From the NCBI GenBank assembly GCA_963781425.1, contig CAWAGX010000020.1, forward strand, positions 376,408-440,407: DNA of 64,000 bases. Reading direction: 5' to 3'. A program made the position numbers and the translations under genes. Below the pieces are notes generated by a model that was not told the DNA's origin, made no database searches, and saw nothing but the letters and a program-made list of their open reading frames with translations. This stretch comes from an uncultured Actinomycetes bacterium. Its GTDB lineage: Bacteria; Actinomycetota; Acidimicrobiia; IMCC26256; PALSA-610. This document shows, piece after piece, positions 1 through 64,000 of this stretch; the first letter of the stretch is position 1; each line of letters starts with the position of its first letter.

Positions 1-146
1 CGGCCGAGCTCGTGCTCGATGCCGCCTTTGCATTGGACGAGGCGAAGCGACGCGGGCGTGGTGAGTCCGTGCTCTTCTCGGTGGAGCTGCGCAACCGTCT
101 GTTGCGCCGGCATCCCGAGTCACGCGCCGATCCGTCGTGCTCCTGA
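1..146 (+). CDS. 3' end of an ORF truncated by the window edge; tail resembles the end of a GGDEF diguanylate-cyclase domain
   Basis: Frame 3 is open from nt 3 to TGA 144-146. The 47 visible codons (AELVLDAAFALDEAKRRGRGESVLFSVELRNRLL) resemble the AD.AL..AK..GRN.V.F ending of GGDEF domains. Too short for a firm call. Confidence 0.3.
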   Translation, partial: AELVLDAAFALDEAKRRGRGESVLFSVELRNRLLRRHPESRADPSCS

Positions 147-316
147 CGGGTCGCGCGCCAAGACCGGCGGCGCGGGCTCGCCCACGTGCCCCCATCACTG
201 CAGTGGCTGGGTCCGCGTCGCCGCATCTCGTGACCGTGTTCTGGGCCGGCGTCTTGACGAGCGCACAGGCGGCCGGAAGCATGCAGCTGCATCGACGTCG
301 CAGCGGGAGGCATGCC

Positions 317-1694
317 ATGAGCCAGACCGGATTCGACCGGTTCGCCAAGAGCTTCGCGGGGACGGTGGTCACACCCGAACATCCCGAGTACGAGGACGCA
401 CGCACGCTGTTCAACGCCATGATCACCACGCGTCCGGCGGTGATCGCCCAGTGCAAAAGCGCGGACGACGTCGGCGCCGCCATCGCCTTCGCACGGAGCA
501 ACGACCTCGAGATCGCGGTACGCGCCGGCGGTCACTCGGTCGCCGGGATGTCGAGTGTCGAGGGCGGTGCGGTCATCGACGTGCGGCCGATGAAGGAGAT
601 CAGCATCGATCCGAAGCTGCGCACCGCGCACGTCGGCGCGGGCGTCACGTGGGGCGAGTTCGACCGGGCGGCGCAGCCGCATGAGCTCGCAACAACCGGC
701 GGGCGCGTCTCGACCACCGGCGTCGCCGGCTTCACCCTCGGTGGCGGCTCGGGATGGATCGAGCGCGCCCACGGTCTCTCTTGCGACAACCTGCTGTCGG
801 TGGACCTCGTGCTGGCGAACGGCGACCACGTCACGGCGAGCCCGAAGGAGCATCCGGAGCTGTTCTGGGCCTTGCACGGCGGCGGCGGCAACTTCGGCGT
901 CGCAACGAGCTTCGAGTTCCGCATGCATCCGGTGGGCGCGGCCCTCCTCGCGGGGCTGATGTTGTGGCCGGCCGCGGCCGGGCCCGACGTCGCGCAGGCG
1001 TACCGTCAAGTCGCGAACGACGCGCCCGAGAACTTCGGCGGCGGGATCGTGTCCGTGACCGGCCCGCCCGAGGAGTTCGTGCCCGCGCACCTGCAGGGTC
1101 AGCCCTGCTGCGGGCTCGCAATCGTGTTCAACGGACCGGTCGCAGCAGGGGAGCCGCTGCTCGCGCCGTTGCGCGTCGCTCGCGCCCGAGGTCGACCTCG
1201 TCGGCCCGATGCCGTACGCCGACTTCCAGTGCATGCTCGACGACCCGCCCGGTATGCGGAACTACTGGAGCGCCGACTACCTCGCCGAGCTGAGCGACGA
1301 TGCGATCGCGGTGTTCTTGAAGGCCGGCTCCGCGATGCGGTCACCGCTCGCGCAGAATCTCATGCTCCCGTGGGGTGGCGCGGTCGCTCGGGTCTCGGAT
1401 ACCGACACGCCGATGTCACAACGAGACGCGGCGTGGGTGTTCCACCCCTTCGCGGTGTGGGAGTCCGCGGCCGACGACGACGCCAACATCGCGTGGGCTC
1501 GCGACTCGATCGCCAACATGCGGCAGTTCACCACGGGCGGCACCTACCTCAACTTTCTCGGCGACGAAGGCGCCGACCGCGTGCGTGCCGCCTACGGCGA
1601 GAAGAACTACGCGCGCCTGGCCGGCATCAAGGCCGAGTACGACCCCGAAAACCTGTTCCACCGCAATCAGAACATCACGCCCGCCGGCAACTGA
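317..1694 (+). pseudogene. FAD-linked oxidase (PCMH-type FAD-binding domain plus BBE-like C-terminus), one frameshift
   Basis: From ATG 317, ORF 137..1765 reads PAVIAQCKSADDVGAAIAFARSNDLEIAVRAGGHSVAG ... LHGGGGNFGV, then turns to Arg-rich nonsense after about nt 1175. The expected C-terminus (GPMPYADFQ ... GGTYLNFLGDEG ... NYARLAGIKAEYDPENLFHRNQNI) continues in ORF 1209..1694. Confidence 0.85.
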
Positions 1695-1703
1695 CACTGC
1701 CAA

Positions 1704-2723
1704 ATGGCCGAGGCGACGACGGCGACGAAGTTGCTCGACGTCTTGACCACGCGATTCGGCAATGAGGTCACCTACGCGGAGGCCCCGGTACCGCTCGCGG
1801 GCGGGTTCTCGAACGAGATCTTCCGGTTCCGTCTGAACCATCCGCCGACAGGCTTCGACGGGCCGCTCGTCCTGCGACTCGCGTCCGACGACCGCGACGC
1901 CGAGCGCGAGGCGATCGTGCAAGCCGGTGTCGCGCGTGCGGGCTATCCCGCGCCCCCCGTGCTGCTCCGCGGACCGCGCAACGGCCTCGGCAAGCCGTTC
2001 ATCGTCACACCGCTCGTCGCGGGCGTCGAGTTCGACAAGCTCCTCGGCCTCCGGACCGCGATCCCCGTCCTCCGTCGACTCCCGCAACAACTCGCGAGCA
2101 CGATGGCCGACCTGCACGAGGTGCCCACCACCACGATCGCCGACGAGCTCGCGCACGCGGGGTGGACCGCTGAACGGCTCGGCAGCGTCGGGGTCCTCGG
2201 GGAGGTCGCCACGCTCGCCGCCGGGCTCGACGAACCGGGCGTCGACCAAGGGATCCGGTGGCTGCAGGCGCACGTCCCAGAATTCGCGGCGGCCGTCGTC
2301 TGCCACGGCGACCTCCATCCGCTCAACGTGCTCTTCGACAAGGACCGAATAGCCGCGGTGCTCGACTGGGAGCTGGCGCGGCTCGCCGATCCCGCATACG
2401 ACGTCGCCCGCACGATCACGCTGCTCGCCATGGCGCCGTACCCGATGAAGAAGCCGGTGCGACGAATGGTGCAACCGATCACGCGCCGTCTCGCGGATTC
2501 ATTCGTCAAGCACTACCGCGCCCGTCGCCCGCTCGACGACGCGACATTGCAGTGGCACGAAGCACTGCACGCGCTGCGCACGCTCACGATCGCGCTCGTC
2601 GGACGGCGGCAGCCCGAAGGCAACCGCCTCCGCCGCACCGCCGACCTCTGGCTACCCGTCGCGCCCTCGTTGTGCGCGCGCTTCACCGCGCTCACCGGCG
2701 TGCCGATCACGAAGCCGAGCTGA
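1704..2723 (+). CDS. aminoglycoside/choline-kinase-like phosphotransferase (APH family)
   Basis: Intact 339-codon ORF with the kinase-like catalytic loop VVCHGDLHPLNVLF followed by VLDWELARLADPAYDVA. The ATG lies 10 nt after the upstream stop. Confidence 0.85.
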   Translation: MAEATTATKLLDVLTTRFGNEVTYAEAPVPLAGGFSNEIFRFRLNHPPTGFDGPLVLRLASDDRDAEREAIVQAGVARAGYPAPPVLLRGPRNGLGKPFIVTPLVAGVEFDKLLGLRTAIPVLRRLPQQLASTMADLHEVPTTTIADELAHAGWTAERLGSVGVLGEVATLAAGLDEPGVDQGIRWLQAHVPEFAAAVVCHGDLHPLNVLFDKDRIAAVLDWELARLADPAYDVARTITLLAMAPYPMKKPVRRMVQPITRRLADSFVKHYRARRPLDDATLQWHEALHALRTLTIALVGRRQPEGNRLRRTADLWLPVAPSLCARFTALTGVPITKPS

Positions 2724-2746
2724 ATACCACGCCTACAATCGGGAGT

Positions 2747-3318
2747 GTGACGGTCGGCAACACCCGGAACGGGTTGCTGTGCATCGTCGTCCTCGTGGCC
2801 GCGTGCAGCTCGTCGAGCAAGCACGCCGCACCGACCACGTCTACCACCGCCACGACCACGACCCTTCCGTCCACCGGCAGCCCGAACCCGTTGGTCTTGC
2901 GGGAAGTCATCGCGACGTTGCCGTACAAAGGCGGGACCGCGAGCTCCTGCGACGAGGGCAACCGCGTGCGACGCCGGGCAACAAGGACACGCTCGCGGCG
3001 CCTCAAGTGACCTTGTCGGACCGCGAGAAGTCCGTCTGCTACGTGCTCGGACCGGTCCTGCTCGCCCCCCGGAACATCTCGAGCGCCGTGGCCGCGAAGA
3101 ATCCGACCGGAGGCTGGGATGTGACCGTCCACTTCGGGAACGACGACTTCGTGAAGAGGATCGGCCGGCCGCTGTTGGGCAAGAACGTCGCGATCGTCTT
3201 CCGCCACGTCGTCTGGTCGGCGCCGGTGATCCAGGAAGAGCTCACCACACCCGACGCGCGGATCTCCGGCAACCTCGACGAGCAATCAGCTCGCGAGCTC
3301 GCCAACGCGCTGCGCTGA
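2747..3318 (+). pseudogene. lipoprotein with SecD-like periplasmic (P1-head-like) domain, one frameshift
   Basis: GTG 2747 is followed by a lipoprotein signal and lipobox (LLCIVVLVAAC-SSSS) in the frame of ORF 2258..3010. The C-terminal part (LGPVLLAPRNISSAVAAKNPTGGWDVTVHF ... GKNVAIVFRHVVWSAPVIQEEL ... ISGNLDEQSARELANALR) is in ORF 2779..3318. Frames switch near nt 2960. Confidence 0.55.
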
Positions 3319-3360
3319 ACCGTGGGCTACGGTGCCTCGAACGATCTCAGGGGGACCGCG

Positions 3361-3507
3361 ATGGCCGAGACATCGAAGGGAAAGAAGTTCATCCGCATCC
3401 AGGGCTACACCCACGCCGACGGTACCAAGGTGCCCACGCACGACCGGTCCACACCACAGACTTCACACGGTTCGACAAAGCGAACTTCGCGCAAGGGGAG
3501 GCGCTGA
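3361..3507 (+). CDS. small basic hypothetical protein (48 aa)
   Basis: ATG 3361 is preceded by AGGGGGA about 5 nt upstream. The peptide MAETSKGKKFIRIQGYTHADGTKVPTHDRS resembles a short G-Y-T-x-x-D-G-T-x-V-x-x-H-x-R motif I have seen in small actinobacterial proteins. Weak evidence. Confidence 0.3.
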   Translation: MAETSKGKKFIRIQGYTHADGTKVPTHDRSTPQTSHGSTKRTSRKGRR

Positions 3508-3569
3508 GGGACGGCGTGTCTTCGTGACACGCTCGTCTGGTCTTCGGATCGGGATACGACGGTCGCCCC

Positions 3570-4727
3570 TCAAAGCACCAACGCGGCGTAGCCGTTCATC
3601 GCACCGTTTCCCGCGCCGATCCACATGAAGACGACGAGGTCGCCGTCGTGCACTCGGCCCGCGCGCCGATCCTCGTCGAGGAGCAGCAAGGTGCTCGCGG
3701 CCGAGGTGTTGCCGTAGCGATCGACGTTCAGCGGCACCCGCTCGGAGGACAGGCCGAGAAGCGCGCGCTCGCCTCGCGTACGACTACACCGTTCGCCTGG
3801 TGCAGATACCAGCGCGCAACGCGCGGGATATCGAAGTCGCACCCGACCATTGGCTTGATGCGCGTCGGCCAATCCTCTTCGAGGAGCTGCATGTTGCGCG
3901 TCATCAGCGGCGCGAACACGTCTCGCACGCGCTTGCCGTCCATCAGGAAGAGGTGTTCGCCGACATTGGCTTGGGAGGTGCGGTGAAGGGACCCGCCCGC
4001 CGGATAGCTCACCAGCTCGACATCGGGGCTGGTCTCGGACCGCACCGCGCACAGCCCGACGCGGCGCGTGCTCGTCCTGGGGCCCGCTGCGGAAGACGAC
4101 CGCGCCCGTGCCGTCGGCGAAGATGAGCGGGACGAGCCAGCCCTTGCCGCTCGGATGCTGCCGGTACTGGGGGTTCGCCTCGGCGGCGAAGTACCCCGAC
4201 GGGCAATTGCTCGCCACCACGAGCGCAGTCGCCGGCGTTTGCGCGACGAGGGACGACGCGGCGGTCCGCCACGCGGCGGACAGTCCGGCACAGCCGAGGT
4301 TGTGGTGGACGAGGTCGGCGTCGCGCCGCAACCCGAGCTCTGCGGTCAGGTATCGCAGGTGATCCTGGCACGCGATCGTGTCCGGGGTGGTAGTGATGTG
4401 CACGAAGACGTCGACGTCGTCTGCGTCGGTGCGCGCGTCCGCGAGCGCCGCTCGTGCGGCTCGAAGCGCGAGATCGCCGTCGTAGAGGCCTCCGTCCGCT
4501 CGGCTGCGTTTGGTTCGCGTGTCGAAGTCGAAATCGAGACGGCGTTCGACGATACCGACGTGTCGTTCGATCCACTCGGGTTCGAGCAACCGTCCGTCGG
4601 GACGTGCGGGACGAATGCGGTCGAGGATCTGTCGATTCGAGACGCGAGTCTCGGGCACGAAGGACCCGGTTCCTACAAGCGAAACCGCGACATCTGTGCC
4701 CAGTGCTGAGATCATCGGGGTGGTCAT
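3570..4727 (-). pseudogene. 3-oxoacyl-ACP synthase III-like (FabH/KAS III family), two frameshifts
   Basis: N-terminus (VGTGSFVPETRVSN ... HNLGCAGLSAAWRTA ... ASNCPSGYF ... FADGTGAVVF) and C-terminus (LNVDRYGNTSAASTLLLLDE ... VVFMWIGAGNGAMNG) lie in ORF 3570..4727. The middle (VELVSYPAGGS ... FLMDGKRVRDVF ... RWYLHQANG) lies in ORF 3728..4291. Frames switch near 4065 and 3780. Confidence 0.85.
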
Positions 4728-4842
4728 CGGCCCTCCTCACCAATCGGTGTCGAACCACCCCCAACCCAAGCACTCGACAAGCCGCGTCGACAGAGCCATC
4801 GGACCCTCACCGAGGTGCCGATGGGAGAGGGACGTGCAGCAT

Positions 4843-4897
4843 CCAGTTCTTGCGACGCCCGGCGACACATAGTGTCGCCAGGGCTCGCAAGAACTGG
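4843..4897. repeat. 55-nt nested palindromic element, copy A
   Basis: CCAGTTCTTGCGACGCCCGGCGACACATAGTGTCGCCAGGGCTCGCAAGAACTGG: a 13-bp outer stem encloses an 8-bp inner stem (GGCGACAC/GTGTCGCC). It lies 7 nt downstream (on the minus strand) of the stop of the CoxL-like gene. 44 of 55 positions are identical to copy B at 46312..46366. Confidence 0.8.
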
Positions 4898-4903
4898 CTT
4901 TCG

Positions 4904-7264
4904 TCAGATGTCGATGGCGTCGGCGTCGGCGCGGTCCTCGGGCGCGGACATGCTCGCGAAGACGGGCGGCGGCTCGCGCCACGGGTCGTCGATCCGACCC
5001 GCTTCCGCGTTGCGCACGGCCGTCCACACGCGTTCCGGTGTGCACGGGATGTCGATGTGGCGGATGCCGAGATGCTTGAGCGCGTCGATCACGGCGCTCT
5101 GCACCGCAGGCGTCGACCCGATCGTCCCCGACTCGCCGATCCCCTTCGCGCCCAGCTCGTTGCGCGGCGACGGCGTCTCGGTGTTCGACGCCTCGAAGCT
5201 CGGGAGCTCCGCCGCGCTCGGCATCGCGTAGTCGGTGAGCGTCGACGTGAGCGGGTTGCCGTCCGCGTCGTAGACGTAATGCTCCCACAGCGCCTGCGCG
5301 ATGCCCTGCGCGATCCCGCCGTGCTGTTGGCCGGCCACGATCATCGGGTTGAGGATGCGGCCGCAGTCGTCGACTGCGACGTGACGCAAAGGCAGAACCA
5401 TCCCGGTGTCGAGATCGACCTCGACGACCGCAACGTGCGCGCCGAACGGGAACGTCGCGCCGTCTTGTGAGAACTCCGAGACCGCGTGCAGCGGCTCGTC
5501 GCCGGCGAGCTCGGCCCAGCTCAATGCACGCGCCGGCACACCGGCGACACCGATGCGGCCGTCGTCGGTGACAACGATGTCGTCGGGGTTCGCTTCGAGC
5601 ATCGTCGCGGCAACGTCCTTGGCGCGCGTGCGAGCACGCCCTCGGCCGCGTGCAACACCGCCGAGCCGCCGAGCTGCAACGAGCGGGACCCGCCGGTCCC
5701 GCCGCCTTGCGGGACGACCGCGGTGTCGGACTGCACGAAGCGCACATCCTCCAGCGGGATGTGCAACCGGTCGGCGACGATCATCGCGAACGACGTCGCG
5801 TGGCCTTGGCCGTGCGCGGAGGTGCCGACGTGGATGGTCGCGGTGCCGTCGTCGTTGACCGTCACCGATGCGTACTCCCCGCCTCCCCCGCCGGCGGTGA
5901 TCTCGACGTACGCGCTCACACCGATGCCGAGCAACCGGCGGTCGCCGCCCACCCGGCGCGCCCGTTGCTCGCGGCGTAGCTCGTCGTAACCCGCGACCCG
6001 CAACGCCTCGGTCAACGCGCCGTCGTAATCGCCGCTGTCGTAGTCCGCGCGCATGACGGTCGTGTACGGGAACTCGTCGGGCTGCAGGAAGTTGCGGCGC
6101 CGCATCTCGATCGGGTCGATGCCGAGGTCGGCCGCCGCGATGTCCATCATGCGCTCGAGCATCGCCGCCGCCTCGGGACGGCCCGCGCCCCGGAACGCGC
6201 CCATCGGCGTGGTGTTCGTCAGCGCGATCGCGCACTCGTAGGAGATCTTGGGGATGCGGTAGACGCCCTGGGCCATGATGCGTGTCGGCCCCATCGCGAG
6301 CGCGCCGCCGAATCCCGCGTACGCGCCGGCGTCGCCGACGATGCGCACCCGCATCCCGACGATCGTGCCGTCACGCTTGCACCCGAGCTCGACGTATTGC
6401 ACCTGCCCGCGCCCGTGCGGCATCGCGACCAGGTTCTCGGAACGGGTCTCGACCCACTTCACCGGCCGTTGCAACCGGCGCGCGGCCGCGACCGCGACGC
6501 AGTGCTCGGCCGCGAGCCCGGGTTTGCCGCCGAACGCACCACCGACGTGCGGCGCGACGACGCGCACCCGCGCCGGGTCGAGGTCGAACATCTCCGCGAC
6601 CCGGTTGGCGAAACCGTGCGGCATCTGGGTGGACACGTACACGGTGAGCTCGTGCCCGGCGCCGTCGTCGCCGGGCACCACTGCGATCGCGCTCGCCCTC
6701 CATCGGCATCACCGCGATGCGCTGGTTCTCGACGCGCGCCCGCGCGACGACGTCGGCACCGGCGAGCACGTCGTCTGCCGAACGGGGTTGGATCGCGGCG
6801 GCGAGGTTCGTGCCGAGCTCCTCGAACTGCAGCGGCGCGTCCGGCGCGAGCGCGGCTTCGGGATCGGCGACCGCCGGGAGCGGGTCGTACTCGACGATCA
6901 CCGCCTCCGCCGCGTCCACGGCCGCGGTGCGCGTCTCGGCGAGCACGGCCGCAACGCAGTCGCCGACGAACCGCACCTTGCCCTCGGCGAGCGGCGGCCG
7001 CTTGCACGCGTCGTTGAGCGTCATCAGCCCGGCGTAGGGCGGGAGCTGCAGGTCGTCGGCGGTGAACACGGCGGCGACACCGGGCATCGCGCGGGCTTCG
7101 TCGGCGTCGATCGACATGATCCGCGCGTGCGCGTACGTCGAGCGCACGAACACGAGATGCAGCGCTCCCTCGAGCGGCAGGTCGTCGACGAACCGGGCGT
7201 CACCGACGAGCAGGTCGGGGTCTTCGACGCGCCTGACGGCGGTGCCGAGGATGGAGCCGGGCAT
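4904..7264 (-). pseudogene. xanthine dehydrogenase/CO dehydrogenase family molybdopterin-binding large subunit (CoxL-like), two frameshifts
   Basis: The gene is spread over three minus-strand ORFs. 6371..7264: MPGSILGTAVRRVEDPDLLVGDARFVDDL ... ENQRIAVMPMEG. 5521..6681: ELTVYVSTQMPHGF ... AFRGAGRPEAA ... GTSAHGQGHAT ... QGGGTGGSRS. 4904..6235: VAVDDCGRILNPMIVAGQQHGGIAQGI ... GAKGIGESG. Junctions are near 6675 and 5635. Confidence 0.9.
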
Positions 7265-7351
7265 CGCCCGACCCTAGCGACCCCGCCCGATCGCGACGCC
7301 GGCCCGCACCATCGTGGTGCGGGCCGGTACGACGATCAGGCAACGGGTAAG

Positions 7352-8171
7352 TCAATCGTCGTTGCCGCCGCCGGGGTGAACGGTCTGCGCCTTGCCGTGC
7401 TCGACGCCCGAGTTGCCCTGGCCGTTGTCGGCGCCATTGCCTTGGCCGTTGCCGCCGTGACCCACGCCGGTCGGCGGCGTGCTCTCGTTGCCGTCACCGT
7501 CGCCGTCGCCCGCCTCCCCGTTGTTCCCGGGGACCGTCGTGCCAGTCGTCGGGCAGGCCTTGCCCTGTGACTTCCCGCCCGACGCGATGTCGGCCACCGC
7601 GTGGCCGTGCGCACAGCCCTCGAGATCGGGATCGTGCGCGACATCCGACACTTCGCCGCCGTGATTGTCCTTGTGCACCGTCGTGGACGTCGCTGCTCCC
7701 GGCACACTCGTGGACGAGCCATTGACCGTCGTGTGCTTCGTGCGCTCGTCGTCGTGCGGCTTGTTCTTCTTGACGTGCTTGTTCGCGCGAGGCATGCGCG
7801 GGGCTGCCGACACCGATGTGCGACACCGCGTCCTGCACGGGTGCAGGGAGCGCGCCGGCGACGGCGAGGCCGCCGGTCGCGGCGACGACTGCCGCGGTCG
7901 CGGCGCCCACCTTGGCGATGATCGAAGAACGCATCCGTTCGAACCTCCGGGCCGAGAGCGTGGCGACCGGCTCGGGGGTCCCGATGAACGCCGCCAGGGC
8001 GGCGCCGACTGCCGGCGGGGTCGAGGCGTACGCAGCCCGCATGTCGCCGATCGTCTCGGCGAGCCGGGGGTCGACGTCCGCACCGGTGCCCGCGAGGAGG
8101 GCGTCGGTGGCGGCGTCGTCGAGGTCGTGGGGCTCGTCCATCTCACTCCCGTCAACGTCGTCCGGGCTCAT
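7352..8171 (-). pseudogene. membrane protein cotranscribed with the ECF sigma factor (putative anti-sigma factor), one frameshift
   Basis: ATG 8171 overlaps the sigma-factor stop (ATGA). ORF 7494..8171 gives an acidic N-terminus and one TM helix (IIAKVGAATAAVVAATGGLAVAGAL). The Gly/Asn/Asp-rich extracytoplasmic tail continues in ORF 7352..8155, with the frame switch near 7800. The role is inferred from position only. Confidence 0.45.
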
Positions 8172-8725
8172 TGCGGTACGCCCTCCTCGGAAGAAAGAGC
8201 CCGGCGCAGGCTCGCCAGACCCCGTCGCTGGAGCGCTTTCACCGCCTCGTAGCCCTTCCCGAGCACGGCCGCGGTCTCCTCGACCGAGAGGTCGCCGACG
8301 ACGCGCAGCAACAGCACGTCGCGCTGCTCCGGCGAGACGAGGGCGAGGAGGGTTTCCACACGTTCGTGCGCGAGGCGGGCGACGACATCGTCCTCGACGT
8401 CACCGCCGACGGGATCGCCCGCGGCAGCGAGTGCGACCTCGACGACGCGGCGCCGACGGCGACGGGCGTCGTCGATTCCGGCGTTGTGCGCGATCGAGAA
8501 GAGCCACGACCGGAACCGCCCGCCGTCGCCTTCGAACGTGTGCAGGGTCCGGAAGGCCCGCACGAAGACGTCGTTTGCCACACCTTCGGGATCGCTCACG
8601 CCGCGGGCGCGGAGGTAGCCCGCCACCGCCGCTCCGGTCGCGCGGAAGAGCTCCTCGAAGCCTTGGGCCTCGCCGGCTCGCGCCCGATCGAGCGCGCGGT
8701 CGAGGCTGCGCCGCGTGGTGGTCAC
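8168..8725 (-). CDS. ECF-type RNA polymerase sigma-70 family factor
   Basis: Intact 185-codon ORF with a GTG start. Region 2 (DVFVRAFRTLHTFEGDGGRFRSWLFSIAHNAGIDDARRRRR) and region 4 (EQRDVLLLRVVGDLSVEETAAVLGKGYEAVKALQRRGLASLR) are recognisable. Confidence 0.9.
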   Translation of the reverse strand: MTTTRRSLDRALDRARAGEAQGFEELFRATGAAVAGYLRARGVSDPEGVANDVFVRAFRTLHTFEGDGGRFRSWLFSIAHNAGIDDARRRRRRVVEVALAAAGDPVGGDVEDDVVARLAHERVETLLALVSPEQRDVLLLRVVGDLSVEETAAVLGKGYEAVKALQRRGLASLRRALSSEEGVPQ

Positions 8726-9658
8726 TTGGGCTTATCGGAGGCGAGGCGCGCTCCCTGGAGTGTTCGCTTCGCCCCGGGAGCGATGCGCGAGACTCGATGC
8801 ACGTGGCAAACGCCCAGCCTCGCGTGGCTGATCCGCTACCTCGGCATCGACCACGGCGCCGATGCCTCGCGGTCGACGGACGCCCCGGGAGCTCGCGAAT
8901 CACACCGAGTCTCCCGACCGTTCTCGTACCGCGACCACCAAACCGAGAGCCCGTTTCGCCTCCCGAAACGCGCCCTCGACAGTTACGGAGATGTCACGGA
9001 AGACGCGTTCCCGACCCCGATCCGATTCTGAGCGTGGCGCGGCGAACACGCGCGTGCGCGCGCGCCTCGAAGCGGTTGCAACAGGACGTTTTCGCCGACA
9101 GCCGACTCGCTCTCGCGGTGCGTCACGAGGCTGCCGCGCAGACCGCGCGACCGGCGCGACGGGCGCGCACGCCAGAGGCGCGACCTTCAGTCGCCATCGA
9201 ACCGAAGACCGCCAGGTCGCGGCGGCGACGATGCCGGCCGACCCGTCGTCGGACCGGGGAGTCGCTTGCGATCGGACCGGGGCGGCGTGACCGGGCAGCC
9301 GCGCGCTGCGCCCGGCGACACTTCGACGATGCGTGCGCGTTGCGCGCGCGACGTGGGCCGAGCTCCGCAGTCACCTCGCGTGGCGCGGCCAGAGTTTTAC
9401 GGCGCGTACAGAAAGGTGGTCGATGTGCCTTCGGAGGACGTGATGGTGACGGGTCCGGCATTCGCCGCCGAGCGTGACGATCGGTGGCTCGGCGTGACAC
9501 TGGTCGGCTTTTACACGCAACAGACTGATTCCCGACGCAACCCGGACGATTGCCGAACAGCATTCCCTCAATTCTTCGACAACGGCTGTCGCGCGGCCCG
9601 TCGCGGAAGCCGAGACCGGCATGCCCCCCCGTGCACGGACTGTCGCAGGGCGCGTGCA

Positions 9659-10060
9659 ATGAGCGATCGCGAGCGCTTCGACTTCGCGTTCGACTCGCGG
9701 TTCTTGCCGTTTCTGTTCGGTGTGGGCGTCACGCCCGGCACCGCGTTCGTCGTGCTGACCGCGCACGATCGGCTGCTGGCGCGTTTTGGTCCGTGGCGCG
9801 TGCTCACGCCGTTAGAGAACGTGCGCGAAGTGTGCGTGACCGGGCCGTACCAATGGTTCAAAGCGATCGGCCCGCGCATGTCCCTCGCCGACCGGGGCGC
9901 CACGTTCGGCACGACGGCGGCCGGCGGTGTGTGCGTGCTCTTCCACGACCCAGTGCCCGCGTTGGACGTGTTTGGTGTGATGCGTCACCCGGGCCTGACG
10001 GTGACGGTCGCGGATCCGCCGGGTCTCGCGGAGGCGTTGCGACGGCGCACTGCTATCTGA
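9659..10060 (+). CDS. hypothetical protein (conserved actinobacterial type, 133 aa)
   Basis: ATG 9659; MSDRERFDFAFDSRFLPFLFGVGVTPGTAFVVLTAHDRLLARFGPWRVLTPLENVREV ... HPGLTVTVADP. Coding-like composition with no frameshift. No family name assigned. Confidence 0.55.
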   Translation: MSDRERFDFAFDSRFLPFLFGVGVTPGTAFVVLTAHDRLLARFGPWRVLTPLENVREVCVTGPYQWFKAIGPRMSLADRGATFGTTAAGGVCVLFHDPVPALDVFGVMRHPGLTVTVADPPGLAEALRRRTAI

Positions 10061-11542
10061 AGGCGTAGGTCGCGATCGTCGCGGGCGGGACCATGACGAG
10101 CCAGCTCCCCGCGTCGGTGCGTGCGGGGGCGCGCCTTGCTTCAGGTCGTCGCTTGCGTTCGTGAACGTCGCGGTGGGTTGGGTTCGGCGCGCGCGTGCCG
10201 TTCGGGAGCGCGATGCCGAGCGTCTGCTCGCGCTCGCCTTCGTTCCACGCGACGACCGTCCACTGTTCGCCGTCGGCGAACGCGAGCACGCGCACGCCCT
10301 TGGGTGCGCCGGTCACCGCGTGACGAACCGCGCCCGGTCGCACGTAGCGACTGAACTGGCCGAGCACCGAGAAGCGCTTCGTTGGGAAGATCTGGGTGAC
10401 ACCGCTCGTCGCGTGGTGCTCGTCGTAATAGAGGAGACCGTCGTTGAAGCCCTTCGTGTTCTTGCGCGTCGGGCATTGCGGGTCGGCCTTCGGGTCGCAG
10501 CCGAGGACGGGTGAGAGCGCGGTCCACCAGTACCAGGCACTGTCGCCGGCGATCGTGAGGTCGTTGTAGATCTGGTCGGCGAGCCAGAAGCCCTGGGTCA
10601 TCGTCGGGTCGTACTGCGCGCCGAAGCTCGTCGCGACACCACCCGAGCCCTTGTAGCAGCAGATCTCGGTCATCCACGTCGGCTTGTCGAAGCGCGTGGC
10701 GATCGGCGGCACGAGCTTCCGCAACGTGGCGTTCGGGAAGTCGTACGTGTGGTGCGCGATCGCAGCGACGTGCTCCTTGGTGCCGGGAACGCTGAGCCAT
10801 TGCGGCGCTTCGGTGGAGAGGATCGCGTCGGCCGTGGTCTCGTCGGCGATGACCTTGGTGGCGGGCACCTGTGCAGCGAGGGCCTTGCCGAGTGCTTGGA
10901 CGACGGTGGCGCGTTGCGTCGACCGGGACGGACATGCCTTCTTGCCCGCAGTCGCCGAAGTTGTTGTCGGGCTCGTTCATCGGGCTGACGTATTGCAGCG
11001 TGATGTGCTCGTCGTCGTGGAGGTGCTTGACGACATCGACGAGATACTGCGCGTACTCGGCTTCCATGCCGGGCTTCAACGAACCACCGCACGCCTTGCC
11101 CGAGGTGGTGAATCGAGGCGGCGCGCTGTTGACGAAGCCGGTGAGGATCGGTACGTGCGCGTCGCTCGCGGCGCGGAGGAAGTAGAGGCCGGCGTTGTCG
11201 TCGGTGACTTCCTTCGGCGCACGCGCCGGCGTCTTCACTCCCGCTGCCGCCACCGCCGATGTTGTAGCGGTATCCCGAGAGGCTGAGGCCGTCGGGCCCG
11301 AAGAGCTTGTCGGCAACGAGCTTCTGCGTCTCCGGCGGGAACTTCGCCAGATCGTTCGGCCACCACGCCCCGGAGGCACCGAAGCCGTCGATGCGCTGCG
11401 CGGCGGTGGCGCTGACGCGTGCAACGGTGAGGCCCGCCGGCGTCGCAACAGTCGTCGAGGTCGGCGGCGTCACGGCCTTCTTCGACGACGAACAGGCGGC
11501 TACAGAAGCGACGACGAGCAGCAATGCGAGGGCACGACGCAC
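10053..11542 (-). pseudogene. glycoside hydrolase family 30-like lipoprotein (glucosylceramidase/xylanase-type), about four frameshifts
   Basis: GTG 11542 with signal and lipobox (ALALLLVVASVAAC-SSS), then IDGFGASGAWW ... YRYNIGGGG. The protein continues in ORF 10141..11448 (FVNSAPPRFTTSG ... YVSPMNEPDN) and ORF 10053..10868 (HHTYDF ... PTWMTEICCY ... AWYWWTAL ... ATIATYAFR). Frames switch near 11245, 10910, 10185 and 10120. Confidence 0.8.
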
Positions 11543-11584
11543 GCCGGCGATCGTAGGCCGTGGAGATCGGTGCTTGCGCCTTTA

Positions 11585-12728
11585 CTGCGACCTTCCGCGC
11601 CGCGTGTGCCACCTCGTACGGCCTCGCCACGCCCATGCTGCCCGCCTGGCTTCCTGGGCGTGGGCGATGCCCTGTTGACGAACGCTTTCGGCCGCGGCCG
11701 ACTGCGACCGCGAGCTTCGCTTGCTCGGCGTCCTTTTGCGCGGCCTCGGCGATCGCACGCGCGTCCTCGGCCAGCGCGCTGTTGCCTGCGCCAGGTCGCG
11801 GCGCTCGCCTCGGCTTGGGTCGCCGTCTTCGTTGCCGCGTCCGCCTTGTCCTTGGCATCGATCGCAGCCGCAGCCGCCTTCTTACGCAGGATTTCGGCTC
11901 GCGCCTTGGCATGGCGTGCCTTCGTCGCTTCCGTCCGCGCCGCGGCCATTGCGTTCTGGGCATCGTCGAGCTTCGACTTCTGGCTCGCGAGCTCGACATT
12001 GACGTTCTGCAGCTCACGTTGTGCGCGCGTCGAGCTCGCCCTGCGTCTGCACATGGACCTTTGCCTCGGCCTCCCGCCGCGCTTCGTCCGCTTTGTTGAC
12101 TGAAAAGACCGCGCCCACGACCGCCGCGATGCCCAGCAGGAAGACCACGATTGCCGCGCCCCACGCGATACCCAGCGCGCGGCGGTGCTGGCGCTTGTCT
12201 TCGCCGACGAGCTCTTCCGGCGCGAGGCTGTGAAGGGTCGCGGCGAGCGCGGCGATGCCTTCGCGGAACCTCGGCACCGAGACGAGCTCTTCGTTCGCGA
12301 CCCCGCGCATGTCGACGTACGACGGCTCTTCTGCGAATGCGTGCGTGAGCACCGGGTGCGCCGCGGACGACCGAGCGGGATCGAATCCACCGAGCGCGTC
12401 CGACCATTCGAGCTCGCCCGCAACGAGCACGGGAAGGATCCGGCCCTTCGGTTTCGTCGCGACCCATTGATCGATCTCTCGACCGACCCACGGCGACGCG
12501 GCCGCATATGGTGAGCACAGCACGATCAGGTACTGCGAGGCCGGCCATCGCGTCGACGATCGACGACCACCGCCGAGGGTTCGCCGCAAGCCCGGTCGAG
12601 TCTCGGAATATCGACACTGCGCGCCGGCGGTACCAAGGCTTTGCGAACTTCTGAAGCCCGGTTTGGATCGCCTCGGCAGCCCGATTGTCCGCGTCGGGAC
12701 TGTACGAAATGAACGCGTCGTAAGCCAT
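11585..12728 (-). pseudogene. TIR domain protein with one TM helix and a long coiled-coil tail, at least three frameshifts; 3' end uncertain
   Basis: ATG 12728: MAYDAFISYSPDADNRAAEAIQTGLQKFAKPWYRRRAVSIFRD (ORF 11235..12755). Then SQYLIVLCSPYAAASPWVGREIDQWV ... RILPVLVAGELEW and TM ALGIAWGAAIVVFLLGIAAVVGAVF (ORF 12014..12589). Then an Ala/Lys/Glu-rich heptad-like segment QRELQNVNVELASQKSKLDDAQNAMAAARTEATKARH (ORF 11500..12507). Frames switch near 12540, 12025 and 11790. Confidence 0.7.
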
Positions 12729-12936
12729 CGTTTCTCCCCACATCGGGCTCACCAAGGCGCCTCACCAGCGCTGCCCAGCCCGTCGATGAGGCGCGGGATT
12801 ATCACCGCAACCACGCGTGTGTAAAGCACGACGAGCGGAGGAGACGGTGCGTCGACCGTTCTGCGGCGTAGGTACACACTCGGCCCGGGAACGAGTGCGT
12901 GCAAACTCGGCGCGCATGGACCGTTAGCCTCAGATC

Positions 12937-13414
12937 GTGGACGACACGCTCCTTCGGCCGATGACCGACGACGAGTTCGCGCCATGGCGCGAGCACTCGC
13001 TGCACGACTACGCCCACGAGCGAGCCGCAGCCCACGGGCGCTCGTACGAGGACGTGTTGCCCGAGGCCGAGCGTCAGGTTGCGACGATCCTTCCCGACGG
13101 TCGCACGACCAAGGGTCATCACTTCTTCCGCGTCCTCGAGGACGGCCGGCCCGTCGGCTGGCTCTGGCTCGGTCCCCACCCCGACAAGCAAGGCGCGGCG
13201 TGGGTTTACGACATCGAGATCGAGGAGGACGCGCGCGGCCGCGGCATCGGCCGTCGAGCAATGCTCGCGGCGGAGGAAATTGGTCGCGGCGGAAGGCGCG
13301 AGCGAGCTCGGCCTCAATGTCTTCGGGCCCAACCTCCGTGCGATCGCCCTCTACCAATCCCTCGGCTACGCCACGGTCGCGATGCAGATGAGCAAGCGTC
13401 TCGCACGGGACTGA
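12937..13414 (+). pseudogene. GNAT family N-acetyltransferase, one frameshift
   Basis: GTG 12937: FFRVLEDGRPVGWLWLGPH ... WVYDIEIEEDARGRGIGRRAMLAAEE (the Q/RxxGxG/A acetyl-CoA motif). The C-terminus GASELGLNVFGPNLRAIALYQSLGYATV continues in ORF 13079..13414. The frame switch is near 13280. Confidence 0.75.
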
Positions 13415-13513
13415 AACCGCCCGGACGCGTACGCCGGCGAAACGGGGTTACGGCGGGCGCAATCGGGAAAACATGAACGCTTGGGGCGCCCGTGCCGGCC
13501 CAGGGGGTTTCGC

Positions 13514-15739
13514 GTGTCGACGGAGCTATCGCGCAGGTCCGGCAACGACGTCGACAGCACTCCGCCGGATGACGGCACCGCGGGAGGCGGCCCGATCCTC
13601 AGCCGCCGGCGGCTGCTGACCCTCATGGTCGCGGCGCCGACGCTCACCATGGTCGTGACCTCGGTCGACGGCTGGCTCGAGCCCCGCCGCGGCGACGCGT
13701 CGCCCGCGTTCGCCGACGCGTTCGACCTCACCGACGCGCTCACCCTCGCCGCGTTGCCCACCGCGTACCTGCTCAAGATCGAGATCACCGCCGCGAATCG
13801 CGTCATCGTGCACGTCCCGCGTGCCGAGGTCGGTCAAGGGATCACGACCGCCATGGGGATCATCGCCGCCGAAGAGCTCGACGCGCGCCTCGACACCGTC
13901 GACGTCGTGCTCGACGACGCCCGCCCCGAGCTGTTGTGGAACCAGCTGACCGGCGGATCGAATTCGGTGCACGCGCTCTACACGCCGATGCGCACGGTGG
14001 CGGCGGCGGCTCGCGCCCGGCTGGTCACCGCGGCTGCGCAGCGCTTCGGTGTGAGTGCGTCGTCGCTGACCACGCACGACTCGATCGTGCGCGCACCCGA
14101 CGGACGCACCGCGACGTTCGGGTCGTTGTCGACCGACGCCGCGCACGTCACGACGCCCGCGATCCCGGGCACGCCGAAGCCGCCCGCGCAGTTCACGCGC
14201 ATCGGGAAGCCGACGACGCGGCTCGACGCGCGCGACATCGTGACCGGCAAGGCGCAGTACGCCCTCGACCTCCGCGTCCCGGGCGCCCCGACCGTCGTCG
14301 CGCGCCCGCCCACGATCGGCGGGACCGTACGCACCGTCGACACGTCCGTCGCCCGTTTCATGCCGGGTGTCATCGGCATCGCACGGATCCCGAGCGGCGT
14401 CGCGGTCGCGGCCAAGACGTTCCAGCAGGCCCAGGCCGCACGGGACGCGTTGCGGATCACGTGGAACGGTGGCCCGAACGCCAACCTGTCCGACGCGGAC
14501 ATCCGGGCCCGGCTCCGAGCGGCCGCACTGCCGTTCGCCGCGCCGCCGCTGGGGAAGTTGACGATCGATCGCACCTTCGACTTCCCGTTCGCACCACACG
14601 CGCCGCTCGAAGTGCACACGTGCGTCGCCGACGTGCGCGCCGACCGGGCCGAGATCTGGTACGGCGCGAAGAGCCCGATCGTCGCGAGCCAGCAGGTGGC
14701 CGAGGCCGTCGGCCTGCCTGCCGATCGGGTCACGCTGCACGTCGTGCGCGCCGGCGGCTCCTTCGGCCACCGTCTCTTCTTCGAGCCCACGATCGAAGCG
14801 GCCCAGATCTCGAAGGCGCTGCACCGCCCGATCAAGTTGATGTGGACGCGGAACGACGACATGCGCCACGGACGGATGCGGCCGGCCAGCCACCACAAGG
14901 TGCGGGCGACCGCGTTGCTCGGGAACGTGCTCAGCTACGAGCACCGGCAGGCGACGCTGCCCGTCGACTTCTCGCACGGGCTGGGCGAAGCGCTCACCGC
15001 CGCGGGGTTCGACATAACGAGCGCGGGCGTGACACAAAGCGTCTTCCACCTGACGCAGAAGGTGCCGTACGACTTCGGCGCCGCGACGTTGTTGCTGAGC
15101 GACGTCCCACTCGCGTTCCCGACCGGATCGTGGCGGTCGATCTACTCGGGCCAGACCGCGACCGTCGACGAGATCATGGTCGACGAGATCGCGCGGGCGC
15201 TGCACGTCGACCCGCTCGTGTTCCGGCGCCAACGCGTTTCCTCGGCGCGCATCCGCGCGGTCCTCGACAAGGTGTCGAGCATGGGCCGCTGGGGCCGCGC
15301 GATGCCGGCGGGCACCGCACAGGGCGTGGCGATCCACGAGGAGTACAAGTCGGTCGTCGCGTTCCTCGTCGAGATCGACTGCCGCAATCGCGCCAACCCG
15401 CGCGTCACGACGGGTTTCTGCGCGGTCGACGTCGGGCGCGCGATCAACCCGAAGGGCCTCGCGGCGCAGATGCAAGGGGTGCTGATCGACGGACTGTCGA
15501 TGACGTTGCGGGCCGGCTTGCATATCGACCACGGCGCGGTTCGCGAGGGCAGCTACTCCGACTACCACTTCGCGCGGATGGCCAACAGCCCGCCCCAGGT
15601 CGACGTGTTCGTGATGCCGCCCACCGGCGAGCCCGGCGGTGCCGGCGAGCTCGGCTTCCCCGCCGCCGCGGCCGCGGTGGCGAACGCATACGTACGAGCG
15701 ACGGGTACCAGGGTCAGCAGCTTCCCGATCGCCGGCTGA
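13514..15739 (+). CDS. aldehyde oxidase/isoquinoline 1-oxidoreductase beta-subunit-like molybdopterin enzyme (IorB-like), Tat-exported
   Basis: Intact ORF 13481..15739. GTG 13514 follows AGGGGG by 6 nt. It has a twin-arginine signal ([13 protein letters not shown]) and typical blocks ([40 protein letters not shown]). Confidence 0.88.
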
Positions 15740-15747
15740 GGAGCACG

Positions 15748-16203
15748 ATGCCGAACTTCACGTTCACCATCAACGGCAAGTCCACAACGGTGGCCGCCGC
15801 CGCGAACGAGCCGCTGCTGTGGGTGCTGCGCGACCTCCTCGGCATCACCGGCCCGAAGTACGGCTGCGGCGTCGGCGTGTGCAAGGCATGCACGAGCCAC
15901 CTCGACGGCGCGGCGTTCAATCCGTGCATCACACCGGTCAGTGAATGTGCGGGACGCCGCGTCACGACGATCGAAGGCCTCGCCAACGGCAACACGCTGC
16001 ACCCCGTCCAGCAGGCGTGGATCGACGAAGATGTCGCGCAATGCGGCTTCTGCCAACCCGGCCAGATCATGGCCGCCGCCGCGCTCCTCGCGAGCAAGCC
16101 GAACCCAACCGACGCCGACATCGACGCGCTAGAGAACGTCTGCCGCTGCGGCACCTACGTGAGAATCCGCCAAGCAATCCACCGCGCGGCGGGCCAGAGC
16201 TGA
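15748..16203 (+). CDS. (2Fe-2S)-binding small subunit (IorA/CoxS-like)
   Basis: ATG 15748 follows GAGGAG. Both cluster motifs are present: [13 protein letters not shown], and [16 protein letters not shown] ... CRCGTY. 151 aa, intact. Confidence 0.9.
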
Positions 16204-16404
16204 CCCCACGGTCCGTGGAGGAAATGTCTGAAACCAGACACTCGCGAGACATGGGTCAACATGTCAGCGACACCCGGCGGACATGAGTCATCGATGGGAC
16301 AAGGCAAGTGTCTCGTCGAAGCGCATCGGCGAACGCGCCGCCGGGTCGCAGAGTTGGTCACACGTCGCGTGCACTCCAGGCGGACCTAGTGAGGGTCCAT
16401 CCAA

Positions 16405-19400
16405 TTAGGCAACCGCCGCCGCGAACTCCGCGAAGAGATCACCGGGCAGTCGTTGATGGAGCCGCCATGTGATTGCGATAGGCCGCTCGCCTTGATGCGA
16501 CACGTAGGTTGCTGAACCGAGGCACCAGAATGCTCGGTTCGCTGTGCTGAGTCGAGCGAACAATACCGCGTTTGTTCCTTGCACGGCTTGGCTGATGTAA
16601 CGGCGGCCGGTGTCACTGTCGAGCGAGGTCGCGGACTGGCTTTCCCAGTGAATCAGTTCCGGGTTGATCGCGTAGTCGCGGTATCGGGTGGTTGGAGAGA
16701 ACGAACCCGCCGACTTGTCGAGCGTGAAGGCAAAAAGATCGCTCCCGCTGTTCTCGTCCCACCAGACGCCTGACTGCCAGGTGCTCGGCTTGACGCCAGC
16801 GCCAACCTCGAACGCGGCGAGGACCTCGGTCCTCGTGTATCGAGCGTGGACGGCGAGTGGAACGTCAACGAGGCCCAGCGGCACGTGTAGGTGGTCGACA
16901 CGCTCCGGGAGGATGTCGAGAAGCTCGAGCAGCTCGCGCCGCACCTGTGGATGTTCCCAGAGTTCCACGAGGCCGTCGGCCAACGAGGAAGACGTTTTCA
17001 GGGTCGTGAGCGAGCTGATCAACATACGCGCGAAACGCCGCTGGAGATCGCTGAACGTGCTCGGATCTGGTGCGTTGCCACGTTCAACGAGTGACCTGTA
17101 AGCGTCGAGCCTCTCGCGATCGTCGACGTGGAGCAGTCGCCCAACCGCACGGAGGAGCGCTTCTTCCTGCGGACCCGCGCGGTCGGTTGGCAAGGCAACC
17201 GCTCGACGGAGTTCGCTCCAACTGTGGTTGCTCGCGTAGACGTCCTCAAGCTCGAGACCAGTCTCCTCGAGATACGTGGCGAGCGAGACATCACCGAGCG
17301 ACCGCAGTTCTTCGCGCCTCGCTTTCCAGTCAGATGGAACGGCTTCACGAATGCTTCGCAACACGATCTCCCGCGCGACAGGGTCGAGTTCCATATGGCA
17401 TCCAGCCGGCAAGAACGGAAAGTCGCTCTGGACCTGGCGCTCGACGTCACGTCGGCTGCCTCCGAGCAGGGCGCGAAGTCGTCGATCAAATCGGAACTCG
17501 CGGCGATGATTACCAACGAAGTCGAGCACAGTGCAGAGCCCTTTCCCGCGTGCGCGCCTCAAGCCGCGACCAAGTTGCTGCAGGAAGAGGGTCGGGCTCT
17601 CGGTCGGGCGAAGCAGCAGGAGGGTGTCGACATTGGGAACGTCGACACCCTCGTTGAACAGGTCCACGGTGAAGACGATCTTGACTCGTCCAGCTTCAAG
17701 ATCGCGCAACGCTCCCGTTCGCTCGTCCACAAGGCTGTTGCCCCATACCGCGACGGCTGGTATCCCAACTGCGCGGAACTGCGCCGCCATGAAGCGAGCG
17801 TGCGTGACCGAAACGCAGAAGCCGAGAGCCTTGATCGCGTACGGATCACCCGTCTTGAGACGCAGCTGCTCGATGACTCTCCTCGCCCATGCGTGATCCG
17901 CGGTCAAGACGTTGGTCAACGCAGTCACGTCGTAGCCGGTACCCCGTTTCCAAGGCACACCAGTGAGATCGGTTCCGTCGTGCACCCCGAAGTACGAGAA
18001 AGGGACGAGGTACTGCTGGTCGATTGCGTCCCATACCCGGAGTTCCGCGGCGATCCGCCCGTCGAAGTAGTGGAGGATGTCAAGATCGTCTGACCGCTCG
18101 GGAGTGGCTGTCATTCCGAGCAGCTCGCGCGGGACCACCTTCTCCAGGAGTGCCCGATACGACGGCGCAGCCGCGTGGTGGAACTCGTCGATGATGACGA
18201 CGTCGAAATACGCGGGATCGATCGATGCGCCGGAACGGCTGATGCTCTGGATCGACGCGAATACGTGCTCGAATCGTGAAGGTCTCTTCCCGCCGACCCA
18301 GAACTCTCCGAAACTCGCGTCGCGCATGGCGTGCGCGAAGGTCACGCGACTCTGTTCGAGGATTTCCTCGCGGTGTGCAACGAAGAGCAGCCTGTCCCGC
18401 GGCAGTCGCTCGCGAAGACGTGAGTAGTCGACCGCCGCCATGACCGTCTTACCGGTGCCAGTCGCAGCGACGAGAAGGTTCCGGTGTCGCCCCATGGTGC
18501 GCGCCAGCTCTACCTGCTCGAGCAGGCGTTCCTGGAACGGGTGCAGCACGATCTCGACCGGACTCAAGAGAAGTGACTGGTCCGTTTCGGCAATGGCCGT
18601 CCGTTCGCGGAACTCTTCGCGATCGAACACAACGAAGTCACCGCTCGCCCAGTACGACTCGAAGACGGCAGTCGTCTTCGCCACGACATCTGGATTCCTC
18701 ACGCCAGACACACGGACGTTCCACTCGAGGCCGCTGACCATTGCCGAGTGAGTCAGGTTGGACGATCCGATATAGGCCGTTGAGTAGCCGCTCCTGCGAT
18801 GAAAAAGCCAGGCCTTTGCATGCAGCCGCGTCGACGCCGTGTCGTATGAGACCTTGATCTCGGCTCCGAGCGACGCCAACTCCTCGAGTGCGCGCAACTC
18901 CGTGCTGTTCGTATATGTCGTCGTGACGACCCGCAATGACTTCCTGTCTCGACAATGACGACGCAGCGCATCAAGCAAGGGACGGATACCACTCCACCGA
19001 ACGAACGCCATGAGGACGTCGATCGAATCAGAGGAGTGAATCTCCGCACGAAGCTCATGACCCACCGCCGGCTCGCCGCGAGAATTCGTCAATAGCGTCG
19101 TGTCGAGCAGAGGCGTCAACGGCTCTTCGAGCACCTCCGTTGATCCGTCGGGCATGCGACGCAGGATCGCGGACAGCACGCGCGGGATCGAGAGGAACGT
19201 CGACCTCGCGGTCGATCGCCTGGCTCATCTGTGACAGCAGATCAATGAGCCTCTCGACAATGTTCGCACCGGCTTGGGCACGACCTTGCTCAGGAAGCGC
19301 CTCGATCGCACGAGTCACGACAGCTGCAATGTGCCGTGACAACCGGTCGGCTGCCTCGGCGTCGGCGAGCGTTCGTAGCTCAGGTGTGACTGCTGCAACG

Positions 19401-19498
19401 ACGATTTCGGCGAGCCGCTTGTCGAGCGCGCCGGTGACGAGTGCCTCGTAGAGTCCCGGCTCGAGTTCATGCCCTGTCACGACGGGAGTCTGGCCCAT
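16405..19498 (-). pseudogene. PLD(HKD) nuclease - SF2 (DExH) helicase - DUF3427 fusion protein; N-terminal 105 codons joined only through a frameshift near 19180
   Basis: ORF 16405..19179 has a single HKD motif (HAKAWLF ... YIGSSNLT) and helicase motifs VAATGTGKT, IIDEFHH, MTATPER and QQLGRGLRR. The C-terminal ~300 aa (VHARYTRTEVLAAFE ... TRYRDYAINPELIHWESQS ... VLFARL) match what I know as DUF3427. ORF 19055..19702 from ATG 19498 (MGQTPVVTGHELEPGLYEALVTGALDKRL) runs straight into it in another frame. It could alternatively be a separate small upstream ORF. Confidence 0.85.
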
Positions 19499-19901
19499 AC
19501 CGCCTCGGAACGACGGAACCCTCTGCAAGTGACACGGCCGATTTTCCGACGCCAGAAAGACCGCTCTACGGCGAGCAGCACGCGCGCCATGGCTCGCGGA
19601 ACCGCCCGTTTCACCAACGGCATCCGAAGAGCCGCATGCGCTGTCGAATCGTGGCCCCGCGCAGCGAAGATCGCCGGCGTTCCGCTCAGCACCAACTCCC
19701 ACTCACATTAGGATCGGGCCGCACGCTGACGAGACGACGCGATAAGCGGTCAAGGCGCTTTGCCACGCTCCACGGCCGAACTACGCCGCGCGGTACCTCG
19801 AGAGCCCGCTTCCGCAGGTCAGGATGGGTGGGCACCAAATTGGCTGCATGTCGGTTTTGGCCGCTTGATACCGAGTAGGTGCCGAACGGGGGCACGACAC
19901 G

Positions 19902-22604
19902 TTGATCGTTGGACCGGCTAGCACCGACCTGTCTCATCGCTCCGGCAGGATTCGGTGCTTGGCCGAACGCACCGCACCTGGACCTGCCTCTCGCGCCGGG
20001 CGAGGGGTCATCATCGACGCGTCGACCGACCCTTCCCCGCAGGGGACGGATGCCCTACGAGTCAAGCTCGACGACGCTGCGCTTCGAGGATCCGCGGACG
20101 CGCTCGACCGCCTGCATCGCTGCTGGTCTGAGCGGGTTCCTGTTGTTGTCGAGCTTCGTTGTGATGTCGATGAGCTGCGGGCGCCTGAAACCGACCCTGC
20201 GCCGCCCTATCAACTCTCGCCCCGCTTCGAGTTCGCTCGTGAGCGGCTCTACTTCCTTGCTCGGGCCAACAACTACGACAACCGCTCGGGGCGGATGGTT
20301 TGGGGGCCGGCCGTTGAAGCCTTGCGGCTTGGCGCCTCTCCGTCTGATGTCGCTGACGTTCTCTTGCACGACGGGACTCATGCTTGGTGTGATGGTGGGC
20401 CGCGGGCCGGCGCATTCGAACTACCCGCCGGACATGCGCTCATTCATCGCAACACGCTTGAACAACGGCTGCTTAGGCCGGATCTGCACGCAGACACGCA
20501 CGCCGAACTTGCGGCCGACCAGCTCGATGCGGTGCTCCACGACTCCGGCCCTGCACGCGTCATCGCGCCGGCCGGCTCAGGCAAGACACGCGTGCTCACC
20601 GAACGGCTCCGACTGCTCGTCGCACGGAACTGGAGCACCTCTTCGATCACCGCCGTCGCCTACAACGTGCGTGCCAAGGACACCATGCGTGCCCGCCTCA
20701 CCGACCTTCCGCCCGCCGCACTCAACCGCATTCGCACGCTGCACTCGCTCGGAAATGACATCCTTCGGCGCCGCAACGGGAACTCCACGCTGATCGACGA
20801 GTGGGACATGCGGCGGCGGATCGAGGCGCTCGTGCCGGTGAAGCCTCGTGCCAACATCGACGTCTACGCCCCGTACCTCGAGGCCCTTGGAGAGGTGCGG
20901 CTCGGGCTCGTCGACCCGCACGTCGTCGAGGCGAGACGTGACGATGTTGCCGGCTTCGGCAACATGTTCGACGAGTACCGCGACAAGCTGCACGCGGACG
21001 GCTGCATCGACTACGACGAGCAGATCTACGGCGCGATCGAGGTGCTGCTTCGCAACGTCGAAGTTCGGCGTGGGATCCAGAAAGAGTGTCGGCACCTGCT
21101 CGTCGACGAGTTCCAGGACCTTACGCCCGCACAACTTCTCATGCTCCGGCTCGTCTCCGCGCCCGCGTACGACGTCTTCGGTGTCGGTGACGACGACCAG
21201 GTCATCTACGGCTACGCGGGCGCCGATCCCGAGTTCCTCATCAACTACGACCGCTACTTCCCCGGAGGCACACACCACGCCCTCGCCACCAACTACCGCT
21301 GCCCGGCGCCGGTCGTCATCGCGAGTCGCAACCTGCTCTCCTACAACCGCGCCCGCATCGACAAGGAGATCGTCGCGGCCAAGACCGACGGCGAGCTCAC
21401 GATCGCGACCACCCAACCCGAGCGGCTCGCCCTCGCCGCAATCGAGCAAGCAACCTCATGGCTCAACGGCGGCGCGCAACCCGAAGACATCGCCGTGCTC
21501 TCCCGCGTCAATGCGTCGCTTCTTCCCGTTCAACTCCTCTTCCTTGAAGCCAACGTGCCATGTTGGACGCCCGTCAGCGTCGCGGTCCTCAATCGCACCG
21601 GCACCCGCACCGCGCTCGCCTATCTCCGTCTCGCCCTCGCCGCCGGGAGCGACACCGAACTCGCCGGCAACGATGTGGCGACCGCGGCCCGGCGTCCGAG
21701 CCGTTCGATCCGGCGCGAGGTGCTGCAGCGCTTCGAACGGAAACGGCACTGGCGCCTGGCGCAGCTGCGCAGCGAGACGGGCGGCCTCAATGCGACGGCG
21801 GCCGACAGGTTCAACGCATTCTGCGACGACCTCGAAGCGCTCGGTCGTGCGCACAAGGAGGGCGCGACCACCGCCGACCTCCTCACGCGCATCCGTGATG
21901 ACATCGGGCTCGGTGCCGCGCTCGCCACCCTCGACCTCTCGGGGAAGGGCCCCGATGCGAGCCACCGGGACGACCTCAACGCGCTCATCGCGGTCGCCTC
22001 CCTCGAACCGGACCCCGCGGCCTTCGAGCCGTGGATGCGCTCACGCCTACGCGCCGCCAACGAGGCCGCCCACGACGACGGCGTCGCGATCTCGACCGTG
22101 CATCGCGTCAAGGGCATGGAATGGCCATACGTCGTCGTGCTCGGTGCGCACGACGGCCTGATGCCGCACGCGCTCGCCGACGACCTGGAAGAAGAGCGCC
22201 GTATCTTCCACGTCGCGATCACTCGTGGCGACACTGCGGTGCATGTCGTCGCCGACGCGAAGCCGCCGGCACCGTTCCTCGAGCAGCTCCGCTCCCCCGC
22301 GCCCGCCGACTACGCGGCACCGGTCCGGCGCCCACCGGAGAAGAAGGCGCCTCTCCCGATCGCGGCCGCGACCGACGCGCTGCCCGAGCTCGTCGGCGCG
22401 CTCAAGGCGTGGCGCAAGCAGCGCGCCACTGCCGACGGCGTGCCCGCGTTCATCGTCCTCAGCGACACGCACCTGGCAGGCATCGCGACGAGCGCGCCGA
22501 CGTCGCTCGACGAGCTCGCACGTTGCCCCGGCATCGGCCCGACCAAGCTCGAGCGTTACGGCGACGAGATCATTGCCGTCGTCGCGGACACCACGACCAA
22601 ATAA
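19902..22604 (+). CDS. UvrD/PcrA-like SF1 helicase with C-terminal HRDC-like domain and unassigned ~190-aa N-terminal region
   Basis: Intact 900-codon ORF with a TTG start candidate; the true start is uncertain. Motifs: VIAPAGSGKT, LLVDEFQDLT, VGDDDQVIYGYAG, ATNYRC, STVHRVKGMEWPYVVV and HVAITRG. The tail LVGALKAWRKQRATADGVPAFIVLSDTHLAGIA ... CPGIGPTKLERYGDEII is HRDC-like. Confidence 0.85.
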   Translation: MIVGPASTDLSHRSGRIRCLAERTAPGPASRAGRGVIIDASTDPSPQGTDALRVKLDDAALRGSADALDRLHRCWSERVPVVVELRCDVDELRAPETDPAPPYQLSPRFEFARERLYFLARANNYDNRSGRMVWGPAVEALRLGASPSDVADVLLHDGTHAWCDGGPRAGAFELPAGHALIHRNTLEQRLLRPDLHADTHAELAADQLDAVLHDSGPARVIAPAGSGKTRVLTERLRLLVARNWSTSSITAVAYNVRAKDTMRARLTDLPPAALNRIRTLHSLGNDILRRRNGNSTLIDEWDMRRRIEALVPVKPRANIDVYAPYLEALGEVRLGLVDPHVVEARRDDVAGFGNMFDEYRDKLHADGCIDYDEQIYGAIEVLLRNVEVRRGIQKECRHLLVDEFQDLTPAQLLMLRLVSAPAYDVFGVGDDDQVIYGYAGADPEFLINYDRYFPGGTHHALATNYRCPAPVVIASRNLLSYNRARIDKEIVAAKTDGELTIATTQPERLALAAIEQATSWLNGGAQPEDIAVLSRVNASLLPVQLLFLEANVPCWTPVSVAVLNRTGTRTALAYLRLALAAGSDTELAGNDVATAARRPSRSIRREVLQRFERKRHWRLAQLRSETGGLNATAADRFNAFCDDLEALGRAHKEGATTADLLTRIRDDIGLGAALATLDLSGKGPDASHRDDLNALIAVASLEPDPAAFEPWMRSRLRAANEAAHDDGVAISTVHRVKGMEWPYVVVLGAHDGLMPHALADDLEEERRIFHVAITRGDTAVHVVADAKPPAPFLEQLRSPAPADYAAPVRRPPEKKAPLPIAAATDALPELVGALKAWRKQRATADGVPAFIVLSDTHLAGIATSAPTSLDELARCPGIGPTKLERYGDEIIAVVADTTTK

Positions 22605-22711
22605 CGGCGACGGCTGGTGTCGCCTGGCTGGACGGATCCGGCAAACCCAGCTCAGCCGCACACCCGGGCCTCAGGGCTCAGAGGGCTCCGCCGAGCGCCG
22701 ATCAGAACGGC

Positions 22712-23032
22712 ATGGATGAGGATCTCCTGCTGGAGCTCGGCATCGACAGCGTCCTGTGGCACGGGTTGTCCGGCGAGCTACGTGCGTGGCTGCGGAGCGC
22801 CTCCACCCGCGACGTCACACCGCCGCCTCTGCACTTGCGAGATGAGTTCGACGTGCTGCCGACGCACGTGCGCGCGGCATTCGAACTGCCCGAAGACTGT
22901 GAACTTGACCTCATCAGCGACCCCGCGACCGAGCAGCACCTCTTCGATGCCGCGTTTCGGCGCATCGTTGGCAACGCCTTCAACCCGCACGAGTTCTTCT
23001 GGGGCTCGGACGCTTCCTTCTGGAGCTCGTGA
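22712..23032 (+). CDS. small acidic hypothetical protein (106 aa)
   Basis: ATG 22712, about 105 nt after the helicase stop, within ORF 22031..23032. MDEDLLLELGIDSVLWHGLSGELRAWL ... FELPEDCELDLISDP ... FFWGSDASFWSS. Coding-like but no recognisable family. Confidence 0.4.
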   Translation: MDEDLLLELGIDSVLWHGLSGELRAWLRSASTRDVTPPPLHLRDEFDVLPTHVRAAFELPEDCELDLISDPATEQHLFDAAFRRIVGNAFNPHEFFWGSDASFWSS

Positions 23033-23052
23033 GGGCATTAGCGTCGAATCGG

Positions 23053-23500
23053 ATGGCAACCGCACACTACGAAGTCACTGCGCGTTCGTCCGCGCCGCCC
23101 GAGCGACTGTTCGCACTCATCACCGACGCGCCGGGATGGCCGCTTTGGGCGGGGCCGCTCATCGCCCATGGCAGCTGGGAGCGGAAGGCAGTCCGCCGCC
23201 GGGTGGCGTCGGTGCGATTCGCAAGATCGGGCGGTGGCCGCAGTACGGGCGCGAGCAGATCGTCCGGCACGACCCGCCCGGGCACCACGCGTACACGATC
23301 GTGGGCGGCCAGCCCGTCCGGAACTACCGCGCCGACGTCTACTTCCGCCGCGAAGGCGACGGCACGCTCATCACCTGGGGCGCGACCTTCGAGCCGCTCT
23401 TCCCGGCACCGGTCGCTTGCTCGCGCGGCCGTGTACCGCCGGATGATCGGCGGTGTCGCCCACCGCGTTCGCGGCCTATGCCGAGGCACACCCGAGCTGA
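23053..23500 (+). pseudogene. SRPBCC (polyketide cyclase/START-like) family protein, several frameshifts
   Basis: MATAHYEVTARSSAPPERLFALITDAPGWPLWAGP is in ORF 23029..23577. GVGAIRKIGRWPQYGREQIVRHDPPGHHAYTIVGGQPVRNYRADVYFRREGDGTLITWGATFEP is in ORF 22617..23840. The likely end, AAYAEAHPS-TGA at 23498-23500, is in a third frame. Confidence 0.6.
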
Positions 23501-23530
23501 CGCTTGGTCGGACGATGCCGTACGATCGCG

Positions 23531-24051
23531 TCAGCGCAGCGTGCGCGGCGAGTGTCTGCGCCTGGCCGACCAGTTGACGGATCTGCTGCACCTGCATCGG
23601 GTCCGTCACGGGGATTTGGGTCTTGTGGTACAGGTCGCCGCTGTGCACGGAGACCTCGACGTACCCCGTCGTCGTCCGTTCCTTGACGAGCAGGAACAGC
23701 AGCCCGATCAGGCAGAAGATCGCGAACGCGATCGCGCAGATGATCGCCCAGGTCGGGATCTTCGAGTCGCGTGCGCGACATGTCGGTCACGATCCATTGC
23801 GAACCGGCGAGGGGTCACGCCGTTCGGCGTGACCACGTAGTCGGGCGTGACACCGATGTCGCCGATCGTGACGAGGAAGCCGGGCGACGCCGGCGCCGGA
23901 GGCGAGGCGACGGGTGGTGATGCGGCGCGTGACCGGCGGCGGCGGTGCGGGCGCCGACTCGGGCGGGTACCACTTGCCATCCGCCGGCATACCACCAACC
24001 CGGCTCCTCCGGTTGGTGATCGAGCGGCCCGCGGCCGTGTTTCCCGGCCAT
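23531..24051 (-). pseudogene. membrane protein with N-terminal GWW/DGKWYPPE (DUF2510-like) motif, about five frameshifts; both ends uncertain
   Basis: Stitched from four minus-strand frames: MAGKHGRGPLDHQPEEPGWW / ADGKWYPPESAPAPPPP / GFLVTIGDIGVTPDYVVTPNGVTP / LAGSQWIVTDMS / RARDSKIPTWAIICAIAFAIFCLIGLLFLLVKERTTTGYVEVSVHSGDLYHKTQIPVTDPMQVQQIRQLV. No stop codon in any minus frame separates it from the upstream SRPBCC gene. Confidence 0.5.
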
Positions 24052-24535
24052 GGTCCCCCGTTCGTACGCGTGTGCGCCTTCGGCGGCCGCCGCCAGGCGT
24101 TCGAGCGTTGCTTCCATCGTCTCGCGGTTGTGGGCCGGCGCGGTCGCTCACGCCCATGATCGGGCGGCTGATCAACTCGAGGGACTTGGGGCGCCGGTCG
24201 GTCCAGAGCTCGGTGAGCGCGCGTGCCCTCGTCAGCCGGCTCGAACTGTGTACTCCCACCGCGAGACCTCGAACGGCCCGCCTTCACGTCGAACACGAAC
24301 GACTTGCCGGGCTCGGCCTCGACGACCTTGCAGACCGTCGACCACTTCCGCCACCCGCTCTGGTTGCGGCCCTTGAACCGGGCGCCGGCCACCGGCTGCT
24401 TCTGGTCGCCGACCCACTCGCAGCCGACCGTCTCCGGCGACCACTCCCCCATCCGCGTCACGTCGGATATCAGCGCCCACACCGTCTCGGGCGCGAGCCG
24501 CGATCGTTGCGTTCCACCTGTACCTCGTCGCTCAT
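24052..24535 (-). pseudogene. SRPBCC family protein, several frameshifts; 3' boundary not resolved
   Basis: ATG 24535 overlaps the upstream stop (ATGA). MSDEVQVERN ... PETVWALISDVTRMGEWSPETVGCEWVGDQKQPVAGARFKGRNQSGWRKWSTVCKVVEAEPGKSFVFDVKAG / PFEVSRWEYTV / TELWTDRRPKSLELISRPIMGVSDRA / METTLERLAAAAE-like end, spread over three frames. Confidence 0.6.
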
Positions 24536-25192
24536 GCGACCAACGCTAACCCCCGCGTCGCCGTACGGCGAAGGTGGCGGTCGATCACGATGCTGACGAT
24601 CGCGGCCCAGAAGCACCACAGCGAGACGAAGCCGCCGATCGTGAGCCACATCAGCACCGGCACGACCGCGAGGTTCAGCACCCCGAGCACGGCGATGTCG
24701 CGATAGCTGCGAAGCGATCAGTGCCCCGCACGTCGCGACGACATACAGCGCGGTGAGCTGACCGCCGTAGCCGACCGCATCGACCTCGTACTCGATGTGC
24801 CGGCCGTCGATCATGGCGTGGATCGAACCGCGGAACATCGCGATCGCCGAGCAGGCCGGCCGACGCCGGCACCGAGCAGGCCGAACGCGCCGATGATCAC
24901 GCCGGCGCTCGCGCAACGGCTCGACCAGGCCGACCGCGACGGGGATCAGCACCGGGAGCGCGCCGAACGCGAACAGGAGATACGTCCACACCGCGACCCG
25001 TTCGACCGCGTGGCTGACGCTGCCCTGGAGGCCCCACCACACGAACGCCTCGCTCAGCTGGTGCACGCCGAACAACAGCGGCAGCGCCGCGAGCGGGATC
25101 TGCTTCGGTTCACGCACATGACGCAACGCGTCCACGCCGACGGCGATGACGATGCCCCCGACGAGGGCATCCGCCTCGGGCGCGAAGCACAC
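24532..25192 (-). pseudogene. polytopic membrane protein resembling the DUF6629 family, at least three frameshifts
   Basis: GTG 25192 (MCFAPEADALVGGIVIAVGVDALRHVREPKQIPLAALPLLFGVHQLSEAFVWWGL ... AVWTYLLFAFGALPVLIPVAVGLVEP). The end reads SYRDIAVLGVLNLAVVPVLMWLTIGGFVSLWCFWAAIVSIVIDRHLRR ... TGA 24532-24534 in a different frame from ORF 24470..26191. Confidence 0.6.
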
Positions 25193-25196
25193 CAGT

Positions 25197-26191
25197 CTAT
25201 GTCGACCGGCAGAGCGCGAGTTGCGCGTGGGGTCGGCCAGCTGCACGTGCGTCGCCCAACCGGCCCGCTCGAACAGGCGGATCAACCCGGCCGACAGGTC
25301 GATCTGGTGCGGCAGCGCGCCGTGGCGGGCCGACGCGCGGGTGCGCGTGATGGAAGTTGTGCCACGACTCGCCGAACGACAGCAGCGCGAGCGGCGCGAA
25401 GTTGCGTGCTCTCGTCCTTCTGCGTTGCGGGCTGGCGCCCGAACATGTGGCAGATCGAGTTCGACGCTCCACGTCACGTGGTGCAGCAGCATCATGCGGG
25501 CGAGGCCGGCCCAGAGCAACGCGGTGAGCGCGCCGCTGAGCGCGCCGGAGAGCGTCCAGCCCAGGAAGAACGGCGCCGCGAGCGAGACGACCGCGAACAG
25601 CGGGAACAGGCGGCTGATGATCTTCGTGTCGCGCGTCGCGAGGAGGTCGGGAGCGTAACGCTCGGCCGCCGTCGGCGTCACCTTGAACAGCCAGCCGACG
25701 TGCGCGTGCGCGAAGCCGCGCAGCTGCGCGCGGGGCCGGTCCCGTAGTCGTGCGGTGAGTGCGGGTCGCCGGGCTTGTCGCTGAACACGTGGTGCCGGCG
25801 GTGGATCGCGACCCAGCCGACGACCGAGCCTTCGACCGCAAGCGAGCCCGCGAAGCGCGAGCACGATCTTCAGCCAGCGCGCGGCGCGGAAGCTGCGGTG
25901 CGTGAACAGGCGGTGGTAGCCGACGGTGACGCCGAACGCCGTCACGACGTAGAACGCGCCGGCGAGGATGATGTCGCGCAACGTCACCGCGTGTCCCCAG
26001 AGCAACGGCACCGCGATGGCGAGGGCGACCGCGGGTCCGATCACCAGCAGCCCGGTGACGGCGCGCCCGATGGAGCAGCCGGCGCGGCTCGGGCCCGGCG
26101 TCGGGTTCGGGTCGCGGGAGCGCGTGGGCGTGAGCGGTCCTGTCGAGCAGTGTGGCCATGTGCCGTTCCCTGGTCCGCACCGGTGGTGCAA
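25197..26191 (-). pseudogene. acyl-CoA/acyl-lipid fatty acid desaturase (DesA3-like), several frameshifts; start 26191 or 26159
   Basis: His boxes are recoverable across frames: GVTVGYHRLFTHRSF, a [13 protein letters not shown]-type box in an alternate frame, and ESWHNFHHAHP in ORF 25197..26237. TM segments LLVIGPAVALAIAVPLLWG and LFPLFAVVSLAAPFFLGW lie in ORF 24470..26191. Confidence 0.8.
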
Positions 26192-26491
26192 TCATCCGTG
26201 CTCCGACCGGGGACCTGGGAGGCGCACACGTCGCCATGATGGCGAAGTGATTTCAGAATAGTCGCCACGGAGATGCCTTGACGTGGCATCGCGAGAGTTG
26301 ATACGCCACCGTCTCCCTACCCTGGGCCCGCCGTGGCCGAACTGGCCGCGTGAGGCGCCGGATACCCGGACGAAACGGTCGCTCCGGCGGCCGATCGAGG
26401 TGTCCGATGCCGACGGTCTCATCGACGGAGAACCGCTCGACCGGAACGAAATGTGGTCGGCGGCCCAAAACTCCCCGCTGCGCGGATGTGC

Positions 26492-27548
26492 TCAGAGCGG
26501 AGAGCTCGAAGGCGTCGAGCGTCTCGAGCGCCGCGATGACGCGCCGGAGCATCCCTCCTGTGAGCTGCCATGTGACGCGGGTCTTCGACGCTGAGTGCCC
26601 CCGCGGCCACGACCGGGTACACGAACCCGAACATCGTGGCGTAGCGGTACATCTCCCACGCCCAGTCGCGATCGGGCTGCCACGCCGAAGCTCGCGAGCT
26701 CCTCGAGATACGTGGAGAACAGGCGCTGCTGGTCCTCCGGGTCGCTCGACGTTCACGCTCTGGCTCACGAAGTACGCGACGTCGCGCGGCGCGACGCTGC
26801 GGTCGATCAGCTGCCAGTCGACCGCGATCACCTCGCCGGCGGGCGTGAGGAAGAGGTTGTCGAGCCGCCAGTCGGCGTGCGAGAGCACGTGCGGCCCGTC
26901 GCACAGCTTGGCGAACAGCGGCGCGATGCGCGCCGCGTAGGCATCGCCGAACGCGAGCGACCTGCTCGGTCATCTGCTCGGGGAAGAACTCCTGGACCCG
27001 CGGCCACGCCGTTTCGTACGCGAACGCGACCGCACCGGGATACGGGTCGTCGCACAGCCGCAGCAGGAACGCGCAGGTCGGCGAGCGTCGGGTCGTCCCA
27101 GAAGCGCGGCGTGCAGCTTGGCGAGCGTGCGCAACGCGGCGCCGCGTCGCGTCCACGTCGCATCCCGCGAGCTGGTCCTGGATCGCGCCGCGCGACGACA
27201 CGTCCTCGAGGAGCAGCACCGTGTCCTGCGTGGTCTCGTCGTGCTCGGCGTAGTAGCACTGCGGGATGCGCCGATCGGCGTCCGCGCCGAGAGCTGCGTG
27301 TAGAACCCGACCTCGCGCCCGTACATGTTGAGGATCGTCGCGACGAAGCGGCCCTCGTCGGTCGGCGCCGCCAGCTTGGCGATCATCGTGGCCGGGTCGG
27401 CGTCGCCGGTGAGCGTCAGCCGGAACAACGTGCCGACGAGGCCGACGCCGACGCCGATCGGCTCGCCGCGCACCGCCGTGACGTGCCGGCCGAGCGCGTC
27501 GCTCAGCCATTCGGGTGTGAGGTCGTCGAGCTTCTTGGGGATGGTCAT
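26492..27548 (-). pseudogene. APH/EcKinase-like phosphotransferase, many frameshifts; 3' end uncertain
   Basis: ATG 27548 overlaps the SDR stop (ATGA). MTIPKKLDDLTPEWLSDALGRHVTAVRGEPIGVGVGLVGTLFRLTL is in ORF 26970..27569. IPQCYYAEHDETTQDTVLLLEDVS is in ORF 26419..27510. The catalytic region LSHADWRLDNLFLTPAGEVIAVDWQLIDRSVAPRDVAYF is in ORF 26253..26888. The end is placed at TGA 26492-26494 on length grounds only. Confidence 0.7.
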
Positions 27549-28327
27549 CTCACTCCTGCCAGCAGCCATTCGGTGATGCGCCTGGGCGCTTCGGTCAACA
27601 TCGGGAACAACGCGTCCCGTTTCGGCAACCGTACGTGCCGCCGCTCACGCTCGATCGCATCGACCAGCGCGTCGACCACTGCATCGGTGTCGAGATCGAC
27701 CGACAGCCGGAGACGGGCGAGCCGCGCGAGGGCGCGCTCGCGTCGGTGCATGGCCCCGCAAGCTGTCCATCATCGAGCTCTCGACCGGGCCGATCTCGGC
27801 GAGCGTCGTCGTGACGTCCGTGCCCTTCAGCTCGGCGCGCAGCCCGGCCGTGAAGTGACTCAGCCCGGCCTTCGAGCTCGAGTACGGGAGGACGCCGGGC
27901 AACGCGTTCGTGCCGGCAAGCGACGAGACGTTCACGATGTGGCCGCCGCCACGCGTCTGCATGCCGGGGAGGATCGCGCGGCACAACAGGATCGGTGCGA
28001 GCAGGTTCACCTTGATGAGCTGCTCGATCTTGTCGGCCGGCAGCTCGGTCAGATCCGCCGGTGAGGTCGAGGCCGGCGTTGTTGACGAGGACGTCGACCG
28101 GGCCGTCGGCCTCGATACGGCGCGACGAGCGGCGCGATCGCCGAAGCATCGGCGAGGTCGGCGGGGTACGCATCGCCGCCGAGGTCGGCCGCGAGCTTGT
28201 CGAGCTGCTCGCGGGAGCGGGCGACGAGCCCGACCCGAGCACCGCGCTTCGCGCACTCCGTCGCCAGCGCCGCGCCGATGCCGCGCGACGCGCCGGTCAC
28301 GACGACCCGGGCACCGCTCAGGTTCAT
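27545..28327 (-). pseudogene. short-chain dehydrogenase/reductase (SDR), about three frameshifts
   Basis: ATG 28327 overlaps the upstream stop (ATGA). VVVTGASRGIGAA (ORF 28049..28597), VDVLVNNAG (ORF 27595..28242), HIVNVSSLAG ... LPYSSSKAGLSHF (ORF 27645..28388), and the tail in ORF 27545..27751. Confidence 0.85.
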
Positions 28328-29460
28328 TGCGCGACGGCCGCGGCTTCGCGGTCGCGTTCGATCGCGTTGAGCTCGCTGTACTCGACACTCGTGTCGACGA
28401 AGTCCTCGTACTCGATCACGCCCATCTCGGTGAAGCGCTCGCGCAACCAGCCGTCGCGGCCGTCGAGCAAGCCGAGCTTCTTGCAGTTCGGCACGATCTT
28501 GGCGAACAGCATCCGCTGGAAGAGGATCTCCTCCTCGCTGTTCTGGCGGATGAAGTACGGCATCATCGCCCGGGCCGACACGCCCAGCCGCTCCCACACC
28601 TCTTGGTGCAGGAACCGGTCGCGCATGCGCAGCGCGGCTTCGTAGACGAACTCCTGCCGCTCGCGCAGCTCGGCGCCGGAGATGCCGGCGTAGGCCTCCT
28701 GCAACGACAACACGCCGAACGCGACGTGGCGGGCCTCGTCACTCATCACGTACCGAATGAGCTGGCGGAGCAGCGGCTCGGACGTCGTCTGGTACATCGC
28801 ACCGAACGCCGCCAGCGCGAGCCCTTCGATCATGATCTGCATGCCGAGGTAGGTGATGTCCCAGCGCGAGTCGGCGAGCACGTCGTCGATGAGCGCGCCG
28901 AGGTGCACGTTGATCGGGTAGCGCGTCGCCATCTTCTCGTCGAGATAGCGCCCGAACACCTCGACGTGACGCGCCTCGTCCATCACCTGCGTCGACGCGT
29001 AGTACTTGGCGTCGATCCACGGCACGGTCTCGACGATGCGGGCCGTGCACAGCAATGCGCCCTGCTCGCCGTGCAGGAACTGGCTCGTGCGATGCGCGAG
29101 GTTCTCCATCGCGTACTGCACGAGCTCCTTCTCACCCCACTTCGCGACCGGTGAGCCGGGCTCGTCGACGAGCGCGCGCACGTACTGCATGCGCCGGTCG
29201 TTCTGCGAGAGCTCGACGGCCGTCCGCTCGGGGTTGACGTCGATCGACCAGTCGAGGTCTTTCGACCCGTTCCACTGCGAGACCTTGGCCTTCTCGTAGA
29301 GCTTGTCGAGCGCGGGCCGCGCGCCCTTGGCGTAGTCCCACGTGAACGTCGCGTCGAACGCGGAGCTCACCCCGTGTGCGATCGCGTCCTCGTCGGTGTT
29401 GACCTGGACAAGGATCGCCTCGAGGTCGTCGTGTGCTCGTACTTCCCGCATGGCGGGCAT
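28324..29460 (-). CDS. ferritin-like diiron-carboxylate protein (AurF-like diiron oxygenase family)
   Basis: Intact reading frame inside ORF 28324..29802 from ATG 29460 (or 29451). There are two E-x-x-H pairs (MDEARHVEVFG and MSDEARHVAFG) plus EGLALAAF, as in four-helix-bundle diiron oxygenases. Confidence 0.6.
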   Translation of the reverse strand: MPAMREVRAHDDLEAILVQVNTDEDAIAHGVSSAFDATFTWDYAKGARPALDKLYEKAKVSQWNGSKDLDWSIDVNPERTAVELSQNDRRMQYVRALVDEPGSPVAKWGEKELVQYAMENLAHRTSQFLHGEQGALLCTARIVETVPWIDAKYYASTQVMDEARHVEVFGRYLDEKMATRYPINVHLGALIDDVLADSRWDITYLGMQIMIEGLALAAFGAMYQTTSEPLLRQLIRYVMSDEARHVAFGVLSLQEAYAGISGAELRERQEFVYEAALRMRDRFLHQEVWERLGVSARAMMPYFIRQNSEEEILFQRMLFAKIVPNCKKLGLLDGRDGWLRERFTEMGVIEYEDFVDTSVEYSELNAIERDREAAAVAQ

Positions 29461-29536
29461 GCTCGCACGGTCGCGCGCAGGTGTCGATGGGCGGACGGGC
29501 GGCACGCAGGACATTCGGCACGAGGGCCGCCGCGGA

Positions 29537-30328
29537 TCACCGCAGGAAGTCGAGGATCTCCGGCAGCGCCTTCGCATCCTGGGCGAAGAAGGCGTGGCCG
29601 CCTTCGTAGACGCGCAGCTCGCTGTGCGGGATCCGGCCCGCGATGAACTCGCCGTTCGGCAGCGGGGCGATGCCGTCGTAACGACCGGACGCGACCAGGG
29701 TCGGGCACGTGATCCGCGAGAGGCGGTCGCACACGTCGTGCCCGGCGCGCGCTTGGAGCTGCTCGGCCTCGCCGCGGAGCTGGTCCTTGGTCTTGGCACC
29801 ACTTCGGCGCGCTGCCATCATCTCCACGAGACCGCGGTCGCCGGAATGCTCGGCGAGCCATTGCTTGTCGAAGCGCGTGTCGAGCAGCTTGACGGCACGC
29901 GCGGCACGTTCGGCTTCCGGCAACGTCTCGAGCTCGTGCAGTGGGTACGACGCACCGCCCGCGCCACCGGGCGAGGTGCAGCACAACACGAGCCGCTCGA
30001 CGCGCTCGGGCGCGGTCACCGCGAGCTCCTGCGCGACCATGCCGCCGAAGCTCACACCGAACACGCGGCAACGATCCCAGCCGAGGTGGTCGAGCAGCGC
30101 GGTCGCGTCCGCCGCGTAGTCGGCCATGGTGTACGGCCCGGGTGGGATCGACGTGCGGCCGAGCCCGCGCTGGTCGTGCGCGGCGACGTCGAAGCGCGCC
30201 GCGAACGGTTTGATCAGCAGCGCGCTCGTGGCCAGCGTCGATCCCGACCCGTTCAGGAACAACAGGCGAGGCCCGGCACCCGAGCGCTCGTAGTAGATGT
30301 CGATGCCGGTCGCGGCGACGGTGGGCAC
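29537..30328 (-). CDS. alpha/beta hydrolase
   Basis: Intact 263-codon ORF with a nucleophile elbow GVSFGG, HDQRGLGRT, and a C-terminal GGHAFF motif. Confidence 0.9.
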   Translation of the reverse strand: MPTVAATGIDIYYERSGAGPRLLFLNGSGSTLATSALLIKPFAARFDVAAHDQRGLGRTSIPPGPYTMADYAADATALLDHLGWDRCRVFGVSFGGMVAQELAVTAPERVERLVLCCTSPGGAGGASYPLHELETLPEAERAARAVKLLDTRFDKQWLAEHSGDRGLVEMMAARRSGAKTKDQLRGEAEQLQARAGHDVCDRLSRITCPTLVASGRYDGIAPLPNGEFIAGRIPHSELRVYEGGHAFFAQDAKALPEILDFLR

Positions 30329-30346
30329 GGCGGCGAGACTAGAGCG

Positions 30347-33300
30347 CTACGCGGGCACGACGGCGAAGACCCGCTGGGGTTCTGCAAAACCCTTGAGGCG
30401 CTGTGACCCGCGGTCGACGAACGCGATCCCGGGCACGTCTTGCTTCGTCAGGAGGCCGTGCGATGCCGCGGAGACGAGCACCTCGTCCGGGCTGCTGATC
30501 GCGCAGACCCGGGATGCGATGTTGACCGCGCTGCCGTAGACGGCGTCGCGTTCGCGCAACACGGAACCGTGGTGCACGCCGACGTGCAGCCGGAGCACGT
30601 CGCCCTGCGACGCGCGGACCGCAGCCAACCCGGCGTGCACCGCTTTGTCCGAGGATCGAAACAGCGCCACGAGCCCGTCGCCGAGGTTGATGCCCGGCAT
30701 CACCGCGCCCCCATGCTCGGCGATCGTCAGCCGCAATCGGCGTTCGAGCGATCGAGCCTTGTTGCGGTACTCGACGTCGCCCCACTCTTCGGTGAGGCGC
30801 GTCGAGTCGACGACGTCCAAGAACAACACGCTCGCCTGATCCGCGATCGGTTCGGCACCTGCTTCCGGGCGGCCGGCGCCCATGCCGAGTCGCTCGGCGA
30901 GCTGCCCGGCCTCGGTGAGGATCGGCCCCGCCGCGAGGCGCTCGAGCACCGGCAGCGCCTGGCGGAGCATCACGAGCGCGACGGCCGGGTCGCGGTCTGC
31001 CTCGAGCTGGGCGAGCCCGAGACGGGCGCGGGCACCCTCGGCGTGCGCGCCATGATCGTCGGCGAACTGGATCGCGTCGGCGAAACGACGGCGCGCGTAC
31101 GCCCCGCGTCCGAGCAACGCATGTCCCATGGCTGCCGCGCGCGACAGCAACACCGGCAGGCTGCTGGAGACGATCATCCCGCGCCCGATCGTCGCCTCGA
31201 GCAGATCCGTGGCCTTGGCCGCGAGCGCCGGGTCGTGGAGCTCGCGCGCGATCTCGATGGAGAGAATCGCCCAGTCCTGCGCGCCGAGGAGGGGCTGCGA
31301 CGGCATGCGCGGCATCTGCGGGAGTGCCTCGCGCCCCGCTTCTCCGCAGCGCACGGCCACGAGCGTGCGCAGCAGTGACGTCGTGATGCGTCCAAGATCG
31401 TCCGCGGTCTCGTCCCATCTCGCGAGGGCCGCCTTCGCGCCTTCGGCGTCGCCCCGGTCGAGACGAGCGAGCGCGAGCGCAGGCAGGAACAACCCCGCCG
31501 CCCAGAGATACCCCGACAATGCCTGTATGCGCAGGGCGCGATCCGCGTGTTCCTCGGCAGCGTTCAGATCGCCGCGCAGGATCGCGAGCGACACGCGCGC
31601 GGCCAGCACGAGACCGAACTCATACACGGACTGCACTTCTTCGGAATGGGCGGTTGCCCGCTCGACGGCCTTGTCGGCGTCGTAGAGCCGGCCCAACCAG
31701 AGCAGCGTGAGCGGCAGGCGGTAGGCGGGGCCCATCCGGCGCGTGGGGTCCTCGGCGAATCGCACGTGGGCCTCGCCGCGGCGGAGATCGTCGAGGGCAC
31801 GGTCGAGGTCGAGCGTGATCCAATGCGTGATTGCACGGGAGACGTATGCCTTGCCGGACGACGTGTGGAGCTCGAGCGGTTCGGAGATCTCCAGCGCGGC
31901 GCGATGGTCGTGCGCGCCTCCTCGACGCGTCCCTGCGACCATTGCGCCTGCGAGATGTCGACGAGGGCTTCGGCGGCGAGCGCCGGTGCCGACTTCCCGA
32001 GCGCCTCGACGAGGGCCTCCACCGCCTGCACCTCGGCGTGCGCGACGGGGCCTCCCGCAGTGAGGCACACGAGTCGATCGAGCGTCGCGCGCAACTCCCC
32101 CTCGAGGTCACCCGCGTTGTGGCCCAACTCGGCGGCCCGCTCGAAATCGCGCCGGCCACCATCGACGTCCAGCGCGAACTGGCGGCACTTCCCCACCGAC
32201 CAGTGCAGCGCCGCTTGCTCGGCGACCGACGCCGGAGCCGAACACCGCGGCTGCGCCGCGAGGACGGCCTTGAACAAGCCGGCCGCCTCCTCCCACGCGC
32301 AGAGGGCCGACGCCTGCCGGGCCGCCGACAGCGCGACCTCGGCGACCTCGTCGGCTTCGGCTTCCCCCCCTGCAAGCACGAGATGCCGCGCCACCGACAC
32401 CACGGACGACCCTTCGGGCGGTCCGAGCGCATGCGCGATCTCGGCATGCGCCCGCGCACGCGCCAGCGGGCCGATGCGGCGCATGAAGCGCGCGCGCACG
32501 AGCGGGTGGCTGAAGCGCAGGCTCATGCCGTCGACGATGAGGACGCCGGCCAGAAGTGCCTCGTCGACGAGCATGACAACCGTGCCCTCGTCCCAACGCC
32601 CCAGCCGGCGCAGCGATGCCAGCGCCAGGTCGGGGATGAGGAGCGCGGCCCATTCGAGCATCTCGACGCACGGCGCGGACAGCGACTCCATCCGAGCATC
32701 GATTGCCGTCTCGACGATCAGCGGCGCATCGACGATGCTGCCCGATCGCGCCAGCGCTTCGATCAGCAGCGGATTGCCGCCCGTCTGCTCCCAGACGTTG
32801 CCCGGCGTGAGATTCCTCCCGCCGAGACGACGGACAAGGTCCGCGGACTCCAACGCGTCGAGGCCCGCGAGCTCGACCGCCGCGCATCGGTGCTCGCGAC
32901 GGAGCGGTTCGATCTCCGCAGTCGGCCGCGCCGCGAGCAGGAGCAGGAGCCGCGTCGCGCGAAACCCGCCTTCGAGCCGATAGATGACGTGCCGTACGAG
33001 CGCGAGTGAGCTGGTGTCCGCCCACTGGAGGTCGTCGACGACGAGGAGCAGTGGCCGGCGGGCCGCCGCTTCGAGCACGAGGTTGGCGAGGTCGAGCAGG
33101 AGCCCGACCGGGGCAATGTCGCTCAACGGCACGCGCGACCCCGCCTCGTCTTCCTCGCCGAGCGCCATCGTCAGCGCGCTCGGCACGCCCCCGCTGTCGT
33201 CCAGCAGGCGGGCGAGCGCGGGAAAGATGGCCTCGCGGAACGGCAGGAAGGGCAGCGACACGCCGTCGTACCCGCGGCCCGCGAGCGTGAGGAACCCGGA

Positions 33301-33468
33301 ACCGTGCGCGCCGTCACACAGTTCGGCGGCCAGCCGCGTCTTCCCGATGCCCGCCTCCCCGCTGAGAAGCACACATTGGGGTGCGCCTTGCGCGGCGAGC
33401 CGGAGACGCGCGCCGAGCCACGACAACTCCGCGTGCCGGCCGACGAGATCCACCGCCCTCGGCGCCAT
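30347..33468 (-). pseudogene. STAND-type P-loop ATPase (AAA_16-like) - helical/TPR-like repeats - C-terminal class III nucleotidyl cyclase; one frameshift
   Basis: ORF 31564..33468: VGRHAELSWLG ... VLLSGEAGIGKTRLA ... PLLLVVDDLQWAD. ORF 30347..32068: helical repeats, then ASVLFLDVVDSTRLTE ... PGINLGDGLVALF ... VYGSAVNIASRVC ... LKGFAEPQRVFAV. The frames join near 31915. Confidence 0.85.
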
Positions 33469-33612
33469 GAGCCCAAGTCTGGAGGAGATGCTTGCCGTAG
33501 GGCCATATTTTCGACGGCGTCACCGCATGGGATTCTCCTCGACGCGTGTTCGCTGCGCTGCTAGCAAGGTGTTGGCGGCAACAAAACGACGGTGCTGCGG
33601 GGAGGATTTCTC

Positions 33613-34290
33613 ATGTCGACAATGCCGTATTGGCTCAACAAGACCCCTGAGATGATCGCGATGGACCGCTATTTCAGTGCCGGGCCGAACCTCGTGGAGC
33701 GCTACAAGAAGACAATCAACAAGATCAACGCGGGACTCCCAGGTTCTTCAGATGCGCTCAACCTGGGAATGACGCCGGACGAGGTCGCCGACGCGTTCAC
33801 ACACTTCGACAAGGACTGGCTCAACAAGACCAATCCGAGCTCCGGCGGCAACTACTGGCCGCACGTGCCCACGTTCACGATCGTCACGTGGTTCAAGCAA
33901 GGAATCCTCGCGGCCGCGCAGAAGGGACTGGGCAGGATCGAGCTCGGCAACATTGGGGTGGTCCCCGACCCGATCTTCGACTCTGAGAAGAAGTACTCCG
34001 GGCTGCAAAACGCTGATCTCGATGGCGTGTTGCCGCTCAGTACCTCCTGGGTCTGCACGTCAGCACCCGGCACCGGAACCGTGGAAGTCGACGCGGTGCG
34101 CGGTCCATCCGTCGTGGAGCTCGTCATCTCGACGCCCTGGCCCAAGACCATGCAGTCCCGCCTCTGGGGCATCGTGCAGCCGCTGCTCGACGAGCTCTGG
34201 ATCCAGATCCACGGGCCTGGACCGGTGATCGACATCCGCCCGGAGTCCGAGTCGGACGATTCATCGGACACGTCGAAACAGCCTTCGTAG
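33613..34290 (+). CDS. orphan hypothetical protein (225 aa), compositionally atypical
   Basis: ATG 33613 lies 6 nt after a perfect GGAGGA (33601-33606). Intact ORF with no signal peptide and no recognisable motif. It uses many A/T-ending codons (aca, tat, agt, gga, cca, tct, tca, gat). Two hand-counted 120-nt samples gave 53% and 62% G+C. Confidence 0.6.
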   Translation: MSTMPYWLNKTPEMIAMDRYFSAGPNLVERYKKTINKINAGLPGSSDALNLGMTPDEVADAFTHFDKDWLNKTNPSSGGNYWPHVPTFTIVTWFKQGILAAAQKGLGRIELGNIGVVPDPIFDSEKKYSGLQNADLDGVLPLSTSWVCTSAPGTGTVEVDAVRGPSVVELVISTPWPKTMQSRLWGIVQPLLDELWIQIHGPGPVIDIRPESESDDSSDTSKQPS

Positions 34291-34505
34291 GTCGCGCGAC
34301 CCCCCATCGACGATCCCCACGGGTGACGTCCGTCACCTGCCCTCAGGTTGCGGGATTGCGGGGACGAAACGCTTCTTGCTGCAACGGATAGCAGCACGGA
34401 CGAAGCGAAGATCCATCACCTGCAAGTTGGTCGCCTCGGTGATGGGGAGCTAGTGGCGAACCCGGCGTCCTTCCGGCTCACCAACGGAGTGGAAGAGGGT
34501 TCGTC

Positions 34506-36353
34506 ATGGAAGCGTTCGCTGCTCGGGCGCCTCAGGGTCGGATTCGGGTGTGGCGGGGTGCGACCGGCGGAAGCGGTCGTACCTACGCTGCCCTCGCGGT
34601 CACGCTCGCCGTTCTGGGTGCCGCGTTCGTGTCACCGGGTGCGGCTGCGACCCGGGCCACGGCCGTCTCCGACCGCATGGTGCACGTGATCGTGACCGGC
34701 GCACCCGGCGCCGCGAGCACCGCGTCGCAGGTCGTGCAGAGCGCCGGCGGACACGTGCTGCACGCGCTGCCGATCGTGCACGGCTTCGACGCCGTCATCC
34801 CGGCGGGCGCGATCGGTCGGGTAGCGGCGGCCAATGGCGTCCGCAGCGTGACGCCCGACGTCGGGGTGCACCTCAACGGTGCGGCACCGCCGGACCCGAC
34901 GAACTGGCCGGGCGCCGCACGCTATGACCAGGAGCGGTATCCCGGATCGTTGTACAACGTCGCCCGCCAGATCAACGCCGACGACATGTGGGACCACGAA
35001 TACACCGGCAAGGGCGTCGGGGTGGCGTTGATCGACTCCGGTGTGGCGCCGGTCCCCGGCATCGCCGCCAACCTCGTGAACGGTCCGGATCTGTCGCTGG
35101 ACGCGACCGGCGGCCCCGACGACGGCATCGACGCCTTCGGGCACGGCACCCACATGGCCGGCATCATCGCCGGCCGCGAGCCGGGCCTGCCGACCAAGGG
35201 TCACGACATCCGCGACGCCGCCAAGCGCCGCTTCGCCGGCATCGCCCCCAACGCCAAGGTCATCAATGTGAAGGTCGCGACCGCCGACGGTTCGGTGGAC
35301 GTGTCGCAGGTGATCGCGGGGATCAACTGGGTGGTCGAGCACCGCGACGACCCGGCAATGAACATCCGGGTGCTGAACCTGTCGTTCGGCACCGATGGCG
35401 TGCAGCCGTACCTCCTCGATCCCCTCACCTACGCGGTCGAGGTGGCGTGGCGGGCCGGGATCGTGGTGGTGGTCGCGGCCGGCAACAACGGGATCGATCA
35501 CCCGCAGCTCAACAACCCGGCCTATGACCCGTTCGTGCTCGCGGTCGGCGCCCAGGACCAAAACGGTTCGACCGACGCCAGCAACGACGTGATTGCCGAC
35601 TTCTCGAGCCGCGGCAACAGCACCCGCCGACCCGACCTTGTCATGCCCGGCCGGTCGATCGTCAGCTTGCGTGACCCGGGCAGCGTCATCGACACCGCCT
35701 ACGCCGGCGCGCAGGTCGGCGACGACGAGTTCAAGGGCAGCGGCACCTCCCAATCGGCAGCCGTGCTGTCGGGCGCGGTCGCGCTGATGCTCCAGCGCTT
35801 CCCCAACCTCACGCCCGACCAGGTCAAAGCGGCGCTGGGCGCGTCCGGCCGGGTCCTCAAGACCAGCGCCGGGCAAGTCCTCGACCAGGGTCTCAAGACC
35901 GTCGACGTGAATCAGGCCTCGTCGAAAGTCGGGGACGTGATGTCGGGCAAGATCGCCTCCATGCAGAACTTCACGCCCGCGACCGGCCTCGGTTCGCTCG
36001 ACGCGGCCCGGGGGAGCTACCACCTCGTCGACAGCGAGACCGGTGCGGTCCTCGAAGGCGAGATCGACGTCACGGGTGCCGCGTGGGATCCCGTGACCTG
36101 GACCGCCGACTCGTTGGCGGGACGGACCTGGAGCGGCGACAACTGGATGGGCCGGACCTGGAGCGGACGCACCTGGTCGGGTCGCACCTGGTCGGGACGC
36201 ACCTGGAGCGGCGACGCCTACAACGGCCGGACCTGGAGCGGACGCACCTGGAGCGGGGGCGACTGGTCGGGACGGACCTGGTCAGGACGGACCTGGTCGG
36301 GACGGTCCTGGTCGTCAGCCGACCTCGACCCCACCGCCAGCTCCGGCGCCTGA
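34506..36353 (+). CDS. secreted subtilisin-like serine protease (peptidase S8) with I9-like propeptide and C-terminal GRTWS repeat tail
   Basis: Intact 615-codon ORF with signal/TM segment YAALAVTLAVLGAAFVSPGAAA and catalytic triad blocks VALIDSGV, HGTHMAGII and GTSQSAAVLSG. The tail carries 13 pentads. Confidence 0.9.
   Translation: MEAFAARAPQGRIRVWRGATGGSGRTYAALAVTLAVLGAAFVSPGAAATRATAVSDRMVHVIVTGAPGAASTASQVVQSAGGHVLHALPIVHGFDAVIPAGAIGRVAAANGVRSVTPDVGVHLNGAAPPDPTNWPGAARYDQERYPGSLYNVARQINADDMWDHEYTGKGVGVALIDSGVAPVPGIAANLVNGPDLSLDATGGPDDGIDAFGHGTHMAGIIAGREPGLPTKGHDIRDAAKRRFAGIAPNAKVINVKVATADGSVDVSQVIAGINWVVEHRDDPAMNIRVLNLSFGTDGVQPYLLDPLTYAVEVAWRAGIVVVVAAGNNGIDHPQLNNPAYDPFVLAVGAQDQNGSTDASNDVIADFSSRGNSTRRPDLVMPGRSIVSLRDPGSVIDTAYAGAQVGDDEFKGSGTSQSAAVLSGAVALMLQRFPNLTPDQVKAALGASGRVLKTSAGQVLDQGLKTVDVNQASSKVGDVMSGKIASMQNFTPATGLGSLDAARGSYHLVDSETGAVLEGEIDVTGAAWDPVTWTADSLAGRTWSGDNWMGRTWSGRTWSGRTWSGRTWSGDAYNGRTWSGRTWSGGDWSGRTWSGRTWSGRSWSSADLDPTASSGA
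36120..36314 (+). repeat. 13 tandem 15-nt units encoding (G-R-T-W-S)n inside the S8 protease gene
   Basis: GRTWS GDNWM GRTWS GRTWS GRTWS GRTWS GDAYN GRTWS GRTWS GGDWS GRTWS GRTWS GRSWS. Across the units Ser is encoded by AGC, TCG and TCA, and Arg by CGG and CGC. Confidence 0.95.
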
Positions 36354-36390
36354 CCCGAGCTCCGTCCACAACTCGCCACGCCTGGGAGGC

Positions 36391-37128
36391 ATGGTCGTGA
36401 AAACGCGCATCAAACAATCCGTGGGCGCGACGCGGGTGTCGATCCTGACGCTCGTCCTCGTCGACGGCGCCGCCGCATCCCTCATCGCGCTGGCATCGCA
36501 TCACGCCGCCCAGCCCCGCGGACCGATCGCCCTTGTGGTCCTCGCGTTGGCGTTCTTCGCCGCCGAAGTTTTCCCCATCCACTTCAGCGTCGGCGCCGAC
36601 CGCCACACCATCTCCTTCAACGAGCTGCCGCTCGCCATCGGGGTCGTGGTGCTGACACCGGCCGCGCTCGTCGCGAGCGTCGTGCTCGGCAGCGGCATCG
36701 CCCTGATCCTGCACCGCAACCAGCGCGGCACGAAGCTCGCCTTCAACCTGGCACAGCTCGCAGTCCAGGCGGTCGTTGCCGCCGCGGTATTCGACGTCGT
36801 CCGCCACGGCGGGCTCACATCGCTGTCGACCTCGCTCGCCGTCGCCCTCGCGGTCATCGCAGCCGACAGCGTCTCCGCCATCCTCGTCACCGGCGCGATC
36901 GCGCTCATGCGAGGAACAACCACCGGCGCGTACACACCGCGGGCACTGCTCGGCGGCGCGGCCGAATGCGTATGCAAGGCGCTGCTCGCCGTCGCAACGG
37001 TCGCCGCGCTGATCCACCACAGCAGCATCGGCCTCGTCGCCGCCATCGCCGGGAGCGCAACCATCTACCTCGTGTACCGGTACGCCGTCACGATGGGCGG
37101 GCAGCGGCCACTCGCCTCGGCCGGCTAG
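36391..37128 (+). CDS. polytopic membrane protein (about 6-7 TM), resembles the stand-alone N-terminal membrane sensor module of GGDEF/HD-GYP proteins
   Basis: Intact ORF with ATG 36391 or GTG 36397 after GGGAGG. Hydrophobic segments run throughout (LVVLALAFFAAEVFPIHF, LPLAIGVVVLTPAALVASVVLGSGIALIL, LAVALAVIAADSVSAILVTGAIAL). No soluble output domain. Confidence 0.6.
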   Translation: MVVKTRIKQSVGATRVSILTLVLVDGAAASLIALASHHAAQPRGPIALVVLALAFFAAEVFPIHFSVGADRHTISFNELPLAIGVVVLTPAALVASVVLGSGIALILHRNQRGTKLAFNLAQLAVQAVVAAAVFDVVRHGGLTSLSTSLAVALAVIAADSVSAILVTGAIALMRGTTTGAYTPRALLGGAAECVCKALLAVATVAALIHHSSIGLVAAIAGSATIYLVYRYAVTMGGQRPLASAG

Positions 37129-37580
37129 CGGCACTCTCGGTCGATACGAGCCCGGGCGTCCAGCACCGCACCGACGGTCGCGCCGAAGAGGACGTGGTCC
37201 GCCCACTGCGGTGCTTGCGGGAGCGCACGTATCGCGGGATAGCGACGTGCGAACACGCCCAGGTCGAGCGCGGCGATCGCGGCGCCGCCGAGCGCGCCGG
37301 TCGCGATGCGATGTCCCGGCGGCAGGGCGCGGGCGAGCACCGCGGTCCACGCGATCGACAGTGCAGTGTGAGCGACAAGACCGCGTGCGATCGACGCCTT
37401 GCCGAGCACTGTGCCCGCCGCCCTGGTCGAGGCCGTCAGCGGGATGCCCGTGCACAACGCGTGCAACGTCGACGGCGTCCCGCTCACCAGGCCGGCGACA
37501 CCAGCCGCGACCACGACGTCGGCGATACGTCTCTCCACGCGGGACAGATTGCTCCGTGAGGTGCGGTGGTGCACGCTCAT
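37125..37580 (-). CDS. small membrane protein (151 aa), hypothetical
   Basis: ATG 37580 within ORF 37125..38414. MSVHHRTSRSNLSRVERRIADVVVAAGVAGLVSG ... LVAHTALSIAWTAVLARAL ... ALGGAAIAALDLGVF. The upstream part of that long ORF is antisense to the methyltransferase and is not coding. Confidence 0.5.
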   Translation of the reverse strand: MSVHHRTSRSNLSRVERRIADVVVAAGVAGLVSGTPSTLHALCTGIPLTASTRAAGTVLGKASIARGLVAHTALSIAWTAVLARALPPGHRIATGALGGAAIAALDLGVFARRYPAIRALPQAPQWADHVLFGATVGAVLDARARIDRECR

Positions 37581-37583
37581 GGG

Positions 37584-38351
37584 ATGACGACCGAGGAGCA
37601 CGAACACGTCGTGCGGCGTTCCTTCGAGCGCCAGGTCGGCCTCTTCTCGGGACCCGACTCGCCGTTCGCGCAACGACCGGCCGGCACGCTCTCCTGGCTT
37701 GAGCCGCTCGACCTGGAGATGGTGGCGCTCGACGTCGCGTGCGGCGCGGCGCACGCGGCCGAGGCGGCCGCGCCGCGCGTTCGACAAGTGGTCGGCATCG
37801 ACCTGACGCCTACCCTTCTCGAGCTCGGCGCGCAACGGCTGCGCGACGCCGGCGTCATGAACGTCCTGCTGCAAGAAGGCAACGCCGAGTCGCTCCCGTT
37901 CGTCGACGCTTCGTTCGACGTCGTCTTCTGTCGCGGCTCGCTGCATCACTTCGCCGATCCGCACCGGGCGGTCGTCGAAATGGTGCGCACCTGCCGGCCG
38001 GGCGGCCGGGTCGTCCTCCTCGACTTGATCGCGCCGTCGGCCGAGGAGCGCGACACGTTCGACGACCTGCACCGGCTGATCGATCCGTCGCACATGCGCT
38101 CGTTCACCGAGCGCGAGCTGGCGGCGCTGCTCGACGGTCTCACGTTGACCCACGGCGAGACGCTCCCGATCCGGATGCCGATCGACATCGCGCTGACCGA
38201 GCAGTCCGAGCGGGAGACCGTGCTGGCCGCGTTGCGCGCCGACGCGGCGGGCGGTCGGCCCACCGGGTTCGACCCCGTTGCCGAAGACGGCTCGTTCCTC
38301 GTCTCGTTCACGACGTGCTTCGTCCACGGCACTCGCGCGGTTGCAAGATAG
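37584..38351 (+). CDS. class I SAM-dependent methyltransferase
   Basis: ATG 37584 (an alternative GTG 37566 exists). SAM-binding motif VALDVACGAAHAA, then VGIDLTPTLLE and FDVVFCRGSLHHF ... RPGGRVVLLD. Confidence 0.85.
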   Translation: MTTEEHEHVVRRSFERQVGLFSGPDSPFAQRPAGTLSWLEPLDLEMVALDVACGAAHAAEAAAPRVRQVVGIDLTPTLLELGAQRLRDAGVMNVLLQEGNAESLPFVDASFDVVFCRGSLHHFADPHRAVVEMVRTCRPGGRVVLLDLIAPSAEERDTFDDLHRLIDPSHMRSFTERELAALLDGLTLTHGETLPIRMPIDIALTEQSERETVLAALRADAAGGRPTGFDPVAEDGSFLVSFTTCFVHGTRAVAR

Positions 38352-38355
38352 GCGG

Positions 38356-38805
38356 ATGCAGATTCGGATCGAGGGCTCGGAGCTGCCCGGTCGCCGGTGC
38401 CCGCCTGACGTCAACTTTCGCTACGAGAACGTGCACGTGGGCGTCCAACGGCGCGGCAAACCGGATGAGCTCCTCGATCGAATTCCGGGGGATGTCGCGT
38501 CCGCGGTATGGACGTTCGACAGCGACGTCGTACAGGGTGCGGACGGTCCGGACTTCAAGGGGCCGTACATCCAGGGCCGCCCCGGCGACCGGTTCATCTA
38601 TCTCTCGTGGGGCAGCGTCGACGACGCGGGCACGTTCGACATGTTCCGGCGGGCGAAACTGATGCTCGACGCCGTCGCGCCCGCGGTCGTCGAGCAGGCG
38701 CAACGATCGGGACGGCTCGTCGCGCGTCTCGGCCTGAGCGACAACCGGGGCCATCCGTTGTGCGCGGCCGTCCGCCCACCCAAGATCACATGGTCCGCGA
38801 CCTGA
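38356..38805 (+). CDS. DUF5990-like protein
   Basis: ATG 38356, 5 nt after the upstream stop. MQIRIEGSELPGRRC ... NVHVGVQRRGKPDELL ... GPYIQGRPGDRFIYLSWGSVDDAGTFDMFRRAKLMLD ... LCAAVRPPKITWSA matches my memory of DUF5990 proteins. Confidence 0.65.
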   Translation: MQIRIEGSELPGRRCPPDVNFRYENVHVGVQRRGKPDELLDRIPGDVASAVWTFDSDVVQGADGPDFKGPYIQGRPGDRFIYLSWGSVDDAGTFDMFRRAKLMLDAVAPAVVEQAQRSGRLVARLGLSDNRGHPLCAAVRPPKITWSAT

Positions 38806-38827
38806 CGCCTGACCCGCATGGGGTTCG

Positions 38828-40003
38828 TCAGTCGCGGTCGAGGGGTTGGGCGAGGAGCAGCAGGTCGTAGGTGGCCTTCATCACTCCGCCGCAGATCAGC
38901 GGCCAGCCGAAGGACGAGTGCTGGAGCATCAGGCCGGCCAGTGCGGGAGTCGTCGCGCTCGCGAGGCTGCGCGGCACGTTCGTGATGCTCGCGGCCGCGG
39001 CCCGCTCGTCAGGTTCGACCACGCGCATCACCAGGGCCTGACGCACCGGCACGTCCATCTGCGACAGCGCGGCGCGTAACAGGAGGAACGTGATCGCCGC
39101 GGGCGCGCTCGGCACGATGCCCGCGAGGATCAGGAAGACGTTCGCGGGCAAGTGCGTGAACACCATCGTGCGCACCAAGCCGATGCGGCGCGCGATGCGA
39201 GCCGACAGGAGTTGCGAGAACGCGGTCAACGTCCCTGCCGCCGCCAGCGTCGCGCCGGTCGCGGCCGGCGACAGCCCGAACCGCACGTCCAGATAGAGCA
39301 CGAGCAACGACGTCACCGCGAAGCCGCCGCCGGCGGCGTCGAGCGAGAACAACGCCGACAGCCGGATCACGATCGGTCGTGACTTGTGCAGGCCGCGCCG
39401 CGCCGGGCTGATCGCCGCGTGCGTACGCAGCGAGCGGTACACGAGCGCGGATGCCACCGCGACGACGACGTACACGAGGAACGACAGCCGCTCCACCGTC
39501 GCGACGTCCCAGTCGTGCGCGTTGGCCAGTCTCTCCGGCAGCGGTGAGGCGAGCGCGCCCGCCGCCGCGGCGAAGGCCGCCGCGAGGTTGTACACCGCGA
39601 AGCTGTGCGTGCGCGCGTGCCCCTCGGAGAGATCTGCGAGCACTGCTTGCTCGGTCGGGAGGAACAGGCTCACGTCGCCGCCCGAAGGGTTCAGCGTGCC
39701 GACGAATCCCACGACCACGAGCGGCCAGAAGCGCGTGACGGTCGAGAAGCCGAGACCGGTCAGCGCCATCAACGCGCAGGACGCGTACAGGACGCGCTGG
39801 GCGCCCCAGCCATTCAGCCGCAACCCGGCCAGCAGTGTCAGTGCCGCGGAACCGAGCAGTGTCGCGGTGACGATGACACCGATCTGGAACCCGGAAAACC
39901 CGATGTGTTGCAGGTAACGGGCGAGCAGCACCGCGGCGAAGCCGTCGGCGAACGCCCGGATCGCACGCGCGACGATGACGGGACGGGTCGCGCCGGCTGC
40001 CAC
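38828..40003 (-). CDS. MFS transporter
   Basis: Intact 391-codon ORF, about 12 hydrophobic segments, with an MFS-like loop motif. Confidence 0.85.
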   Translation of the reverse strand: MAAGATRPVIVARAIRAFADGFAAVLLARYLQHIGFSGFQIGVIVTATLLGSAALTLLAGLRLNGWGAQRVLYASCALMALTGLGFSTVTRFWPLVVVGFVGTLNPSGGDVSLFLPTEQAVLADLSEGHARTHSFAVYNLAAAFAAAAGALASPLPERLANAHDWDVATVERLSFLVYVVVAVASALVYRSLRTHAAISPARRGLHKSRPIVIRLSALFSLDAAGGGFAVTSLLVLYLDVRFGLSPAATGATLAAAGTLTAFSQLLSARIARRIGLVRTMVFTHLPANVFLILAGIVPSAPAAITFLLLRAALSQMDVPVRQALVMRVVEPDERAAAASITNVPRSLASATTPALAGLMLQHSSFGWPLICGGVMKATYDLLLLAQPLDRD

Positions 40004-40039
40004 ACTGCATGCTAGGTCGCGACCCGGAGCGCTCGGCTG

Positions 40040-41305
40040 CTACTGCGACACCAATTGCGCGCCGAGCGGACGCGTCTCCCACTCGGGACGGCGCGGCATG
40101 GCCGAGCGTCCGTCCGCCGCGCGCACTGCGAGCGTCTGATGGATCTCGTTGCGGCCGGCCTCGAAGTTGTACGCCGACGCGGCCATGTACAGCCGCCACA
40201 CACGAGCGCGGCGCACGCCGACCAGGCCGACGGCGCGATCCCAGTCGGCCTCGAGGTTCGCGACCCACCGGCGGAGCGTCAACGCGTAGTGCTCGCGCAG
40301 GCTCTCGACATGCCGCACCTCGAACTCCGACTCCTGCATCCGCGACACGACGGTGCCGACCTCGTGCAGCTCGCCGTCGGGAAAGACGTACCTGTCGATG
40401 AAACCGCGACGGTGGAAGCGCGAGCTCCGGCCCGGCCGGCGACTGATGCCGTGGTTCAGCACCCGCCCTTCGGGGCGTACGAGCTCGTACAGACGTGAGA
40501 AGTACTCGCCGAGACGCGCCAGGCCGACGTGCTCGAACATGCCGATCGAGCTGATCGCGTCGTACGGGCCGTCGGCCACGTCGCGGTAGTCCTGCACGCG
40601 AATCTCGACCCGGTCGTCGAGCCCGGACCGCTTCACCGCATCGGTCGCGTACTCCGCCTGCCGGCGGGACAACGTCACACCGACCGCCTGCACGCCGTAT
40701 CGCTCGGCCGCGTGCATTGCCATCCCGCCCCACCCGCAACCGACGTCGAGCAGGCGCATGCCGGGCTGTAAGGCGAGCTTGCGGCAGATCAACTCGTACT
40801 TGTTGGTCTGCGCCTCCTCGAGCGTGGCCGTGTCGTCCTCCCACACCGCACACGAGTACGTCATCGAGGGGCCGAGCACGATGCGGTAGAAGTCGTTTGA
40901 CACGTCGTAGTGATGCGCGATCGCAGCCGCGTCACGCGTCGGGCTGTGGCGCCGGCCGTGCAGCCGTGCTTCCTCGGGCGGCACCCGCGGGCGGCGGAAC
41001 CCGCCCGCGCCGGCCAAGCGGGCCATCGCGAGATACGTCCGCCCGTCGAGCTTCACGTCGGGGAGGCGGTCGCGCAGTTGCAGCACGGCGAAGATGTCAC
41101 CCTCGACGTCGAGCGCACCGCTCACGTAGGCCCGGGCGAAGCCGATCTCGCCGGGTGCGGTGAGGATGTACGCGAGCGCGTCGGGTGAACGGAGGACGAG
41201 ACGGGTACCCGCGGCGACCGGGCCCACCGAGCTGCCGTCGTAACAGTCGACGCGCAAGGGGAGGTCGGCGCCGAGCAGCTGGGACACGAGGTCGGCGATG
41301 CGCAT
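40040..41305 (-). CDS. cyclopropane-fatty-acyl-phospholipid synthase family SAM-dependent methyltransferase
   Basis: ATG 41305 inside ORF 40040..41425. HYDVSNDFYRIVLGPSMTYSCAVW, the SAM motif RLLDVGCGWGGMAMHAA, and ISSIGMFEHVG. Confidence 0.88.
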   Translation of the reverse strand: MRIADLVSQLLGADLPLRVDCYDGSSVGPVAAGTRLVLRSPDALAYILTAPGEIGFARAYVSGALDVEGDIFAVLQLRDRLPDVKLDGRTYLAMARLAGAGGFRRPRVPPEEARLHGRRHSPTRDAAAIAHHYDVSNDFYRIVLGPSMTYSCAVWEDDTATLEEAQTNKYELICRKLALQPGMRLLDVGCGWGGMAMHAAERYGVQAVGVTLSRRQAEYATDAVKRSGLDDRVEIRVQDYRDVADGPYDAISSIGMFEHVGLARLGEYFSRLYELVRPEGRVLNHGISRRPGRSSRFHRRGFIDRYVFPDGELHEVGTVVSRMQESEFEVRHVESLREHYALTLRRWVANLEADWDRAVGLVGVRRARVWRLYMAASAYNFEAGRNEIHQTLAVRAADGRSAMPRRPEWETRPLGAQLVSQ

Positions 41306-41340
41306 GTGGAATTCAGTAGTCCATTCGTGCGGCGGAGTAA

Positions 41341-42123
41341 ATGGGTCAGAATCGAGATGTGCTCGACGTCGAGGCCTACGAACGCGACGGCTTCTCGGTG
41401 CTGCGGAAGTTCGCATCGCGGGCAACGGCGGATCAATTGCACGACGCAGCTGTCGAGCTCGCCCGGCGGCATGCCGCTGACGGCGGACTCGGCGCCCCGA
41501 CCTTCGTCACGCCCGAGCAGAACCTCGCGCATCTCGACGTGCCGCGACCCGAAGATGCCGCATCGAAGGTGTTTCGCATCCACCACCTTGCGCCGTTTCA
41601 CGAGTTCGCAACGCGCGAGGCGCTGCTCGACCTGGTCGGTGTGCTCCTCGGCGCCGACGAGATCGACTGCTTCTTGTCGCAGTTCATCTTCAAGAGCCCG
41701 GGCGCCTGGGGCCAGCCCTGCCACCAGGACTCGTTCTACTTCCCGTTCACGCCGGCGCGTCCCGTCGTCGGCGCATGGCTCGCGGCGACCGAAGCGACCG
41801 TGGTGAACGGTTGCCTGTACGTCGTGCCGGGCAGCCATCGGGAGCCGGTGCACACGCACGTGCCGGATGCCCGGCCCGACGCAAACCTCGGCTACTACGA
41901 GATCGTCGATCACGACCTGTCGAGTGCCGTGGCGGTCGAGATGGAGCCGGGCGACCTGCTGCTGTTCGACAGCCATCTCATGCACTTCTCGACCGACAAC
42001 CGGTCGGCCCGCCGCCGCGCCACGATGGTGTACCACTACGCGCGCGCCGGCACCGTCGACCACACCGTCGAAACCCGCGGCTACTCGATCAACGACTGGA
42101 TGCCGGTCCGCCGAAACGGGTGA
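41341..42123 (+). CDS. phytanoyl-CoA dioxygenase (PhyH) family Fe(II)/2-oxoglutarate oxygenase
   Basis: ATG 41341 after GGCGGAG. WGQPCHQDSFYF (HxD), LYVVPGSHRE, and LLLFDSHLMHFSTDNRS (distal His and Arg). Confidence 0.85.
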   Translation: MGQNRDVLDVEAYERDGFSVLRKFASRATADQLHDAAVELARRHAADGGLGAPTFVTPEQNLAHLDVPRPEDAASKVFRIHHLAPFHEFATREALLDLVGVLLGADEIDCFLSQFIFKSPGAWGQPCHQDSFYFPFTPARPVVGAWLAATEATVVNGCLYVVPGSHREPVHTHVPDARPDANLGYYEIVDHDLSSAVAVEMEPGDLLLFDSHLMHFSTDNRSARRRATMVYHYARAGTVDHTVETRGYSINDWMPVRRNG

Positions 42124-42132
42124 GCGGGTGTG

Positions 42133-42764
42133 TCAGGTGAGGGCGCTCGGCACGAACGAAGCGTCGAGCGTATGGAACAGCTTGTCGGTCCCGGTCTTGG
42201 CGTGCACGAACAACACGTACAGACGCGACCCCGCGAGCATGACCAGCGCCCGTGCCGAGTAGCCGTCGGGAGTCTCGAGCTACGCCGTGACGGGCCGCGC
42301 CGACTTCGTGCGCGTGGTCACGACCGGTGGTGCGGGCGGCCGCCAGTCGCCCCGGGGCGGCAGAGGATTCATCGCGGCCGGTGGGCCGCTGAAAGATGAC
42401 GACACGGGCGGGGCGACGGGGGGCGGCGCGCTCGGAAGCCGGTCGCGCCAGCTGCTTCCGATGACCGGCTCCGGGGCAGGCGCGCGCGCAGCCGGCGCGG
42501 CTGCGGTTCCTCCGGGCGCGGCGCGGGGGCGGTTCCTCCGGGCGCGGCGGCGGGGGCGCTGGGCGCAGCGGCAGGGGCGCTCGTCCTTGCCGCGGTCACG
42601 GCCGGCAGCGCCGCCCCACAGTGATTACAGGTCTCACCGTCTCCGAAGAGCAGGTATTCGCACGACGCGCATTTGCGCACGACATGGGGTATCGGTCCAT
42701 TTCCGAGGAGCTTCAAGCCCGAGGACTGGCGGCCGCGCCCGAGCAACGCGCTTGACTGAATCAT
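42133..42764 (-). pseudogene. zinc-ribbon protein with Pro/Ala-rich linker and conserved-looking C-terminal domain, at least two frame disruptions
   Basis: ATG 42764: CASCEYLLFGDGETCNHCGA, then a PAAAP-rich linker (ORF 42369..42764). Downstream, a different frame reads LETPDGYSARALVMLAGSRLYVLFVHAKTGTDKLFHTLDASFVPSALT-TGA (42133-42135), preceded by an in-frame TAG. Confidence 0.45.
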
Positions 42765-42780
42765 TCATTCATTTAATACT
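42752..42780 (+). promoter_or_regulatory. sigma-70-like promoter for a probably leaderless tetR-family transcript
   Basis: TTGACT (42752-42757), 16 nt, TAATAC (42774-42779). The GTG start at 42787 lies 7-8 nt after the -10 element. This is the only AT-rich patch in the region and contains TCATTCATTCATT. Confidence 0.45.
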
Positions 42781-42786
42781 CCGGCC

Positions 42787-43476
42787 GTGGCACGCACCCG
42801 GGCACCCGGCCGGCTCCAGGACATCCTCGACGCCGCCCGCGACGTGTTCTCGACCGTCGGCTATCGGAGGGCGCGGATGCAAGACGTCGCCCAGGCCGCC
42901 GGCGTGTCGCCCGGACTCCTCTATACGTACGCCGCGGGCAAAGAGGCCCTGTTCTCGCTCGTGATCCAGCGCGAAGGCGGCGTCGACGTCGACGCACTCG
43001 CGTTACCGGTCCCGAATCCCGATACGCAAGACCTCGAAGCGGTCGTGGAGCGGGTCCTGCGCGCGGCGATGAAGGCGCCGAGCCTCCAGGTGGCCGAGCG
43101 CACGCCGCTCCCGACCGACGCCCGGGCCGAGCTGGGCGCGATCGTCGCCGAGCTCTACGACCGCATCAGTCACACCCGCCGGCTGCTGCGGCTCGTCGAG
43201 CGCACGGCACTGGACTGGCCCGAGCTCGCCGACCATTTCTACAACCGCGGCCGTCGACCGTTCGTGCAGCGCCTCGGACGGTACATCGCGCGTCGCACCC
43301 GATCAGGAGACTTCCGATCAGTACCAGACCCAGAAGTGGCAGCCCGCTTCGTCCTCGAGAGCGCGTCGTGGTTCGCGAACCATCGTTACGGCGATCACGA
43401 CGGCGCGACGATCGACGACGACATCGCGCGCACGACGGTCATCGAGCTCGTCACGAACAGCCTCGTCGCGCCATGA
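42787..43476 (+). CDS. TetR/AcrR family transcriptional regulator
   Basis: Intact 229-codon ORF with an N-terminal HTH (ILDAARDVFSTVGYRRARMQDVAQAAGVSPGLLYTYAAGKEALF). Confidence 0.9.
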   Translation: MARTRAPGRLQDILDAARDVFSTVGYRRARMQDVAQAAGVSPGLLYTYAAGKEALFSLVIQREGGVDVDALALPVPNPDTQDLEAVVERVLRAAMKAPSLQVAERTPLPTDARAELGAIVAELYDRISHTRRLLRLVERTALDWPELADHFYNRGRRPFVQRLGRYIARRTRSGDFRSVPDPEVAARFVLESASWFANHRYGDHDGATIDDDIARTTVIELVTNSLVAP

Positions 43477-44877
43477 CGCCGGTCGCGGTCATCGCCGCCG
43501 TGACCGCCGCGTTCCATCTCGCGACCCGCGAACATCTACGGGTACCACCGGGACGAGTTCTATTACCTCGCGCAAGGACGACGACTGGCATGGGGCTACG
43601 TCGACAACCCGCCGGTCACGCCGTTCCTGTACCGGGCCGGCGAGACGCTGTTCGGCACGAGTCGCCTCGGCCTCGCGGTGATCCCCGCGCTCTTGCACGC
43701 GGCGCTCGTCATACTCACCGCGCTCATTGCCCGCGAGCTCGGCGGGAACACGCGGGCCCAGCTCCTCGGCGCCCTCGGCGCCGCGCTCGCGCCGATCTTC
43801 GTCACAACGGGTCACTTCCTCGGCACGGTCACGCCGGAGGTCGTGGCCGGCGCCGCCGTCACGCTCTTCGTCGTGAGAGTGCTGCACACAGGTGACCCCC
43901 GATGGTGGGTGGCCGCTGGTGCCGCGCTCGGCGTCGGCGCCCTCGACCACTGGACGATCGGCACCTTCGCGATCGCACTCGTGATCGGCTTGCTCCTGAC
44001 GCCACAGCGCGACCTGCTGCTCTCACGCTGGGCGGTGCTCGGCGCGGTCGTCGCCGCCGTCATCGTGGCGCCGAATGTCTGGTGGCAGGCGAACCACGAC
44101 TGGCCGCAGCTCACGTTCGCGAAGCAACTGCGCGACTACGGCACGTTGCCGAAGGTCCTGCCGGCACAATTCCTCATCCTCGGCGGCGCGTCGGTACTTC
44201 TCGCGCTCCCCGGCTTGTTGTGGCTCCTCCGCAACGAGACCGCGCGCCCGTTCCGCAGCCTCGGTATCGCGTTCATCCTCACGCTTGCGTTCGTGATGCT
44301 CAGCGGCGGCAAGGAGTACTACACCGGCGCCGCCCTGCCGCTGCTCCTCGGGGCGGGGGGTGTCGCGTTCGCGCACTCGTCGGGATGGGCGCGGCCTGCA
44401 TGGATCGTCGGCATCGGGCTCGCGATGCTGCCGTTCTCGACGCCGCTCCTGCCGCTGTCCACGGCGAACACGGTCCGAGCGCTCAACAAAGAGATCGGCG
44501 AGATGGTCGGCTGGGAGCATCTCGTCGACACCGTCGTGCCGATCGCCGCGGAGCATCCCGACGCCCCGATCCTCACCCGGAACTACTCCGAGGCCGGCGC
44601 GCTCGAATTGCTCGGCGATCTGGACGGTGCACACCGCCCGATCAGCGGCCATCTCAACTACTGGTACTGGGGACACCCGCACGGCTTCTCGGACGAGACG
44701 ATCGCCGTGGGTTACGAGCGCGACCAGCTCGAACGCTTCTTCGCCGACGTGCAACCGGTCGCAACGATCCGCACCCCGCACGGCGTGCACAACGAGGAGG
44801 ACGGCGCGGTGGTGTGGATCTGCCGCCGTCAGCGCGCCGACTGGGACGCGCTCTGGCCGCAACTGCGGACGTACTAG
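43473..44877 (+). pseudogene. ArnT/PMT-like (GT39/GT83-type) membrane glycosyltransferase, one frameshift
   Basis: ATG 43473 overlaps the tetR stop (ATGA). After MTPVAVIAAVTAAFHLA the frame must shift near 43525 to read NIYGYHRDEFYYLAQGRRLAWGYVDNPPVTPFL and join ORF 43678..44877, which has many TM helices. Confidence 0.75.
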
Positions 44878-44964
44878 CGGCGCCGACGTGCGCGTCCAGG
44901 ACTGCGGCGGGGTCGTCCGGCGAAGTTTGCGTGGCGCGAGGGGCTTTCTTAGCGTCCGCGCCCC

Positions 44965-46309
44965 GTGTGCCGAGACCGGCGCGGACGCGCGCTCCTCATG
45001 CTCGGGATCGTTTGTGTCCTGCTGAGTGCGCTCGTCGCGACTGCGGCGGGCGCGTCGGCGTCGACCGCGCCCTCGATCGCCGCCGCCGTCACGCCGAACG
45101 GCAAGGGCTACTGGATCGTTCAGACCGACGGCACCGTCACCGTGTTCGGAAACGCGAAACGGAAGCACGGTGCGGGCGCACCGGACGCGGTGGGGATCGC
45201 GCCGACCCCCAGCGGCAAGGGTTACTGGATCGCGACTCGCGCCGGCAATGTGATCGCCTACGGCGATGCGAAGTTCTACGGCACGCTCGCGTTCCTGCAG
45301 CTCGCGGCGCCGGTGGTCGGGATTGCCGCGACGAAGTCGGGAAAGGGCTACTGGCTGGTCGCGTCCGATGGCGGCATCTTCGCGTTCGGCGACGCGCGGT
45401 TCCACGGCTCGACCGGCGGCATGCGGCTCGCGGCCCCGGTCGTCGGCATGGCGCGCGCACCGGCCGGGCACGGCTACTGGCTCGTCGCGTCGGACGGCGG
45501 CGTGTTCACCTTCGGCAGCGCCCGCTTCTACGGCTCGAGGGGAGGTATGCGGCTCGACGCACCCGTCGACGGGATCACCGCGACCCGCTCGGGCCACGGC
45601 TACCGGCTCGTCGCCCGCGATGGCGGCGTGTTCGCGTTCGGCAAGGCACACTTCTACGGCTCGATGGGCGGCCGGCCGCTGAATGCGCCGGTCGTGCAGC
45701 TCGCCATCACGCGCAACGGCCGCGGCTATTGGGAATTCGCTGCTCGACGGTGGCGTGTTCTCGTTCGGGAACGCACACTTCTACGGTTCCACGCCCCATG
45801 AGGTCGTCGGCCCGGTGGGTGAACGCGACTTCGTGTTCCCGTTCCAGGATCACGCAGCAACGGCTCCACCGTCGGCCTGGGTCGAGGACCAGGGCGTCGA
45901 CGTGTTCCTCCGGAATCGCGGCGCCGACGCGTGCGGGTCGATCTCACAGCCGTCACAGCGCGACGGCCCGGTGCTCGTCGCGGTTGCGTCCGGCACGATC
46001 GCCGGCGCCGGCATCGACGGCTTCGGCCCGTCCGCACCGATCCTGCACGTCGAGCAGGGAGCGCTCGCCGGCATCTACGTGTACTACGGCCACACGAGCG
46101 GCAACCTCGAGCCGGTCGGCGCGCACGTCACGCAGGGACAGCCCATCACGCACATCGGCTGCGGCATCGTCGGCATCTCGGACGAGCCGCACGTCGAGAT
46201 CGGGATGTCACCGAGCTATCCCGGTGTGCCACCCTGCGGTCCGGGCTGTCACAGCTCGTCGACCTCGAGCGCGATGTTCCAATGGTTGCTCTCGACCTAC
46301 GGCCACTGA
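44965..46309 (+). pseudogene. secreted protein with six ~42-aa GYWLVASDGGVFxFG repeats and a C-terminal possible LytM/M23-like domain, one frameshift
   Basis: Signal peptide RALLMLGIVCVLLSALVATAAGASA. Repeats lie in ORF 44965..45801. The frame switches near 45735 into ORF 45683..46309 (DQGVDVFL ... YVYYGHTSGN ... DEPHVEIGMSP). Confidence 0.7.
45091..45790 (+). repeat. six tandem ~126-nt coding repeats (propeller-blade-like)
   Basis: Units TPNGKGYWIVQTDGTVTVFGNAK, TPSGKGYWIATRAGNVIAYGDAKFYG, TKSGKGYWLVASDGGIFAFGDARFHGS, APAGHGYWLVASDGGVFTFGSARFYGS, TRSGHGYRLVARDGGVFAFGKAHFYGS, TRNGRGYWE..LLDGGVFSFGNAHFYGS. Confidence 0.85.
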
Positions 46310-46311
46310 AG

Positions 46312-46366
46312 CCAGTTCTTGCGACGAACGACGACAAATGTTGTCGCCGTGTGTCGCAAGAACTAG
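46312..46366. repeat. 55-nt nested palindromic element, copy B
   Basis: CCAGTTCTTGCGACGAACGACGACAAATGTTGTCGCCGTGTGTCGCAAGAACTAG. It starts 3 nt after the stop at 46307-46309 and ends 13 nt before ATG 46379. Same length and architecture as copy A at 4843..4897. Confidence 0.8.
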
Positions 46367-46378
46367 AACACGTCCTCT

Positions 46379-46870
46379 ATGGCGCATGAGCGGGCCGAGG
46401 TGCAGGCGGCGATCGAGCGGTACATCACCGTGCGCGACGAGATCAACGCCGGCCAGCTGACCTGGAGCGCCCTTGCGCAGTTCTTCACCGACGACGCCGT
46501 GTTCATCGATCCCGCGTGGGGCCGGGTGCAAGGGATCGAGGAGATGAAGCGCACGGTCTTCGGCGAGGCGATGGCGGGCCTCGAGGACTGGCAGTTCCCC
46601 ACCGAGTTCTACGCGATCGACGGCGACAACGTGGTCGTGAAGTGGCAGCAGATCCTGCCCGGCCGGCGCGCCGACGGCACGCGATACATGCAGTCGGGCT
46701 ACTCGACGCTGATCTACGCCGGAGACGGCAAGTTCTGTTACGAGGAGGACCTGCTGAACATGACCCACTTCTTCGAGGACATGCGGGAGAGTGGCTGGAC
46801 GCCTCCCGCGAACATGGGCATGCCTCCCCGGCATCCGAACCGCGACTTCTCGCGACCGGCCGGGCGGTAG
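46379..46870 (+). CDS. NTF2-like (SnoaL-type) family protein
   Basis: Intact 163-codon ORF. VQAAIERYITVRDEINAGQLTWSALAQFFTDDAVFIDPAWGRVQGIEEM is typical of the SnoaL/NTF2 fold. Confidence 0.7.
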   Translation: MAHERAEVQAAIERYITVRDEINAGQLTWSALAQFFTDDAVFIDPAWGRVQGIEEMKRTVFGEAMAGLEDWQFPTEFYAIDGDNVVVKWQQILPGRRADGTRYMQSGYSTLIYAGDGKFCYEEDLLNMTHFFEDMRESGWTPPANMGMPPRHPNRDFSRPAGR

Positions 46871-46875
46871 TGCCG

Positions 46876-47343
46876 ATGCGAGACGAAGTACAGGACACCG
46901 TCGACTACATCTCGATCACGCGCTTGCACTCGGTGTACGCCGATACGATCAATCGCCGCGCGTGGGCGGAGCTCAAGGACATGTTCCTGCCGGACTCGTC
47001 GGTCCATGTCGACATGGTGTCGAAACCGGCGATCGACCTGGTCGGCCCCACCGAGCTCGGAACGTTCATCGAAAACGCGATCGAACGATTCTCGTTCTTC
47101 GAGTTCATCGTGCTCAACGCGCGCGTCGACCTCACGGGATCCGACGCCGAGGAGGCGCGGGCGCGGGCGTTCATGTGCGAGGTCAGGCAAGAGCGCGACA
47201 CGGGCGAGTTCACACGCGCGTTCGGCGTCTACCAGGACCGATACCGCCACGATCGCGGCCGTTGGTGGTACGCGCAGCGGCGCTATCAGTCGCTGGCGCG
47301 CAGCGGCGGCGAGGTCTTCCCCTTCCCGGAGGTGGAGTGGTGA
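46876..47343 (+). CDS. NTF2-like (SnoaL_4-type) family protein
   Basis: ATG 46876, 6 nt after the upstream stop, in the frame of ORF 46516..47343. ISITRLHSVYADTINRRAWAELKDMF ... FFEFIVLNARVDL ... YQDRYRHDRGRWWYAQRRY. Confidence 0.65.
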   Translation: MRDEVQDTVDYISITRLHSVYADTINRRAWAELKDMFLPDSSVHVDMVSKPAIDLVGPTELGTFIENAIERFSFFEFIVLNARVDLTGSDAEEARARAFMCEVRQERDTGEFTRAFGVYQDRYRHDRGRWWYAQRRYQSLARSGGEVFPFPEVEW

Positions 47344-48317
47344 CGACGATCTTCTACGAGGACGATGGCGATCTCGGCGCGATCGCGGGGGAGCGAATCG
47401 CCGTCGTCGGATACGGCAATCAGGGCCGGTCCTGGGCACTGAACCTTCGTGACAGTGGCTGCCCGCCGATGATCTGCGTACGGCGTGACGAGACGCGCGA
47501 GCAGGCCGTCGCCGACGGCTTCGACGCCCAGGACGTCGAGAGCGCGAGCGACGCCGACATCATCTGCATCCTCGTGCCCGACGACGTGGTGGCGCTGCTG
47601 CCGATTACCCCACGCGCGGACGCGTGCGTCGTCGTGGCGAGCGGCTACACCCTCGCGTTCGGTCGCCTCGAGCCGGCCGGCGACGCGGTCATGGTGGCCC
47701 CGCGGATGCTCGGGCCCGAGGTGCGGCTCTGCTACGAGGAGGGCATCGGCTTCATCACCGCGGTCGGCGTACACCAGGACGCCACCGGCCGAGCGCGCGA
47801 TCGACTGCTCGCCGTTGCCCGCGCGATCGGCGGACTGCGCCAGGGTGCGATCGAGATGACACCGGTACAGGAAGCAATCCTCGACCTCGGTGTCGAACAG
47901 GTGCTGTCGCCGGCGCTCGTTGCCGTCAACACCGCGTTCGTGCAGACGATGATCGAGCACGGCATCCCGCTCGAAGCCATCGTCACCGAGCTGGTGCTCT
48001 CGGGCGAGGTCGAGCGCACGTACCGGCTGCTGCGCGAGGTCGGCTACGCCGTGCAATCGGAGTTCCACTCGCCGACGTCCCAGTACGGCCAGCTGACGCG
48101 GCGCGGCCGTTACGACCATCTCGATTTCCTGCCGACGATGCGCACGCTGGCCGAGGACATCACCAGTGGACGCTTCGCCGACGAGTGGGACGCGGAACGA
48201 GACGCCGGCTACCCGACGCTGACAAAGCTGAAAGAGCAGCACGCCGGGCCGGCCATCCGTGAGTACGAAGCGGAGCTCCGCCGCCGGCTCGGGCCCGGCG
48301 TGCGCCGGGGTGCGTAA
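47340..48317 (+). CDS. ketol-acid reductoisomerase family protein (IlvC-like, class I length)
   Basis: GTG 47340 overlaps the upstream stop (GTGA), in the frame of ORF 46791..48317. IAVVGYGNQGRSWALNLRDSG ... ADIICILVPD ... SPTSQYG. Diverged from canonical IlvC and in an unusual gene context. Confidence 0.75.
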   Translation: MTTIFYEDDGDLGAIAGERIAVVGYGNQGRSWALNLRDSGCPPMICVRRDETREQAVADGFDAQDVESASDADIICILVPDDVVALLPITPRADACVVVASGYTLAFGRLEPAGDAVMVAPRMLGPEVRLCYEEGIGFITAVGVHQDATGRARDRLLAVARAIGGLRQGAIEMTPVQEAILDLGVEQVLSPALVAVNTAFVQTMIEHGIPLEAIVTELVLSGEVERTYRLLREVGYAVQSEFHSPTSQYGQLTRRGRYDHLDFLPTMRTLAEDITSGRFADEWDAERDAGYPTLTKLKEQHAGPAIREYEAELRRRLGPGVRRGA

Positions 48318-48333
48318 AGACCGCCTCGGGACG

Positions 48334-48666
48334 TCAGGCCGCGACGCCGTAGTAGTCGCGTAGCTCCTTGGCGACCTCCGGCGACAACACGTGATCACCT
48401 CGCGGCTTCGGTGCGCGTTTGATGCTGATCTTGTCGAACGGCACGACGAGGCGACCTGCTTCGTCCATGTAAGCGTTCTGCAGCGGCACGAAGCGCTCGC
48501 CACCGAAGACGCCGGTCTTCACCACAGCCCAGCGCGGCAAGAACTCGCGGTCGTCGAACAAGACGTCCGTGACCTTCCCGACGGGCTGCAGCTTCATGTC
48601 CACGACCGGAGCCTCGCTCAACCCCGACGACGTGGTGGATGCGTTGGGTTCACGTTCGTATGTCAT
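48334..48666 (-). CDS. PRC-barrel domain protein
   Basis: ATG 48666 in ORF 48334..48738. VGKVTDVLFDDREFLPRWAVVKTGVFGGERFVPL ... LVVPFDKISIKRAP. Confidence 0.7.
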   Translation of the reverse strand: MTYEREPNASTTSSGLSEAPVVDMKLQPVGKVTDVLFDDREFLPRWAVVKTGVFGGERFVPLQNAYMDEAGRLVVPFDKISIKRAPKPRGDHVLSPEVAKELRDYYGVAA

Positions 48667-48838
48667 CTCTCGCGCGTACCCGAGACAGAGGAATGAACGC
48701 CGGACATTGCGTACACAAGCCACCCTCGCCGCGTGCACCGGACGGACTGTGCACGGGCCTGTTGCGGGGGGTGGCGATCTCGCCCTCCCATCTCACGCAC
48801 AGTTGCCGCGCCCGAACCGGTGCGGGAAAGCTGCACCG

Positions 48839-49628
48839 ATGGTCGACGAGTACCGGGTGCGCGCCCACAACATGGCAACGACGTCAGCGAACAAGATCCA
48901 CGACGACGCGATCGCCCGCGAGTACGGATTCGCCGGCGGGCTCGTGCCGGGCGTCGAGGTGTACGCGTACATGACGCATCCGGTCGTCCAACGCCTGGGC
49001 CGCGACTGGCTCACCGGCGGCAGCATGCACGTGCGGCTGCGCCGACCGGTGTACGACGGACGCGAGGCGTCCGTCACGACGCGACTCGCCGGCGACGAAC
49101 ACGGCACGCTGGAGGTCGCGTTGCACGACGAGGCCGGCGTGCTGTGCGCGGAAGGCACTGCCCGGCCCGCCGCGGCTCGCCCGATCCCCACCGGCACGGC
49201 GCCGCGTCGCTCCCCTTCCCAACCCGCGGCCGCCCGCGTCGGCCGATGTCCTTGCGGGCGCGGATCCGCTCGGCAGCGTGACCAAGCGATTCGACGCGCG
49301 CGCCGCAAAGACGTACCTCGACGGGATCGGTGAGACGTTGCCGATCTACGGCGACGAAGGCATCGCGCATCCCGGATGGCTGCTCCGCCGCGCCAACCGG
49401 CTGCTCGCCGCGAACGTCGAGCTCGGTCCGTGGATCCACGTCGAGAGCGATGTCACGAACCTCGGGCTCGTCCACGACGGCGACGTGGTGTCGACCACGG
49501 GGCGGGTCACGCGGGTGTGGGAGCGCAGTGGCCACAAGTTCGTCGGGCTCGATGTTTTCGTGGCGGTGGACGAGCGGCCAGTGGCGTACGTCGACCACAC
49601 TGCGATTTACGAACCGCGGCGCACGTAG
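48839..49628 (+). pseudogene. MaoC-like/hotdog-fold dehydratase, one frameshift
   Basis: ATG 48839: NKIHDDAIAREYGFAGGLVPGVEVYAYM (ORF 48569..49333). After a shift near 49200 the protein continues GIAHPGWLLRRANRLL ... GRVTRVWERSGHKFVGLDV (ORF 49278..49628). Confidence 0.7.
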
Positions 49629-49632
49629 GCGC

Positions 49633-50029
49633 TTACGGCCAGGCGCGCCAGACCAACGTGTCGATCGCGATCACCGCTCCCGGGGGTAGCGAGCGCACGT
49701 ACTGGTCGTACTTCGCCGTCGAGCGCGCTGATCGCGTCGTCGCGCTCGTTGCCTTCGGTGACGAGGCGCGCCGCGCCGTCGACGCGGACCCACCACAGTG
49801 CCGACCAGTCGTCGGCGTAGTGGTCGACGAGCAGTGACGCGTGCGGGTTGGCGCGGATATTGGCGAGCCGGCGGAGCGCGAGCGTCGACTTGGGTTTGCC
49901 GTCGACGGCCGAGTAGAGGACGTCACGGTCGCCGGCGAGCACGAAGCAGCACGGGACGACGTGCGGCCGGCCTTCGGGAGTCACCGTGGCGAGACGGGCG
50001 ACGCGCGCGTCGGTGACGCGCCGTCGCAT
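49633..50029 (-). pseudogene. PPOX-class (pyridoxamine-5'-phosphate-oxidase-like) probable F420-dependent enzyme, one frameshift
   Basis: ATG 50029: ARVARLATVTPEGRPHVVPCCFVL ... KPKSTLALRRLANIRANPHASLLVDHYADDWSALWWVRVDG (ORF 49607..50140). The tail AKYDQYVRSLPPGAVIAIDTLVWRAWP is in ORF 49633..49926. The frame switch is near 49720. Confidence 0.75.
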
Positions 50030-50037
50030 CGTCGCGT

Positions 50038-52163
<2,126 letters not shown>

Positions 52164-52250
52164 CGAGGTCCCTCGCGGCGCTACATTTTCGCAGTCTCGC
52201 ACCGGCCGGCGTGGTTGCGCCCGGCGAACATTTGCAGTACGCGTGGCGAG

Positions 52251-53556
52251 GTGGAACAACGCCGGAACCTGCGCACCGAGATCCCCGGCCCGCGCTCACG
52301 CGAGCTCTGGGCACGCCGCACCCGCGCGATCCCGACGCGGTCGGCACGACGCTTGCCCGTCTTCGTCGCCGACGCCCGAGGCGGGATCATCGAGGACGTC
52401 GACGGCAATCGCTTGATCGATCTCGGCGCGGGCATCGCGGTCGTGAACGTCGGACATGCGCCATCCTGCCGTCGTCGAGGCGGTCACCCGTCAGGCGAAC
52501 AGCTTCCTGCACACGTGCTTCCAGGTGACGCCGTACGAGGGGTACGTCGAGGTGTGCGAAGCCTTGAACGCGCGCACGCCCGGCACACACGAGAAGCGGT
52601 CGATGCTCGTGAACTCGGGCGCGGAGGCGGTCGAGAACACGGTGAAGATCGCGCGCGCCGCGACCGGGCCGGCCCGGCGGTGATCGCGTTCGACCAGGCG
52701 TTCCACGGCCGCACCTTGCTCGCCCTGTCGCTCACCGCCAAGGTGACGCCGTACAAGAAGTCGTTCGGTCCCTACGCGCCCGAGGTGTACCGGGCGCCGT
52801 TCTCGTATCCGTTCCGTGGCACGGGGAGCCTGGCCGAGACGCTGGCCTGGATCGAGGCGAGTGTGGATCCCGCGTCAGGTCGCGTGCGTGATCGTCGAGC
52901 CGATCGCGGGCGAGGGCGGGTTCGTCGTGCCGGAAGCGGGCTGGGTGCGAAGGCCTCGCGCGCTGGTGCGGTGACGCACGGCGTGCTGTTCGTCGCCGAC
53001 GAGGTGCAGACCGGCTTCGGCCGCACGGGCGCGTGGTTCGCGTGCGAGCACGAGGGCGTCGTGCCCGACCTCGTCGCGACCGCGAAAGGGCTCGGCGGAG
53101 GCATGCCGATCGCGGGTGTCACCGGGACGCGCCGAGGTCATGGACGCGGTGCACGTCGGCGGGCTCGGCAGCACGTTCGGCGGCAACCCGGTGTCGTGCG
53201 CGGCCGCGCTCGCCGCCATCGACGTGATCGAGCGCGAGGGGCTCAACGCCCGCGCGCGCGAGCTCGGCGACCGCATGCTCGAGCAACTGCCGTGCCGCGC
53301 AGGACGCCACGACCGGCGTCGGCGACATGCGCGGCCGGGGCGCGATGGTCGCGATCGAGCTCGTCCACCACGACGGCAGCGCCCGACGCCGACCGCGCCA
53401 AGCGCATCACCACCGCGTGTCACGAAGCGGGGGTGCTGATCCTCACCGCGGGGACGAACGGCAACGTCGTGCGCCTGCTCCCCCCGCTCGTGCTCGAGCT
53501 CGACCTGCTCGACGAGGCCCTCGACATCCTCGCACACCGCGATCCTCAAGGCGTGA
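52251..53556 (+). pseudogene. gabT: 4-aminobutyrate aminotransferase (class III PLP aminotransferase), at least eight frameshifts
   Basis: GTG 52251. Recognisable blocks are spread over three frames: [16 protein letters not shown] / [20 protein letters not shown] ... [15 protein letters not shown] / [19 protein letters not shown] / [17 protein letters not shown] / [20 protein letters not shown] ... [14 protein letters not shown] / [15 protein letters not shown] / [11 protein letters not shown] / [20 protein letters not shown]. Confidence 0.85.
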
Positions 53557-53585
53557 CCGCCGCCGCGCTGGCGCGTCGGTGTCGC

Positions 53586-53630
53586 GCAGGCGTGTTTGAG
53601 GTGCGAAGCTCGCGCCTCAAACACGCCTGC
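53586..53630. terminator. 16-bp perfect hairpin between convergent genes (bidirectional terminator candidate)
   Basis: GCAGGCGTGTTTGAGG-tgcgaagctcgcg-CCTCAAACACGCCTGC. It lies 30 nt after the gabT stop and overlaps the last codons of the convergent aldehyde dehydrogenase gene. There is no U-tract. Confidence 0.6.
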
Positions 53631-55073
53631 CCGCGTCTTGCCGGTCATTGATGGCGCTCATGACGTGCTTGACGCGGGTGTAGTCCTCGAGCCCGTACAT
53701 CGAGAGGTCTTTGCCGTAGCCCGAGTGCTTGAAGCCGCCGTGCGGCATCTCGGCGACGAGCGGGATGTGCGTGTTGATCCACACGCAGCCGAAGTCGAGC
53801 GCGGCCGAGAGTCGCATCGCGGTGCCGTGATCGCGCGTCCACACGCTCGACGAGAGGCCGTAGTCGACGCCGTTCGCGAACGCGATCGCCTCGTCCTCGT
53901 CGGCGAAGCGCTGCACGGTGATCACCGGGCCGAACACCTCCTGCTGCACGATCTCGTCGTCCTGCCCGACGCCGGTGATGACGGTCGGCGTGAAGAAGAA
54001 CCCGTGTCGCCGGACCGTGCGCCGCCGGTCGACCATCTCGGCGCCGTTCGGCGATGCGTCCGACGAAGCCCTCGACCCGTTCGAGCTGCGCCGCGCTGTT
54101 CAGCGGACCGAGGTCGGCGTCGGGCGTGTCGAGCCCGCCGACAACCTTCTTGTTCGCGTGCTCCACGAGCAGCTCGACGAACGCGTCGTAGACGCGCCGG
54201 CGCCCGCGATCACGCGCGTCGCCGCGGTGCAGTCCTGGCCCGCGTTGTAGAAGCCGGCGGCCGCGATGCCCTCGGCCGCGGCATCGACGTCGGCGTCGTC
54301 GCAGACGACGCCGGCGCGTTGCCACCGAGCTCGAGGTGCACGCGCTTCAGGTCGGTCGCGGCCGACGCCGCGACTTCCATCCCCGCGCGCACGATGCCGG
54401 TCACCGACACGAGGCTCGGCCCCGGGTGCGCGACCAGCGCGCGGCCGGTATCGCGGTCACCGCACACGACGTTCATCACACCGGGCGGCAGGAACTCGGC
54501 CGCGAGCTCGGCGAGCATCACCGACGTCGCGGGCGTCGTCTCGGCGGGCTTCAGCACCACCGTGTTCCCTGCCGCCAGCGCGGGCGCGATCTTCCAGATC
54601 GCCATCATCAGCGGGTAGTTCCACGGGCTGATCTGCGCGCAGACGCCGATCGGCTCGCGCCGGACGTACGACGTGTGGCCCGGCCATGTACTCGCCCGCG
54701 CCCCGGCCCTCGAGCATCCGCGCCGCGCCCGCGAAGAACCGCATCTGGTCGACCATCGGCGGGATCTCGTCGGCCGCCATCAGCGCCTTGGGCTTGCCGG
54801 TGCTGCGGCACTCGGCGTCGATGAACCGTGCGGCATCGTCCTCGATCGCATCGGCGATGCGCAGCAGCGCCCGTCCGCGATCCGACGGCGTGGTCGCCGC
54901 CCAGCCCTCGAACGCGGCGCTCGCCGCGCCGACCGCGTCGTCGACGTCGGCCGCTCCCGACCGCACGGCTGTGCCGTACTCCGTGCCCGGTGCACGGGTC
55001 GACGAGCGGCGTCGTTTCGCCGCTCGCGGGCGTCGACGGCCTTGCCGTTGACGAAGTTCGAGACCTTGTCCAT
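53617..55073 (-). pseudogene. NAD(P)-dependent aldehyde dehydrogenase (gamma-aminobutyraldehyde/succinate-semialdehyde type), at least six frameshifts
   Basis: ATG 55073 (MDKVSNFVNGKAVDA). Blocks lie in several frames: AASAAFEGWAATTPSDRGRALLRIADAIE; ISPWNYPL-type region then MMAIWKIAPALAAGNTVVLKPAE; VHLELGGNAP; [55 protein letters not shown] ... [15 protein letters not shown]. Confidence 0.85.
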
Positions 55074-55137
55074 CTGGCACCTCCTGGAAGGCGAACCTAG
55101 TATTCGCAAGTGGACCGCCGCCAGGGCCGTCAGATCG

Positions 55138-55622
55138 TTGTCGAAGCCACGTCCGACGACGATATTCGCACACGAACCGCTGCTCGACAACGTTTCGCTC
55201 GCGCATCATCCACGAGCTCCAGATCGACGGGCGGCGTCCGTACACGACGATCGCCAAGACCGTCGGGCTGTCCGAAGCCGCGGTGCGCCAGCGCGTGCAA
55301 CGGCTGCTCGACGCGGGCGTGATGCAGATCGTCGCGGTCACCGACCCGCTTGCGCGTCGGGCTGCACCGCCAGGCGATGATCGGCATCCGCGTCGACGGC
55401 GACGTCCGCGAGCTCGCGGCCAAGCTCGCGGCGAGCAACGAGATCGAGTACGTGGTGATCTGCTCGGGCGCCTACGACCTCCTCGTCGAGCTCACCGCGA
55501 GAGACGACGAGCACCTTCTCGACGTGATCAACGGCCAGATCCGGGCGATCCCCGGCGTCCGCTCGACCGAGACCTTCGTGTACCTCCGGCTCGAGAAGCA
55601 GACCTACACCTGGGGAACTTGA
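55138..55622 (+). pseudogene. Lrp/AsnC family transcriptional regulator, two frameshifts; start uncertain (TTG 55138 proposed)
   Basis: LLDNVSL / RIIHELQIDGRRPYTTIAKTVGLSEAAVRQRVQRLLDAGVMQIVAVTDPL / LGLHRQAMIGIRVDGDVRELAAKLAASNEIEYVVICSGAYDLLVEL. Frames switch near 55198 and 55355. Confidence 0.8.
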
Positions 55623-56948
55623 TGGGCACGCTTTCCGACACCGCACGCCGGCATCTCTGGATGCACTTCACGCGCATGTCCGGGGACCACGACGTCCCGG
55701 TCATCGTGCGGGGCGAGGGCGCGTGGGTCTACGACGACCGCGGCAAGCGATACCTGGACGGCCTTGCCGGCCTGTTCGTCTCCCAGGTCGGTCACGGCCG
55801 TACCGAGCTCGCCGAGGCGCATGGCGAAGCAGGCGAGCGAGCTCGCGTACTTCCCCGTGTGGAGCTACGCGCACCCGCGCGCGGTCGAGCTCGCGGAACG
55901 GCTCGCCGACCTCGCGCCCGGCGACCTCGAGCGGGTGTTCTTCACGACGGGCGGCAGCGAGGCCGTCGAATCGGCATGGAAGCTCGCGCGGCAGTACTTC
56001 CAGGCGATCGGCGAGCCTCAGCGCTACAAGGTGATCAGCCGCTACATCGCGTATCACGGCACGACGATGGGCGCGCTGTCAATGACCGGCGTTCCCGCGA
56101 TCAAGGCGCCGTTCGAGCCGCTCGTGCCCGGCGCGGTCAAGGTGCCGAACACCAACCCCTACCGGCCCCCGCCCATCGACCCCGCGGAGGCGATCGCGCT
56201 CGCGATCGAGATGGAAGGACCCGAGACGGTCGCGGCCGTGTTCCTCGAGCCGGTGCAGAACTCGGGCGGTTGCTTCCCGCCGCCCGCCGGATACTTCCAA
56301 CGGGTGCGCGAGATCTGCGACGAGTACGGCGTCCTGCTCGTGTCCGACGAGGTGATCTGCGCGTTCGGGCGGCTCGGCCACTGGTTCGGCTCCGACCGCT
56401 ACGACTACCTGCCCGACATCATCACGATGGCGAAAGGCATGACGTCCGGGTACTCGCCGATCGGCGGCATGATCGTCCGGCCCTACCTCGTCGAGCCTTT
56501 CCTCCAGGACACCAACACGTTCCTCCACGGCATCACGTTCGGCGGGCACCCTGTGAGCTGCGCCGTTGCGCTCGCGAACCTCGACCTCATCGAACGCGAA
56601 GGCCTGCTCCAGCACGTGCGCGCGAACGAGGACGCGTTCCGCGCGACCCTCGAGCGGCTGTGCGACCTCCCGATCGTCGGCGACGTCCGCGGCGACGGGT
56701 ACTTCTACGGCATCGAACTGGTGAAGGACAAGGCAACTCGTGAGACATTCGATCATGAGGAGGCGGAGCGATTGCTGCGCGGGTTCATCTCACCTGCGCT
56801 TTACGACGCGGGGCTCATCTGTCGTGCGGATGACCGCGGTGAACCCGTCGTCCAGCTCGCGCCACCCCTGATCGTCGGACAGTCCGAGTTCGATTACATC
56901 GAACAAGTACTCCGGGTTGTCCTGACCGAAGCGTGGAGGCGTGTGTAG
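55622..56948 (+). pseudogene. class III aminotransferase (putrescine/omega-amino acid:pyruvate or 2-oxoglutarate type), one frameshift
   Basis: ATG 55622 overlaps the Lrp stop (TGATG). LWMHFTRMS ... [30 protein letters not shown], then ORF 55764..56948 ([18 protein letters not shown] ... [10 protein letters not shown] ... [18 protein letters not shown] ... [13 protein letters not shown] ... GITFGGHP). The frame switch is near 55820. Confidence 0.88.
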
Positions 56949-57023
56949 GGTGCGGAAACGCGCCCTCACACACGCCCGACGGGGGCAACACGATGAGGCC
57001 GGAGACAAGACGCGCCGGTCGAG

Positions 57024-58166
57024 GTGGGGCTGTACGGCGTCACCAAGCGGTTCAACAACGTCGTTGCGGTCGACAATGTGACGATCGAGGTCGCCCGCGG
57101 TGAGTTCTTCTCACTGCTCGGGCCGTCCGGCTGCGGCAAGACCACGTCGCTGCGCATGATCGCCGGGTTCGAGGAGCCCGAGGACGGGCAGGTCGTGCTC
57201 ACCGGACGCGACATCGTCGGGGTGCCGCCGTACAAGCGCAACGTCAACACGGTCTTCCAGTCGTACGCCCTGTTCCCGCACCTCACCGTGTTCGACAACG
57301 TCGCGTTCGGGCTGCGCCGCAAGAAGGTGGCCAAGCACGAGGTACGCGACCGGGTGCAGCGGTACCTCAGCCTCGTGCAGCTCGAGGGATACGACGACCG
57401 CCGCCCGCAACAGCTCTCGGGCGGCCAACAGCAACGGGTCGCGCTCGCCCGCGCGCTCGTCAACCAGCCGGCCGTGCTGTTGCTCGACGAGCCGCTCGGC
57501 GCCCTCGACCTCAAGCTGCGCAAGCAGATGCAGCTCGAGCTGATGCGCATCCAGCGCGAGGTCGGCGTGACGTTCATCTACGTGACGCACGACCAGGAAG
57601 AAGCGCTCGTGATGAGCGACCGCTTGGCGGTGATGTCGTTCGGCCACGTCGAGCAGATCGGCTTTCCGGAAGACATCTACGAGCGCCCCGCGACCCGGTT
57701 CGTCGCCGGGTTCATCGGGACGTCCAACATCGTCGAGACCGAGGTGACCGGCCGGTCCGGCGCGTGGCTGCAGGTCGCGGCGCCCCCTGGTGACCGCATC
57801 CTTCTCCCGGCGCCCCCGGAACGTGCGCTCCGGGACGGCGACAAGCTCGCGTTCACGGTCCGGCCCGAGAAGCTGCGCGTCATGCCCATCGACGACCCCG
57901 TCGCCGACGGGTTGTGCAGCGCGGCGGGGACCGTCGTCGACGTCGTCTACCAAGGCGTGTCGACCCAGCTCGTCGTCCGCACCGACGACGGCTCGACGCT
58001 CGTCGCCTTCCGTCAGAACAGCGAGCGCGTGAGCGACGCCGGCGTGCCGGGCACCCGCGCCCGGCTGGTGTGGGATCCGCAGTTCAATGTCGTGTTCGCC
58101 GACGAGCCGAGCCTCGATATCGAGCGGGCCGTCACCCGCCAGCCCAAGGAGGAGTTGACCGCATGA
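57024..58166 (+). CDS. potA: spermidine/putrescine ABC transporter ATP-binding protein
   Basis: Intact ORF with a GTG start. GPSGCGKTT, LSGGQQQRVALARAL, LLLDEPLGALD and a C-terminal TOBE-like region. The signature FQSYALFPHLTVFDNVAFGL is typical of PotA/CysA-type importers. Confidence 0.9.
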   Translation: MGLYGVTKRFNNVVAVDNVTIEVARGEFFSLLGPSGCGKTTSLRMIAGFEEPEDGQVVLTGRDIVGVPPYKRNVNTVFQSYALFPHLTVFDNVAFGLRRKKVAKHEVRDRVQRYLSLVQLEGYDDRRPQQLSGGQQQRVALARALVNQPAVLLLDEPLGALDLKLRKQMQLELMRIQREVGVTFIYVTHDQEEALVMSDRLAVMSFGHVEQIGFPEDIYERPATRFVAGFIGTSNIVETEVTGRSGAWLQVAAPPGDRILLPAPPERALRDGDKLAFTVRPEKLRVMPIDDPVADGLCSAAGTVVDVVYQGVSTQLVVRTDDGSTLVAFRQNSERVSDAGVPGTRARLVWDPQFNVVFADEPSLDIERAVTRQPKEELTA

Positions 58167-59305
58167 CCGATCCCGATCCCGATCGCGTGTCGATGGCGTT
58201 TCTTTGGGAGGTCAGCTCCCCGCGTTGGAATCGCCGCACGTTCATGAAGACGATGGGGTTCGCGGCGGCCGCCGGCTTCATCGCCGCATGCGGGGGCGAC
58301 AGCGCCAAGCCGAGCAGCGGACCGGGCGCCACGAGTGCCCCCGAGCCCAAGCAGCTGAACTTCTACAACTGGACGGAATACATCGACGAGAAGACGATCC
58401 CCAACTTCCAGAAGCAGACGGGCATCAAGGTCACCTACGACAACTACAGCTCGAATGACGAGCTGTTCGCGAAGATGCGCACCGGCGGCACCGGCTACGA
58501 CATCATCGTGCCCACCGACGGCACGCTCGTGAAGATGAAGAATGCCGGCCTCCTCGAGAAGATCGATCTCGCGAAGATCCCGAACGTCAAGAACCTCGAC
58601 GAACGCTTCCGCAACGCGGAGTACGACCCGGGAAACGAGTACTCGATTCCCTGGCAGTGGGGCACGACCGGGATCGGCTACGACCCGACCAAGGTCGACG
58701 GTGAGGTCACCGATTGGAACGCGTTCGATCTTCCCTCCGTGAGGGGCAAGAGCTCGTTCCTCGACGAGGCGCGCGACGCGTTCTCGATGGCGCTGTTCGC
58801 CCTCCATCGTGACCCGAACACGGTCGACGACGGCGACCTCGACGACGCGAGGGACTATCTGATCGAGCTCAAGAAGAAGATCAAGGCGATCACCTCGGAC
58901 TATCAGGACCCGCTGAAGAGCGGTGAGCTGCTCCTCAGCGAGGCGTACTCGGGTGACGTGTTCCAGGCCCAAGCCACCAACGAAAAGCTCGAATACGTGA
59001 TCCCGGCCTCGGGCGCGAACTCGTGGACCGACGCGATGGCGATTCCCAAGGACGCGCCGCACCCGGAGAACGCGCACGAGTTCATGAACTACATCCTGGA
59101 ACCCAAGGTCGGCGCGGCCCTGACGAACTACATCAACTACGGCAGCCCGAACAAGGCGGCCGAGCCGTTGATCAAGAAGTCGATCACCGGCGACCCGCTG
59201 ATCTACCCGCCGCCCGACGTGCTCGCCAAGCTGCCGTTCGCCAAGGACCTTGGTGAGGACGAGATCAAGTACGCGGATCGCTGGACCGAGGTGAAGACTG
59301 CTTGA
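58163..59305 (+). CDS. potD: polyamine ABC transporter substrate-binding lipoprotein (PotD/PotF family), Tat-type signal
   Basis: ATG 58163 overlaps the potA stop (ATGA). WNRRTFMKTMGFAAAAGFIAAC-GG (twin-Arg plus lipobox). LNFYNWTEYIDEKTIPNFQKQTGIKVTYDNYSSNDELFAK ... YDIIVPTD ... IPWQWGTTGIGY. Confidence 0.9.
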   Translation: MTDPDPDRVSMAFLWEVSSPRWNRRTFMKTMGFAAAAGFIAACGGDSAKPSSGPGATSAPEPKQLNFYNWTEYIDEKTIPNFQKQTGIKVTYDNYSSNDELFAKMRTGGTGYDIIVPTDGTLVKMKNAGLLEKIDLAKIPNVKNLDERFRNAEYDPGNEYSIPWQWGTTGIGYDPTKVDGEVTDWNAFDLPSVRGKSSFLDEARDAFSMALFALHRDPNTVDDGDLDDARDYLIELKKKIKAITSDYQDPLKSGELLLSEAYSGDVFQAQATNEKLEYVIPASGANSWTDAMAIPKDAPHPENAHEFMNYILEPKVGAALTNYINYGSPNKAAEPLIKKSITGDPLIYPPPDVLAKLPFAKDLGEDEIKYADRWTEVKTA

Positions 59306-60222
59306 GCCAGACGCTGGAGGAAGCTCCCGCCCCGGCCGAGCCCGCTCCGGAAGCACCGCCGCGTGCGCGGCGTCAGCTGCCCGACTGGCTGAAGGGCAAC
59401 GTGTTGCTGTTCCCGGCCGCGGCCTGGTTTGCCGTGCTGTTGATCGTCCCGATGCTCATCGTCGTGCAATACAGCCTTGCCCGCCGCGGGATCATCAAGC
59501 CGGTCCGGTTCAGCTGGGGCACTCTGCAGTGGCACAACTACCAGGACGCGTTCTCCAGTCGTTTCCGCCGGATCTTCGTGCGATCGATCGCCTACGCGGG
59601 AGCGACGACGATCGTGTGCATCGCGCTCGGCTTTCCACTCGCGTACTGGATCGCGCGGTTCGGGGGCCGGTTCCGCAATGTGTTTCTCGTGCTGGTGATC
59701 ATCCCGTTCCTCACGAGCTATCTCATCCGCATGTACGCGTGGCAGTTCATCCTGCAACGCGACGGATTGCTGAACGACACGCTCGGCGCGCTGCATCTCG
59801 GCAACGACCACATCTTCCTCAATACGTCGTTCGCGGTGATCCTCGGGCTCACGTACGGATTCCTGCCGTTCATGATCCTGCCGCTGTACGCGTCGATTGA
59901 ACGCATGGACCCATCGCTCGTCGAAGCGAGCTACGACCTCGGGCACGGCAAGGTCTCGACGTTCCTGCGCGTGATCGTGCCGACAGTGTCACCGGGTCTG
60001 GTCGCCGGCATTCTGCTCGTGTTCATCCCGGCCGTCGGTGACTTCGTTACTCCGCAACTGCTGGGCGGGGTCAAGACCCAGATGATCGGCAACGTCATCC
60101 AGGATCAGTTCGGCAGCGGCCAGAACTGGCCGTTGGGCTCGGCGATGTCGGTCGTCCTGATGGGCCTCATCCTGATCGGTGTCTGGTTGTACCTCCGCCG
60201 CGTGGGCGAGGACGCGCTGTGA
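59302..60222 (+). CDS. potB: polyamine ABC transporter permease
   Basis: TTG 59302 overlaps the potD stop (TTGA). Intact, six TM segments, with the EAA-loop region LVEASYDLGHGKVSTFLRVIVP. Confidence 0.88.
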   Translation: MSQTLEEAPAPAEPAPEAPPRARRQLPDWLKGNVLLFPAAAWFAVLLIVPMLIVVQYSLARRGIIKPVRFSWGTLQWHNYQDAFSSRFRRIFVRSIAYAGATTIVCIALGFPLAYWIARFGGRFRNVFLVLVIIPFLTSYLIRMYAWQFILQRDGLLNDTLGALHLGNDHIFLNTSFAVILGLTYGFLPFMILPLYASIERMDPSLVEASYDLGHGKVSTFLRVIVPTVSPGLVAGILLVFIPAVGDFVTPQLLGGVKTQMIGNVIQDQFGSGQNWPLGSAMSVVLMGLILIGVWLYLRRVGEDAL

Positions 60223-61051
60223 GCCGCGCTCGTTCCGCTTTGCGGCCGCGCTACCTGAAGCTGCACGCGCTCCTCGTGTACGCGTTCTTGTTCGCGCCGA
60301 TCATCGTGCTGGTCGTCTTCAGCTTCAACGAGGCGCGCAGCAGCTCGAAGTTCACAAACTTCTCCACGAAGTGGTACGACGACCTCATTCACAACGCCGA
60401 CGCGCTGCGGGCGTTCCGGACGACACTCAAGGTCGCGATCGTCGCGACGCTCGTGGCGACCGTCCTCGGCACGCTCGCCGCGTTCGCGCTCCACGCGGTT
60501 CCAGTTCCGGGGTCGTTCGGGCTACTCGACGCTGGTGTTCATCTCGCTTGTGATCCCGGAAGTCGTCCTCGGCATCGCGTTGCTCGCCTTCTTTGCGAAC
60601 GTCGCACACATTAAGCTCGGTCTGCGAACAGTGATCCTCGCGCACATCACGTTCTGCATCGCGTTCGTCGTGGTTGTCGTGAAAGCGCGCCTGGCGTCGT
60701 TCGACAACCGGCTCGTCGAAGCCGCGGCTGATCTCGGCGCGACGCCGTTCCAGTCGTTCCTGCGCGTCGTGCTCCCACTGGCAGCACCGGGGATCGCGGC
60801 GGGAGCAATGCTGTCGTTCCTGATCTCGCTCGACGACGTCGTGATCACGTTCTTCACCACCGGGCCCGGCGCGAACACGCTGCCGCTGTACATCTACGGG
60901 CAATTGAAAGTGGGGGTCTCCCCTCGCATCAACGCGCTCTCGAGCTTCGTTCTCGCGATCTCGCTCATCGCGCTCGGCGATCGGCGCGGCGTTCAGCGCC
61001 CGCGCCGCGAAACGCGGCCGCGGTGGCATCGACGCGACCGCATTGGGCTGA
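60219..61051 (+). pseudogene. potC: polyamine ABC transporter permease, two frameshifts
   Basis: GTG 60219 overlaps the potB stop (GTGA). ORF 60219..60614 is good to ...TLAAFALH (about 60495). It then continues in ORF 60535..61368 (VFISLVIPEVVLGIALLAFF ... LVEAAADLGATPFQSFLRVVLP ... LPLYIYGQLKVGVSP). The true end AIGAAFSARAAKRGRGGIDATALG-TGA (61049-61051) needs a shift near 60975. Confidence 0.85.
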
Positions 61052-61057
61052 GCCGCG

Positions 61058-62288
61058 ATGCGCGTCCTCGTCGTTGGTGCGGGAGGTGTCGGCAGCGCGA
61101 TCCGCGGTCGGCGCCCACGAGGGCGGCGTCCTCGAGCGCGTCGTCGTCGCCGACCTCGACGGCGGTCGCGCGGCAAAGGCCATCGCGGGCCTCGACGAAC
61201 GACGATTCGTCGCTCAGACCGCCGATGCATCCGATGCGTCCAGCCTGGAGGCGCTGGCGCGCCACGAGCAGATCGACATCATCGTCAACGCGTGCGATCC
61301 CCGCTTCAACCCGCCGATCTTCGCGGCCGCCTTCGCGGCGGGTTGCCACTACCTCGACATGGCGATGACACTCTCGGAGCCGCATCCCGAGCGCCCCAAC
61401 GAGCTCCCCGGACGCATGCTCGGCGAGGAACAGCTGGCGGCCGGCGCGGCATGGGAGGAACGCGGGCTCCTCGCCCTCGTCGGCATGGGTGTCGAACCCG
61501 GATTGTCCGACATCTTCGCCCGCTATGCCGCCGACCATCTGTTCACGACACTCGACGAGGTCGGCGTGCGCGACGGCGGTGATCTCACCGTCGACGGATA
61601 CGCGTTCGCACCGACGTTCTCGATCTGGACGACGATCGAGGAGTGCCTCAATCCGCCCCTCGTATGGGAGCGCGACCGCGGCTGGTTCACGCTCCCGCCG
61701 TTCTCGGAACCGGAACGGTTCGTGTTCCCCGAAGGCATCGGCGCGGTCGAGTGCGTGCACGTCGAGCACGAGGAGGTCGTGCTGATCCCGCGTTGGGTCG
61801 ACTGCCGGCGCGTCACGTTCAAATACGGGCTCGGTGAGGAGTTCATCGAGATCTTGCAGATGCTCGCGACGACCGGGTTGGCGTCGACGACGCCGGTGCG
61901 GGTGCGCGGTGTCGAGGTGTCACCGCGCGATCTCGTCGCAGCCGTGCTTCCCGATCCCGCGCTGCTCGGCGACAACATGCACGGCCGCACGTGTGCCGGC
62001 ACATGGGTGACGGGCACCGGCACCGACGGACGGCCGCGAGAGGCGTACCTGTACCACGTCGCCGACAACGCGGAGACGATGGCGCGTCACCACACGCAGG
62101 CGGTCGTGTGGCAAACGGCAATGAACCCCGTGGTCGCACTCGAGCTGCTCGCGGCCGGCGCGTGGTCGGGCGCAGGTGTCCTCGGGCCGGAGGCCTTCGA
62201 CGCGGTGCCGTTCCTCAACCGCCTACGCGAACGGGGTGAGGAGTGGAAGCTCGACGATCGGCCGGCTCCCGTTCCACGACCCAGTTGA
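61058..62288 (+). pseudogene. saccharopine dehydrogenase-like NAD(P)-binding enzyme (homospermidine/carboxynorspermidine-type family), one frameshift
   Basis: ATG 61058 MRVLVVGAGGVGSAI (Rossmann GxGxxG). After a shift near 61103 it continues in ORF 61023..62288 (VVADLDGGRAAKA ... IIVNACDPRFNPPIFAAAFAAGCHYLDMA ... GMGVEPGLSDIF). Confidence 0.75.
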
Positions 62289-62952
62289 GCACGAGGCACA
62301 ACGGGCACGCGGCCTCGGTCATCGCCCGCCCGCCCCGGCGACGGCCGCGGCGGGCGAACCAGTACAGCGCCGCGCCGACCAACAGCGCGGCGAAGAGCGC
62401 GATCGCCGGGCCCTTCGCCTGCTCGAGCAGGTCGCGGGCGGCCGGGCCGAGGAAGTAGCCCAGCACGAGGTGGAGCTGGAGGAACACGCTGGCGCCGAGC
62501 GCGAGCGCGGGCAGCGCGCGTCGCAAGGTCATGCCCGATCCGCCGGCCGCGATGCAGGTGACCGTGCGCAGACCCGGCGTCCCGCGCCCGATCGCCAACG
62601 CAGGAGTGCCGCGCCGCTCCACGAGCCGGCCCGCGCGGTCGAGGCGCTCACGCGTCAACCCGATGCGCGGCCCTACCCGCTCGAGGATCGCGTGGCCGGG
62701 ACCGCGCGCGATCAGGAACAATGCCGCGCTCCCGACGACCGCGACCACCTCGAGCGCGACGATCGCGGCCCACAACGGGAAGCTGCCGTCCGCGGCGCGC
62801 TCACCGATCAGCAACATCACGAGGTCGGCGGGAATCGGGATGGGGATGCCCGCCTCCATCGGCAAGAGGAGCACGAGTGCGAGCGGGACGCCGAGCCCGG
62901 AGGCTGCGAACTTGTCCGACGCGAGCAGGAGGCCGAGTCGCGATGTGCCCAT
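62215..62952 (-). CDS. DedA/SNARE-associated family membrane protein
   Basis: Intact 245-codon ORF. LLLPMEAGIPIPIPADLVMLLIG ... GRGTPGLRTVTCIAAGGSGM. The last ~25 codons overlap the convergent gene by 74 nt, so the true stop may be earlier. Confidence 0.7.
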   Translation of the reverse strand: MGTSRLGLLLASDKFAASGLGVPLALVLLLPMEAGIPIPIPADLVMLLIGERAADGSFPLWAAIVALEVVAVVGSAALFLIARGPGHAILERVGPRIGLTRERLDRAGRLVERRGTPALAIGRGTPGLRTVTCIAAGGSGMTLRRALPALALGASVFLQLHLVLGYFLGPAARDLLEQAKGPAIALFAALLVGAALYWFARRGRRRGGRAMTEAACPLCLVLNWVVEREPADRRASTPHPVRVGG

Positions 62953-63000
62953 ACATGTGATCTTCGCCGTGACGGCCGCGGCGGATCTACGGTCGTGGGT

Positions 63001-63408
63001 CTACGACGCCCGCACGACGGGGTGCGCGACCTCCGCCCAGAGATCGAACGTGCCGTCGGTGTTGCGGCGGCGCCCGACGGCCACCGTGAGCCGGCCGAGC
63101 ATGCGATCGCGCAGGGCGTAGGGCTCTTCGCCGAGGTCGACTTCGTGCGGGCAGCGCAGCCGCACGCTCGTGAGCAATGGGAACAGCTCGAGCGACAGAC
63201 GGCCGGACCCGGCCCGCGGTTGGGCCGTCCCTTCCCGCTCGAGCGCGGCGGCGACGAGCTCGGCAACCACGAGCTCGACGGCAAGGATGTGATCGCCGTC
63301 CACGCCGAGATCGGCGAGGCGCCGCCGGAGCAACGCGCGTGCCTTGCGGGCGCTGCCCGGCCTCAGCTTGATGTCCTCGTTCAGCATCTCAGCATCGTTC
63401 GGTCGCAT
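63001..63408 (-). CDS. small ATP-binding-region-like protein (anti-sigma regulatory kinase/HATPase_c_2-like), weak call
   Basis: 135-codon ORF. ARKARALLRRRLADLGVDGDHILAVELVVAELVAAALE ... LSLELFPLLTSVRLRCPHEVD resembles the N-box region of SpoIIAB/RsbW-like proteins. Confidence 0.4.
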   Translation of the reverse strand: MRPNDAEMLNEDIKLRPGSARKARALLRRRLADLGVDGDHILAVELVVAELVAAALEREGTAQPRAGSGRLSLELFPLLTSVRLRCPHEVDLGEEPYALRDRMLGRLTVAVGRRRNTDGTFDLWAEVAHPVVRAS

Positions 63409-63479
63409 CGCCTCGGCGGTCGTGCCTGATTTGCTCGTCCGTCATCTCGTCCGGCGGGTGCGCCGACTTGACCGACTTC

Positions 63480-64000
63480 TCAGCCGTCAGGCGCCCGTGC
63501 CGCTCCGGCGCCCCGGAACCGGTGGCCGAGCGGGAACAGCCGGAAGCGCCCGAGGGCGCCGGCTCCGACGAACGCGGGCAGCAACGTCGCAAGCGCCCGG
63601 TATGCGAGCACCCCGGCGAGGGCGGCGGCGATCGGGACGTGCGCCTGGTGCAGCAACGCGGGGACGGCCGTCTCGACGAAACCCAACCCGGCCGGCAAGA
63701 GCGGGACGAAGACGCCGAGCATCCCCACCGAGTAGGCGAAGAACAGGAGTGCCGGATGCGCGTGCACCCCGGCCGCGCGCAGCGCGAACACGAAGCACGA
63801 TGCCTCCGCGATGCTCGCACCGACCGCCAGCGCGATCAGCAACGCACGGTCGCGCCGCGAGCCGATCGCGGCGCGCAACTCCTCCGACCAGTCGTTGCAC
63901 CACGTCGCCATGTGCTCACTCCGGGACCGCCAGAACGGCACACGCCGGACAAGCAGACCGATCCTCGCGTGCAGCCGCGCGCGACTTGCGATCGTGCCCG
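63480..64000 (-). CDS. C-terminal part of a lysylphosphatidylglycerol-synthase-TM-region (UPF0104 flippase-like) membrane protein; 5' end outside window
   Basis: The frame is open to the window edge. LLIALAVGASIAEASCFVFALRAAGV ... LLFFAYSVGMLGVFVPLLPAGLGFVETAV ... AGVLAYRALATLLPAFVG. Confidence 0.6.
   Translation of the reverse strand, partial: GTIASRARLHARIGLLVRRVPFWRSRSEHMATWCNDWSEELRAAIGSRRDRALLIALAVGASIAEASCFVFALRAAGVHAHPALLFFAYSVGMLGVFVPLLPAGLGFVETAVPALLHQAHVPIAAALAGVLAYRALATLLPAFVGAGALGRFRLFPLGHRFRGAGAARAPDG

Follow-up and report, generated by a model that had tools for sequence, protein, structure and literature searches.

A STAND-cyclase with a small partner protein and a riboswitch-preceded subtilase operon: two probably unrelated modules at one actinobacterial locus

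Organization of the Locus

The window (the whole stretch of DNA analyzed, 64,000 nucleotides from an uncultured actinobacterium) contains a STAND NTPase fused to a nucleotidyl cyclase, referred to here as the STAND-cyclase, and, read divergently from it, an open reading frame of no recognizable family (the orphan), an S8 protease and a polytopic membrane protein (Table 1). The three divergent reading frames of the original prediction, including the 225-aa orphan and the 245-aa polytopic protein, are all present and uninterrupted. A gap of 144 nt separates the ATG of the orphan from that of the STAND-cyclase (33468, minus strand); this intergenic region aligns with that of a relative, L051, at 80-83% nucleotide identity, and the junction with its divergent arrangement is reproduced in an independent Logan assembly (L001).

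Table 1. Features of the locus (window positions) and the basis of each assignment
Feature	Position	Strand	Basis
Window-specific segment, 4,013 bp, with no genes but the STAND-cyclase and the orphan	30329..34341		blastn vs L021, tblastn synteny
Module A: STAND-cyclase and orphan	30347-34290		
STAND-cyclase: AAA_16 NTPase, MalT-like TPR region, C-terminal class III nucleotidyl cyclase	30347..33468	-	Pfam
Divergent intergenic region of STAND-cyclase and orphan, 144 nt	33469..33612		sequence
Orphan, 225 aa, soluble, putative partner of the STAND-cyclase	33613..34290	+	homologues, adjacency counts, purifying selection
Module B: riboswitch, S8 protease and membrane protein	34392-37128		
c-di-GMP-II riboswitch aptamer, predicted cis-regulator of the S8 operon	34392..34476	+	RF01786
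Predicted expression platform	34453..34507	+	MFE fold, RNAalifold consensus fold (five loci)
Secreted S8 subtilase, 615 aa	34506..36353	+	Pfam, structure alignment
Stand-alone polytopic membrane module, 245 aa, MASE9-like	36391..37128	+	hhalign, tblastn, Pfam

The STAND-Cyclase and the Orphan

The STAND-cyclase has the P-loop NOD domain and following repeat sensor region of a STAND NTPase, with Pfam scores of 81.9 bits for AAA_16 (cut-off 32.6), 27.9 bits for TPR_MalT, which is under the 45-bit cut-off, and 38.1 bits for Guanylate_cyc (PF00211). Its cyclase domain aligns with Ma1120 and Rv1900c, and the class III assignment is borne out by the motifs FLDVVDST, LGDG and AVNIASR, kept across 30 homologues when aligned to Ma1120, and by conservation of the two metal-binding Asp residues, the transition-state Asn and Arg and the terminal Lys in these 30 family members. 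A canonical substrate-specifying Lys (adenylyl) or Glu (guanylyl) was not found in the same 30 members, a conserved GI(N/S)LGDG loop occupying that place. In the window the reading frame is split in two by a 1-nt frameshift near 31901-31903 (one base missing), and restoring one base yields a 1,040-codon ORF that is colinear with the homologues. A sequencing error is possible; as read, the frameshift implies that the enzyme may be inactive in this lineage, and module A may accordingly be decaying in the window.

The orphan is preceded by the predicted Shine-Dalgarno sequence, GGAGGA (33601-33606, 6 nt before the ATG), and its start codon is supported because homologues align from Met1. As had been anticipated, it carries no recognizable motif (Pfam, NCBIfam, PADLOC and PHROG all gave no match), and it has no hydrophobic segment. 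It had further been described as low in G+C with clearly atypical codon usage. The first part of this description stands (61.2-61.4% against 69.1 +/- 2.6% for 27 window genes; z of about -3, the window minimum), whereas the second was overstated, GC3 being 0.82 against 0.866 +/- 0.040 in the window genes (z of about -1.1). The G+C deficit sits at codon positions 1 and 2 and thus reflects amino-acid composition; homologues in genomes of 72% G+C have the same G+C pattern. One search returned 39 homologues and another 87 representatives among 1.84 billion, and, judged from these sequences, the family is small, rare, Pfam-less and uncharacterized, from Acidimicrobiia/Actinomycetota. Residues W7, H64, D68, W69, W82, K104, W146, C148 and R163 are invariant in the homologue alignment. 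The AF2 model gives a confident predicted fold (pLDDT 82.7), for which Foldseek found no match in the PDB or in a viral structure set (BFVD). The orphan is under purifying selection. Relative to L051, its dN/dS is 0.50, against 0.08 for the STAND N-terminus.

The functional link that had been proposed between orphan and STAND-cyclase is upheld by adjacency, by joint presence or absence, and by parallel divergence. When co-occurrence is counted with orphan homologues as the starting point, a STAND-cyclase adjoins the homologue in 40 of the 41 informative loci, and in 39 it is the gene directly upstream in the same orientation (15 of 16 genome loci, all 23 metagenome loci with upstream sequence, and L050); the divergent order is confined to the window and its relative L051. 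An apparent fusion of cyclase and orphan, seen only in L012, may be a sequencing error. Comparison by blastn with the close relative L021 aligns window positions 26492-30328 with L021 956-4832 (89%) and, on the other flank, 34342-37524 with L021 5799-8982 (82%). Exactly 30329-34341 is lacking from L021, which has in that place 966 bp with an unrelated 192-aa ORF, so that the STAND-cyclase and the orphan are present or absent as a pair. Lastly, the amino-acid identities of the two proteins track each other over seven locus pairs (0.93/0.91, 0.84/0.84, 0.75/0.74, 0.75/0.74, 0.72/0.68, 0.69/0.60 and 0.63/0.59), across which their dN/dS ranges from 0.13 to 0.45. These comparisons support the orphan as a dedicated, previously undescribed partner of the STAND-cyclase. 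Module A would be a cassette occupying a variable slot between an alpha/beta-hydrolase gene and the S8 operon, the cyclase gene being inverted relative to the orphan in this lineage.

The Riboswitch, the Protease and the Membrane Protein

The S8 protein (Peptidase_S8, PF00082; 144 bits, E 5.7e-42) has an N-terminal hydrophobic segment (residues 28-46) and both of the features foreseen for it, namely an intact triad (D177, H213 and S415, plus the oxyanion N327, as aligned to the solved subtilase 9ues_B) and a repeat tail, which has a 15-bp period and about 13 copies (36118-36314) and encodes GRTWS repeats. With 138.3 bits against an NCBIfam cut-off of 278.75, it falls outside the type VII secretion system mycosins (TIGR03921).

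The S8 start is preceded, 30 nt upstream, by an RNA element that matches RF01786 over its full length (model positions 1-84 of 84) with 61.9 bits against a gathering score of 53.5 (E 2e-11). An element above the gathering score also lies upstream of S8 in all four other loci with that DNA (L021, L018, L019 and L049), and the P2 stem has compensatory changes at 3 pairs; by covariance and conservation, the element is a class II c-di-GMP riboswitch. The 3' part of the aptamer (34453-34463) is predicted to be capable of pairing with 34497-34507, a stretch that includes the 3' end of the Shine-Dalgarno sequence and the A and U of the S8 start codon. This anti-SD/anti-start helix is seen in both the MFE and the consensus folds, at a fold z-score of only -1.57 and with few related sequences. 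On these predicted folds, ligand binding would free the S8 ribosome-binding site, so that high c-di-GMP would turn the protease and the membrane protein on. The riboswitch and the exact position of the STAND-cyclase frameshift were both absent from the original prediction.

The membrane protein has 6-8 hydrophobic helices (about 6-7 TM segments had been estimated) and is itself devoid of an output domain, as had been noted. The likeness seen earlier to the sensor modules of GGDEF/HD-GYP proteins is also real, since residues 9-232 of a GGDEF-EAL protein of 825 aa in L049 are homologous to it (hhalign 99.9%, E 2.4e-33; tblastn 39% identity, E 5e-24). The closest named domain is MASE9 (PF20972), a membrane sensor domain (Galperin & Chou, bioRxiv 10.1101/2021.11.05.467447), whose Pfam gathering score of 24.3 bits is not reached by the window protein (12.5 bits, E 0.14). 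Pfam matches to MASE9 occur in 4 of 11 members of the membrane protein family (best E 1.4e-4), and, in the manner of a MASE9-type domain, the homologous module of the L049 protein is N-terminal to c-di-GMP output domains. In 9 of 11 contigs the membrane gene directly follows S8, and in both L049 and the P0146 contig a GGDEF-EAL gene with such an N-terminal module is oriented divergently from S8. Module B would then be an operon under c-di-GMP control, in which a class II riboswitch precedes the genes for a secreted S8 subtilase and for a MASE9-like module that stands alone.

One Unit or Two Modules

In the original prediction the STAND-cyclase, the orphan, the S8 protease and the membrane protein could make up a single unit serving conflict or defence, in which a sensor-cyclase would act with a protease and a membrane effector and the orphan would be a substrate, an inhibitor or an immunity partner. 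The tie between orphan and STAND-cyclase is the portion of this interpretation that survives; the inclusion of the S8 and membrane proteins does not. A four-gene unit would account for the side-by-side placement seen in the window and in L051 (the L051 sequence spans the STAND N-terminus and the orphan and reaches the riboswitch region) and for the involvement of cyclic-nucleotide signalling in both modules, but an S8 or membrane homologue is present in 0 of the 41 orphan-retrieved loci, the S8 and membrane pair recurs without STAND-cyclase or orphan, S8 has its own riboswitch inside sequence shared with L021, and PADLOC lends no support. Moreover, the orthologous locus of L021 retains the flanking genes, the S8 and membrane genes included, without the cyclase, a situation that the original prediction had itself regarded as incompatible with a single unit. 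A search of L018-L023 for a STAND-cyclase or an orphan found none. A single unit is consequently very improbable, and, as judged by gene content across these loci, the comparisons show modules A and B to be independent of each other. The region is probably the junction of two unrelated two-gene modules, which would lie side by side by accident of insertion. A cyclic mononucleotide made by module A may still engage in cross-talk with the c-di-GMP control of module B.

Possible Roles of Module A

The STAND-cyclase can be pictured as a MalT-type STAND NTPase in which a class III nucleotidyl cyclase replaces the DNA-binding domain as C-terminal output. A signal sensed via the TPR region would lead to nucleotide-dependent oligomerization, which would join the cyclase domains (these work as dimers) and thereby switch on cyclic-nucleotide synthesis. 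The orphan would most likely bind and gate the STAND, in analogy to the proteins that regulate MalT; that it is a private receptor of the cyclase product is less likely. It is also unlikely that the orphan is a cyclic-nucleotide receptor in an ordinary housekeeping signalling pair, acting as a downstream adaptor or enzyme rather than as a STAND regulator. In 39 loci it follows the cyclase gene and has a Shine-Dalgarno sequence of its own, which would suit such a receptor, and the aromatic and charged residues that are invariant could form the walls of a ligand pocket; nevertheless, the model shows neither a CAP/CNB or GAF fold nor any other known nucleotide-binding fold, and receptors of a generic messenger need neither adjacency to one particular cyclase nor divergence in parallel with it.

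The framing of the locus as a conflict system is unsupported, given that PADLOC yields nothing above noise and that the other loci are surrounded by ordinary genes of metabolism and regulation. An antiphage role confined to module A, of the Pycsar or Avs kind, would have the STAND sense a phage protein, the cyclase make a private cyclic nucleotide and the orphan, with its novel fold, serve as the activated effector. Such a role would fit the STAND, TPR and cyclase architecture, the presence/absence polymorphism of one locus, whose slot can hold a different gene, the genomic position that varies between lineages, the fairly fast evolution of both proteins, the non-canonical substrate-specificity residues of the cyclase and a faint similarity to PycC (E of about 1e-3). 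Against it, the PADLOC matches are at noise level, with none for the orphan; the neighbours are 3-hydroxyacyl-CoA dehydrogenase, MBL-fold hydrolase, GNAT, TetR, SARP regulators and P450, with no defence genes; the orphan has no TM segment, recognizable toxic domain or cNMP-binding domain; and an AAA_16/MalT-type STAND with a fused cyclase is, in actinobacteria, an ordinary signalling protein. For Pycsar, PycC models gave E 1e-3 with 0 significant stretches, and a cNMP-binding effector with TM or TIR was not found; for Avs-type antiphage STANDs, PADLOC returned only PDC-S73 (E 0.0068, 21 residues), with no defence island. The antiphage role is thus doubtful, somewhat more so than the housekeeping receptor. 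Equally tentative as the latter is the view of module A as a new two-component cyclic-nucleotide system, in which a MalT-like STAND would have the fused cyclase as output and the novel-fold orphan would be either a subunit obligately required for its gating or an effector responding to a private cyclic nucleotide of non-canonical kind, and which could be a conflict or defence cassette moving between chromosomal slots in Acidimicrobiia.

Implications

These results correct a plausible call made through guilt by association: adjacency to a STAND gene is not evidence of a conflict system. They also define a testable pair, in which a rare, Pfam-less family with a confidently predicted but unmatched fold is almost always found beside one STAND-cyclase clade, and which offers a handle on the control or read-out of STAND-fused cyclases. 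Likewise, the identification of a c-di-GMP-II riboswitch before a secreted subtilase and a stand-alone MASE9-like module, in an actinobacterial lineage of high G+C, suggests a c-di-GMP circuit with a sensor module expressed apart from its enzyme, a paralogous module being part of the neighbouring GGDEF-EAL enzyme of relatives. A circuit of this type bears on what MASE-type membrane domains sense.

Comparison With Known Systems

The STAND-cyclase shares an AAA_16 NTPase, a MalT-like TPR/SUPR sensor region and an output domain with the MalT/LAL-type STAND regulators, but its C-terminal cyclase stands where MalT has a LuxR HTH. The mycobacterial cyclase-ATPase proteins Rv0386, Rv1358 and Rv2488c are, like it, class III cyclases fused to a STAND ATPase in Actinomycetota; Rv0386-type proteins have the cyclase at the N-terminus and an HTH in addition, and we know of no conserved small partner gene described for them. 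Pycsar resembles module A as a two-gene cassette with a class III-fold cyclase beside a small partner protein, whereas the cyclase of module A is fused to a STAND sensor and its partner lacks a TM segment, a TIR domain or a recognizable cNMP-binding domain.

For module B, the type VII secretion mycosins are likewise actinobacterial S8 subtilases and provide the best NCBIfam similarity; mycosin-type subtilases end in a C-terminal TM anchor, unlike the 615-aa S8 protein with its GRTWS repeat tail. In common with MASE9, the membrane protein is polytopic, has conserved intramembrane polar residues and has relatives fused to GGDEF-EAL outputs; it differs in having no output domain and in being encoded by a separate gene after the protease. 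Finally, the riboswitch agrees with known RF01786 members in its full-length match, its position in a 5' leader and its conservation in orthologous leaders; the well-studied c-di-GMP-II riboswitches come from Clostridia, whereas that of the window belongs to an Acidimicrobiia-like actinobacterium and precedes the genes for a subtilase and for a sensor-like membrane protein that stands alone.

Genomic Organization of the Locus

The original prediction tentatively joined four genes into one functional unit of sensor-cyclase, protease and membrane effector, with an orphan protein as substrate, inhibitor or immunity partner. This interpretation is partly supported: the link between the orphan and the STAND-cyclase holds, whereas that to the S8 protease and the 245-aa membrane protein does not, the latter two genes constituting a separate, putatively riboswitch-controlled operon beside an inserted cyclase-orphan cassette. 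The orphan, S8 and membrane protein ORFs are all present and uninterrupted, as originally described.

Features of the cyclase-orphan cassette, the riboswitch operon and their neighbors
Feature	Position	Strand	Details
AurF-like ORF	28324-29802	-	492 aa
Alpha/beta-hydrolase ORF	29537-30328	-	
STAND-cyclase	30347-33468	-	two frames, 31564-33468 and 30347-32068
Orphan	33613-34290	+	225 aa, uninterrupted ORF
Palindrome	34322-34337		GGTGACG-TC-CGTCACC
c-di-GMP-II riboswitch	34392-34476	+	RF01786, full length, Rfam scan
S8 protease	34506-36353	+	Peptidase_S8, E 5.7e-42
Membrane protein	36391-37128	+	6-8 hydrophobic helices
Small ORF	37125-37580	-	~150 aa, at least 1 hydrophobic segment

The orphan gene lies 144 nt from the STAND-cyclase ATG (33468, minus strand) and is preceded by the predicted GGAGGA Shine-Dalgarno sequence (33601-33606), spaced 6 nt from its own ATG. 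The reported lack of any recognizable motif is borne out by negative searches of Pfam, NCBIfam, PADLOC and PHROGs, and no hydrophobic segment was found in the protein. Its composition had been called atypical, which stands for overall G+C (~61%, the lowest among the 27 window genes, mean 69.1 +/- 2.6%; whole window, 68.6%) but not for codon usage, with a GC3 (0.82, compared with 0.866 +/- 0.040 for window genes) that is not unusual. As the deficit lies at codon positions 1 and 2, it reflects amino-acid composition; the same pattern recurs in homologues from genomes of 72% G+C. Searches for the family returned 39 homologues among 5.8 billion clustered proteins and, with a profile, 87 representatives among 1.84 billion, the taxonomically labelled homologues being from Acidimicrobiia or Actinomycetota MAGs. 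Among 38 members, close and remote, that were scanned with Pfam, no consistent domain emerged; the only matches were scattered single hits from two long outliers. The AF2 model of the orphan is confident (pLDDT 82.7, pTM 0.77); it is helical at the N-terminus, with a sheet of three strands and a helix at the C-terminus. Foldseek matched it to nothing below E 0.4 in the PDB (best E 0.41, TM <= 0.17) or BFVD. YajQ, the sole hit (E 1.9) of a profile search of PDB sequences, was dismissed as noise.

Conservation of the Cyclase-Orphan Pair

The orphan is closely tied to the STAND-cyclase in nearly all informative loci. A cyclase homologue precedes the orphan homologue by 40-90 bp on the same strand in 15 of 16 loci from species-representative genomes, the sole exception being a 3.8-kb contig of a Microlunatus MAG (L016). 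The metagenome set (25 loci) shows the cyclase C-terminus directly upstream in 21 cases and in two more at a relaxed threshold, while the remaining two contigs start within the orphan gene and are uninformative. The tandem arrangement is also seen in the homologous locus L050; the divergent arrangement of the window is matched in locus L051 (STAND N-terminus 92% identical, 76% nucleotide identity over 1,260 bp), and the divergent junction was recovered in an independent Logan assembly (L001). Linkage thus extends to 40 of 41 informative loci, a count that includes near-duplicate contigs and so represents fewer independent lineages. Over seven locus pairs, orphan and cyclase amino-acid identities fall in step from 0.93/0.91 to 0.63/0.59, and purifying selection acts on both genes (dN/dS 0.13-0.45). 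This adjacency and parallel divergence sustain the proposed functional link between the two. All-against-all clustering of the flanking ORFs at orphan loci revealed nothing further that is broadly conserved, and none of the 41 orphan-retrieved loci contains an S8 or membrane protein homologue.

On the basis of the tight adjacency and matched divergence, the orphan is favored as a direct protein partner of the STAND-cyclase, and there is about an even chance that it serves as a gating subunit. A role as receptor for a private messenger appears unlikely. A function as a defense-type effector is quite improbable. The conflict-system setting originally envisaged is unsupported: the PADLOC matches are noise (PycC, E 1e-3; PDC-S73, E 0.007), and the neighbors of the pair elsewhere are metabolic or regulatory (3-hydroxyacyl-CoA dehydrogenase, MBL-fold hydrolase, GNAT, TetR, SARP regulator, flavin monooxygenase and P450). 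A defense role is nevertheless conceivable in view of the presence/absence polymorphism and changing genomic positions of the cassette.

Two variants of the pair were also observed. In locus L012, cyclase and orphan occupy one 1,300-aa ORF (6779-10681, plus strand), the stop codon being out of frame relative to the close relative L005; the fusion may be genuine, or this frame change may be an indel error of the MAG assembly, and the candidate was not counted as evidence. In a Microthrixaceae-like subclade (L008:10666-11172, L009, L012 and L013), a Pfam-less ORF of 168-185 aa lies 3' of the orphan, its start overlapping the orphan stop by 4 nt in L008 and L009; this ORF may represent a third cassette component restricted to that lineage.

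The STAND-Cyclase

The cyclase carries AAA_16, a MalT-like TPR region and Guanylate_cyc, divided between two frames by one missing base near 31901-31903 (within 31889-31908, minus strand). Addition of one base yields a 1,040-codon ORF that is colinear with its homologues without gaps, and the 515 codons beyond the break are still open and conserved; the lesion must therefore have arisen very recently, unless it is an assembly error. An error of this kind may be the cause, but over the ~12 kb common to the window and L021, the contig of a close relative, the window has no frame break, whereas L021 has at least five. Both metal-binding Asp residues, the Asn, the Arg and the terminal Lys are kept in 30/30 aligned cyclase-domain homologues, which makes catalytic activity likely as judged from sequence; a conserved GI(N/S)LGDG loop replaces the canonical substrate Lys. 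Signal-dependent oligomerization would bring the cyclase domains together as dimers. Pairing of the STAND protein through an amyloid motif of the NLR/Bell type was rejected, given that the NTPase domain begins right at residue 8. Cyclases go unmentioned in a survey of STAND sensors from bacteria published in 2026.

Between the window and L051 (376-1056), orphan dN/dS reaches 0.50. At equal dS the neighboring STAND N-terminus gives 0.08, and orphans of tandem pairs, whose dS is similar or lower, give 0.18-0.19. These ratios suggest that selection on the orphan is relaxed or diversifying in the divergent-arrangement clade and, together with the cyclase frameshift, are compatible with relaxed constraint in the window lineage.

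Insertion of the Cassette Into a Conserved Backbone

Comparison with L021 (778 kb; flanking proteins 85-93% identical to those of the window) identifies the cassette as an insertion into a conserved backbone. Both share the order AurF-like, alpha/beta-hydrolase, S8, membrane protein, small minus-strand ORF, methyltransferase and onwards; DNA homology ends at window position 30328 and restarts at 34342, leaving 4,013 window-specific bp whose gene content is the STAND-cyclase and the orphan, no more and no less. L021 thus keeps S8 and the membrane protein at the orthologous locus without the cassette, a result that the original proposal had itself specified as refuting the four-gene unit. The L021 slot (966 bp) holds an unrelated 192-aa ORF (5160-5738, plus strand; 63% G+C, no Pfam or PHROG match), for which reason the interval between hydrolase gene and riboswitch seems to be a variable spot. 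The GC3 of the cassette genes is slightly lower than that of their backbone neighbors (0.82-0.85 vs 0.88-0.89). A search for repeats at the borders of the cassette or around the inverted cyclase gene found only short chance-level matches, none accounting for insertion or inversion.

Several further features mark the borders. The palindrome, 32 nt past the orphan stop, sits at the right-hand end of the window-specific stretch and resembles an element in L051; it may form a hairpin of the terminator type or mark the junction. At the other end, the hydrolase start lies just 18 nt beyond the cyclase stop, and because of this spacing the cyclase, once inverted, may be co-transcribed with the hydrolase and AurF-like genes. 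The latter two ORFs overlap by 266 bp; since the L021 call for the AurF-like gene is only 376 aa, its true start is probably further downstream.

The Putative Riboswitch-Controlled Operon

The S8 protease has the predicted intact triad (D177, H213 and S415, aligned together with N327 to a solved subtilase) and repeat tail (~13 copies of a 15-bp unit at 36118-36314, encoding GRTWS), as well as an N-terminal hydrophobic segment (residues 28-46); assignment as a mycosin was rejected, the score of 138 bits falling short of the cut-off (279). For the membrane protein, no more than 26 relatives were found. In 9 of the 11 contigs carrying a membrane gene, its immediate upstream neighbor is an S8 gene, down to ~47% identity, the other two comprising one undetermined for S8 and one without it, and neither STAND-cyclase nor orphan occurs in the membrane-gene contigs with DNA (L018-L023). 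The structure predicted for the membrane protein was unusable (pLDDT 45.8). The small minus-strand ORF, which converges on the membrane protein gene and overlaps its stop by 4 nt, shows a high in-frame GC3 and conservation in L021, and no family matched it.

The 215-nt gap between orphan and S8 contains the c-di-GMP-II riboswitch (61.9 bits, gathering score 53.5, E 2e-11), which lies 30 nt upstream of the S8 ATG and within the stretch common to window and L021. In every locus where the DNA ahead of S8 is available (L021, L018, L019 and L049) it recurs with a score exceeding the gathering score, the L051 alignment extends through it, and its P2 stem shows compensatory changes. In consensus and MFE folds, the 3' part of the aptamer (34453-34463) pairs with 34497-34507, a stretch that takes in the end of the Shine-Dalgarno sequence and the AU of the S8 AUG. 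The predicted helix would mask both in the ligand-free state, from which we infer a translational ON switch, whereby high c-di-GMP would switch on the secreted subtilase and the sensor-like membrane protein. Promoter and terminator consensus scans gave nothing above shuffles, and a search of the available literature found no paper tying c-di-GMP-II to Actinobacteria or subtilases.

The original likening of the membrane protein to sensor modules of GGDEF/HD-GYP proteins is upheld by its homology to residues 9-232 of a GGDEF-EAL protein from L049 (40% identity at an hhalign probability of 99.9% and E 2.4e-33; tblastn, E 5e-24). MASE9 has been described as a promiscuous sensor domain of the membrane that occurs joined to HD-GYP, GGDEF and GGDEF-EAL outputs and has a hairpin within the membrane as well as polar residues at the membrane core (bioRxiv 10.1101/2021.11.05.467447). 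Its Pfam model is matched by 4/11 family members, with E 1.4e-4 at best; the window protein scores 12.5 bits, below the 24.3-bit cut-off for formal membership. In L049 (1160-3637, minus strand) and the P0146 contig, GGDEF-EAL genes (825 or 801 aa) with this paralogous module stand divergent to the riboswitch-S8-membrane protein operon, a placement that suggests a local c-di-GMP circuit; the 64-kb window holds no such gene. Speculatively, the membrane module might tether the protease or alter the activity of the paralogous GGDEF-EAL enzyme.

Comparison With Known Systems

The components are of known kinds, namely a STAND-fused class III cyclase, a c-di-GMP-II riboswitch, a subtilase and a MASE-type module. 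As far as could be found, two associations are undescribed: that of a novel-fold orphan as conserved partner of a STAND-cyclase, and that of riboswitch, S8 protease and stand-alone sensor in one operon. MASE9 is N-terminal to c-di-GMP outputs, whereas the window membrane protein stands alone. MalT shares with the STAND-cyclase the layout of NOD, sensor and C-terminal output, but its output is an HTH where the STAND-cyclase has a cyclase.
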